Shown piece after piece: positions 1 to 64,000 of a stretch of DNA of 64,000 nt. Under the pieces are notes generated by a model that saw nothing but the letters and a program-made list of their open reading frames with translations, did not search any database and was not told the DNA's origin. The translations under genes and the position numbers were made by a program. Position 1 is the stretch's first letter. Every line of letters begins with the position of its first letter. Source of the stretch: Mytilus edulis (lineage: Eukaryota); the NCBI RefSeq assembly GCF_963676685.1, contig NC_092345.1, positions 80,786,001-80,850,000 on the forward strand. The letters are read 5' to 3'.

Positions 1-564
1 TTCAAGACATGAGTATTTACACCCCTATACTTGCTACATGTCCCTTCCTAATTATGTTTTTTCTGTGTTTTTTTTTCAATTTTGCCCCTTTAATAATTTT
101 ACTGCTTTAACTAATGGAGATTACAATTATACTGACATCTGCAGGAGGAAGGTTCTCCAAGGGCAATCCGTAGGCTGGCACTTATCAGTAAACATATAAA
201 TTAGTCAGAGAAAAATAATAAAAAGAGAATTGTAGCAAGTCTAGCTATAACACCCCTATTCTGGCTTATTACTTTCCTTGGTTTATTTGAATCGATAACG
301 CTATAGCTTCCAATGTTTACACTATCAACTCACTGAACAACAAATTATAATTGATAAAATAATTCATTGACCAAAACTAATAATTATTCATAATTAATTT
401 AGACAAAATCATGAAGCGTCTTTTCTATGGAAGTCTTTGATGTATAAGGCAATTCATGATTTTTATTTCAATCTTTAATAAAAGTATGAAATATATTTTT
501 GGTATCGTTTGAAAATATTTCTTTCGTGTTTCTTTTTCTGATTATGGTCAGCGTTGTCTGGTTG

Positions 565-650
565 TATGCTAGCGTGTGCCGTTGATTCTAGTGCGGTAGG
601 TCGTGGGTTTGAACCCTGGTAGGTCAAACCAAGGACTTGAAAATTGGTAG
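565..650 (+). repeat. Degenerate tRNA-derived SINE head
   Basis: B-box-like gggtttgaaccc followed by ggtcaaaccaaggact; no intact cloverleaf. Confidence 0.4.
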
Positions 651-2390
651 AATAATGTGTCCAGGTAGGTTGACATGTCTTCCAGCGGATTGTTTACAGA
701 GAATGCTTATAACATGTTCTCGACTTCTAGAAGCTTATAACTTGCTACTGGACATAAATATTTACATGCATGTACATAAGAACGTAGTGTTGAAGCTTTT
801 CGATAGTATAGGTCACAGGAGAATCGGAAAGTTTTGGTTGAGAAACAGAGATTATTTTTTTTTTATATTTACTTATAGGCTAGCTAATAAAAATAACGTA
901 TTTCAGTTATATATATTTTTTGTTTTTTATTATAAATAGTAATGCTGAAATGAGCTAACTTCTCCCGTTTCAGGCACCCGAAAACCCCCTAAAAAAAGGC
1001 TTAAAAATTTTTCGCCTCGCTCCGCGAAAAGTTACTGGTTTTGACATTTTATCTAAAATCCAATTACCATTATATTTCAAATTAACAAAATGAATAATTT
1101 AACACAACTAATAAACAATTTAGAATTTTAGTATGTTGCTACTGGTGAGTTTTTAATAACAGGAATGGTATCCATTCTCGATAACTCGTTGGCCTCCGTC
1201 GATTTAGCTACCTAACTCTAACCCACTACCAGCAATTGTTTGACATGGACCCGTTTGGGTCATCGGATCACTTGCCAAGGTTCGGGCGTACACGTAAAAA
1301 TGACCTAGCTACGCCACTGGAGATGCGTGGACTCTCCGTGTATTTTATGTTAACTATGATACATTGAAGGACAATACATTGCTCTTTTCATTTTAGTTAC
1401 ATTATAATCACCTAAATGGTGTTGTGCATTTTTTGTTTGTAAGTACCAGGGGGAAAACCGAGACTTATGTCTGACTTAAAAATAGTAAACTGAAACAATG
1501 CAGATCATTGCACGAGATAATCATATATATAGAAAAGAACCAAATATGTTCCACATTTCTGAATATTTGGTCGGATTGCAAGTTATCGTCATTAGTGTGG
1601 ACAGTGTGTTGCTTGCCAATTATTTTTTTATACTCTTTCCAAATTTATTTTATGTTTTATGCCTCAAATAGCAAGAAAGGGGTAAAATGACACTTAAAAA
1701 AAATTTATTCATGAATTTTAAAGTAAAGTAGTGATTTGGTCCAACTGAAAAAGGTTAAGAATTATCATATCGGAAGCTGTCGAGAGATTTCAAGACCCCC
1801 TTAACAAAAAACTGTCCATATTTTGAGTTAGATCCGATGAAGTTTTCTATAATTTTGATATAATTTGTCCCAAAAGTTGTACAACACTATAAAATATTGA
1901 GAAAGCGCCGGTTGGATTTTTTAAATTTTCATTTATTGACTTAAAGGAATGCACTACGAAATAAGTTTCCTCGGACCATTTGCTTTTATTAGGGAATCAT
2001 TGATTATGTTTGTTTAGTCGAAATTAAAGACTCTCAAAGCCTTTCGCATTCAAGATTATATACATCAAGGTCAGGGTCTGACAGGAGATTCTTAGAAGGT
2101 TCCACGCAGTCCGCTTCACCTTTTATTTTGAATTTATAATAAGCAGTTTTTTACACCAGGGTTTTCAATACCACAAAACACTTACTTTATATTATCATCG
2201 GTACAAGCAAGGACATCGTTCGTAAATATAAATCAACGTGCAGACGTTTTATACGTTCAGGTATTTCACATCCCATCTTTTATGGTAATATTCTCTACAA
2301 AGCATGACAATGTCGTAATTCACCCCGAAACCTAACCTAAATTTTAAACGGACTCATTCAGAAGGTATTTAGTTACGATACTGTCAGATA

Positions 2391-3710
2391 ATTATGGTGA
2401 CTTGAGTAACACCGGTATCACTCGGATTACAATTCTACTTTGACAGGTATAAAGTTTGTATTTAGCCTATACAATACTTATTTAGCCTTGAGAATTGAAA
2501 GGTCAATTTATCCCATTCATACAATAGAAGTTTACCTATAAGGGTCAGAATGGGGTTTACAGAATAGAGAATACACATGTAATAGCAACAAATAAATAGA
2601 GAATAGAGAATAATTTAATGGGGTGTAAAAGCATAAAGAATATCTGTGCAAAATAAAAAGGTTACTTAGCTAACTGTAATGCAATACTGATAATATAATG
2701 ATCAAAGTACAGAATTGATAAATAATCATGTAACACAAAGACTAAATAGTAAAATCCTTTTCATGAGAATTTTACAGAATGAGTTATTTTTAAGGCTATT
2801 AAAAGAAAAATGTCCGAAAAATTTAAAGAATACAGATATTAAAAAAACCCATGCAGGTCCTCATGTCATTTACATTGTCAAAATATAGAACACATCTAGT
2901 CAAACTGGTTTTAAACTAGACCTCTAGTCAAACTGGTTTGGTATAACTGACTGTTTATTGCCTTAGATGTCTATTTCACAGTGACCTTATGTGTTTGTGC
3001 TAAGAGTACATTGTACTGTCATATTTATGGATTTCTGTTGGGACATGACCTACATTGTTAACATGCAAAACAGTGGCTTGAGATTTCAACTGATATAAGT
3101 ATAATAAATTAATATTTGGAATTTTATATCCTGGTTGATGATGTTTTTTGGGGAGCAAGATGTTTTCTTAATTCTTGTTCACATTATGATTATCTTAACA
3201 TTTAAAGATAGAAAAAATGTCAGCTCTCATTTAAAATATTTTGCAACTAAATAACAGAATAATAATCTCAGATATGGTGTAAACAAAAAACAAGACAGTG
3301 TAATGCAAGGATAGTCTATTTCTATAAAGTCAAGCAGATATTTTTTTTTTATATCTAGAAAAAAACTACCATGTAAAGAAATATGCTAGTAAAAGGCCAA
3401 AAAATATCCCAAAAAATTCAACATTAACAGATTTTTAGCAATTAAATCAAGATGCACAAAGTTTTAAGCATTGGTCAGAATATAGGGTTCTTTTGTACTT
3501 TAACAACATCACAATAACAATAAAGTGACCTTAATTTTGGACAAGGTAAATGGCATGAAGCCAAATTTATCAACTTCTATTGTATGAATGGGATAAACTG
3601 ACCTTTCAATTCTCAAGGCTAAATAAGTATTTTATAGGCTAAATACAAACTTACCTGTCAAGGTAGAATTGTAATCTGAGTGATACCGGTGTTACTCAAG
3701 TCACCATAAT
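2391..3710. mobile_element. Non-autonomous DNA transposon with ~140-bp TIRs
   Basis: 2391-2532 is the reverse complement of 3572-3710 (attatggtgacttgagtaacaccggtatcac...). Confidence 0.8.
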
Positions 3711-3923
3711 GATGTCATATTTTGGAAGTAGACTAAAGTATTGGTTCACTCGTGGGGTCTTTGTATCGGAAATGAAAAGTTATTTAGTCTCAAACTAGTT
3801 TGAATGATACGGCTTATGTTCTTGTTGTATATTTTATGGTGGGTATGATAATAAAGCCCTAGCGGAAAGGATTGTGCTTGATTTTAATATCAAGATGAAT
3901 CTTTCAAGCAGTTTAAAAAGTCT

Positions 3924-5483
3924 CACTGGGGTAAAGCTGATGACCGTAACTGCATTCACGGTCATCCCAAGATGTCGGATGAAAAATTAGGTCAGTATCT
4001 GTATTGTCTGTTAAAGTGTTTTTATATCATTTTCTTTACTAAGCATACATTTGTACGATGTAAATTTATAAAATATTCACACGGAAATCACAAATTACTA
4101 CACAGAAATGTGTATGAAAGAGAAAATTGGATTTGAAAAAATCACTGAGATGACCATAAATCATAATCGAGATGTCCGTAACAGGATCAGCGATTCATAA
4201 CAAGGGTGACCGTAATTGGTTAAAGATGACCGTAATTTATAAAGGATGACCGTAACTTTTAAAGGATGACCGTCAATTCTAAGAAAAATCCGTATTGGTA
4301 TTCATAGCTTTTTGTTGAGTTTGTCTCAATAGGGGCTTGGGGAGCGGATATAAATATGTTTAATCAATTTCTTTTTTTAACTATTTGCCGTATTTTGAGT
4401 TAATGACAATGATAGTAACATGAGGACATTAAAATTTTAATACAAATTGACAGCATTACGATGAAAAATTTAAGAAAGAAAAAAAAACCATCGAGCCCAT
4501 GTGTATGGTTCCAGAGGAAGCAGATTAAAGCCTTAATTTGTCTTGATATGTTATTACATTTCTGTTTATGCAATTTGACAAGGTTCCCCTTGTTATACGC
4601 TATTCGTACCATCTGAAATAAAGAACATTTGCAATGGTAGTTGAAACGATATAATATCAATGGATGTACATACATTGGCATTTTAAAAAGGTGAATCTAT
4701 TATTTAAGAATTGAATGCTTCTTTTTGTAACTTCATTGGGGTGTGAAAGCGTTGACCGAAGTACATTTTGTATGAAGCGCGGAAGCTTCATTGATGAAGG
4801 CCGTACGGTGACCTATAGTTGTTAATGTCTGTGTCATTTTGGTCTATTGTGGACAGTTGTCTCATTGGCAATCATACAACATCTTCTTTTTTTTTTATAT
4901 ATATCTAATGTAATTATATTAAAAGGAATCCAAGAAATAAAAAAAAATCTACTGGCTTGTATTTGGAAGCTTCATATGGTGAAGTAATGTATGTATTTGA
5001 AGCACATCTTATTTTCTTCTACCTATAGCATAGGATATTACTCTGTAATAAATTCGTTTTATACCAATTGCAACACGATTAATTATTTGATACAAAAAAG
5101 GTAATACAAATACGGATATTTTTTTTAAATTGACAGTCATCTTTTATTAATTACGGTCATCCTTTAAAAATGACGGTCATCTTTTTACCAATCACGGTCG
5201 TCCTTGTTTATATGTTACGGTCATCTTGAAAATATTTTGATGATGATTTACGGTCATCTTAGCGATTTTTTCAAATCCAATTTCCTCTTTCATACACATT
5301 TCTCAGTAGTAATTTGTGATTTCCATGTGAACTTTTTATACATTTACATCGTACCAATGTATGTTTTGTAAAGAAAATGATATAGAAACACTTTAACAGA
5401 CAATACAGCTACTGACCTAATTTTTTATCCGACATCTTGGGATGACCGTGAATGCAGTTACGGTCATCAGCTTAACCCCAGTG
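3924..5483. mobile_element. Non-autonomous DNA transposon with CACTG termini, long TIRs and GATGACCGTAA subterminal repeats
   Basis: ~3924-4270 inverted against ~5135-5483; flanks agtct/ggtct may be an imperfect 5-bp TSD; superfamily (CACTA- or Transib-like) uncertain. Confidence 0.8.
4795..4897 (+). repeat. SINE-like dispersed repeat 3' end
   Basis: gaaggccgtacggtgacctatag...gttgtctcattggcaatcat...T-rich tail; related copies at ~10078-10185, ~15775-15820, ~17865-17920 and ~60688-60790. Confidence 0.6.
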
Positions 5484-5801
5484 GGTCTGGAGCTGACAGG
5501 TCAGTTACTGCTAGTAGACTTGTTGAAGTAGTTTGATTATTGTCAGTGTGCTTATTTTCATCTGTTACCTATTCTAACATCAGCCTCGGGACTTCTTTTG
5601 CACTGTATTTTACTGTGCGTATTACTGTGTTTTTTTTATTCCAAATTGGCTAGTGGTAGTGGGGAGGGTTGAGATCTCAAAAATATGTTAACCCACCCAG
5701 CATTTTGGGCCTGTTATTAATCGGGAACCGCTAGTCTTTGTAACTCCTGTATGTTTTTTGGTTCATTTAAATTTTTCGGACTTAGTATGTTGTTCATTAG
5801 C

Positions 5802-5837
5802 TCTGAGACTACTATAACACATTATAGTAGTCTCAGA
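5802..5837. mobile_element. 36-bp perfect hairpin insertion with TTAGC direct repeats
   Basis: ttagc[TCTGAGACTACTATAA-caca-TTATAGTAGTCTCAGA]ttagc. Confidence 0.65.
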
Positions 5838-8586
5838 TTAGCTGAACCAGTATACATAATTGTTCAGGGGGCAGTTGAAGACCCATAGGTGTGGCATTGG
5901 ACTGTTTGCTGCTCTTTGGTTACAACATTTCACAAAAATATATGTGTAACAGTTACAGATTTTCAAGATAAGCGCTTCAGACGTTAAAACATAAAAAGAA
6001 ATCTATATGTTCTTAACAGACTCTAAAATGTTTCTCACATACAAAAATGTGAATTATTCATGCAAAGGGTGTTTCCCTTGACCAGTCAGATGAATACACA
6101 TGCACATACATGCTTATCAGTGTTTTAATGCTTAGTTTTAAATTTAAACCAAACTCCTGCTTTAAACCCCCTTTTTAAAACTACGATACATGTATAGAGG
6201 ACTGATTTTAATTACTGATTTATTTATGTGTAACTCTTAATTTTATGAAATTAATAATTATCTGTGAAATTTAAGTTGTTTTTGCATTTTTCATTTTGAT
6301 ATCGTTTTTGAAAAACATGTCTTTTGATGTCTTACATTTTATAAATCTTCAGCATAAATGTCTGTCTTTCGAAATAGTAGTTAACAGTGGTTATAAAGGT
6401 TAATATATATTAAGTGATATATAAGACAATCATAGGACTGAACTTCAATGTTGTTTTTTTTTCGTTTAAGAAACAAAACACTATATGTGGCATTGTCCTA
6501 TAATATGTTCCTGAATTAATGATTTCATTTATTTGACTTTGGGGAATGTTTCTTATTTTATTTCAACTGGTATAGATCTTTTCGCTGACCTTAATACCGT
6601 TTATTTTATTGTTTATTTATAGAGAACTTTTCATTGGTTGTCATAAATAGATCTTGTTAGTGACTAACTATTATTAGAATCCTATGGTATATATAATTTG
6701 TAAAATCAGTTTTATGCAGAAAATTTGATTCATTCTTTTTAACGACGGATATCAAATACGTCAGGTAAGAATTAATACTGATTTTTAAATTGTATCTATT
6801 ATTATTTTCAAAAAATCGATTTCGAATGATCGTAAATATATTGATGCGTTGTGTAACCATAATAAATGTTCTTAATCTATGACGTGAACATTGACTTCCC
6901 CGATAGAGTGGAGCAAGGAATTACAATTCCATTAGTGGAGTAGGGGGAGGAAAATAGCAGCTCAGTACAATTCGTAATTTGTTACCGCATAGTGGCGGAT
7001 CCAGAATTTTTCATAAGTGGTGGTCCACTAACGGCCCCGCTCCAGTCATGCTTCAGTGATTCCCTCTGAAAATTATATGTTACACCGGAATTGTAGTTGT
7101 TTGCAAATGTATGAGGCTAGGCTCCTATAATATATCAATTGAGCACTTTTTTCTTTGTACACACTAATTGTTTAAAGGTTATGAAGGATCGACACCTCTA
7201 CTTCATGATTTTGTGCGAAATACCTTATGTAGATCACCTTTACTTCTAAATGAGGAACAACAAGATAATGTGAAAAATTAGTAAGATATAGCAGCTCAAT
7301 ACAATACTACAAAGGAAAATGTTTATGTGAGAAATTCGCAAGAATAGCCCATTTCAGTCATATACAGGCTACTAATAAAGAATATGATTATAATAATGTA
7401 AGTAAATAACATCCTGTAAATTGCTTTTTATTACACACAACACCCTGTGCGTGTAATGGTCAGTGGACTTATATATATATTTACATGTATATATAAATAT
7501 AGTTTGATTTTAAATTATCATTGTATCACTATTTAAATTTTAAATAGTTATTGCAGAACCCTATACACTGATATAGGTCAGATGCATGCTAGAGTGCCAC
7601 GATGTTTGCATGCCACAACTCGTTATTGGAACAGGACTAGGGAGCCTTTTACATAACAAACATATAAACTTGTTGTAATGTATGTAAAATATTTCTTTCC
7701 ACAGGAAATTAGACAAACAACAATCAATCCTTTTCAACATGTACAAAACAATCTTTTTAAATTTTGTTTTTCCTCCCTATAAATTTCATGAATAATTCAC
7801 ATTCGACAAAATTGTTAGGCAAATAATCAACAAATCAGTAACAAAATCCCAAAAAGTTGGATTGCATAGCAGGCCATTGCTTGTTACAAGGAAGTGTTTG
7901 AACCGTTAAATTGATGTAATATCTGTAAATCTTGGATAGCATTATGACTTGTCATCGATGACAATGTATATAGCAGTCGATTTGTACGGGCAAAAGTAGC
8001 ATAATTTAAATTGCAGTGTTCAGTATACTATCGTTTGTTTTCCTTATTTTTTGTTAAATCGTGATTTTGTCTAAATTTTGGTTTATATGTTTTGATGTCA
8101 CCCTTTTGGTATCTTCATACAAAAATCGAAGGGAAGAAAGCATGTCAGCATGGCACATTAATCTTTATATTAGATTATCCTGCTTTATGAAAGCTACATG
8201 ACTTTGTTCTGAAATTGATCTTACGCCTGACTGCATTTTTTTTATTCCCCTGCAAGTTTCAAAAGGATTGCTCCGACAACGGATGGCCTTTTTGTAGTTT
8301 TATTGTGGTCCCGAAGTCTAAGCGAGTCACAAAAAGCAAGCACGACTGGAGGATCAATCCTGATGAAGAAACACTCAAACCGAATATAAACTGGTTGAAG
8401 CCTCTGGGTAGTGTTATATAGAACCGTTAGCGACTAGGTGTATAATTAATTCAAAACAAGTTTTAAAATAGCATTGCTCATGCAGCTGCATCAATTACTG
8501 TTTCATAACAGAGCGTTGGATATTTTTTACCATATCCGTTTGATGTTGCTATTTTTAAGTCTTATTACATTCTTTTACAGATTGCA

Positions 8587-8769
8587 ATGCAGAATATAAA
8601 ACTTCTAGTTCTAGGAGATGGTGCTGTTGGTAAAAGTTGTCTTTTGATATCTTATACAACTAATGCTTTCCCGGGTGATTATGTTCCAACGATTTTTGAC
8701 AACTACAGTACAAATATTATGATCGATGAAAAACCTGTCTGCATCGGATTATGGGATACTGCTGGTCAG
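8587..8769 (+). CDS. RhoBTB: RhoBTB coding exon 1 (P-loop, switch I, DTAGQ)
   Basis: Acceptor ttttacag ends at 8580, ATG at 8587, donor GT at 8770; [17 protein letters not shown]...WDTAGQ. Confidence 0.93.
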
Positions 8770-11700
8770 GTCTGTATTTTTTCACATTTAATTGTCTTAT
8801 TTGTACCTGTAATTAACAGTTTTATCTTAATCTAGTTTTAACAAGTTAAAGTCATGTACGGCTCATTACTTCATTATGAATTGCAGGAATATAAAAATAG
8901 ATGATGCATATATACGTCTATGAGATAGTTCCTTAAGACTAACAAAAATAAGTCACCAAGAAGTTAAACAAAAGTCTCCACTTAAAAAGTAGTGTCTATA
9001 CGATTTATCAAGCTCTATACCACCAAAGTATAAAATAAGACAGTAAGAACCGACGTATCAAACCAAAAGGCAACAACTGACGAAAATCCGGTATCCGCAC
9101 AATTTCAGTACTAGATTATTGCAATATCAAGCCACCCTGTTTTAACTTCTATCCGTGGAATAACAATTCGTGCAACAAAACTTCGTTCGGGAATAGCAAT
9201 TAGCTCGATCATAGCGTTCAATATAAGACCAGGAACAGCAATTAGCTAGAGCGTTCAATACAAGACCAGGAAACAGTAATTAGCTAGAGCGTTCAATACA
9301 AGACCAGGAAACAGCAATTAGCTCTATCATAACGCTATGATACATATCAGCTCTATCATAACGATTAAAAATATCTGGAAAAGCAATTTATCTCTATCAT
9401 AACGTTCAATACAAGACCAGGAACAGCAATTAGCTCTATCATTACGTTCAATACAAGACCAGGAACAGCAATTAGCTCTATCATAACGTTCAATATAAGA
9501 CCAGGAAACAGCAATTAGCTCTATCACAACGTCCAATACAAGACCAGAAACAGCAATTAGCTCTATCATAACGTCCAATACAAGACCAGAAACAGCAATT
9601 AGTTCTATCATGTCGCTATTAAAGAATCAGAAAATAGCAGGGATCAGGAAGGGCACTTACCTGTATCCTATTGGCATAAACGATCAGGAAAGTCATTAGA
9701 TCTAGGTATATTCTTCATTCAGAAGCGGAATTCTTTTTCACAAAAAAACTCACAGGCGCAATGATGGAACAACAACAGTCTAACAATAAACTACATCAAT
9801 GACTCCTTTTTAGAGTCAAACTTTCAAATTAAAAACTCATTTTCTGATCTTTTAACTATATATAAAATACTACCATAAGAAGATGAAATGTGAAAAAACC
9901 GTCATCTACTTTTTGCCTTTAATTTCTGCAGATGAAATAATGCCCTCGCTTTATTATTGTCTTTAACGTCGTAAAATGTATTAAACGTTTTATTTTGTTT
10001 TAAATTTAAGATCTATTCAGTGTCTTTTCGTTTTGAATAATACTCAAAAGTATTACGATGTGACCCTAGGCTCAGTGTTGAAGACCGTACATTGACCTAT
10101 AATGATTAAACTTTTATATATTGTAGCTTGCCAGTTGGATGGAGAGTTGTCTCATAGGCACTCATTCCACATCTTCCTATATTTATTTACATTTTTAACC
10201 GGATGCTCTGTATTTTTAACCGGAAGCTCTGTATTTTGCGTATTCTGTTTCATTTCTAATTGGTTTGTCTTGATTTTTCCAGGAAGATTATGACCGACTT
10301 CGTCCTCTTTCATATCCACAAACAGATATAGTTTTGCTTTGTTTCTCCATTTCTGGAACAGATTCACTAGAAAATATAACATCAAGGTGGATTCCCGAAA
10401 TAGATCATTACATCCCAGACTGTCCTAGAGTTCTGGTTGGTTGCAAGTCAGGTAAGCAAATACTTTTTATTTTTCGTTGTCTTTCTGTTTACATTCTTCG
10501 AAATGTATTTTTTTTCTCTCATTTGGTCATATATAAAGAACTGCTACGACCTTGTGTTTAAAATCTCCCATAAATTGAAGATTGTTAACAACACATTAAA
10601 ACAATTCTAAACAATCGGCAACTTTAATACAAACAAGCTGAAGGTTATATTATAATTGTAGCATTATATTGATTTCCTACATAAGGAAATGCCTCTATCA
10701 GGTCAGGAATATGACAGTTGTTTTCCATCGATTGATGTGTTTGAGATTTTAATTTAGCCATTTGAAAAAGGATTTCGTTGGAGTTCGATATTTTTGCTCT
10801 TTTACTTTTTAAAACTAGCCAAATCAAACCTGTTTGTTTGACTTTGTACTCAGATATAACGTGATGCACACAATTCAAGAAAATCAAAACAAGAGGAAAG
10901 CAAAAATTGATCTTGGTAAAACATGCTGCATATTATAAAAGTAACTGGGATAAGGAAATGAGGTTAGGTGGACAACTTAAGTCTTTTTTGTTAAAACATT
11001 AGTTGTGAGCACGGTTTTAAAATTGTTTTCCCAAAGTGGTATTATCTATTATCCTCATGATGCACGACTTATTTCAGCTAGGGGCATTAGCTGTCGAATT
11101 CATCTTCACCGATTTGATCCAAATTTTCAAATCAGATTTATAACATAGTAACGTATATTTTTATTACAATTTTTTTTAAAATAAACCATTACTAATACAT
11201 AAACTCGATACCAATTATCAGCATTTTTTGTGTAATTTGTCTAGACGTAATTTAAGTATCCATCGAAATGACCTCCAAAGACTGTCTACGGTCATTTTCC
11301 ATGAATATATATATAAAAAGCGGCCGCGTCTATTTGGTTTCATCTTGTAAGCTCAAATGTATATTTATCATCATTCTTACTGTATAAGAATGGTTTTGTT
11401 GTGGATAAATTCAGTAAACTAAGTCTTTCATTCTTCTTTCACTTTCAATGTACACATGCATTTACTTTCAATAGCTGAATCAATGGATAACCCATCTCCA
11501 GCTGAGGGGTTAAATTGAAGGTCACATGAATACGGATTAAATAAGTTCGAATAAATCACTTGCAAGTGAATAATACATCAGCGATGTTTCTTAGTTTATT
11601 TTGAGAAAATTGACCCAAAATGTCTGCTTAAAGCGAATGATTATTAATTTCACTTTCATTTATGATTGAACCCAAAAATACATGAATTTTTCATTTTTTA

Positions 11701-14700
11701 TCATCAAAGATGAATTTGATAGTTTAAGGCCCTGAATATTTGATGCATAATATTATCTTGTAACGGAAATTTTTAAAATTTTTAATTGTATAAGTTTATT
11801 TAACATTTTTTTTTACAGATTTGCGTGCTTCAAATCCAGATGAATGTGTTCCTCGTACAGAAATAGAAAAAGTTGCAAAAGAAGCTGGGTTAGAATATTA
11901 TGAGACCAGTGCACTAACACAAGATGGTTTGAAACATTGTTTTGATAGCGCAGTAAGTTAACATATGTTACAAAATTATGTAATTATTTGAAATCTGCCT
12001 GGCAGATTAGATCACATCTAATAAGTTGATAATTTTTCTATTGTAATATCTTATTATATTGTTCTCTGTTGTTTATTGTGTGTCACAATGTAAATATGTT
12101 TGTGTTGCTATAGCATGTAACTACTGCTTTGCAAATAAAGAATTCATTCATTCATATGCAATAAGTTTTATATCTTTGTTATTCTTTTCTTATATAGGTG
12201 ACCTTAAATTGATATGATGATTTTAAATAGATGATTATCATATTAAAAAATCAAATTAAAAAAAGTAGAAAAACAGTTTTTGAAGCATTAACTTAAACTA
12301 CCGCTTGTTGCGACCGAACAAAATATTGTAACAAAATTTGACAAAAAAACTAATACAACTTAAGTATATTTTTTTTCTCTCGACCAGATTCGATGTGGAA
12401 TAGCGGGAAGCCGAAAAAAGACAAAATCTAAATCGCCATTTGGAATTTTCAAGAAGAAGAAACCAGATGATCCCATCCCTCCAGTGATGCCTCCAGCTGG
12501 TAAGTCAGATAAACTTATATCCCCGTTAATGCTTTCGATAGACAAGCTAAATGATTGTTAACCCCATTTATGCTATCGATAGGCAAGCTAAATGATCGTA
12601 TATCCCCATTAATGGTATCGATAGGCAAGCTAAATTATCGTATATCCCGATTAATGCTTTCGATAGACAAGCTAAATAATCGTATATTCCCATTCATGCT
12701 TTCGATAGACAATCTAAGTTATCGTATATCTCCATTAATGCTATCGGTAGGAAAGCAAAATTATCGTATATCCCCATTGATGATATCGATAGGCAAGCTA
12801 ATAGATCGTATCTGCCCATTAATGCTATTGATAGGCAATCTAAATGATCGTATATCCCCAATGATGCTATAAATAGGCAAGCCAAATTATCGTATATCCC
12901 CATTGATGTTATCGATAGGCAATCTAAATGATCGTATATCCCCATTAATGCTACAAATAGGCAAGCTAAATAATCGTATATCCCCATTAATGCTATCGAT
13001 AGGCAATCTAAGTTATCGTATATCCCCATTAATGCTATCGGTAGGCAAGCAAAATTATCGTATATACCCATTGATGCTATCAATAGGCAAGCTAAATGAT
13101 CGTATATCCCCATTAATGCTATCGATAGGCAATCTAAATGATCGTATATCCCCATTGTTTAATGCTATCTATACAAGCTAAATTATCATATTTCTCCATT
13201 AATGCTATCGATAGGCAGTCTTAATATCGTATATCTCAATTAATGCTATGTATAGGTAGTCTTAAGGATCGCATATCCCATAGATTCTATAGATAGGCAG
13301 GCTAAATGACCGTATATCCCCATTAATACTATGGCCAGGTTAAATGATCTTATATCCCGATAGATGCTATGGATAGACAAGCTTAATGATTGTATATCCC
13401 CATTAATCCTATCGATAGGCAAGCTAAATGATAGTATATCCCCAATGATGCTATCGATGGGCAAGCTTAATGATAGTTTATTTCCATTGATGTTATCGAT
13501 CGGCAAGCTAAATGATTGTATATCCCTATTAATGCTATCGATAACTAATGGCAAGCTGAATGATCGTATATCCCCATTAATGTAATCGATAGGCAAGCTA
13601 GATTAAAGCATATCCCCATTGATGCTATCGATAGACAAACTAAATGATTGTATATCCCATAGTTTAATGCTATCTTAACAAGCTAAATGATAGTATATCC
13701 CCATTAATGATATCGATAGGCAAGTCAGATGATCCTATATCCACAGGGATGCTATCGGTAGCTATAGTTCAGACGTTAAGGGCATATGATACAGTTTTGA
13801 TCCCGTATTTACATTTTGATAAAAAAAAATCCATGTAGACTATTTTTTACCTGATTAAATCAAATATGTAATAAAAAAATATACCTTCATGTGCTACTTT
13901 TTGAGTAAAATGAGGTCGAAATTTTGTTTATTTGCTCAAAATTCGGATTTGTGGCCGGATTTTCCTTTTCGAAAGAAAGACATAACTTTTTTGTTCAAAA
14001 TGATAAACACAAATTGTTTTTTTTTTAATAATTTTTAATTTCTGTATTTTATAAGTATCAAATACATTTATACATTTTTTATTCAGAAATAACTCATTTT
14101 TATCAAATGTTCATGAATGTAGGAAAAAAACATATTTTTTTGCTGTATATTTATCAGATTTGAAAAAATTGCACTATTGACGTTTTCATGAAAATTGGCA
14201 CACATAATCTTCTCACGTCATCAAACCAAATGGCATTTTAAAAAAGAGTCCATGAACTCGTTTTCAAGTTAAATGACTTGGAGTGATAAAAATCAGTCGA
14301 AAACTGCATCTTTTCCCGATAAGTCATAGTTTGACGTTGCGAAAATAACAATTTACGTTGGCAACGTCATAACCTCCCCTGTAACTGTATCGTATGCCCT
14401 TAATTGCATCAATACCGTATAAGCAATCAGTCCACACTAATAAATAGCTTTTCTATAACATAATAACAGTTTAGTTATATAAAATTTATATTCTTTGACT
14501 AGACAGGTAAATACTATTCCGATAAAAACTACAAATTGTCTTATCATATTTTACAATAGTCTAAAATAAGGACAGCATATTGACAAAACGTCAAAAATAT
14601 GCGTGTCAGACGTAACAGACTATACGCATAATAACTTTAGCAGGGGTGTTTGTGATCTTCAAAACAGTGTTTTATCCGCGAAAATTTGAATGAATGATAT

Positions 14701-17700
14701 GCTTTATATATAAAGTATTAAAATATTACTGAATATGCGTTCCTGTATATACCAACGCTATTTTTTTGGCAAAAACAAATAGTGTACATTATTGTCAGAT
14801 TTAGGAAAATGTTAAGTTATCAAAATTTATAGGTTTTAAAATATAAGATTACATGAAATTTCGTTTCTGTAAATTATGCTCACAAAAGTACATAGATAGA
14901 CCATATCAAAATCGAATTTTTGCAGCACTCACACCACATATCAAAATGTATGGCTTCTTGCAAGATGTCCAATGTCGGAATTCGCCGCTTTTTATAAATA
15001 AACTGTCATTTTGCGACGTTATTTATTGAAATTTTAGAATTGTTGCATCCTAAATCTAGTGCTCTTCCATAATTGTACTTTAACTCTACAAAACAGCTTC
15101 ATACTTTCTGATACTTTGCGTAGTCAAAACGACTTCGTTTTCAAAGAAATTAAATGTCTTGCAAGTTTGTCCACTATACGTTTTTCATACGTTTCATCAA
15201 CGTTGTCGATTCGGGACGCTATTTATGGTTGGAAATCCTCTGTTTATATTTCATCAGATAGAATTTTATTGATAGTTAGATACTATATCAACAATACCAC
15301 AAAGTATAAAAAAAAATCGATGACTGGGGTTGTTCGATTAAATGAAGTTGTAAAAAGGTTGTGTATTACGAGAGGATAAACAATCATCTTTTTCAAATTT
15401 TCAAACTTGAGAAGCGTAAAACTGTATTTTTTTTTATCTCTCTGCAATAAGATTCATATGTCTAGAACTTGAAACCGAAAATGAAATTGGGCCTGAAGCG
15501 TGAATGTATACCTTTCCATATCAAACAAAGCTTGTAAATATATGAGATGAATAAAAAAAAAACATTTTTTTTATGACTATCGTTTCATTTCTTAATTATA
15601 ATTGTTACGTTATTAAAGAAAATAACGTGAATATTATGAGCAAGACCCGTTTAACTTGTTATTCACGACAAACTTTTTTTAATTAAAGCAAAATATATAT
15701 CTTCTTCCTTTTTCGGATCTAAATGGGAAAACATTGCATTTTATTACGTTTTATGTAAATGAGTCTTTGGTAGAGGGTTGTCTCATTGGCACTCATCATA
15801 CCGTTTACATCTTCTCATTTCATATAGACTTATGCATTACCCAAATACGATATATTTTGTTGTTTGTTGCTTACATTACTTTCAGTGGGAAATATTTCAT
15901 GCATATTCAATACAACCAAACATTAAGAAGTATCTATTTCGATGTGCAACACAAAAATTTGAAGCGAAATAAAAAAATATCCCCACTAATCATTTATTGC
16001 CGTAAAACGTAAAAAAAATGACCTTACCGTTTGAGACGCAATATCGTGCGTATCGTCTGCCAGAGTGTTCCACATTCCCTCACCAGAAATGCCAGATGAC
16101 CCACTCTTTCCTCCTATGTGATGTCATCTCGGTAGGTGAGACTGATTATCCATCATATCCTTCCCAGTCAGATGAAATCACATCCGAATGGAGCCTCCAT
16201 CATACTATTATTACGCTTTTGAAAAGGATAAACTTAGATCAAATTCATTCAAAATATATTTTATTAAGGCACAGATAGATCAATTTTTTATCAAAATAAC
16301 AGCAAAAATAAGAAAATTTAGTAATTAAACAGAATAAATATAGTTGAACATAATTTTGTGCAATTTCCATTTTGTTAATTGACTGTGTAATGTGCTTTTT
16401 ATTACATACTTTTCTCCTTTGCTGAAATTTGTATTTTATTTCAAATCATTTATAATAAGTTTGGTCTATATTTAATCTCTTCATTGAAGGAAAGGCTCCT
16501 TGGATAGAAATAGAAACTTCGACATTTGCAGAAGATTGGCAGAAGATGTTAGAGGATCCTAAATTTTCCGATGTTACTTTTTTATTTGAAGACGGGCAAC
16601 AAAAACTTCAGGCACATAAATTAGTTTTATGCTCTGCATCCAAATACTTTTGTCAAATCTTGGGATTGCCAAATAGCAAAACAGTAAGTGTATATAAAGA
16701 TATTGCTAATAAAATAGAGGATGTCCATTGGGAAAGTGTCGAAGAGGCAACAACCCGACCAAAGAGTAAAAAAATAGTCGAAGGCCACCAATGGGTCTTC
16801 AACCCAACGAGAAGATCAGTTTCACTCATTTTTTAATGAAATAAATACAGCAATACAGCAATATGTAAAAAGTGATTCCAGCTGAGAAATTATCAGATAT
16901 ATAACGATTCTTGGTTCAGATTCAACTAATAATTTTGGGATCTCTTATGTATACTTTATTCTCTGATATATACATTATATCAACTTTTCTGCATACCTGC
17001 AATTTTGATAGAGTGGGGTGCTCATTTTCACCGGGGACACAATTTCGCCGTTTAAGGATTTTGATGTGTAAAAACTTCAAAGGATGGCTGAAATGGAAGA
17101 AATGTACCCGTAAATTATATTTTTATAACAAATATAATATTTTTTTAAACTGAGACAAAATTGCGGCTCCTACCGAAAATGACCGAAAAACGGACAACGA
17201 TTTTCGGACAATTTCCTGAATAAAAAACACGATTTCAAAGAAGTATTTCTAAGTAAATATTTGAGCTTAAGTATATTTTGCATTTGCAGTTATCTTCATA
17301 TAGAAATATCAGTACACTTCAAAAACATTTAGGCCTGAACATAAACTGTAGAAAACATGGAAAGATGTGGCGAAAATGAGCACCCCACTCTACTGTTCAT
17401 TACTAAATTTTATGCTATATTAGCATTGGATTGACATATTAAAATATGATTATGGGAACAAATCAAAACAGCATTTGCATGCTTCTGATTTTCGTTTTTT
17501 AGAATCAACTTAGCAATATTGACAATAAACAAATATCACTTGAAGAGTTAAACTCTGGTAGAATAGAAGGCATTGCAGCAGTATATCTATCCGAAGAAAA
17601 GTACAAGGCAACGATAACAACAGTCGAAATAAGCGCAAATATTACTGCTAAAACATTTGCACGGGTGCTAGAATTCATTTACACAGGTAAATAAAGTACA

Positions 17701-20700
17701 ATTTAACGTATTAAGTTTCCAAATTATAACCATGTTTTGTGCTACCGTATTTTCTTGGGAAATGAGAAACCAGCTAACATTTATGTTTAAACTTCATAAA
17801 GACATAAAGAAACACACCAGTTTGATATTCGATAATACCTGAAGAAAGTAATGCAACAATCCAGATTTGGATGGAGAGTCAGTGTCTCATAGGCACCCTT
17901 ATACCACATCGTCTAATATTTATGTGTGTGTTATTTACAAATTAAATATATCTATCTAAACTGGCTCCCGCCAAATCCAACACATTTAGTAATGCATTTT
18001 ATTATTGTATGTTCTCGTGGTAAACCTACATTTATACCGGACAGTATAGTACGTGTTTTCCTTTCCTATTGGTTTATTTCATTTCAATATAAATAAATTT
18101 GGTGTATTTACTGTCTTCTGATTGGTTAAAAGAATTAGCCTTATTTTCAATGTTATCAATTTTTATGGCGACACGCCCACCCTAACGTTGTGTATTCATA
18201 CGCAAACATCTATGTACGTTGTTATTCGTATTAATATACATCTTTGAGCCTTATTTTTGATAGAAATTTATTTATAATGAATGGCAATAATTTATTTTGA
18301 ATTTATTGAACCATAAAATTAATTTTTAACTCTTCACATTTAACATAATCCGCTTCGCAGATTATTCAATGTGAAGAGTCAAAAATTAATTTTATGGTTC
18401 AATAAATTCAAAATAAATAACAGCCATTCATTAAAATGATAAATGTTTACGTACAATATAAAGTTAAATAAACTCATCATAGATACCAGGACTAAATTTC
18501 GTATATACGTCAGACGCGCGTTTCGTCTACAAAAGACTCATCAGTGACGCTCGAATCCAAAAAAGTTAAAAAGGCCAAATAAAGTACGAAGTTGAAGAGC
18601 ATTGAGGACCAAAATTCCTAAAAGTTTTGCCAAATTCAGCTATTAATTGTAAACAGTTAATTTATAAATATAATCATATCAATGATAATTCATGTCAGCA
18701 CAAAAATGACTTTACAACTTTTAGAATATAAAAGGGAAAATAACAAAAATATCGAACTCCGAGGAAAATTCAAAACAGAAAGTTCATAATCAAATGGCAA
18801 AATCAAAAGCTCAAAACACATCAAACAAATGTTATAATTGATTAAATCATAAATTTTAAAAGTCATATATTTTTTATCGAATTCTTTTAAGACATATATT
18901 TCATTGGATTGTTTTTATTAATATTTAGGTGTTCCAAGGATTCCAGAAATTCATGAAGATTTGTCAGAAGTACAGGAACTATGCCGAGTTGCAAAAATAT
19001 TCAATCTTTCCATGCTGGAAACCATTTGCAGAAACATTGAGAACGAAGAGGACTTTCTGAATCCGAGTATTGGTACTTATCTCAACGACGAGACTGGAAA
19101 AGAAATGAAAACCTTGTTTTTTAATAAACCATCATGCTGTGACGTTATCTTTAGAGTCGAAGGTAAATCTAATGTATATTATGATTTTTTAAACAGGTTT
19201 CGAAGTGACAATTAACCTTCTTTACTAACTAATGTCTTATAATAAAGAGACAATTCACACTAGTTTAGAAAAAAATTAGCCATCGAATTAGTGATTTGAA
19301 CTATGCATTATGTTAATATGCAAGATGTGCATGCATGTATGTTACATTTTAGATTCGAAATAAAGGTTCATTCATTTTAAGTATGAACGGCAATAAATGC
19401 TAAATGTGGTGTACTATGTATTATAAATTATCTCTTTAAATATGAAGGGTATCAGAAGTGTGCACATTTTATTATTTAATGAATGGCTATTATCTATTTT
19501 GAATTTATTGAACCATAAAACTAATCTTTGACTCTTCACATTGAATAATCCGCGAAGCGGATTAAGTAAAATATGAAGAGTCAAAAATTAGTTTTATGGT
19601 TCAATAAAATCAAAATAGATAATAGCCATTAATTATAAATAAATTTCTATCAAAAATAAGGCTCAAGGAACATTTTATATTATTTATATTAACAATAACA
19701 ACGTACACACATGTTGGCGTATGAATACACAGAGTGGGCGTGTCGCCATCAAAATTGACAACATTGAAAATAAAACTAATAATTTTAACCAATCAGAAGA
19801 CAGTAAATACACCAAATTTATTTATACCTAAATAAGGTTATATATTAAAGTTGTTGTATTGTCTGAAAACCATGTATATATTGTAGATCAGAGTATCTAT
19901 GCCAATAAAGTGGTCCTATGTGCCAGATGTCCTGTGATGGCAGCTATGTTTAGTGGGAAATTTGTGGAAAGTGACAATGAAATATTAACAGAGGTAATTC
20001 AATTTGAAATTCTTTATTTTTTCATATATATCAGTGAACAAAGTCAGCGAATTGATCATAACATAGAACAAATAGGAAAAACTATTAAATTATTCAATGA
20101 AAAACAGTTATTTGCACTAGCGAGTATTTATTAGATAAATTGAGTCAAAAAGTGAGAAAATATTGAATTGTTGATGACTTACGAAGGGAAAAAATTCATT
20201 ATGCGAAAATGATGACAACACGGCACTCAATTTCGAAGATGAATATCGAAAGTATTCATATATCTGCGACGGAATTAAAAAAAATATCTCCTAAGTGTTC
20301 TTGCATTTATTTTTCATGTATTCCTGTCATTATAGCGCAATTTAAACATTGCCATTAAGCGCGATGTTTTGCTAGACACACAAAGAGGTTCAACCTACCC
20401 ATGTGAGCTTATGCCATCACTTGGTTTCCGTCGTCTTCCGTCGTCGTCGTGGTCGTCGACGTAAACTATTTCAAGAATCTTCTCCTCTGAAACTACTGGG
20501 CCAAATACCTTCAAACTTCAACTGAATGTTCAATATGGTATTTAATTTATAAATTGTATCCGAACTTTTGATACATCAACAAACATGGCCACAATGGCTA
20601 GCAATATAACATAGGGGTCAAGTGCAGTTTTTGGCTTATATCTCAAACCTGAAGTATTTAGAGCAAATCTGACATAGGGTTAAATGTTCAACAGGTCAAG

Positions 20701-22258
20701 ATCTATCAGCCCTAAGATTTTTGGACGATGAGTGTCTGATTGGCAAACCTACAACATCTCCTAACTTTTAAATGGATGCATTAAATAGTAACCAATTAAC
20801 AAGAGCGCTTCATGCTAACATTTCGATTTTCGATATTTCTTATATTCAGTGAAAAAAATGTCTTAGAGAACATGTAAAATTATAGATATTGCATTTGGTA
20901 GACATGCTTTGAACTGAATTTGATTTGATTTTATTTTAGGTGAAAATACCAAACACTTCCGTGGAATGTTTTCTTGCATTGTTGGAATACATGTATACAG
21001 ATCATGCTCCAATCGAAGAAACTGATTCTGTTGGCATTGTGGTATTGGCAGATGAATATGGACAGTCTCGATTAGTTGATCTGTGTGAATTGTATACAAC
21101 AAAAGAAGTTGATAAAAGTGTCACAAAACGGATTGAAAAAGCGGAGATTGATGTTATCGGTCTTCTGCTCACAGCTCAGGTAACTCTTTTATTGCTACTA
21201 TTGTTATTGCTTGAAGCGACACTATAAATACATAATTTTATCGGCATTTTTTATATTTTCCCATTTGATCTTACTGCCTTATAATTTTTAAAGATTGAGA
21301 ACAAGACTGGATACCTGAAAATATTGGACAATGACGTCTTGTATAAGTGCTCAAGTCCACCCGCATCAATTAAACATCAAAATGCATGCAACTTCAATTA
21401 TACAACTGAACAACTTTACAAACGTTCCATACGCTTAAATGTAGTTTTACTTCCCATTTCTTTTTACTCCATATCGAAATACGAACGAAAAGGAAAATTG
21501 CATTTCAGATAAATTTCCAATATAAAGAATTACCGATATTAATCACCCTAGCAGGCTCGCTTGAAGTTCTTGCTGATAAAGACATTATAAAAATCAAGAT
21601 GCCATTATTTTATATGTATTTTCTATCTCACAATGGAAACCTTGACATTCTTTTATTTTCATTGGTCACAATTTCTTATAAGCACTAAAAATAAATCGAA
21701 ATTCTAGTGATCTCAATTTGTTAAGTGTTTTCTTCAGAGATATTTATTTTAATAAAATATTTATACTGCTTAAACCTATGTAATATATAACAAGTGTTTA
21801 CATAACACTCATTATGGTCACGTATATGCTTACATGTGATAGTGATATGTCAGTCAACATATGCTTCACACCATCCACGTGACTATCACGTGTCACCTTT
21901 TTTTATATTTTTGAATTATCTTGTATATATTCGATCATTTTGTTGTTAAATAAAGCATTAATCTATGTATTTACTGGTATCAGGTGCATTTTTGTCTAGA
22001 CAGTTCAAGTTGAATATGGTATACTAAGAATTTAATTTATTTCAGGCTTACAACGCTAACCAGTTAGCTGGATGGTGTTTACATTTTATTTCTTCCAACT
22101 ACATAGCTTTTGAAAAGAGGCAAGACTTTTCCAAGTTAAAAGGAGATAACAAAGATCATGTTGAAGAACATCGTTGGCCTCCGTTGTCGTACCTTAAAGA
22201 GGTGGAAGTTTATGAAGCAGAGATGAAGAAAAGAGGCGAAAAGTGTAGAATAATGTGA
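8587..22258 (+). CDS. RhoBTB: Rho-related BTB-domain protein (RhoBTB/RacA-like), 10 coding exons, 589 aa
   Basis: Exons 8587-8769, 10283-10451, 11819-11952, 12388-12499, 16490-16683, 17503-17686, 18929-19162, 19887-19993, 20940-21179, 22046-22258. All introns are GT-AG with compatible phases; total 1770 nt, open. Motifs: [44 protein letters not shown]; Pro-rich PIPPVMPP; BTB1 ([27 protein letters not shown]); BTB2 ([36 protein letters not shown]); RhoBTB-type tail [15 protein letters not shown]; ends CRIM*. Confidence 0.93.
9190..9612. repeat. 42-bp minisatellite in intron 1
   Basis: Unit aatacaagaccaggaacagcaattagctctatcataacgttc; shorter copy at ~27085-27290. Confidence 0.9.
10283..10451 (+). 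CDS. RhoBTB: RhoBTB exon 2 (GTPase)
   Basis: tttccag|GAAGAT...TCAG|gtaagc; [15 protein letters not shown]...VLVGCKS. Confidence 0.92.
11819..11952 (+). CDS. RhoBTB: RhoBTB exon 3 (end of GTPase)
   Basis: ttttacag|AT...GCA|gtaagt; [11 protein letters not shown]...[19 protein letters not shown]. Too short for the ORF track. Confidence 0.9.
12388..12499 (+). CDS. RhoBTB: RhoBTB exon 4 (basic and Pro-rich linker)
   Basis: accag|ATT...GCTG|gtaagt; [37 protein letters not shown]. Confidence 0.88.
12500..13760. repeat. 42-bp minisatellite in intron 4 (~29 units)
   Basis: Unit atcgataggcaagctaaatgatcgtatatccccattaatgct; accounts for the repetitive ORFs here. Confidence 0.93.
13780..14399. mobile_element. 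MITE with TTAA TSD (Kolobok-like, purine termini)
   Basis: ttaa|GGGCATATGATACAGTT...AACTGTATCGTATGCCC|ttaa; internally deleted copy at 31268-31718. Confidence 0.8.
16490..16683 (+). CDS. RhoBTB: RhoBTB exon 5 (N-terminal part of BTB1)
   Basis: gaag|GA...ACA|gtaagt; [11 protein letters not shown]...[14 protein letters not shown]. Confidence 0.9.
17011..17390. mobile_element. MITE with TA TSD
   Basis: ta|GAGTGGGGTGCTCATTTTC...GAAAATGAGCACCCCACTC|ta; copy at 34324-34703. Confidence 0.8.
17503..17686 (+). CDS. RhoBTB: RhoBTB exon 6 (BTB1 insert and C-terminal part)
   Basis: ttttag|AAT...ACAG|gtaaat; ...[15 protein letters not shown]. Confidence 0.88.
18088..18435 (+). repeat. ~350-bp interspersed element ending in a long hairpin
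   Basis: Internal palindrome around atccgcttcgcagat; inverted sister copy at 19475-19826. Confidence 0.75.
18929..19162 (+). CDS. RhoBTB: RhoBTB exon 7
   Basis: tttag|GT...GAAG|gtaaat; [11 protein letters not shown]...CCDVIFRVE. Confidence 0.9.
19475..19826 (-). repeat. Inverted copy of the 18088-18435 element
   Basis: Reverse-complement similarity along its length; duplicate at ~45306-45657. Confidence 0.75.
19887..19993 (+). CDS. RhoBTB: RhoBTB exon 8 (BTB2)
   Basis: tgtag|AT...GAG|gtaatt; [26 protein letters not shown]. Confidence 0.9.
20400..20720 (+). repeat. Pearl/HINE-like repeat fragment with (GTC)n microsatellite
   Basis: tgagcttatgccatcacttgg-(cgt)n-aaactatttcaagaatcttctcctctgaaac; copy at ~46238-46560; family assigned from memory. 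Confidence 0.4.
20940..21179 (+). CDS. RhoBTB: RhoBTB exon 9 (C-terminal part of BTB2)
   Basis: ttttag|GTG...CAG|gtaact; [12 protein letters not shown]...RLVDLCE. Confidence 0.9.
22046..22258 (+). CDS. RhoBTB: RhoBTB terminal exon (C-terminal domain, CAAX)
   Basis: ttcag|GCT...TGT AGA ATA ATG TGA; [19 protein letters not shown]...[12 protein letters not shown]...KCRIM*. Confidence 0.9.
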   Translation, partial: AYNANQLAGWCLHFISSNYIAFEKRQDFSKLKGDNKDHVEEHRWPPLSYLKEVEVYEAEMKKRGEKCRIM

Positions 22259-25200
22259 AGTCGCTGGTTAAAACAATTACCGATTTCATAAAAGCTTCAC
22301 AGGGTCGTTGGCAATTTTGCAATTATGTGATTTTATCGAAAGGACCATTGTAATTCTCAGACCGAGACTTTCAGCTAGAGATGTTAAAGATATAACTTCG
22401 ATTTATTTCGGAACACTGTAAAAATGCAATGGAAACAATATATTGTCACACGGTTGAAAATATTGTTTAATTTGAAAGCTTAAATAAATCTTAAGTCTTT
22501 TTTTCTATATTGAGTAGTTCTTACATGGTTCTAATATGATTTTGCAAAATATCTAATTGATTTGACTTCCAAATTGGACTATGAATTTAATGCATAAAAC
22601 AAATGGTAGCTTGCTTATTTTAAAGACAACTTTTGTGAAGAAAATCATTGGCATCCGTTTGTCGTACCTTAAAGAGGGTGGACGTTTATGAAGCAGAGAA
22701 GAAGAAAATAGGCGAAGGGTGTTGAATAATGTTAACAAATACAACATAAAACAAATGTTACCTTGCTTATTTTAAAGAAAACAAGAGATATTTAACCAAC
22801 GATATCGTGTCATAGTTTACCACTCAGCTGATACCTCGCAGAAGACTATAAGTCCCGAAGTGTATCACAAGCGTAGTAGTCATAACTTCGGATTTCGCAT
22901 TGAAACAAACATTTTTTTCCTTCAAAATTTGATGTTATTTGTTCTGCCTCAATGCATATTATAGCCATAAGACACAAACAGATATAATCATTTATTCCGA
23001 AAACCACGAAACAATGAGTTCGACATATTTGTGCTATGATATTTTTAAATGATTATGCGTTGACGTAGTTTATGATACTTTCGCTCATTACACATATGCA
23101 AAAGCTATCATATCAATGCTTAAGTATATGTTATCGAAAACAATGTTTTACGTCCTACAAATACAAACGTGAGTTTTGTTTTAAACAAGTACCAAGTCAG
23201 GAAAATGGCCATTGTTACATTATACTTCGTTTCTGTGTGTGTTACGTTTCGGTGTTGTGTCGTAGTTCTATTATATTTGGTACGTTTCCCTCAGTTTTAG
23301 TTTGTAACCCGGATTTGTTTTTTCTATATCGATTTATGAATTTTGAACAGCGGTATACTACTGTTGCCTTTAATTTATCAAGTATTGTTCTATACAGTAT
23401 TCAATATTCACAATCAGTCTACCAACAAAACCATCTTACTAACTGGTCTTGTATATGTAACAGCTTTTCCTTCCTTATAGATGCAGATACGAGCGCGTCT
23501 TGCGTACTTTTTAATCATCGCTTTTCATAACATTCTTAACATTGCCTAGTGGCCAATCTCCTGGGTAAACAAATTTGTTTTTCATACGAATTACATCTCC
23601 GACCTTAATATTGTCAACAAGCAATTTTCGTCTCTGTTGCAAACTTTGTGAATAATTTTACCTCCAATGCTTTCAGAAAATATCTGATAGTACTTGCACA
23701 CATTTCCACTGAATATTTCTGAATTTTACTGTGCGTATTGCTGTGTTTTTGTTATTTCACACTTGCTAGTGGTAGAGGGGAGGGTTGAGATATCAAACAT
23801 ATGTTTACCCTCTACTGCCCTTACCTGCATGTTTGTGCCTGCCCTTAGTCAGGAAACGCTAGTCTTTGCAAGTCCTGTATGGTTTTTGGTGGAAGAAGAC
23901 TGCAAGTCTTCTGAAGACCTCTGGTGCCGACTTTACAACCGTTACAACCTCCGTATGCAGCATCCCTTTCTGTGCATAACAATTTCATAAAAACTTCCGA
24001 TTCTTGACATCGATTTTTACTCATGATTAAGCATCTGAATCTTTTTATTTGTAAATTAGGATTGAAAAACAATCACTATCGTAAATATGTACTCTTTTAT
24101 TTATGTAAATTATTAGATTTCATCTCATCTACATGAACATTGTTTGTTTACTTGTAACCGGATGTTTTTAATGTAGATCTTGTAGTACGCATGCGTGAAT
24201 TTAGATCGGGTCGACTCGCCCTGTTTACATGTTCGCTCTTGGTCTGTTCGTCCTTAGTTCTTTCGACCCTATAGTACGTTCGCCCTGTGTTCATTCTCTT
24301 CACTCTTATCAAGGACGTTTTATAATACGTTCTTGCATTTATTAAAAAAATATTATCGTTAAAAAAACCTCTCAAACAAGATTTAGTGAAAATCATCTGT
24401 TCCTTATTTTGTTCCCAAGGAAAAACAATCGTGTTCAGCCAATCAAATTCTGTGATTCTCATGATCAAATTAATAAGCCAATCAAAAACGTTTTCTCTGA
24501 AGATTATTCTAACATGCTAGATTTTGAACTTTGTTGTTTTCATCTTGTAAAATCCTGAATATGGCACAGCCGCAGGTGAATTTTCATCTGCAAAGAGGGT
24601 TCTTACACAGCTTAAGGATAAAAGCATGGCTGATTGACAAAAGTCAATGATGCAGTACTACAATAAAGATAATACTGAATAGTAGTTTTTCACTAATTTA
24701 TTGACATAATACGTTATGTTTGTATTCAATTAAATCATTTAAAGCACAATGTACTATTCTTTTTTTCACAAAGACCAACAAACAGGTTTGATGAAGTTGA
24801 AATCCAATCAACTTGAAACCGTAGTAGTACACATGTGTTCCTTATGATATGATCTTTCTAATTTTTCTGCCAAATTAAAGATTTTACCTAATTTTCATGG
24901 TCCACTGAACATAGAAAATGATTGTACGGATGGGAAATCTATGTACTTATGACACATTCTTGTTTGAAGAAAAAAATACGTCATAACGATAATGGAACAA
25001 AGCAGGCTGGGTTAGTGGGGCTGCTTTTATGGTAATTCAAGTTACCTTTTATTCACCTTCTTCCACCTCAGAGCTATCAGCTCTTTGATTTGTATATTTT
25101 GATTGATTTATTTTTTTCCATTAGAAGTAGAAGTTATTGTTAAGGGACCAAATGAAGCTGTGTTAAAGAACCATATTTGTGGCCTTGGACTGTTTTTTGC

Positions 25201-28018
25201 TCATTTGTCGGGCTGTTGTATCTTTGACGCATTCTTCATTTTCATTCTAAATATTTTGTTGAACCCAAAAGTCAATATTCTCTTATAGGTGAAACAACTA
25301 TGTACTGACCAAGTTAGAAAGGTAACAATTGTTCTATGATAACATTTTGTTATCCAATAGTTGAACATACCTTCCTATAATGAGCTTGCAACATGCACGA
25401 TCACGAATTTAAAAATTAATGGTATCATGCAAACGAATCAGTAGAACTAGTTATTTCTGTTATTCTCAATTCTAACATAGCATTGTGAAGAACGGATGAA
25501 AGCTCACTCTTTTGAATCCCTTTTAAAGTTTTCTAAAGATTTTTTGTTTCAGAGTTGCATACTTTAACCGTCAAATTTATCATGTAATTTTTCATATCGC
25601 ACAATAAATCAGCAACCATTTGATTCTAAGGGATGGGGACTTGCAAATTTAAAAATAAAAAGTTCCTGTCCCAATTTAGTTGGGAGTAAGCAATCTTGCA
25701 TCAAAAGGATCGCTTCGCTCGCAACATTTCACAAAATTATATTTAAAAGTTACAGATTATCAAGGTAAGTGCATCAGAAGCTAAAAATCTATAAAAAACA
25801 ATTTTGTTTTGTTTTTGAATTATCAATCAAATTTTTCCTTTTTTGGGCAATAACACACCTCTTTCCACTGACCTTTGATTAATCGATAATTTATGCTATG
25901 ATATTTTTACATTTCAATAGAACCAAACTTCTAGACTTCGTTCTTGCTGATCAATTTGTTTTGGAATTGTATGTATATTCAACAAAATAGGTGCTTGTTT
26001 CATGAAAGTAAATTTACTGAAGGGGACAAACAGTTGATTTTGAGGAGTTTTATGCCACTTTTTGGACGAGCAGAAAAAAAATATTTTGGCCCTGGTCCGA
26101 TCGGAAATAAAACATGGCTGCCTTTCTGTTTTTCAGTTAGGAGTAAGTATAATCTTATCTCATCAATTAAATTTGCCACGCGCCCTCTTCAGAAGTAAAT
26201 GGTTGTTCCAAATTTACGGTGCTTTAATCTTAAGATTATGGGGATTTCCCCTCATAGATCCCATTTACTATCTATATAATTTTTGCTTTGTTTGAAAAAA
26301 CTTTGTTTTGTGATTTATTTGAAGAAACTTTATTTTAACTTTGAAAATTTTCTGGTTAGTCATTATAGAGTTACGGGACTATCATATTAATCAAATCTTT
26401 CCCAAGTTGTACACTTGAGTATGACTTGGTGCATTTACTTGATACTTTCATTTTTCATTTATCTCTTCATTTATGTAAGTTTCACCTACTTGCCAACCTT
26501 TATTTTTCCATATTTTAACAGTTTTCACAGTGACCCATCGATTTCGGCATTTTACCTTTCATTTTTGCATGCCTCAAACCCCCACAATCGGGCCGATACT
26601 GGTAGAGGTGGCCTACCGGGAATACCCCAAATTTTTCTCGTTAGTCTTGTGGACTACATATTCTCTCAAGTTAGTGTCTAACAACTGCATATACGCTTTG
26701 CCTTTGCCACAAAATACCTAGTATCTGATGCAGGACAGTCGCCATCTTTCTTACAGCTTCACCATTATGCATAAGTATCTGCATATCTGATTGGCTCCCT
26801 GAAAGTGACGTATTAGATATCCTTATTTGGCATTTGCAGAATATTTCCCAACTACCTAGTGGATAGAGCTAATTGCTGTTCCTGGTTTCACAGTTTTAGA
26901 TTAAATATCTAAAATATATTTGGTTGATATTGTCCTTATATTGAATTTGAATATAATAATATGTAATATAACAAAACCAGGATTAATTCGTTACACAGTG
27001 TTCAATTGTCCTAATACGTAATTTATCGGGTCAATAAAATTCATATCGGTCTCCTATTAGGACAATTACACACTGTGAAACTAATAATACAAGACCAGGA
27101 ACAGCAATTAGCTCTATCATAACGTTCAATTCATGAACCAGGAACAGCAATTAGCTCTATAATAACGTTCAATATAAGACAGACACAGCAATAAGCTAGA
27201 TATCATAACGATATAAAAAGATCAGGAGAAGCAATTTATCTCTACCATAACGCTTTAAAAGAACAGGAAAAGCAATTAGTTCTATCATGTCGCTATTAAA
27301 GAATCAGAAAATAGCGGAGATCAGGAGAGGCACTAAGCTGTATCCTATTGGCATAAACGATCAGGAAAGACATTAGATCTAGGTATAGTCTTCATTCAGA
27401 AGCGCAATTCTTTTTCACAACAAAACTCACAGGCGCAATGATGGAACAACAACAGTCTAACAATAAACTACACCAATGACTCCTTTTTAGAGTCAAACTT
27501 TCAAATTAAAAACACATTTTCTGATCTTTTAACTAGATAGAAAATACTACCAGAAGAAGATGAAATGTGAAAAAAAACTACTTTTTGCCTTTAATTTCTG
27601 CAGATGAAATAATGCCCTCGCTTTATTATTTCTCTTTAACGTCGTAAAATGTATTAAACGTTTTATTTTGTTTTAAATTTAAGACCTATTTAGTGTCTTC
27701 TCGTTTTGAATTTTGATTTTTCCAGGAAGATTATGACCGACTTCGTCCTCTTTCATATCCACAAACAGATATAGTTTTGTTTTGTTTCTCTATTTCTGGA
27801 ACAGATTCACTAGAAAATATAACATCAAGGTGGATTCCCGAAATAGATCATTACATCCCAGACTGTCCTAGAGTTCTGGTTGGTTGCAAGTCAGGTAAGC
27901 AAATACTTTTTATTTTTCGTTGTCTTTCTTTTTACATTCTGCGAAATGTATTTTTTTCTCTCATTTGGTCACATATAAAGAACTTCTACGACCTTGTTTT
28001 TAAAATCTTCCGTAAATT

Positions 28019-29019
28019 CGAACAAAAAATTCTCTGAAACTGATATTATCAAGATGCTTGATTTCTTGATTGACAACATATTTGTTACGTTCGGAGGACG
28101 TACAGTTTTTCAACAGACTGTCGGCATTCCAATTTGAACAAACTGTGCCCCTCTACTTGCCGACTTGTTTCTTTATTATTATGAGGCTGACTTCATGCAG
28201 GAACTTCTTAGGAAGAAAGATAAGAAGTTAGCAATATCCTTTAACTCTACTTTTCGCTATATAGATGATGTTCTTTCACTAAATAATTCAAAATTTGGTG
28301 ACTATGTGGAATGCATCTATCCAATCGAGCTAGAGATAAAGGATACTACAGATACAGTTAAGTCGGCCTCATATCTTGACTTACATCTAGAAATTGACAA
28401 TGAGGGTCGGTTGAAAACAAAACTTTACGACAAAAGAGATGATTTCAGCTTTCCAATTGTGAACTTTCCATTTCTAAGTAGCAACATTCCAGCAGCACCT
28501 GCATACGGGGTATATATCTCCCAATTGATACGATATTCCCGTGCTTGTATTTCCTATCATGATTTTTTTGATAGAGGGTTGCTGCTCACAAGGACCAAGA
28601 GTTCCAAATGGTGAAGTTGAAATCATCCCTTCGTAAATTTTACGGACGCAATCACGAGTTGGTTGAACGTTATGGAATAACCGTTTCACAAATGATATCG
28701 GATATGTTCCGTACGTCGTAACTACAATCCCCTTCCCTTTCATGAATGTGACCTACCAAATTAGAATATTTACCGGATTTGTTATCACATAAGCAACACG
28801 ACGGGTGCCGCATGTGGAGCAGGATCTGCTTACCCTTCCGGAGCACCTGAGATCACCCCTAGTTTTTTGGTGGGATTCGTGTTGTTTATTCTTTAGTTTT
28901 CTATGTTGTGTCGTGTGTGCTGTTGTTTGTTTGTCTTTTTCATTTTTAGCCATGGCGATGTCAGTTTGTTTTAGATTTATGAGTTTGACTGTCCCTTTGG
29001 TATCTTTCGTCCCTCTTTT
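28019..29019 (+). mobile_element. 5'-truncated, disrupted Penelope-like retroelement (RT fragment plus 3' end)
   Basis: GIPI*TNCAPLLADLFLYYYE, FRYIDDVL, ASYLDL, KLYDKRDDF; stop and frameshifts; absent from the matching site in copy 1 (~10576). Confidence 0.8.
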
Positions 29020-30698
29020 GAAGATTGTTAACAACACATTAAAACAATTCTAAACAATCGGCAACTTTAATACAAACAAGCTGAAACTTATACTATAATT
29101 GTAACATGATATTAATTTTCTACATAAGGAAATGCCTCTACTAAGTCAGGAATATGACAGTTGTTTTCCATCGATTGATGTTTTTGAGATTTTGATTTAG
29201 CCATTAGATAAAGGATTTTGCTCTTTTACTTTTTAAAATTAGCCAAATCAATACTGTGTGTTTGCCTTTGTACTCAGATATATCGTCATGCACACAATTC
29301 AAGAAACCAAGAGGAAAACAAAATTTGATCTTGGTAAAACATGCTGCATATTATAAAAGTAACTGGGATAAGAAAATGAAGTAAGGTGGACAACTTAAGT
29401 CTTTTTTGTTAAAATATTGGTTGTGAGCAAGGTTTTAAAATTGTTTTCCCAAAGTGGTATTACCTATTATCCTCATAATGCACAACTTATTTCAGCTAGC
29501 TAACTCAAAGGGGCATAAGCTGTCGAATTCATCTTCACCGATTTGATTCAAATTTTCAGGTCTGATTTATAACATAGTAACGTATATTTTATTACAAAAA
29601 AAAAAATAAACCATTACTAATACATAAACTCGATACCAATTATCAGCATTTTTTGTGTAATTTGTCTAGACGTAATTTAAGTATCCATCGAAATGACCTT
29701 CAAAGACTGTTGACGGTCATTTTACATGAATATACATATATAAAAAGCGGCCGCGGGCAATGGGATTTTTCTAGGTCTATTTGGTTTCATATTGTAGGTT
29801 CAAAGGTATATTTATCATCAATCTTAATGTATAAGAATTTGTTTGTCGTGGATAAAATCAGTAAACTAAGTCTTTCATCCTTCTTTCACTTTCAATGTTC
29901 ACATGCATTTCCTTTCAAAGGCTGAATCAATGCATAACCCATCTCTAGCTGAGGGGTTAAATTGAAGGTCACATGAATACGGATTCAATAAATTCGAATA
30001 AATCACTTGCAAGTGAATAATTCATCAGCGATGTTTCTTAGTTTATTTTGAGAAAATTGACCCAAAATGTCTACAAAAAGCGAATGATTAATAAATCATT
30101 TCACGTACTTTTATGATCGAACAAAAAAAAACTTGTTTTATTCATTTTTTTTATGGTCAAAGAAGTATTTGATGTATAATGCTATCTTGTAACAGAATTT
30201 TTTTTAAATTCTAAATTGTATAAGTTTATTTAACAATTTTTTCTTTACAGATTTGCGTACTTCTAATCCAAATGTATGTGTTCCTCACACTGAAATAGAA
30301 AAAATTGCAAAAGACGCTGGGTTAGAATATTATGAGACCAGTGCACTAATACAAGATGGTTTGAAACATTGTTTTGATAGCGCAGTAAGTTGGCATATGT
30401 AATAAGTTTTATATCTTTATTATTTTTTTCTATATATAGGTGACCTTAAATTGATATGTTGATTTTAAAAAGATAATTATCATATTAAAAAATCTTAAAC
30501 TACCTCTTATGGCGAACGAACAAAATATTGTAACAAAATTTGACAAAAACTAATACAACTTAAGTATATTTTTTTTTCTCCACCAGATTCGATGTGGATT
30601 AGCGGGAAGCCGAAAAAAGACAAAATCTAAATCGCCATTTTGAATTTTCAAGAAGAAGAAACCAGATGATCCCATCCCTCCAGTGATGCCTCCAGCTG

Positions 30699-31250
30699 GT
30701 AAGTCAGATAAACTTATATCCCTGTTAATGCTTTCGATAGACAAGCTAAATGATTGTATATTCCAAATGATGCTCGTTAATGCTTTCGATAGACAAGGTA
30801 AATGATCGTTAACCCCATTTATGCTATCGATAGGCAAGCTAAATGATCGTATATCCCCATTTAATGCTATCGATAGGCAGTCTTAATATCGTATATCCCC
30901 ATTAATGCATATGTATAGGTAGTCTAAATGATCGCATATCCCACTGATTCTATAGATAGGCATGCTAAATGACCGTATATCCCAATTAATACTATGGCCA
31001 GGCTAAATGATCGTATATCCCGATAGATGCTATGGATAGAAAGCTTAATGATCGTATATCCCCATTAATGCTGTCGATAGGCAAGCTAAATGATAGTATA
31101 TCCCCAATGATGCTATCGATGGGCAAGCTTAATGATAGTTTTTTTTCCAATGATGTTATCGATCGGCAAGCTAAAGGATTGTATATCCCTATTAATGCTA
31201 TCGATAGGCAAGTCAGATGATCCTATATCCCCATTGATGCTATCGGTATC
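30699..31250. repeat. Same 42-bp minisatellite in the duplicate (~13 units)
   Basis: Same unit, shorter array. Confidence 0.9.
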
Positions 31251-34200
31251 TATAGTTGAGACGTTAAGGGCTTACGATACAGTTTTGATCCCGTATTTAC
31301 ATTTTGATAAAAAAAAATCCATATAGACAATTTTTTACCTGATTAAATCAAATATGTAATAAAAAATATACCTTCATGTGCTACTTTTTGAGTAAAATGA
31401 GGTCGAAATTTGGATTTGTGGCCGCAAACTACTGTTTGAAAAATAATTTTTTGCTGTATATTTATCAGATTTGAAAAAATTGCACTATTGACGTTTTCAT
31501 GAAAATTGGCACACATAATCTTCTCACGTAATCAAATCAAACCAAATGACATTTTAAAAAAGAGGGGTCTTTGAACTCGTTTTCAAGTTAAATGAGTTGG
31601 AGTGATAAAATTCATTCGAAAACTGCATCTTTTCCCGATAAGTCATAGTTTGACGTTGCGAAAATAACAATTTACGTTGGCAACGTCATAACCTCCCCTG
31701 TAACTGTATCGTATGCCCTTAATTGCATCAATACCGTATAAGCAATCAGTCCACACTAATAAATGGCTTTTCTATAACATCATAACAGTTAAGTTATATA
31801 AAATTTATATTCTTTGACTAGACAGGTAAATACTATTCCGATAAAAACTACAAATTGTTTTCTCATATTTTACAATAGTCTAAAATAAGGACAGCATATT
31901 GACAAAACGTAAAAAAAAATGCGTGTCAGACGTAACAGACTATACGCATAATAACTTTAGCAGGGGTGTTTGTGATCTTCAACACAGTGTTTTATCCGCG
32001 AAAATTTGAATGAATGATATGCTTTATATATAAAGTATTGAAATATTACTGAATATGCGTTCCTGTAACTACCAGCGCTATTTTTTTTTGGCAAAAACAA
32101 ATAGTGTACATTATTGTCAGATTTATAAAAATGTTAAATTATCAAAATTTATAGGTTTTAAAACATAAGATTATATGAAATTTCGTTTCTGTAAATTATG
32201 CTCACAAAAGTACATAGATAGACCATATCAAAATCGAATTTTAGCAGCACTCAAACCACATATAAAAATGTATGGCTTCTTGCAAATGTCTTGCAAGATG
32301 TCCAATGTCGGAATTCGCCGCTTTTTATAAATAAACTGTCATTTGCGACGTTATTTATTGAAATTTTAGAATTGTTGCATCCTAAATCGAGTGCTCTTCC
32401 ATAATTGTACTTTAACTCTACAAAACTCTACAAAACAGCTTCATACTTTCTGATACTTTGCGTAGTCAAAACGACTTCGTTTTCAAAGAAATTAAATGTC
32501 TTGCAAGTTTGTCCACTGGACGTTTTTCATACGTTTCATCAACGTTGTCGATTCGGGGACGCTTTGGAAATCCTCTGTTTATATTTCATCAGATAGAATT
32601 TTATTGATAGTCAGATACTATATCAACAATACCACAAAGTATAAAAAAAATTGATGACTGGGGTTGTTCGATTAAATGAAGTTGTAAAAAGGTTGTGTAT
32701 TACGAGAGGATAAACAATCATCTTTTTTCAAATTTTCAAACTTGGGAAGCGTAAAACTGTATTTTTTTTTATTTCTCTGCAATAAGATTCATATGTCTAG
32801 AACTTGAAACTGAAAATGAAATTGGGCCTGAAGCGTGAATGTATACCTTTCCATATCAAACAAAGCTTGTAAATATATGAGATGAATTTCTTAATTATAA
32901 TTGTTACGTTATTAAAGAAAATAACGTGAATTTTATGAGCAAGACCCGTTTAACTTGTTATTCACGACAAACTTTTTTTAATTAAAGCAAAATATATATC
33001 TTCTTTCGGATCTAAATGGGAAAACATTGCATTTTATTACGCTTTATGTAAATGAGTCTTTGGTAGAGAATTGTCTCATTGGCACTCATCATACCGTATA
33101 ATTCACATACATCTTCTTATTTCATATAGACGTATGTATTACCCAAATACGATATATTTTGTTGTTTGTTGCTTACGTTACTTTCAGTGGGAAATATTTC
33201 ATGCATATTCAGTACAGCCAAACATTAAGAAGTATCCATATTGATGTGCAACACAAAAATTTGAAGCGAAATAAAAAAAATATCCCCACTAATCATTTAT
33301 TGCCGTAAAACGTAAAAAATTGACGTTACCGTTTGAGACGCAATATCGTGCGTAACGTCTGCCAGTGTTTTCCACATTCCCTCACCAGAAATGACAGATG
33401 ACCCACTCTTTCCTCCTATATGATGTCATCTCGGTAGGTGAGACTGATTATCCATCATACCCTTCCCAGTCAGATGAAATCACATCCGAATGGAGCCTCC
33501 ATCATACTATTATTACGCTTTTGAAAAGGATAAACTTAAATCAAATTCATTCAAAATATATTTTATTAAGGCACAGATAGATCTTTTTTTTTTTATCAAA
33601 ATAATAGCAAAAATAAAAAAGATTAGTAATTAAACAGAAGAAATATAGTTGAACATAGTTTTGATCAATTTCCATTTTGTTAATTGACTGTGTAATGTGC
33701 TTTTTATTAGATACTTTTCTCCTTTGCTGACTTATGTATTTTGTATTTTTATTTTAAATCATTAATAATAAGTTTGGTCTATATTTAATCTCTTCATTGA
33801 AGGAAAGGCTCCTTGGATAGAAATAGAAACTTCGACATTTGCAGAAGATTGGCAGAAGATGTTAGAGGATCCTAAATTTTCCGATGTTACTTTTTTATTG
33901 GAAGACGGGCAACAAAAACTTCAGGCACATAAATTAGTTTTATGCTCTGCATCCAAATACTTTTGTCAAATCTTGGGATTGCCAAATAGCAAAACTGTAA
34001 GTGTATATAAAGATATTGCTAATAAAATAGAGGATGTCCATTGGGAAAGTGTCGAAGAGGCAACAACCTGACCAAAGAGTAAAAAAATAGTCGAAGGCCA
34101 CCAATGGGTCTTCAACCCAACGAGAAGATCAGTTTCACTCATTTTTTAATGAAATAAATACAGCAATACAGCAATATGTAAAAAGTGATTCCAGCTGAGA

Positions 34201-35629
34201 AATTATCAGATATATAACGATTCTTGGTTCAGATTCAACTAATAATTTTGGGATCTCTTATGTATACTTTATTCTCTGATATATACATTATATCAACTTT
34301 TCTGCATACCTGCAATTTTGATAGAGTGGGGTGCTCATTTTCACCGGGGACACAATTTCGCCGTTTAAGGATTTTGATGTGTAAAAACTTCAAAGGATGG
34401 CTGAAATGGAAGAAATGTACCCGTAGATTATATTTTTATAACAAATATAATATTTTTTTAAACTGAGACAAAATTGCGGCTCCTACCGAAAATGACCGAA
34501 AAACGGACAACGATTTTCGGACAATTTCCTGAATAAAAAACACGATTTCAAAGAAGTATTTCTAAGTAAATATTTGAGCTTAAGTATATTTTGCATTTGC
34601 AGTTATCTTCATATAGAAATATCAGTACACTTCAAAAACATTTAGGCCTGAACATAAACTGTAGAAAACATGGAAAGATGTGGCGAAAATGAGCACCCCA
34701 CTCTACTGTTCATTACTAAATTTTATGCTATATTAGCATTGGATTGACATATTAAAATATGATTATGGGAACAAATCAAAACAGCATTTGCATGCTTCTG
34801 ATTTTCGTTTTTTAGAATCAACTTAGCAATATTGACAATAAACAAATATCACTTGAAGAGTTAAACTCTGGTAGAATAGAAGGCATTGCAGCAGTATATC
34901 TATCCGAAGAAAAGTACAAGGCAACGATAACAACAGTCGAAATAAGCGCAAATATTACTGCTAAAACATTTGCACGGGTGCTAGAATTCATTTACACAGG
35001 TAAATAAAGTACAATTTAACGTATTAAGTTTCCAAATTATAACCATGTTTTGTGCTACCGTATTTTCTTGGGAAATGAGAAACCAGCTAACATTTATGTT
35101 TAAACTTCATAAAGACATAAAGAAACACAACAGTTTGATATTCGATAATACCTGAAGATAGTAATGCAACAATCCAGATTTGGATGGAGAGTCAGTGTCT
35201 CATAGGCACCCTTATACCACATCGTCTAATATTTATGTGTGTGTTATTTACAAATTAAATAAATCTATCTAAACTGGCTCCCGCCAAATCCAACACATTT
35301 AGTAATGCATTTTATTATTGTATGTTCTCGTGGTAAACCTACATTTATACCGGACAGTATAGTACGTGTTTTCCTTTCCTATTGGTTTATTTCATTTCAA
35401 TATAAATAAATTAGGTGTATTTAATTTTTAACTCTTCACATTTAACATAATCCGCTTCGCAGATTATTCAATGTGAAGAGTCAAAAATTAATTTTATGGT
35501 TCAATAAATTCAAAATAAATAACAGCCATTCATTAAAATGATAAATGTTTACGTACAATATAAAGTTAAATAAACTCATCATAGATACCAGGACTAAATT
35601 TTGTATATACGTCAGACGCGCGTTTCGTC

Positions 35630-35842
35630 TGTTGTAAAGGTGCAATAATTCGATATACCTTTCCTAATATAAGATGTCGTCTAGGTAGAATACACTGTTA
35701 GGGCAGGAATCCCAGGGCTGGAGTTCACCACAACTGGGTCGTCTGAGCTCCGGATATATTCTGCGAGGTTGCGCAGTAAATACTAACTGAAGTTCCGGTA
35801 TCTAATCCGGTTATGGCAATAACTTTCCGGACCTTTACTACA
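35630..35842 (-). repeat. 3' LTR (213 bp)
   Basis: TGTTGTAAAGGT...ACCTTTACTACA terminal inverted repeat; adjacent to the PPT. Confidence 0.95.
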
Positions 35843-35851
35843 TTCCTCCCT
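35843..35851 (-). promoter_or_regulatory. Polypurine tract
   Basis: Minus strand AGGGAGGAA immediately before the 3' LTR. Confidence 0.8.
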
Positions 35852-35992
35852 GTTTTATTAAACTGTCAGCCATCAATGCTAACACTAACAACGATATACT
35901 AAAATCCGCCACCGAACAGAAAACAACTTCATAACTGTCAATCAATCAATAATCAGGTTAAAAGCATATATACAAATCCCCTCCTCCTGCAT

Positions 35993-37459
35993 TTAATCTA
36001 TATTATACAATTGTCTGGCGTTCCGAGTTGTCACCCTAGCTATTTCCTCGGAGCGTACGTCGAACATGGATGCGAGCTTCCAGATGATTTCCTTAAGTAG
36101 TTCAGGAGATGCCTCGTGGTGTCCTTGAGGTTTGAGATAAGGTGAGTCGGTCTCCAAAACTAGATCCTCCAACTTCATCTCACAAACGGTTGCTCTATAA
36201 CCTGGGTACTTGTTATCCATGAGTAGGAATGGGGAGATACCAAATTTACAGTTTGGAAACATGGTTTTACATTGCCTGTACTCCTCCGTGTCACCGTTAA
36301 AACAATGCCAATGTATTGGATGGTCCTCCTCTAGGAAATTGGTTAATGAATCCCTGCACATATTCATTATTTTCTTGTCTCCCCTGCAATGAATCACCAC
36401 AGGAAGATGTTGCCTTTTAGCTATTCTCAACTGCTCCTCGAATACATGGACCTGTTTCTTAAGTTCTTTGCTATTTGGTTTATCAGAGGAGTCTAACCCA
36501 CATTCCCCAACTGCAATCATTTTGTTCACACAGATTAGCATCTCTAAATCTGTAATCCACGAATTCAGGACACTCATCTCCTCCCCTTTCACTATCCGTG
36601 GATGTATTCCAGCAGTACTTCTTATTCGTCGATCTCTCCTAATCTCTCCCATTTCGTCTATTGTTGGCCAGCGTCTTGGGAATGCATAGTTTGCTACCAG
36701 ATGTCTTATTTGGTATACTGACTCTCCATCTTTCCATTTATAGATCGGTAAGCCAGAAAATCTGGCTTGTTGTTTCATCTTATCCAAATGGAAATGAGAA
36801 TCAGTAACCATAATAGCCTTTTGAATACTGCATTGATAAAGGGATATTTCCTTTTCAAATGTAATAAGGTTTTCTGCATCTTCAGTTCCTTTAAATAATA
36901 AAGCCAAAATTTTCCAATGTATCAAAGAATATATTGCAGATGGAGGAAATACAGCATGAACGACCTCCACATCAAATCTGTTTTTCTTATTGTAGAAATT
37001 TAGTAAGGGTATATCTGTCCAATGGAATACAGCTGATTGACATTGTTTAAAGACAGCTTCTGTTCGTACAAATTCCACCAGATGATCAAGGGTCTTTTTG
37101 TCATAGCGCTGGCAAAGTTCCAATAGGAGACCATTCATCAATTCTGTCCATACTGACTGGCATTCTTCTTTGAATATATTATCAGCAATATTGCATTTGT
37201 GGAGTTCAAGGCAATGATTTTCTAACATTTTGTTTTGACCAAATTGTTTATGGCAAGTCCAACATGCAGTTAGTGGATTAGTGTACCAGGGCAAATGTTG
37301 GTGAAATACATGCCTTCTTACATTAGTGAAACGTCCTGGACATACCGGACAAAGTCTTGCCTTACTCAGATTCCTGCTACTGCCTTTTATCCTTGCCTCT
37401 TCCTCCAATCTTTCAGGGATTTCACCATCAAATGGACCATAATCAAGCTCATCATCCAT
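35993..37459 (-). CDS. tatD: Retrotransposon ORF3: two C2H2 zinc fingers plus TatD-family DNase (488 aa)
   Basis: CPVC..HVFHQH and CWTC..HCLELH; from about aa 217 the TatD motifs DSHFH, GIHP, AVGECGLD, VIHCR, HCF, LETDSPY and TTRNARQLY; intronless, inside the LTRs. Confidence 0.92.
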   Translation of the reverse strand: MDDELDYGPFDGEIPERLEEEARIKGSSRNLSKARLCPVCPGRFTNVRRHVFHQHLPWYTNPLTACWTCHKQFGQNKMLENHCLELHKCNIADNIFKEECQSVWTELMNGLLLELCQRYDKKTLDHLVEFVRTEAVFKQCQSAVFHWTDIPLLNFYNKKNRFDVEVVHAVFPPSAIYSLIHWKILALLFKGTEDAENLITFEKEISLYQCSIQKAIMVTDSHFHLDKMKQQARFSGLPIYKWKDGESVYQIRHLVANYAFPRRWPTIDEMGEIRRDRRIRSTAGIHPRIVKGEEMSVLNSWITDLEMLICVNKMIAVGECGLDSSDKPNSKELKKQVHVFEEQLRIAKRQHLPVVIHCRGDKKIMNMCRDSLTNFLEEDHPIHWHCFNGDTEEYRQCKTMFPNCKFGISPFLLMDNKYPGYRATVCEMKLEDLVLETDSPYLKPQGHHEASPELLKEIIWKLASMFDVRSEEIARVTTRNARQLYNID

Positions 37460-37526
37460 ACTTAAAATAAATTAACAAACATGTAAATATATACATAGTT
37501 ACCCTATTTACACTATTTCAAAATAT

Positions 37527-40500
37527 CTACTGTACATAATCATGTAAGTAGGATGGCATTTGTCTTTTGCGCCTACCTACTTGTCCCTGTTTGGACCCAT
37601 TATCTAATGTATCTGTATCGCGATTTATATCATCACTGTTCAGAAACAGCGAATTTTGACTCAAGTCATAAGCGAGTGTTGCGTCTAAATCGAAAGGGAT
37701 GTCAATGAGCGAATGAAGATCTTTAAGAATTATCCGTTCATTATTAGAATTGTTTGTCAGAGAATCTGACACCAAGAAGGGATCATTGTTATCTAAATCG
37801 TCAGTCAGAGATTCGGACAAAGGGTTCAAATCATTTTGAGTATTCTGATTCCCACCACTAAATAAAATATCCAGATATAAATCTTCCAGCTCCATATTAG
37901 TGTCTCGCTCCAATTTATTCTCAGCTCTTCCAAGAATATCATTTCTAAGTCTCTGTAACCATAGTGGTATTTCTCTGTCAATGCACAATTTGAGTCTATC
38001 ATGATGCACGACTTCCTCTCTTTTCCTGTCTTTAATCTTAAGCAATGCTGGAGACTTAACTTCAATAACCACATATGGACCTTTCCATGGAGCTTTTAAT
38101 TTTGGGGATATCCCTACTTTCCTGGCTGTATCTAATTTTAGTACAATATCTCCTACACAATATTTCCTAAAGTTGAGATTTAAATCATAATCTTGTTTTT
38201 GACGTTTCTGTGCAGATTTCAAATTATCTCTGGCGATATCATGAGCGTCCTCTAAAGACTTTCTTAAACTTTGAACATACTTACAAATATCTTGATCTGG
38301 AAAACGTTCCTTTATTTGTCCTAAAACTAGATCAATAGGCTGATTTACCTCTCGTCCGAAAACCATGAAATTCGGTGAAAAACCAGTCTGTCGATTCTCT
38401 GTTGCTCTGATAGCGCCTGCTAATTGTTGTAGGTGTATATCCCATCTGTTTTGAGTCTTCTTTAAGAAACAACGGATTAATTGAGTGATTATTCTGTTAT
38501 ATCTCTCTACCTGACCGTTGGAAGCAGGATGATATGCAGATGTTCTTGTCTTGGAAACTTCAAGAAGATCACACAGTTGTCTAATTACCCTTCCATCTAC
38601 ATTTTTGCCTTGATCTGTATGTAGCTCCATGGGACAACCGAATCTAGATATAGTGCTATCCATTAAAGCTTTTGCTACAACTTCAGCGTTTTGGTTTGGC
38701 AAGGGACAACATTCCAACCACTTGGTAAATTGATCTATGATGACCAGAACATACTTATTATTTTGTTTGGTGACTGGCAATGGCCCAAGTATATCCAAAT
38801 GGATACGTTCAAAAGGAACGCCCGAGTGGTACCTACCCAATTCTGCTTTGGCTCTCTTCAAGGGTTTTTTGTATCTATTGCATATCTGACATGTCGAAAC
38901 ATAAAGTTTACAGTCCATCGTCATTCCATACCAGTAAACTGTGTGTCTTAATTTTGCCAAGGTTTTGTCTTGTCCTAAATGTCCTGCTGATCGTAAATCA
39001 TGACAAAGATGAAGCATTTCCTGTCTTAATTTCCTTGGTGTTATAAACAAGAGTCTTGGTGCTACTGCATCATCCCAAAAATAGTAGAGTATACCATTTC
39101 TAAATTCAAGTTGAGATTTTGTTTGCCACAAATGCCTTACAAATGGGCTACACATCTGTAGATCTTGTTTTGAAGGGGAGAAATCAGTAGATAACCAGGC
39201 AATAACAGTACTCAGATCTATGTCATTCTTTTGTGCATCTCTCAATTCAGTTTCAGTATAAGGCTGTAACATCTTCTCTTTTGTGGATGCGACATCTTTA
39301 ATGCTTACAGCACGTACTGTTAGTGGTTTAACAAAGTCTACTTCTTCTTCAAATGTGGACCACTGATTCCGGGCTCTTGTACAGTATTTACAACCTCCAC
39401 ATGGAAGCTTATTAAGCGAAATACTTGGCAAGTACGAATTGCATTCATTAAGTGTATCTGGGATTCGGGAAAGCGCATCTGCGTTTACATGTTTTTTACC
39501 TGGTCTATGTTGAACTAACATGTTGTATTGTGATAGTTCCTCAATCCACCGAGCTAGTTGGCCTTCGATATTCTTGAAATTTAACAGCCAAGTAAGACTA
39601 TTATGATCTGTACGGACAACAAACTGGTTACCTAGCAAATAATGTCTATACTGCCTTGTAAAAGTGACAATAGCCAATAACTCCTTTCGAGTTGTGCAAT
39701 ACTTTTTCTGAGCTGGTGTTAAAACCTTACTTGAAAAACTTATAGTTCTTTCTTTTCCATCTTGTAGTTGGCTAAGTTCAGCACCAATGGTTTTGTCCGA
39801 GGCATCAGTATCGAGTATGAAGGTAGCTTCTGGATCAGGATAGGCTAAAACAGAAGAATTTACTAGTGCTGTTTTTAGTTGTTCAAAAGCATTTTCCTGT
39901 TCTTCAGTCCATACAAACTCTGATTTTTCTCCTGTTAATTTATGCAAAGACACAGCAATTTCAGCATAATTCTTTATGTGTTCCCTGTGGTAGTTTGTAA
40001 ACCCGAGAAAAGATTCAAGCTCTTTCTTTTTCTTTGGTCTTGGCCAACTTTTTACAGTTTGCATATTCTCCGGATTTACCGAAATACCATCTTTGTTTAC
40101 AATTTTTCCCAAAAACTTGACTTCTTTTTGAAATAAGAAGCATTTGGACGGTTTAAGTTTTAAATTGTAGTACTGAAATCTTTTTAAGATGTGTAGAAGC
40201 TTACTCAAATGATCTTCAAAGCTGTGACCTAAAACGATGACATCATCCAAATATGCAAGGCATTCTCTCCATGTCAGACCTTTCAAAACCAACTGAATGA
40301 CTCGGCTGAAAGTTGCTGGTGAGTTACATAATCCAAACGGCAGTCGGACATGCTCAAAAAGTCCATATTTCGTGACAAAAGCTGTTTTATGTCGATCCTT
40401 CTCATCGATCTCTATTTGCCAATACCCTGCAGCCATGTCCAACGTACTCATGTAGGCGCTTCCTCTCAAAGTATCCATACAAGACTCAATCTTTGGCAAA

Positions 40501-42053
40501 GGAAAAACGTCCTTAGTTGTCACTTTATTAAGGGGACGAAAATCAATGCAGTACCGCAGACTGCCGTCCTTCTTTCTTACTAAAACAGGACAGGAACACC
40601 AATCTGAAATAGAAGGTTTAATAACCCCCTTATCCAACATTTGATTAAGATGTTTTTCTTCTTCATTTTCAAATTTCAGTGGAGTTCTACGCATTTGTTG
40701 TTTAATAGCAGCTGCTTCCCCTGTGTGAATTCGGTGTTTAATATCCCCATTAAACAATCCTAGATCCATGTCTCCTTTAGCAAAAATATTTTGAAATTCA
40801 ATGAGTACTTCAGCAATCTTTATGCTACGATCTATGTCAAAATATTCTACTGTTCGAGTATACAAATCTTTCAGGTGTTCTGGAATCTTAGAATTGAGTT
40901 CTTTTAATTTGTTAAGTTTATTTACAGAATCTCCATCTTTTATTACAGTACGAATTTTTTTTGACGGGTTGACAGAAAATCTGTCACCTTTGGGCGGTTT
41001 GACAGAAAATCTGTCACCTTGGGGCGGGCTGACAGAAAATCTGTCACTTTGAGGCGGACTAACAGAAAATCTGTCACCTTGGGGTGGACCAGCAGAAACC
41101 CTGTCACCTACATGTACCTTTTCCAATGTCTCAAAATTACCAAATGGCGAACTGACAGAGAATCTGTCACTTACGTTTTCTGATGTTTCACATGAATATG
41201 GATTATCGACATTGACAGAAACTCTGTCACTATGTACCTCGGGGTCTTCAGCCAAATCATCCTGATCAGTTACAACATTGTATATCTCCATACCAATACC
41301 AAATTTATGACCCCCTTTCAATGTGATAAAAGTGTCTGTGTCGTTTCGAAATACAGCCTTCACGGTTTCATTCTTAGCAATTAAAGCATTTGGGGACAAA
41401 AGACCTTTTAAATTGGATTTCGGCTGAATGATTATATCATCTGCTGGGGTGTGATCAATTTCCATATCAACTATTTTTAAGCTATGAGGTGGCACAACTG
41501 TTTTCTTCTTTATACTAATCCTGTATAAATTTATTTCTTCTCCCTCGTTCCCAACCAAACATACTGCTGGTATAGCCTCATTGTTTATGTGGACAGTGTA
41601 GTTTGCCATATCAATAACTGCTCCAAATTTCTCCAAGAAATCAATACCCAGAATGATGTTATCATTTATGTTAGCAGTTACAAACCTCCATTTTGATTTT
41701 AACTTTCCTATTTCGATAGGTATCTCCTCTGTATATCTAGCATCAATCTTAGAATTCCTTCCAGCTCCTCGCAAAACTAAATGTTCCTTTAGTTTAATTG
41801 TTGACTGAAAAAGTGGTAAAATTGAAGTACTCAAAACAGATATTTGAGCAGCACTATCTATTACAGCCTTAAATGTTTTCCCTAAAACTTTCATCTCAAT
41901 GAACAAGGTTTTTGATTTTTTGTTTTTATCAAATGAAAAAATTTCTTGAATCGAAAACTTTTGTTCTTGCCCAGACATTTCTGTTGGCGGTTGGCCTGTA
42001 TCATCTGAAAAGGTCAAGGATTGGCCTACATCCTTGGCCCTGAGTCGTTTAAA
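37527..42053 (-). CDS. pol: Pol (protease, RT, RNase H, integrase), expressed by -1 frameshift from gag
   Basis: AVIDSAA protease; LRYCIDFRPLN, LPFGLCNSPATF and YLDD in RT; LDTDAS..TDHNSL..NADALSR RNase H; H-H-C-C, DILGP, TDQG, NGQVER and WKGPY in integrase. No internal stops; frame is open back to the slippery site. Confidence 0.96.
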   Translation of the reverse strand, partial: FKRLRAKDVGQSLTFSDDTGQPPTEMSGQEQKFSIQEIFSFDKNKKSKTLFIEMKVLGKTFKAVIDSAAQISVLSTSILPLFQSTIKLKEHLVLRGAGRNSKIDARYTEEIPIEIGKLKSKWRFVTANINDNIILGIDFLEKFGAVIDMANYTVHINNEAIPAVCLVGNEGEEINLYRISIKKKTVVPPHSLKIVDMEIDHTPADDIIIQPKSNLKGLLSPNALIAKNETVKAVFRNDTDTFITLKGGHKFGIGMEIYNVVTDQDDLAEDPEVHSDRVSVNVDNPYSCETSENVSDRFSVSSPFGNFETLEKVHVGDRVSAGPPQGDRFSVSPPQSDRFSVSPPQGDRFSVKPPKGDRFSVNPSKKIRTVIKDGDSVNKLNKLKELNSKIPEHLKDLYTRTVEYFDIDRSIKIAEVLIEFQNIFAKGDMDLGLFNGDIKHRIHTGEAAAIKQQMRRTPLKFENEEEKHLNQMLDKGVIKPSISDWCSCPVLVRKKDGSLRYCIDFRPLNKVTTKDVFPLPKIESCMDTLRGSAYMSTLDMAAGYWQIEIDEKDRHKTAFVTKYGLFEHVRLPFGLCNSPATFSRVIQLVLKGLTWRECLAYLDDVIVLGHSFEDHLSKLLHILKRFQYYNLKLKPSKCFLFQKEVKFLGKIVNKDGISVNPENMQTVKSWPRPKKKKELESFLGFTNYHREHIKNYAEIAVSLHKLTGEKSEFVWTEEQENAFEQLKTALVNSSVLAYPDPEATFILDTDASDKTIGAELSQLQDGKERTISFSSKVLTPAQKKYCTTRKELLAIVTFTRQYRHYLLGNQFVVRTDHNSLTWLLNFKNIEGQLARWIEELSQYNMLVQHRPGKKHVNADALSRIPDTLNECNSYLPSISLNKLPCGGCKYCTRARNQWSTFEEEVDFVKPLTVRAVSIKDVASTKEKMLQPYTETELRDAQKNDIDLSTVIAWLSTDFSPSKQDLQMCSPFVRHLWQTKSQLEFRNGILYYFWDDAVAPRLLFITPRKLRQEMLHLCHDLRSAGHLGQDKTLAKLRHTVYWYGMTMDCKLYVSTCQICNRYKKPLKRAKAELGRYHSGVPFERIHLDILGPLPVTKQNNKYVLVIIDQFTKWLECCPLPNQNAEVVAKALMDSTISRFGCPMELHTDQGKNVDGRVIRQLCDLLEVSKTRTSAYHPASNGQVERYNRIITQLIRCFLKKTQNRWDIHLQQLAGAIRATENRQTGFSPNFMVFGREVNQPIDLVLGQIKERFPDQDICKYVQSLRKSLEDAHDIARDNLKSAQKRQKQDYDLNLNFRKYCVGDIVLKLDTARKVGISPKLKAPWKGPYVVIEVKSPALLKIKDRKREEVVHHDRLKLCIDREIPLWLQRLRNDILGRAENKLERDTNMELEDLYLDILFSGGNQNTQNDLNPLSESLTDDLDNNDPFLVSDSLTNNSNNERIILKDLHSLIDIPFDLDATLAYDLSQNSLFLNSDDINRDTDTLDNGSKQGQVGRRKRQMPSYLHDYVQ
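40968..41230 (-). repeat. 30-bp in-frame tandem repeat inside pol (GDRFSVSPPQ), ~5 tandem plus 2 dispersed copies
   Basis: gacagaaaatctgtcacctt at 30-bp spacing. Confidence 0.9.
42011..42053 (-). promoter_or_regulatory. -1 ribosomal frameshift signal
   Basis: T TTA AAC heptamer in the gag frame (42053-42047), 6-nt spacer, stem-loop GGGCCAAGGAT-gtaggcca-ATCCTTGACCT; pol is in the -1 frame. Confidence 0.85.
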
Positions 42054-43588
42054 GCTTTTGGTGATGGAGATCTATTATTACGATAGGGAGAACTGTTTCT
42101 TGGCTTCTTGCAATCCCTACTAAAATGACCTTCTTCCCCGCAATTATAGCAGTTACCTCTTGCAGGACTATTGTACCTTCTTTGTGGCGAAAAAGCTCGA
42201 TCTGTTCTCTGTGGTGACCTTGACCTCATATTCTGACTTACTATGCTCAATACTTTTTTTACCATAATCTTCGTTTCTAATAAATCATCTTCTGTCTTCT
42301 GTAATCTTTTCTCGAACACATTTATCTTATTTGCTCCTTCTTCAGACTTCATAATTGCACGTACATTTTGTACTGATGTTTCCTGTGTATCCTCATTTTC
42401 ATCATTTTGCTCCATAAAAGAAACCCTTTTAATTTCTGCTCTTCGTGTACCCATTATGACTTTTTGATTCGCCACTGCACTTCGTACATATTGTACCGCT
42501 TGATCCAGAGCATCTGGATTTTTGTCCATAGCAGTCAAAGCTGCACGCTTGTCTACACAACCTTTAAGAAAAGCATCTGTTGCCAAAGTTTGTACGAAAT
42601 TATCCGGGGTATCCGGGTAGCCATCGGTAGCCAGCTCCTGTGCTCTTTCTGCAAATTCCTCTAACGATTCCTCTTGCTCTTGTTTAAGATCTTGCAAAAG
42701 TCTTCTGACAATGTGTGGTGGTTCCTTTCTACCAAAACGCTCTTCCATTTTTTTACATAAGCTTTCATAATTAGTTTGTACGAACTTTGGTCTCGAGCTA
42801 TAAAATTTCAAAGCTTTATCTCGCAAACATTCAATCAATTTATACAACCTTTGCTCACTCTGCCACTTGCATCTATCAGCTATAGTGCTAAATTGTAGAT
42901 AATAAGGACGCCAGTCATTTCTGCCATCATATGTTGACATCTTTGGTGCTGTGGGACCACCATACTCTGCGTGTTTATGATCATTAGCATTATATTTTCC
43001 TTTCAATAGTTGAACAGGACTACTCTTTTCCTCTTTTTCGGCTATTACTTTTTCTACTTTAAGCAAAGTTTCTTTCTGCTGTAGTTGAGTCTGAATTTTC
43101 TTTGAATATTCATGTATATCTTTAATCTCTTCATTCTGTGATTTAATCATTTCTTTCATTTGTTCAATTTGTTCCTGTTTCTGTTTTGTATAAACGTCTC
43201 TTTGTTGTTCAAACATAAGCCTCTGTTCTTCTATATGTGCTTTACTCTGTTCAGAAATTTTCTCTATTTTTGTTTGAAAAGTCTCTGCCATATCATCTCT
43301 GGATTTTTCTACCAACAAAATCTTATGACGTAATGACTCAATGGTGTTTTTCAGGACCTCTTGACCTTCATCAGACTCCTCTGGGTCCTCAAAACAAATT
43401 ATTTTCTCATTCAACAGTGCAGTCCACAATGATTGTGGTGCTTCTGGAATCTCCTTTAAATTATCTAAATTAAGTAATCCATCTTCTTCTCTCTTTGCAA
43501 TTATTGCTAAGGCTCTAGTTTCACCTATCTTTTTAATCGCTTTTAACTGTGTAAAGTTAGCTTTGTTTATATTAATAGGTTTCGCCAT
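42026..43588 (-). CDS. gag: Gag (520 aa from first ATG): N-terminal HhH domain, coiled coil, capsid-like region, CCHC knuckle
   Basis: The ORF track start at 43603 is TTG; first ATG is 43588. PKMSTYDGRNDW...LQDLKQEQEESLEEFAER capsid-like segment; CYNCGEEGHFSRDC; RS/SP-rich tail. Confidence 0.92.
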   Translation of the reverse strand: MAKPININKANFTQLKAIKKIGETRALAIIAKREEDGLLNLDNLKEIPEAPQSLWTALLNEKIICFEDPEESDEGQEVLKNTIESLRHKILLVEKSRDDMAETFQTKIEKISEQSKAHIEEQRLMFEQQRDVYTKQKQEQIEQMKEMIKSQNEEIKDIHEYSKKIQTQLQQKETLLKVEKVIAEKEEKSSPVQLLKGKYNANDHKHAEYGGPTAPKMSTYDGRNDWRPYYLQFSTIADRCKWQSEQRLYKLIECLRDKALKFYSSRPKFVQTNYESLCKKMEERFGRKEPPHIVRRLLQDLKQEQEESLEEFAERAQELATDGYPDTPDNFVQTLATDAFLKGCVDKRAALTAMDKNPDALDQAVQYVRSAVANQKVIMGTRRAEIKRVSFMEQNDENEDTQETSVQNVRAIMKSEEGANKINVFEKRLQKTEDDLLETKIMVKKVLSIVSQNMRSRSPQRTDRAFSPQRRYNSPARGNCYNCGEEGHFSRDCKKPRNSSPYRNNRSPSPKALNDSGPRM

Positions 43589-43663
43589 TTTATCTTTACG
43601 CAATGTTTATAATTATGCGATTTATTATTTACAAAATAACCGTGTAGCGATTTGTCGCGGTTC

Positions 43664-43887
43664 TGTCAGTAACACTGACACAATAATATAAATATGCAGT
43701 TTATTATTTACTGAATAACAATGTAGCGGCTTGTCAGTAACACTGACACAATAATATAAATATGCAGTTTATTATTTACTGAATAACAATGTAGCGGATT
43801 GTCAGTAACACTGACACTGATTTATAACTATGCGATAATTTTTCAGTGATTAGCCGTATTGCGGAGTGTCAGTAAAACTGACACCAG
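43664..43887. repeat. 68-bp-period repeat with TGTCAGT-n3-ACTGACA hairpins in the element's 5' leader
   Basis: Hairpins start at 43664, 43732, 43800 and 43867. Confidence 0.85.
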
Positions 43888-44135
43888 GAATTTTTCACAA
43901 ATTTTCAAAAATTTTCAAAGTAGATATTTCTATGAAAACAAATGGATGTATGGGCAATCGGTTATCAGAAATTCTGATATTAAATTTCCATGATTATTAT
44001 ACTCATGAAATATGTAATGTTCTTTTCTATAGGTACAATAACTGTTTGTTTTCTTTGTTGTGATTTTTCAGTTTTGCCGCCAAAATGTCAGGAAACAATG
44101 AATGTCTCGAGTCGATTTAAAGTCGATTCGAACCG

Positions 44136-44148
44136 ACTTCTGACACCA
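44136..44148 (-). promoter_or_regulatory. Primer binding site (tRNA-Leu)
   Basis: Minus strand TGGTGTCAGAAGT, 1 nt inside the 5' LTR; complementary to the ...ACUUCUGACACCA 3' end of eukaryotic tRNA-Leu. Confidence 0.85.
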
Positions 44149-44149
44149 A

Positions 44150-44354
44150 TGTTGTAATAATTCGATATACCTTTCCTAATATAAGATGTCGTCTAGGTAG
44201 AATACACTGTTAGGGCAGGAATCCCAGGGCTGGAGTTCACCACAACTGGGTCGTCTGAGCTCCGGATATATTCTGCGAGGTTGCGCAGTAAATACTAACT
44301 GAAGTTCCGGTATCTAATCCGGTTATGGCAATAACTTTCCGGACCTTTACTACA
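44150..44354 (-). repeat. 5' LTR (205 bp)
   Basis: Identical by eye to 35630-35842 except for an 8-bp deletion near the PBS-proximal end. Confidence 0.95.
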
Positions 44355-47300
44355 CGTCTACAAAAGACTCATCAGTGACGCTCGAATCCAAAAAAGTTAA
44401 AAAGGCCAAATAAAGTACGAAGTTGAAGAGCATTGAGGACCAAAATTCCTAAAAGTTTTGCCAAATCCAGCTATTAATTGTAAACAGTTAATTTATAAAT
44501 ATAATCATATCAATGATAATTCATGTCAGCACAAAAATGACTTTACAACTTTTAGAATATAAAAGGGAAAATAACAAAAATATCGAACTCCGAGGAAAAT
44601 TCAAAACAGAAAGTTCATAATCAAAAGGCAAAATCAAAAGCTCAAAACACATCAAACAAATGTTATAATTGATTAAATCATAAATTTTAAAAGTCATATA
44701 TTTTTTATCGAATTCTTTTAAGACATATATTTCATTGGATTGTTTTTATTAATATTTAGGTGTTCCAAGGATTCCAGAAATTCATGAAGATTTGTCAGAA
44801 GTACAGGAACTATGCCGAGTTGCAAAAATATTCAATCTTTCCATGCTGGAAACCATTTGCAGAAACATTGAGAACGAAGAGGACTTTCTGAATCCGAGTA
44901 TTGGTACTTATCTCAACGACGAGACTGGAAAAGAAATGAAAACCTTGTTTTTTAATAAACCATCATGCTGTGACGTTATCTTTAGAGTCGAAGGTAAATC
45001 TAATGTATATTATGATTTTTTAAACAGGTTTCGAAGTGACAATTAACCTTCTTTACTAACTAATGTCTTATAATAAAGAGACAATTCACACTAGTTTAGA
45101 AAAAAAATAGCCATCGAATTAGTGATTTGAACTATGCATTATGTTAATATGCAAGATGTGCATGCATGTATGTTACATTTTAGATTCGAAATAAAGGTTC
45201 ATTCATTTTAAGTATGAACGGCAATAAATGCTCAATGTGGTGTACTATGTATTATAAATTATCTCTTTAAATATGAAGGGTATCAGAAGTGTGCACATTT
45301 TATTATTTAATGAATAGCTATTATCTATTTTGAATTTATTAAACCATAAAACTAATCTTTGACTCTTCACATTGAATAATCCGCGAAGCGGATTATGTAA
45401 AATATGAAGAGTCAAAAATTAGTTTTATGATTCAATAAAATCAAAATAGATAATAGCCATTCATTATAAATAAATTTCTATCAAAAATAAGGCTCAAGGA
45501 ACATTTTATATTATTTATATTAACAATAACAACGTACACACATGTTGGCGTATGAATACACAGAGGGGGCGTGTCACCATCAAAATTGACAACATTGAAA
45601 ATAAAACTAATAATTTTAACCAATCAGAAGACAGTAAATATACCAAATTTATTTATACCTAAATAAGGTTATATATTAAAGTTGTTGTATTGTCTGAAAA
45701 CCATGTGTATATTGTAGATCAGAGTATCTATGCCAATAAAGTGGTTCTATGTGCCAGATGTCCTGTGATGGCAGCTATGTTTAGTGGGAAATTTGTGGAA
45801 AGTGACAATGAAATATTAACAGAGGTAATTCAATTTGAAATTCTTTATTTTTTCATATATATCAGTGAACAAAGTCAGCGAATTGATCATAACATAGAAC
45901 AAATAGGAAAAACTATTAAATTATTCAATGAAAAACATTTATTTGCACTACGAGCGAGTATTTATTAGATAAATTGAGTCAAAAAGCGAGAAAATATTGA
46001 ATTGTTGATGACTTACGAAGGGAAAAAATTTATTATGCGGAAAATGATGACAACACGGCACTCAATTTCGAAGATGAAGATCGAAAGTATTCATATATCT
46101 GCGACGGAATTAAAAAAAATATCTCCTAAGTGTTCTTGCATTTATTTTTCATGTATTCCTGTCATTATAGCGCAATTTAAACATTGCCATTAAGCGCGAT
46201 GTTTTGCTAGACACACAAAGAGGTTCAACCTACCCATGTGAGCTTATGCCATCACTTGGCCTCCGTCGTCGACCGTCGTCGTCGTGGTCGTCGTCGTCGA
46301 CGTAAACTATTTCAAGAATCTTCTCCTCTGAAACTACTGGGCCAAATACCTTCAAACTTCAACTGAATGTTCAATATAGTATTTAATTTATAAATTGTAT
46401 CCGAACTTTTGATACATCAACAAACATGGCCACAATGGCTAGCAATATAACATAGGGGTCAAGTGCAGTTTTTGGCTTATATCTCAAACCTGAAGTATTT
46501 AATGCAAATCTGACATAGGGTTAAATGTTCAACAGGTCAAGATCTATCAGCCCTTAGATTTTTGCACGATGAGTGTCTGATTGGCAAACCTACAACATCT
46601 CCTAACTTTTAAATGGATGCATTAAATAGTAACCAATTAACAAGAGCGCTTCATGCTAACATTTCGATTTTCGATATTTCTTATATTCAGTGAAAAAAAT
46701 GTCTTAGAGAACATGTAAAATTATAGATATTGCATTTGGTAGACATGCTTTGAACTGAATTTGATTTGATTTTATTTTAGGTGAAAATACCAAACACTTC
46801 CGTGGAATGTTTTCTTGCATTGTTGGAATACATGTATACAGATCATGCTCCAATCGAAGAAACTGATTCTGTTGGCATTGTGGTATTGGCAGATGAATAT
46901 GGACAGTCTCGATTAGTTGATCTGTGTGAATTGTATATAACAAAAGAAGTTGATAAAAGTGTCACAAAACGGATTGAAAAAGCGGAGATTGATGTTATCG
47001 GTCTTCTGCTCACAGCTCAGGTAACTCTTTTATTGCTACTATTGTTATTGCTTGAAGCGACACTATAAATTCATAATTTTATCGGCATTTTTTATATTTT
47101 CCCATTTGATCTTACTGCCTTATAATTTTTAAAGATTGAGAACAAGACTGGATACCTGAAAATATTGGACAATGACGTCTTGTATAAGTGCTCAAGTCCA
47201 CCCGCATCAATTAAACATTAAAATGCATGCAACTTCAATTATACAACTGAACAACTTTACAAACGTTCCATACGCTTAAATGTAGTTTTACTTCCCATTT

Positions 47301-50300
47301 CTTTTTACTCCATATCGAAATACGAACGAAAAGGAAAATTGCATTTCAGATAAATTTCCAATATAAAGAATTATAGCATTTAATTTTTTATGACGAATTT
47401 AACAGCTCGATATTAATCACCCTAGCAGGCTCGCTTGAAGTTCTTGCTGATAAAGACATTATAAAAATCAAGATGCCATTATTTTATATGTATTTTCTAT
47501 CTCACAATGGAAACCTTGACATTGTTTTATTTTCATTGGTCACAATTTCTTATAAGCACTAAAAATAAATCGAAATTCTAGTGATCTCAATTTGTTAAGT
47601 GTTTTCTTCAGAGATATTTTTTTTAATAAAATATTTATACTGCTTAAACCTATGTAATATATAACAAGTGTTTACATAACACTCATTATGGTCACGTATA
47701 TGCTTACATGTGATAGTGATATGTCAGTCAACATATGCTTGACACCATCCACGTGACTATCACGTGTCACCTTTTTTTTATATTTTTGAATTATCTTGTA
47801 TATATTCGATCATTTTGTTGTTAATTAAAGCATTAATCTATGTATTTACTGGTATCAGGTGCATTTTTGTCTAGACAGTTCAAGTTGAATATGGTATACT
47901 AAGAATTTAATTTATTTCAGGCTTACAACGCTAACCAGTTAGCTGGATGGTGTTTACATTTTATTTCTTCCAACTACATAGCTTTTGAAAAGAGGCAAGA
48001 CTTTTCCAAGTTAAAAGGAGATAACAAAGATCATGTTGAAGAACATCGTTGGCCTCCGTTGTCGTACCTTAAAGAGGTGGAAGTTTATGAAGCAGAGATG
48101 AAGAAAAGAGGCGAAAAGTGTAGAATAATGTGAAGTCGCTGGTTAAAACAATTACCGATTTCATAAAAGCTTCACAGGGTCGTTGGCAATTTTGCAATTA
48201 TGTGATTTTATCGAAAGGACCATTGTAATTCTCAGACCGAGACTTTCAGCTAGAGATGTTAAAGATATAACTTCGATTTATTTCGGAACACTGTAAAAAT
48301 GCAATGGAAACAATATATTGTCACACGGTTGAAAATATTGTTTAATTTGAAAGCTTAAATAAATCTTAAGTCTTTTTTTCTATATTGAGTAGTTCTTACA
48401 TGGTTCTAATATGATTTTGCAAAATATCTAATTGATTTGACTTCCAAATTGGACTATGAATTTAATGCATAAAACAAATGGTAACTTGCTTATTTTAAAG
48501 ACAACTTTTGTGAAGAAAATCATTGGCATCCGTTTGTCGTACCTTAAAGAGGGTGGACGTTTATGAAGCAGAGAAGAAGAAAATAGGCGAAGGGTGTTGA
48601 ATAATGTTAACAAATACAACATAAAACAAATGTTACCTTGCTTATTTTAAAGAAAACAAGAGATATTTAACCAACGATATCGTGTCATAGTTTACCACTC
48701 AGCTGATACCTCGCAGAAGACTATAAGTCCCGAAGTGTATCACAAGCGTAGTAGTCATAACTTCGGATTTCGCATTGAAACAAACATTTTTTTTCCTTCA
48801 AAATTTGATGTTATTTGTTCTGCCTCAGTGCATATTATAGCCATAAGACACAAACAGATATAATCATTTATTCCGAAAACCACGAAACAATGAGTTCGAC
48901 ATATTTGTGCTATGATATTTTTAAATGATTATGCGTTGACGTAGTTTATGATACTTTCGCTCATTACACATATGCAAAAGCTATCATATCAATGCTTAAG
49001 TATATGTTATCGAAAACAATGTTTTACGTCCTACAAATACAAACGTGAGTTTTGTTTTAAACAAGTACCAAGTCAGGAAAATGGCCATTGTTACATTATA
49101 CTTCGTTTCTGTGTGTGTTACGTTTCGGTGTTGTGTCGTAGTTCTATTATATTTGGTACGTTTCCCTCAGTTTTAGTTTGTAACCCGGATTTGTTTTTTC
49201 TATATCGATTTATGAATTTTGAACAGCGGTATACTACTGTTGCCTTTAATTTATCAAACATTGTTCTATACAGTATTCAATATTCACAATCAGTCTACCA
49301 ACAAAACCATCTTACTAACTGGTCTTGTATATGTAACAGCTTTTCCTTCCTTACAGATGCAGATACGAGCGCGTCTTGCGTACTTTTTAATCATCGCTTT
49401 TCATAACATCCTTAACATTGCCTAGTGGCCAATCTCCTGGGTAAACAAATTTGTTTTTCATACGAATTACATCTCCGACCTTAATATTGTCAACAAGCAA
49501 TTTTCGTCTCTGTTGCAAACTTTGTGAATAATCTTACCTCAAATGCTTCCAGAAAATATCTGATAGTACTTTCACACATTTCCACTGATATTTCTGAATT
49601 TTACTGTGCGCTGTGTTTTTGTTATTTCACACTTGCTAGTGGTAGAGGGGAGGGTTGAGATATCAAACATATGTTTACCCTCTACTGCCCTTACCTGCAT
49701 GTTTGTGCCTGCCCTTAGTCAAGAAACGCTAGTCTTTGCAAGTCCTGTATGGTTTTTGGTGGAAGAAGACTGCAAGTCTTCTGAAGACCTATGGTGCCGA
49801 CTTTACAACCGTTACAACCTCCGTATGCCGCATCCGTTTCTGTGCATAACAATTTCATAAAAACTTCCGATTCTTGACATCGATTTTTACTCATGATTAA
49901 GCATCTGAATCTTTTTATTTGTAAATTAGGATTGAAAAACAATCACTATCGTAAATATGTACTCTTTCATTTATGTAAATTATTAGATTTCATCTCATCT
50001 ACATGAACATTGTTTGTTTACTTGTAACCGGATGTTTTTAATGTAGATTTTGTAGTACGCATGTGTGAATTTAGATCGGGTCGACTCGCCCTGTTTACAT
50101 GTTCGCTCTTGGTCTGTTCGTCCTTAGTTCTTTCGACCCTATAGTACGTTCGCCCTGTGTTCATTCTCTTCACTCTTATCAAGGACGTTTTATAATACGT
50201 TCTTGCATTTATTAAAAAAATATTATCGTTAAAAAAACCTCTCAAACAAGATTTAGTGAAAATCATCTGTTCCTTATTTTGTTCCCAAGGATAAACAATC

Positions 50301-51892
50301 GTGTTCAGCCAATCAAATTCTGTGATTCTCATGATCAAATTAATAAGCCAATCAAAAACGTTTTCTCTGAAGATTATTCTAACATGCTAGATTTTGAACT
50401 TTGTTGTTTTCATCTTGTAAAATCCTGAATATGGCACAGCCGCAGGTGAATTTTCATCTGCAAAGAGGGTTCTTACACAGCTTAAGGATAAACGCATGGC
50501 TGATTGACAAAATTCAATGATGCAGTACTACAATAAAGATAATACTGAATAGTAGTTTTTCACTAATTTATTGACATAATACGTTATGTTTGTATTCAAT
50601 TAAATCATTTAAAGCACAATGTACTATTCTTTTTTTCACAAAGACCAACAAACAGGTTTGATGAAGTTGAAATCCAATCAACTTGAAACCGTAGTATTAC
50701 ACATGTGTTCCTTATGATATGATCTTTCTAATTTTTCTGCCAAATTAAAGATTTTACCTAATTTTCATGGTCCACTGAACATAGAAAATGATTGTACGGA
50801 TGGGAAATCTATGTACTTATGACTCATTCTTGTTTGAAGAAAAAAATACGTCATAACGATAATGGAACAAAGCAGGCTGGGTTAGTGGGGCTGCTTTTAT
50901 GGTAATTCAAGTTACCTTTTATTCACCTTCTTCCACCTCAGAGCTATCAGCTCTTTGATTTGTATATTTTGATTGATTTATTTTTTTCCATAAGAAGTAG
51001 AAGTTATTGTTAAGGGACCAAATGAAGCTGTGTTAAAGAACCATATTTGTGGCCTTGGACTGTTTTTTGCTCATTTGTCGGGCTGTTGTATCTTTGACGC
51101 ATTCTTCATTTTCATTCTAAATATTTTGTTGAACCCAAAAGTCAATATTCTCTTATAGGTGAAACAACTATGTACTGACCAAGTTAGAAAGGTAACAATT
51201 GTTCTATGATAACATTTTGTTATCCAATAGTTGAACATACCTTCCTATAATGAGCTTGCAACATGCACGATCACGAATTTAAAAATTAATGGTATCATGC
51301 AAACGAATCAGTAGAACTAGTTATTTCTGTTATTCTCAATTCTAACATAGCATTGTGAAGAACGGATGAAAGCTCACTCTTTTGAATCCCTTTTAAAGTT
51401 TTCTAAAGATTTTTTGTTTCAGAGTTGCATACTTTAACCGTCAAATTTATCATGCAATTTTTCATATCGCACAATAAATCAGCAACCATTTGATTCTAAG
51501 GGATGGGGACTTGCAATTTTAAAAATAAAAAGTTCCTGTCCCAATTTAGTTGGGAGTAAGCAATCTTGCATCAAAAGGATCGCTTCGCTCGCAACATTTC
51601 ACAAAATTATATTTAAAAGTTACAGATTATCAAGGTAAGTGCATCAGAAGCTAAAAATCTATAAAAAAACAATTTTGTTTTGTTTTTGAATTATCAATCA
51701 AATTTTTCCTTTTTGGGGCAATAACACACCTCTTTCCACTGACCTTTGATTAATCGATAATTTATGCTATGATATTTTTACATTTCAATAGAACCAAACT
51801 TCTAGACTTCGTTCTTGCTGATCAATTTGTTTTGGAATTGTATGTATATTCAACAAAATAGGTGCTTGTTTCATGAAAGTAAATTTACTGAA

Positions 51893-52030
51893 AAGTAAAA
51901 ACACAAAAATACTGAACTCCGAGGAAAATTCAAAAAGGAAAATCAAAAATCAAAAGGCAAAATCAAAAGTCCAAACACATCAAACGAATGGATAACAACT
52001 GTCATATTCCTGACTTGGTACAGGCAAAAA
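51893..52030. mobile_element. ~138-bp SINE-like insertion specific to the duplicate
   Basis: Absent at 26019 in copy 1; possible GAA TSD; related copies at ~18730-18830, ~44563-44660 and inverted at ~10690-10810 and ~29133-29235. Confidence 0.7.
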
Positions 52031-53196
52031 GAAGGGGACAAACAGTTGATTTTGAGGAGTTTTATGCCACTTTTTGGACGAGCAGAAAAAAAATATTTTG
52101 GCCCTGGTCCGATCGGAAATAAAACATGGCTGCCTTTCTGTTTTTCAGTTAGGAGTAAGTATAATCTTATCTCATCAATTAAATTTGCCACGCGCCCTCT
52201 TCAGAAGTAAATGGTTGTTCCAAATTTACGGTGCTTTAATCTTAAGATTATGGGGATTTCCCCTCATAGATCCCATTTACTATCTATATAATTTTTGCTT
52301 TGTTTGAAAAAACTTTGTTTTGTGATTTATTTGAAGAAACTTTATTTTAACTTTGAAAATTTTCTGGTTAGTCATTATAGAGTTACGGGACTATCATATT
52401 AATCAAATCTTTCCCAAGTTGTACACTTGAGTATGACTTGGTGCATTTACTTGATACTTTACAAAACTGTACAGTTTGAAGTCATGAAAGTATTTGAAAT
52501 TTTCAAGTTTTTTATTCAAGAGTTTGTTATTTTCACACACGTCCCGCCAGCTCGTGCATGGGTTTGCTAAGCTGACTTTGGCAAACTTTTGTTACACCTG
52601 TCGTTACTGCTCTCCATTGTGATAATGTTTTACTGTGTTTCGTTATTGAGATGCTGTCTCAGTTATTTTCATACCTCCCTCTCCTTTTTCAAAAAATAAC
52701 CATGCATGCAATTTGACGACCTTCTTTAATTAAAATTATTAGCCAAAAGTTTTAACAAGAAGCCTATATATACACATTACCTAATTAATAGTGATTTTAT
52801 TAAGGTATATATAGCAAGACCGAACTTGGATGTGTACTGATTGATAATCTAGTCTTAGATGCATGATTTTTTTATTAGTTGTTAGTGGCTTTGAACTAGC
52901 TGTCAGTAACTGTGAGTACTCTCAGATCTGTACGTAGTGTCTTTTTGTTGTTGGGATATACAAGTAACCGGCCTCGTCCACTCTGTGTAGTATTTCTATT
53001 TGTATCCATCTAATGACTTAAACCTTTTTCAACTGATTTTTATAGTCCGGGATCATAATAGTTAACAAGTTATCAAACAAGAGGGATGGGAATGACCCCA
53101 GGGACTTCCCTTTTATTTCATTTCATTTGTTTTATTGTCCCATACAAGACAGACAGACAGAATGAAAGACAGAATATTTTATTATATTATTAATTC

Positions 53197-54238
53197 CAGG
53201 GGCGGATTTAGGCGGGGGCGTGGCGGGCGTGCGCCCCCCCCCCCCTAAAATTTGCAAAGCATGGGTTGTCCTCAGCTCAACAAAGTATCTGAACAGACGA
53301 CGAATATCAATGTCGTCGCATTGCATCTGTTGAAAGAAGTATATAAAACATTAAGTTTAACAGAATCAACGTGATTACTAATAAACTGACCTACGGTTTA
53401 TTTATGAGTTCTATAAAATCAAAGAAAGGTGTCAATCGCGGTACTGCGTTTGGTGAAAAAATATCATAGGTTTTTAGCAGTTCAAGTAAAACAATTGTGA
53501 CATGCCGGGTAGTTGCGGATTTTATAAACAATTTCTTTGATAATTGAAGTTCAAAAACAACCCTACCTCACTTTCCCACGAAGTAGGCCAAATAAACTGG
53601 ACCCCTGTTGTGGTCACTTATCGCTACACTGACGCGAAGCTATAGATAGAACGGCGGACCAGTTTATAGGCCAAAGTGCCCTACTGGCCGTTCTCACTTT
53701 CAACCTGTAAAGTTTGCCAAAGCATGCATAAACGGTCAAGGCCCCAACCCGTACTACCGTATTACATAGGATGCCACGAAAATAAACATATATTTATATC
53801 TTCGCAACGGGACCTCATTCTGATTTTACTGGTTTGCGGTAGAAATGTATATAAAAAGTTTGACACGACCTCCGGAAATAGAAAAAAAAAGAAAAATTAA
53901 GAAAAGACAATTAAAAATCGCTGGCAAAAGTAGAAATTCTTGTTTTCAAAATCTTATATTGGTCGGTGTGCTATTATTGAGTTAATGAATAGAAGCTCGC
54001 AGATTTCTTGTTAATTATGGTGATTGCAGCATGGCAGGGGTGGATTTATGCGGGTTTAGCTTGAAACTTAAATTTCTCGCTAATTTTACCACAAAATATT
54101 TATTTCTCGCCACGTTTGGCAAGATATCTACATTGCACCTTCTCTAGAAGAATATTTAAAAAAAGTTCGATAATAATACCTCAAAAAGAAATTTAAGTTT
54201 GCGCCTCCCCCTAACCAAAAACCCTGGATCCGCCCCTG
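53197..54238. mobile_element. MITE with CAGGGGCGGAT TIRs
   Basis: aattc|CAGGGGCGGAT...ATCCGCCCCTG|aattc (5-bp TSD). Confidence 0.8.
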
Positions 54239-54647
54239 AATTCGTATATTTTAACAAATTTGATTCGTTTAGGGATAGTCACATGTTAAGCTATATTTTC
54301 GAAGGTAGAGAGAAAACGGCGGATAGCAAAACGCATATTGACCTGCAAAAAGCATATTGCACGGTTATTTTTAGAATATCTAAAAACCAATATACTTTGT
54401 GACGTCATGTAATGAATTTTAGGATATTGTTTAACGTTTTGAAACACATGATATCTGTGATCGATTATTTGACGAAAAAAATATTCAAATACATAAGATG
54501 TCAAAAAAAAAAAGTAAATGAAATAACATCTAAATATGTTGTTATTGTCAAGGAGAAAATGTCATATCTTTAAAATTCCAACAAACCTAAATGACGATTT
54601 TGATACATTTTTGTACAAATATGGTCAGAAATTAATAATATAACAAT

Positions 54648-54778
54648 TATAGCCTTTGTATGAGGTCAATACAGGATATATCGACCCAAAGAAGTATATC
54701 GACCTTGGACTTCGTCCTCAGTCAATATTCTTCTTTCAGGTCAATATATCCTTGTATCGACCTCATACAAAGGCTATA
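54648..54778. repeat. ~130-bp imperfect palindrome (foldback)
   Basis: tatagcctttgtatgaggtc...gacctcatacaaaggctata. Confidence 0.8.
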
Positions 54779-55432
54779 TTTGTATAATAGTGTCACATAC
54801 CAATACAGAACAATATCATTCATCATATTAATATTAGTATAAAAATACAAATAAAAATGTAAATCGAAGTTAAAATATCGGTATTCAGCCATGACTGACT
54901 TATGGGACACCTTTGCTTTAAAACTTATTCTAACATTCATTACAAATGAAAAAATAAAACTTTTACATTACATTAAAAAAAACAAAAAAAAAACATTTGG
55001 ATTAATTGCACTTGCTTTCAAAAATAGACCATATCGCAGATCTGAATAAAATTCACAATGCATTAAAAAATGCTTTTCGTCTTCTACACAATCAACTGTA
55101 CAATATTTACCTTTTCTGTCATTAAGAAGAGTTTTTGGCTTGGTGTAACGACCTGTCTCTATAGCTAAAGGTAGAGACCCACTTCTATAATGAGCTAAAA
55201 TACGTCTATGTTGTCTATCATTTACATTTTTGAGATATGAACTTGTTTCTAATACATTTTTATAAAGTCTATAAGTACGTAACTTGTTACCATTTGGTTC
55301 ATTTCTTGATACAAATTCAATTTTTCAACCCATTCTTGTTTTTCAACTTCATACAATTATCATACATTTTTATGTCTGTTGGAATATTGGCTATCAATGA
55401 TATCATATATCACTGTGTATCATCGCCACCGG

Positions 55433-58400
55433 AAATTGGGTACTAACGAAGCAGAGAGAAATAGAAAAAAAAGTAAACAAGTTAAGAATTCATTCAATGT
55501 AAAGCATTTCCACTCATTTGATGAGGGTGCCGCTTAAGAAATGATTTTCTGATATATAATTCTTTAAATTATTAGGCCAATAAGTACAAAATTAATACAA
55601 GATTTTGTGTCATACTCCAAAACTTGCCACTTAGTACCGGAAAATTTTGAGGTCTATCGTCCTCTGTCGCCCCATTCTCAAGATATTGAACTGTTTTTCA
55701 TTATTTTTCCAGACACGTTTTTAGATTATTATAGTGTGGCATCATATTTACTGAAATTTGTTGTCAAAAAGATGTATTTTAAAGTATATAGACCATAAAA
55801 AATAAAGTCTAGGGTACGGCAACTTGCACGTGTTGACAAATTTACTGTATGGCAACTTGTTTTCAACTGTATGGCAACTTGCTAATTTTAGAATAGTTAT
55901 TTACCGTCCTTTTAAAGAAAATAAAGTATTAAGTTCAAATAACTAAGGTTTTTTTTTTTATTTTAAACTGTTTTTGTCCTTTTCAAGGTTTAAATTTGTT
56001 TAAAACTGTTATTTGACTGATAAATTTTAAAATCTGTTAACTGTTTTCGACCCACTGTCTGTAATCTGTTTTGTTAAAATTTGCAATGTTGTTAATTGTT
56101 TATTTGAAATTGAGATTCCTGTTATCTGTTACTTAATACTTAAAGTGTTCACTGTTTTTGACATTATTTTCTCTGTTAACTGATCTTAACAGTTATTTAC
56201 AAGAATCACATTAAAATTTGCTGTCCATCTCTTTCTTTACGTTGCTTCCGCAAAGAAGTAACATAGACAGCATATATGTAACTGTACATGTCTTTAAAAA
56301 GTCTTTGAGTATAGTAAATCCTTGATAAAAGTGAGAATGGAAATGAGGAAAATGTCAAAGAAACAGAAGGCCGACCAAATAGAAGAAACAACCCAACGCA
56401 GCGAGAAAATTATGCACTAGGGTGGGGTGTCAATTCGCAGATAGGAAAGCACTTAGAATTGACACTCATAATTTTTAAACACTCTCTTTCCCTTTCTGCC
56501 TAATAAATAAGGCTTAATATTTGAGTTATGCATGTGTATATTTATGGAAAGAGAATCGTCCATAGATTTGATTTCCAATAGTAATAATGGTGAAATATAA
56601 TCTCTCTCTCTTTTTTTGTGTGACCATGGCAACAATCAGCATTTATTTGATACCAAATATTGCAAAATAGGGGGTTGAACATGTCACAAAGATCTCAAAA
56701 ATTTGGTCCAAAGGAAAATTTGAGTGATACTTTTCCTGAAACCATAGACATATATCTATCAAGAGGTAAAAAAAAATCATATGCATTTCTGCTGTTTTTC
56801 CATAAAATTGAATTGAAAAAATTGAGCCTTACATCTTTGTTGAAAAACAATACAAAATTTCTAAATCTATGGTGGTACGGATAGGAACGTATGGACGGTC
56901 AAACTGAAAAATGGCTTATAAAACATGCTAAAAACAATCTAAATGTTCATATAAACCCACTAGGAAGGCTATATTATTATTCAACTATCTAAAAATCAAT
57001 TCAATTGTACAAAAACTTTCATATTTAGAAAATTCACCATGGCTATAATGCGAAACTAAACTTATAACTGTGTATTGGTATACCTGAAGCTGTCTCCTAA
57101 GTGAGCAATCATTTAACTACAAAAAGGGGGTAGCAGTTCAATGTTTGTTTCAGTTATTTTTGGCTTCTATTTGTAATGTATCCAAAACGTGAAAAGGAAA
57201 GGCCACTTCTTATCCAGCTAAAAGCCTGGTCAGTCCTATGATGAAAATAATTCAGATGTATATGGAATGTTTATTGACCAAAAGTACCTAGACGGAATTT
57301 TCAAAAATAAAGTACCTTTTCAATTTGCAATGCGTAAAATAAATGAACAGTGTGGCCTGGTAGAAGAGGCCGAAAAATGAGGACTTGGTTCTCAAACTGA
57401 TGTCAAATTTTCTAGTCTAAGACTTCAGAAATGTAAAAATGGACCAAGGCTTTTTGTTTTATATCAGCTCAGAGTTCTTAATTGGGACTTGGAGATGAAA
57501 GAGTGCTTCAACTTGTGACACCTTACATGTTACTTTCTGATTTATACACTGGTTTGATGATTAAAACAAAATGGTAAACCTTCGTAATTCTTTTTAATAT
57601 AATCATGTAAGCAATGAGTCGTATGAATACCCTGACTGAGTGTAACCATAATTTATAAGAGCCCCCGCCATAAAAAAAAAATATAATGTTCGTGCCCTAT
57701 AGTATTCACTCATTCTATCTGTTTGTTACCCTTTCCTACATCATGACGATAACCCCAGTTTGCTACGACTGATTGACATAAAACATTTACTTAACAATAT
57801 ACATAACCAGAAGAAGCCTCCCTTTTGTTGCTTGAAGCATTTTCGATTATTCATGACATATAGTCCTTTTTCTTGGAGTCAATCACTCCGTCTGATTTTC
57901 CATCCGTTCAATTGTCTGTCCATGTGTCAATAAAAAAATATGATACTTTCGTGTGTATTCTGAAAATAAGTCAGCTTTATAAAAGATTCCTTATGGAGCT
58001 TGGCATTTCTGCGACTTTGTACAGTGGTTTTCAAATTTTTGAATACATTTAAGATAATTGTGCACTTCCCCTTTTCATTGCTTTTGGGTTCGTTTGGAAA
58101 AAGGGTAAATCAAAGTTGCTGTTAACTCTTATCAGACGTTACGCGCGATGTTCGTACCTCAATGAAAAAATTGACGTGTTCGGCAAGATACGGGTCTCAA
58201 AATTGCAATTTTGTTATTTAAAATAAATTTCTGTTGTACGCATTTTAAAATATAAGATTTTTTAAAAAAAAAACGAAAAAAATAATTGTATAAACTATGT
58301 TTTATGTTATATGCGACAAGCTTTAATTTAAAAAAACGGGATTTTTTAGGGTGTCCCGCGTAACATGTTTCGTTTATTGTAACAACTGAACCATGATTTT

Positions 58401-61400
58401 TATCTTAACCATTAAATATTTAAAAAAACGGATTTTTCCATTGTCTAACAGAAATGTTTCTTCAGTCATTTACGCAATATTTTATGATGTTATTAAATAA
58501 TTCCATAGAAAAAATGCGTTCAATACAACTAAGACATTTCTGTCCCACTGGGAATTTTTAGGGGGTTTACAGTTTTGAGAGTTACAAAAAATTAATCTAA
58601 AATTGAAAAAAAGTTAGAATTCTTATTTCTACGTCAATGTTATTTTGCTTAATTTTCTAAATTTCTAGACAAATATCCTGTAAAAAATAAAATGATGATT
58701 TAAGGGCGATTTTTCAAAGGCTTACAATGTTGTCGCACTTCCATTTTTTGGCATAAAAACGAACTTAACTCAAATTTACGGCATTTTTTTTTGCTTATCC
58801 GTGCTCTGATAAAATCGAATTTCATGATTTTTCGAAATGTTATTTTTCTCAATTTTTCCAAAAATCTAAAATACATCAATTTCCTATAAATAGTTTAAAA
58901 GCACCGTCAATTTTTCGGAGTCTTACTAGAATGTCGCACTCGCGTAAAAACGACGTTTCAGACTCAATTTTGACGTGAACGTTACAAACCATTTTTCCGA
59001 TTATTCAAAAGATTTTGAAAACGGTTAAAATATATGACTTTTTTTATATTCTACCACATGTGGTTGAATTTTGTATTGAAATATATAGTTTTGACCGAAA
59101 CCCTGGCATATTTTAACCTAAACGATACGAAGTCTCATTATTGAAGGAAGCGAATATTAAGGTTTGTAGACAAAACAAATCTTGATTCGGTTCAAAATTT
59201 TAAACCTACTCGTGGATACAAACTTCACATTAAGTTTTTACTCACAACCGGACAAGGTAATATATATTTATGTTATTCATGCGACGAATGTATAATTAAG
59301 AATTATGACATGTGTACAGTTTTACTGGTTAACCTAAAAACACAATTGCGTGGTAGCTATGAGGTCGTGCCTTTATATATTGATATTTGACCTGATGGAA
59401 AACATACCAATGAAGACGACAAAACTGACACTGAATATGCAATGACTGACAATTGCAGACATGAAAAACAGATGAAGAAAATACAAAGTACTATTTAATT
59501 TGCGCATTTGCTTGCCCTGAAACTTTAAGAAATATTGAAGATGACGATTTTGCGGGGCGTTTCTTTTACAGAAAAAAAATCATTCATGGACCGTACTTCG
59601 AAGCATATTTGAATAGATTCAAATAAAATTTTCGTTTTAATTGATTATACAAAAACCTAACAGCACGATACTACACGAAATAGTCGTTATCATGCTTTCA
59701 CAGCAGTTAGTCCAGTTAAGAGTTAATTCCCGATTTTAACCTACTCGTCCCGAAGCCGTCCGTTTGGACTCTCGTACTAGAAAAAATGGAACTTCTAGGT
59801 AGATTATGCAATAAATGTTGCTATGACAAAATATGATTTTATGATCATTACAGACATTAAAAAACATAAAGATTAGCAACAACTTATAGTTTCTAGTACA
59901 TATCCTCAGGAATGTCATTGTCTCAAAGGTAAAATAGAGATTGAAAATATATATGCGATATAAAGCAATACGTTCATTTATCAACCAAGCTCCAGATTCT
60001 TGATATCGTTTTGTTATACTGTAACGCAAATAAACAGTGAAGGAATTAAAATAATTATTTAGTTATTGCTCAATGTACACACCAATAAAAATGAATGTAT
60101 TGATCACAAACAAATAAACAAACACGCATTAATCATTTGTCAATAACATAAACGTTAGTAAAGTTTAACTTTTTTAAAAGATGAGCTTGTTTACTGAAAA
60201 AGTCGCGACGTCGTGTTACACTTGTATGTACGAACATCGCGCGCAACGTCTCAGCATTTAAAATTTGTTGTTAACTGTTTTTGCCAAAATCGAGGTGTTG
60301 TTAACATGTTAACGGACCCCTACCCCCTTCTAATTATGTATTATATTGAAATACCATTTCCTTGACAGCATTTAAGATGTATACAAATTATATATTTTCA
60401 AAAAGAAACTGACAAGAAAATTAATTCGAATGCAATTCACGATTTGTTTCTCCTTATTTTCGGTGAAAACAAAGTATTTTCTTAATTTTTCTTTTTACAA
60501 ATGAATCATTATGTGTCTGTCTGAATTCTCGATCCTGTGGTTGTCGTTGCTTCATCTCTATCTTATTTGTTGTTTTCATAAATCGTTTTGTTATGAGTTA
60601 AGCCGTTAGTTTTCTTGTTGAGTCCTTCCACATTTTTCGGTCGGTGCTTTTTATAGCCGACTATAATTAAGGTACGAGTCTTCGTTGTTGAAGGCCGTAC
60701 GATAGCATATAGTTGCTTACATACACTTTATTTGATCCTGATGGATAGTTATCTTATTTGCTATCATACCACATCTCCACTGTTTTTATCTAAAAACAGC
60801 TAGCACCAACAAAAGATGAATGGACGGTTTATTTTATTGAACTTACAAAATTTCACCCTAACAACAAATAAGACAACAGTCGTTAGTAGTATAACGATCT
60901 ATGGATGTATTTAGGATAATATGGTTGAAAAAAAAACTTTTTGTACAAAATCGAAAAGCGGTACTCAAAGAGGCCTTCTGAACTGAATTAACGGCATATA
61001 TTTAATAATATTTGATAAGAAAGACATTTTGTATATTTGTAAACCTGTAAAGCTTTGATATCAACAAAATATCGTTAACTTGATATTATCTAAACAGTGA
61101 TTAACTTCCTCTTAAAATTATAATATATTGCAAGACGCCGTACAGACAAACGTTGTTATTTTGCAATTCGCCGTACAACAAACAAACAATGTTTTTGTCC
61201 ATATTCTTTAAAAAAACATGTTTTTGACAACAAATGTCAGTAAGTATGATGCCACACTATAATAATCTAAAAACATGTCTGGAAAAATAATGAAAAACAG
61301 TTCAATATCTTGAGAATGGGGCGACAGAGGACGATAGACCTCAAAATTTTCCGGTACTAAGTGGCAAGTTTTGGAGTATGACACAAAATCTTGTATTAAT

Positions 61401-61558
61401 TTTGTACTTATCGGCCTAATAATTTAAAGAATTATATATCAGAAAATCATTTCTTAAGCGGCACCCTCATCAAATGAGTGGAAATGCTTTAAATTGAATG
61501 AATTCTTAACTTGTTTACTTTTTTTTCTATTTCTCTCCGCTTCGTTAGTACCCAATTT
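55433..61558. repeat. Pair of ~338-bp near-identical inverted repeats (55433-55770 and 61221-61558)
   Basis: Direct reverse-complement match with a few substitutions. Confidence 0.85.
58134..60251. mobile_element. ~2.1-kb non-autonomous DNA transposon with ~24-bp TIRs
   Basis: agacgttacgcgcgatgttcgtac...gtacgaacatcgcgcgcaacgtct; no intact ORF. Confidence 0.6.
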
Positions 61559-63485
61559 AGTGGGAGATATTATGGACATAATTGTGCAAATCATGATACA
61601 AGCATGAAATTTGGTATATAGTATGACTAAATGGTGATTAAAAAAAATCAGCTGCTGGCCATTAAAAATTTTCATTTTTTCAAAATGGCCACCGCTCATT
61701 TGGAAATGGCGTCATATCCAATTGGCTACATTTCGTAAATCCTTTTAAAATTGTTTTATAGGTATAATCCGATGTAAGTTTGACAAAACTTCAATTAAAG
61801 TTCCTAAAGTACGAAAAAACAATACATAAATAAAGAAAAAAAGTTACTTCCGGTTCCAAAATAGCGGCAACAACGTGGAAAATGTCAATTTCATCATTTC
61901 TATCAACGGTCTTTGTTCTGTTCAGATGCATATATACCGGTTGCCTATCTTATAATTATCTGAAAGTTACCAATACACACACCTGTACAAGGAAGACCAG
62001 AACGGTAGCATTTACAGTTACCCACACAGCTTGATTGCTGGCATTCGGATTTCAACAATCCTGACACGTGAATGCAACGGCAGCCAAAGAAATCTTTGGT
62101 TTCCAACTGTCATTGTTTTATTTTCTTTTATCCAACTCGAGTGTACATGGACCTGACGAATGCATAAATCTGGATGAGCCCAAACATGTCCACCTTGATA
62201 TGCTTCTTTTTTAATGGTAGGCAGAATAGCATCATAAAGCCGAAGCTTCCTTGTAAACGGTTAAAATCGTGCCTCCTTGACAGCAAATGTTAATGTTGCC
62301 ATACATGATGCGAACAATTGCTTCTATGTTATCAATGTCGGTGTCTGTGTTTTGATACAAAAGCGGGATAAAAAGTCCGTTACATCTGGGAATACTTTCC
62401 ATGTGTGCCAAGCTGCCCTCTTCACTTTACCATAAAATGCCGACACAGCGTCACATCCATTAAATGCATGGCAGAAAAGAGAAACAACTACACGAGGACC
62501 AAATGAATTTGCTATGACATGTATAGGAAGCCATAGCAAGCCTTCATTCCTTCAAAAACCTATTCACAATTTGTCCATACCCTATCTTGCGAGTGCTGAA
62601 ATTTCTGATACTACTACATCTGTGTCAGTACTACTAAAACTTACTTTTCACAATCATTTTCAGCAGCATGCTTATCATGGATAATCATTCGTGTTTGTGG
62701 TTCTTCAGGGTTACATGGGTATAGCTGGGAAGTATACGTGTTGAAATTGAAAAGAATATTTTCACCTTGAGTAACATAAGCAATTTTATAAATCACTAAA
62801 CAAGCAATTATGTCGGCAAGAAACTTGAACAAATCCGTTTTGTTGTCATCGCCACAGACACAACAACTCCGATCCCTTGGCTTTTTACCAGAACCAACAA
62901 CTTTCCGTCTAACTTGCCCTTTTTTTCTCGTTCCAGTCTCTAAATCATTCACCTAAGAAGCATCAAATACAATGTCTACTCTTGGATACTTATCGTTGCA
63001 AGATTTTAGGCTAAAAGGCATAATCATCAAATATTTTGCCCCACGTGGCGGCCTGGAATAAACATTGCTGCTCCACAAACGATAAATGCGTTAGCATTTT
63101 GATCAGTTGATGGGAAATCGCAAAATGTCTCAAGTATACCCACTTGCTGCGATTTAATACCACTGGTTAAAGTGACATTCTGAGACAAAGACGTTTTGGT
63201 TTTCATGGCTAAAGAAATCTGCAAAGTCAAACTGTCTACTTTGAGAAGAAATTAAAGTAAAGAGAAGAGATCGCAATCACTTTTCAGGTTCTCCAGCTTT
63301 GTTTTTGACAAAGAAGTTTCCAGTTTCATTTTACGCCTTTTATAGGGAATTGTTCTTTTTTATCTGGTTATAAAAAGCAGATTCTCTTTCGTTTTGCATT
63401 TGCTTCAAAAGATCTTCGTATTGTTTGGACCCAATATCTTTGAGTTTATATACATATCTTACCTGCTTCCGAATCAATAACTTCC
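61558..63485 (-). mobile_element. Decayed Academ-like DNA transposon (transposase pseudogene)
   Basis: Fragmented frames: CNPEEPQTRMIIH (cf. HEEADTR), STDTDVVV, HAFNGCDAVSAFYGK (XPG/FEN1 H3TH-like), AYQGGHVW, Cys cluster CQQSSCVGNCKCYRSGLPCTGVC; TAGTGGG terminus at 61558. Confidence 0.65.
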
Positions 63486-64000
63486 TTAAAGGGAAACTTC
63501 GCAAAAAAATCAAAAATTGATATTATGTCCATTCTGTATAAAAATGCTCAAATTTATAGATATTAAAGTTTTATTCCGCTAAATAAGAGATCACCATCGA
63601 TTTTAAATTTTGAGTATCAGTTCTCTACTCTCCGCCATCTTGTCACCTTCTCCGATGAAAAATCCCGATATGTCAATAAACCACAAAGGAACAAAACTAC
63701 AGTAAACGATGTAGTCGTAATTGCGTGTCGATATCTTGTCAATCGTACGGTTGTTTTATCTGACTGACTAACTTGATACGGAAAATGGTCTTATATTTTT
63801 AAATGACCATATAGTCTGTTATTTTTAAACTGAAAATATTGTAATTAGTTAAAAAGTCAAAGTTCAAATCATAAAATGATAAATAAGTGTTCCGTGGAAA
63901 TTGTTTTCGAAAATCTAATTCGTTCATAATTCTTTCAAGTAATAAACTTTATTTAAATAAATTCGGATCTTCCCTTATCTGATCACCAGCATGGCTAAAG

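Follow-up and report, generated by a model that had tools for sequence, protein, structure and literature searches.

A TatD-type third open reading frame, related to animal TATDN2, in an old lineage of Ty3/Gypsy retrotransposons

The third open reading frame (ORF3) of a Ty3/Gypsy retrotransposon from Mytilus edulis is an accessory gene that defines an old lineage of Ty3/Gypsy elements, and we are nearly certain that it encodes a selected accessory nuclease related to animal TATDN2. The element lies in the stretch of DNA analyzed here, hereafter called the window (64,000 nt; NC_092345.1, positions 80,786,001 to 80,850,000). Third ORFs of LTR retrotransposons that encode enzymes are rare and their roles have only been inferred. 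Enzymatic ORF3s other than env, including DEDDy exonucleases, are known already; the present analysis adds a selected, lineage-wide TatD ORF3. The age of this gene, a selection as strong as that on pol and its presence in many young insertions make it a clean case for studying the roles of accessory enzymes.

Results

Structure of the element

The element measures 8,725 bp, lies on the minus strand of the window and contains LTRs, a 4-bp target-site duplication (TSD), a primer-binding site (PBS), a polypurine tract (PPT), gag, pol and ORF3 (Table 1). Its paired LTRs with TG...CA ends, tRNA PBS, PPT, TSD within 4-6 bp and gene order (gag, then pol as PR-RT-RH-IN) are those of Ty3/Gypsy elements (Metaviridae). 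The insertion is recent, since the two LTRs display no substitution and a single 8-nt indel. The host sequence interrupted is an abundant repeat, and the TSD GACG stands on either side; in reads derived from other copies of this repeat, 35625 is joined to 44355, in agreement with a length of 8,725 nt and a TSD of 4 nt. The slippery heptamer is in the right phase in 8/8 loci examined. The tRNA-like gene matching the PBS, presumably of isotype Leu, forms a tandem array (C7:21401335-21449307) with a period of ~409 bp and 57 matches.

A sequence-only reading of this DNA had noticed an intronless ORF of 488 aa that follows pol, precedes the 3' LTR and shares the strand of gag (43588-42026) and pol, and this is borne out. 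ORF3 begins 67 nt after the pol stop (37527) and ends 136 nt before the PPT.

Table 1. Features of the element and of its ORF3, in window coordinates
Feature	Position	Strand	Remarks
TSD, 5' side (GACG on the minus strand)	44355..44358	-	empty-site joint 35625/44355
5' LTR, 205 nt, TG...CA	44150..44354	-	8 nt shorter than the 3' LTR and sister copies (213 nt)
PBS, 1 nt past the LTR	44136..44148	-	complementary to the 3' end of a tRNA-like gene
gag, 520 aa	42026..43588	-	N-terminal helix-hairpin-helix, coiled region, Retrotrans_gag, one CCHC knuckle
-1 frameshift heptamer, gag/pol overlap	42047..42053	-	predicted frameshifting
pol frame (first ATG 41978): protease, RT, RNase H, integrase	37527..42071	-	four RNase H acidic residues present
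Candidate splice acceptor: pyrimidine tract and AG one base ahead of the ORF3 ATG	37461..37480	-	putative splicing
ORF3, whole, 488 aa, intronless	35993..37459	-	reading frame, Pfam, model
Acidic N-terminal tail with conserved [LPVF]DY short motif (aa 2-8)	37436..37456	-	
Zinc finger 1 (C37, C40, H50, H55)	37295..37351	-	
Zinc finger 2 (C66, C69, H82, H87)	37199..37264	-	
Conserved all-helical domain (aa 88-203)	36851..37198	-	no clear structural match
TatD nuclease domain (aa 219-486), TATDN2-type	36002..36805	-	
PPT	35843..35856	-	
3' LTR, 213 nt	35630..35842	-	
TSD, 3' side	35626..35629	-	

Gag starts with a helix-hairpin-helix (aa 3-48, window 43588-43445; Pfam HHH_3, E 2.9e-06). This motif is also detected in L059 and, by alignment, in L018, L023, L025, L029 and L030; it is undetected in L031. 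A 30-nt tandem repeat of 4.8 copies, variable among copies of the element, lies in pol between protease and RT (40965-41109), and a 68-nt repeat in the leader (43664-43817).

Domains and fold of ORF3

The TatD domain and its metal-site motifs, already proposed in the sequence-only reading, were recovered by Pfam at aa 219-486 (TatD_DNase, PF01026; E 1.7e-43, 149 bits for a cut-off of 27). An AlphaFold2 model of ORF3 (pLDDT 93.4) shows a TIM-barrel and matches solved TatD proteins (Foldseek; best E 5e-15, TM to target 0.82). The metal-site residues H222, H224, E319, H357, H385, E436 and D438 are all present and nearly invariant in 76 homologues, and the catalytic residues are invariant in 50/50 ORF3-type rows of the tree described below. 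TatD is the sole Pfam domain found in ORF3, an RNase D-like DEDDy domain being absent. A search for longer fused forms of ORF3 gave 2 matches only, which is weak as a negative.

The two C2H2-type fingers read upstream of this domain hold in part. Both display the ligand pattern, and finger 2 is canonical in the window ORF3, but no Pfam finger match is obtained there and the spacing of finger 1 is short (CX2CX9HX4H). The four ligands of finger 1 are kept in 75-76 of 76 rows; the histidines of finger 2 vary within the family. A weak zf-C2H2 match is found in the homologue L096. The best structural match of the fingers is with those of ZNF524 and is weak (Z 4.3, rmsd 3.1, 56 aligned); for the tandem fingers, the best matches, equally weak (Z 4.3), are DNA-bound finger arrays. 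On the other hand, the stretch that had been taken for a ~130-aa linker is not one: the model and the conservation indicate instead a conserved and confidently folded helical domain, and aa 30-203 fold as a unit (pTM 0.89) made of the two zinc fingers followed by this domain. A structural search with the helical domain gave no match above Z 3.4 among 48,161 PDB representatives, none at E<=0.001 in BFVD, and unnamed clusters only in the ESM Atlas; this absence of matches does not show a new fold.

Neither a transmembrane nor a signal peptide-like stretch was detected in ORF3 (highest 19-residue hydropathy 1.33), and the Pfam search gave no env family match. Having no transmembrane stretch, ORF3 is not an envelope protein.

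ORF3 accompanies Gypsy pol throughout a lineage

There are 93 matches to ORF3 in this Mytilus genome. ORF3 was found directly behind Gypsy pol at 25/25 loci inspected (20/20 of the best other ones, 3/3 more distant and 2/2 further ones, L106 and L107), so it goes beyond a one-off capture. Together with the window, these loci represent nine families, whose ORF3s are 27-46% identical to the window ORF3. The linkage was also analyzed by coordinates from the side of the integrase, with 111 matches scored from 2,303 candidates and a chance of a TatD neighbour of 0.0002 per hit. TatD lies 1.0-2.4 kb downstream and on the same strand in 37/39 matches when the integrase is at least 52% identical; it is found downstream in 24/38 at 45-48% identity and in 2/34 at 38-44%. 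Conversely, 57 of the 69 best TatD matches in the genome were inspected: 56 are tied to pol, two of them in deleted copies, and one is a host TATDN3-like exon. TSDs of 4 bp, varied in sequence, flank 11/14 LTR pairs, and seven LTR pairs are without substitution.

A library-wide protein search with ORF3 yielded 111 representatives at E<=1e-30. The nearest named proteins are from Mytilus (96-97% identical), and named homologues come from four Mytilus species, Mizuhopecten, Crassostrea and the starfish Acanthaster, in which the gene model P0263 joins integrase, PHD and TatD. True homologues account for 27/51 motif matches in metagenomes. Pol is directly upstream in 12 of these 27, another 13 have less than 800 nt of upstream sequence, and the remaining 2 have 1.4-1.8 kb without pol. 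One of the 12 pol-linked loci (L073) is near-identical to a family of this genome and therefore not independent.

Several copies deserve separate mention. L024 (3735-9686) has matching LTRs and retains RT-RH-IN and an open ORF3, but neither gag nor protease; L024, L025 and L017 are internally deleted copies, and this family has a different PBS. In the L018-L022 family both LTRs end in TATA, not CA, and perfect 4-bp TSDs are found in 5/5 copies. The Crassostrea cluster P0040 is a 522-aa ORF3 homologue with a degenerate second finger and 153 members, many of which lie on contigs of 2-3 kb; it may have been domesticated or be expressed at a high level.

Selection and co-inheritance with pol

ORF3 is under purifying selection like pol, its dN/dS being ~0.1 and not ~1. 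The window and L010 ORF3s differ by 57 synonymous and 23 non-synonymous changes (dN/dS 0.10, p 2e-23), the corresponding ratios being 0.11 for pol and 0.06 for gag. Values of 0.04-0.13 were obtained among the L018/L020/L022 pairs, 0.23 for L023/L026 and 0.30-0.46 for pairs with decaying copies; the young pair L024/L025 gives 0.80, which is not significant with 21 changes. These data rule against cargo carried passively, that is, a host retrogene without function. Such an origin would account for the lack of introns in ORF3 while the host TATDN2 domain has at least four, but the low dN/dS of the best-sampled pairs, the invariant catalytic residues and the retention of ORF3 across such diverged families leave it next to no credit. 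Altogether, the earlier proposal of a captured and maintained accessory nuclease stands: other copies carry ORF3, it is selected, and the domain is TatD.

The integrase and TatD trees of 14 elements, two of which are near-copies, agree well (r 0.87; 8/11 splits shared), and this fits one acquisition inherited with pol. The divergence of ORF3 is ~1.8 times that of integrase.

A possible splice signal was observed at the start of ORF3. An AG-N-ATG after a pyrimidine tract is present in 8/10 families, compared with 95/2207 background ATGs (4.3%); the p-value of 5e-10 overstates independence because the families are related. Reads of four out of 24 runs were placed on the element; in the three raw RNA runs among them (6-19% of each, tissue unstated), the depth over the element was near zero and the spliced joint was not seen. 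The run X1, whose kind is guessed and which may be DNA, has an unspliced contig across the acceptor. No convincing splice donor was found in the leader, and no splice-shaped junction was seen in the gag-less copies L024 and L017.

Origin of the nuclease

In a 104-row TatD tree, the 50 ORF3-type domains, 16 of which are shown beside pol, form one clade (97/87). The 14 TATDN2 proteins, including the mussel's own intron-bearing TATDN2 (L105), form a separate clade (100/99) with no ORF3 row inside. A 99/96 branch sets apart 36 further TatDs, which are bacterial, viral, TATDN3-like or from insects. The tree excludes near-identical rows as well as one empty, one long-branch and one partial row; it comes without an AU test, its midpoint root is weak (48/72), its sampling of TATDN1/3 is thin, and four rows, one of them named Rotaria, are unplaced. 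The clade nearest to ORF3 is that of TATDN2, not bacterial TatD or TATDN1/3. If the root lies among the 36 other TatDs, ORF3 would be sister to TATDN2, with a split older than the divergence of the protostome and vertebrate orthologues sampled.

Individual residues point in the same direction. His383, just before HCF, is found in 38/50 ORF3-type and 14/14 TATDN2 domains and in 0/36 other TatDs, and an aromatic residue at 258 and Pro261 are likewise common to ORF3-type and TATDN2 domains. E319, E436 and D438 align with the GE and ETD motifs of TATDN2, the overall identity of the domains being about 31%. Judging from the tree, an early TATDN2-type gene would be the source of the nuclease, placed by fusion behind a module specific to these elements. 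Within the domain, host TATDN2 has at least four introns and ORF3 none, as expected for capture through mRNA.

Two other origins were considered and rejected. For a viral one, none of 22 TatD loci from IMG/VR has the N-terminal module or pol, all of them group with other TatDs, and the module motif has 0 matches in IMG/VR; for a bacterial one, P0060 has no relative in GTDB. Clear homologues are 3/15 of the motif matches in prokaryote collections, all on MAG contigs of 1.6-4 kb, which are probably host contamination; two further matches were scored at the motif level only. A long-branched TatD group near TATDN2 and ORF3 (P0049-P0053), with one member from the rotifer Rotaria, is devoid of the finger module.

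The N-terminal module and its partners

The finger-helical module is found in 0/119 host TATDN2 proteins. It occurs without TatD in the ORF3 of L109, which is nested among TatD-bearing elements (support 100) and has about nine copies. It is also joined to NADAR, located before or after it and with or without TatD (P0198, P0231 and L061, 357-1799), and to an SGNH/GDSL domain in one gene model that may be chimeric (P0047). The module is thus what stays constant, and TatD a frequent payload that can be dispensed with. TatD is indeed dispensable in at least this one nested family, and the nuclease is therefore not essential.

In L109, the module (ORF3, 2394-3959) is followed by a short unclassified C-terminal domain. 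Copies of this type are located at C6:36465922, C7:55261289 and C8:23360850, and some are single open frames of 2,284-2,584 aa. In L106 (3023-7000) and L109 (2-2338), as in the starfish P0263, a PHD finger follows integrase at the end of pol; in this subclade it may be a targeting domain that reads chromatin.

A short [LPVF]DY motif is present in the disordered acidic tail of 57/129 clusters (shuffles: mean 5.5, at most 13), within the first 30 aa in 52 of the 57. The longer form DY[ED][ED] is found in 28/129 clusters (shuffles: at most 5); the window copy differs, its DY being followed by G-P. The motif resembles D12-Y13-E14-D15 of UAP56, a likeness four residues long. In UAP56 this motif binds TREX-2 and LENG8-PCID2, according to the available parts of PMC13322074 and PMC12216326.

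Discussion

Comparison with known systems

The closest parallel can be drawn with Juno and Vesta, LTR retrotransposons of bdelloid rotifers whose ORF3 encodes a DEDDy-exonuclease or a GDSL protein (Rodriguez, Kenefick, Arkhipova 2017, PMC5408684); enzymatic non-env ORF3s of LTR elements are also reviewed in the accessible text of PMC6431247. In both cases an enzymatic ORF3 other than env follows pol with its catalytic residues intact, its function is inferred from sequence, a 3'-5' exonuclease is among the ORF3 types, and GDSL/SGNH occupies the same slot (P0047 here). The folds differ, however, with a TIM-barrel TatD in the mussel and a DEDDy fold in rotifers. Moreover, the Juno and Vesta ORF3s are family-specific, recent and evolving near neutrally within the genome, whereas the mussel ORF3 is one old acquisition under strong purifying selection, spread over many families and at least two phyla, with a dedicated finger-helical module.

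With animal TATDN2, ORF3 shares the HxH, GE and ETD residues and the diagnostic His before HCF. It is nevertheless outside the orthologue clade holding L105, and it is intronless, multicopy and mobile, unlike the single-copy, intron-bearing TATDN2, whose long disordered N-terminus is replaced in ORF3 by the zinc fingers and helical domain. As in env-bearing Ty3/Gypsy elements (errantiviruses; available part of PMC13524379), the third ORF follows pol and precedes the 3' LTR, and there is a splice acceptor, a candidate one here, just upstream; but ORF3 encodes no membrane fusion glycoprotein and lacks any signal peptide-like or transmembrane stretch. The mollusc Gypsy clades (C-clade, MolGy1-; Thomas-Bulle et al. 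2018, PMC6238403, accessible text) belong to the same superfamily and host phylum, and the ORF3 lineage probably corresponds to one or more of these RT-defined clades. That text has no mention of ORF3, PHD or TatD; TatD has 0 occurrences in the accessible text of PMC13524379, and no TatD-bearing LTR lineage appears in that of PMC12440569. Overall, no TatD-bearing LTR element was found in the open literature, a scope that leaves aside Repbase, GyDB, Dfam and subscription journals, and these elements may well be catalogued in Repbase/GyDB by RT alone. The one squid mention met with in this literature is a gene label in a Hox-cluster figure (PMC6962438, available part).

What could be the role of ORF3?

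We tentatively favor, without holding it to be probable, a role as a nuclear, self-targeted nuclease of RNA strands. ORF3 would be made from a spliced subgenomic RNA, as env is, a step suggested by the acceptor, and would be a free protein apart from Gag-Pol. It would act in the germ-cell nucleus as a Mg2+-dependent RNA-strand nuclease, brought by its N-terminal module to the element's own loci or transcripts. By removing R-loops or other hybrid and structured RNA there, it would sustain full-length transcription and limit both the DNA damage and the RNA-guided silencing that hybrids invite.

This proposal leans on TATDN2. In the available text of PMC10711561, the human protein degrades hairpin RNA and the RNA strand of R-loops in vitro, displays little DNase, very weak AP activity and minimal activity on plain RNA:DNA duplexes, depends on E593/E705/D707 for its R-loop RNase activity and requires its N-terminus for R-loop binding. 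Fish tatdn2 is expressed in germ cells and shields the primordial ones against R-loop damage, R-loops becoming more abundant there when it is lost (PMC12709183, accessible part). Kinship with such an R-loop RNase makes RNA the likelier substrate of ORF3. The nuclear RNA-strand reading is preferred because ORF3 keeps the TATDN2-equivalent residues and swaps the N-terminus, and because the RNase H of pol is intact; for the same reason, a replacement of RNase H by ORF3 is ruled out. The substrate is nonetheless deduced from a sister clade at ~31% identity, and the activity may have drifted. In addition, an RNase near the element's own genomic RNA could be harmful, which the mechanism leaves unexplained.

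A second hypothesis, overlapping with the preceding one and to our mind possible but rather unlikely, is that ORF3 is a counter-defence effector. It would destroy or block host silencing RNAs (piRNA/siRNA guides, antisense or nascent anchoring transcripts) or reverse host marks, the N-terminal module being a docking platform with a swappable enzyme and the target being host RNA, not the element's own hybrids. The occurrence of the same module with NADAR, with SGNH/GDSL or alone fits this hypothesis, as do the faster divergence of ORF3 relative to integrase and the conserved, UAP56-like acidic DY motif near its N-terminus. However, no positive selection was seen in the pairs tested and the element looks silent in the RNA runs examined; as to the motif, the resemblance is very short, and acidic residues do not follow it in the window. 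One could go further and imagine, in what is a doubtful extrapolation, a modular accessory protein in the style of retroviruses, encoded by an ancient Gypsy lineage of animals, which steers the nuclear fate of the element's unspliced RNA and counters germ-line silencing. This protein would combine a UAP56-like DY motif docking on RNA export/decay complexes (TREX-2, LENG8-PCID2), a finger-helical targeting module and an exchangeable enzyme, mostly a TATDN2-type RNase and in some cases NADAR or SGNH.

Unlikely in our opinion is a third role, as a helper of reverse transcription in the particle, where a 3'-5' exonuclease would trim RNA primers, template remnants and aberrant cDNA ends. This was the main idea of the sequence-only reading and has also been proposed for the rotifer DEDDy ORF3s. 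TatD proteins are 3' exonucleases on single-stranded RNA/DNA (PMC10711561, accessible text), rotifer LTR elements gained a 3'-5' exonuclease ORF3 at least twice (PMC5408684), and ORF3 is tightly co-inherited with pol. On the other hand, ORF3 is outside the Gag-Pol polyprotein, with no evident packaging route, RNase H is intact, and one nested family does without TatD. The tandem C2H2-like fingers, given their weak structural match, also point more to chromatin than to a cytoplasmic particle. While capture and maintenance are well supported, the cDNA-end and AP-site substrates suggested at first rest on bacterial TatD and TATDN1/3, and the domain groups with TATDN2.

NADAR acts on ADP-ribosylated DNA, and its fusions with the module point to repair of modified DNA. 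ORF3 could be imagined as an AP-endonuclease or 3' DNA exonuclease preparing or mending the insertion site, with the fingers choosing targets, and TATDN1/3 have such activities (summarised in the accessible part of PMC10711561). We consider this improbable: the domain is of the TATDN2 type, whose DNA activity was negligible in the same text, and the ordinary, varied 4-bp TSDs give no sign of targeting or of unusual end processing.

Implications

A TatD in the env slot suggests that these elements bring their own tool for RNA processing or for dodging host silencing. It ties retrotransposons to TATDN2, a recently characterized R-loop RNase needed in germ cells, and supplies more than 100 diverged natural variants of this enzyme as well as an unclassified folded domain. 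There is also a practical consequence. In bivalve annotations, a large number of gene models named 'tatD' or 'TATDN2' are transposon ORFs, which affects studies of gene families and of presence/absence; in symbiont MAGs, proteins of this kind probably reflect host contamination.

Surroundings of the element in the window

The element is surrounded by segmental duplications (9408-18110 with 27086-35423, and 18524-26448 with 44355-52460) in blocks that are 86-100% identical, and the other copy of the flanking duplication is without the Gypsy insertion. Tandem arrays of 42 bp occupy 9140-9650, 12460-13760 and 30659-31250. Two sets of inverted repeats (55433-55803/61189-61558 and 3919-4302/5103-5488) may be the ends of non-autonomous DNA transposons.
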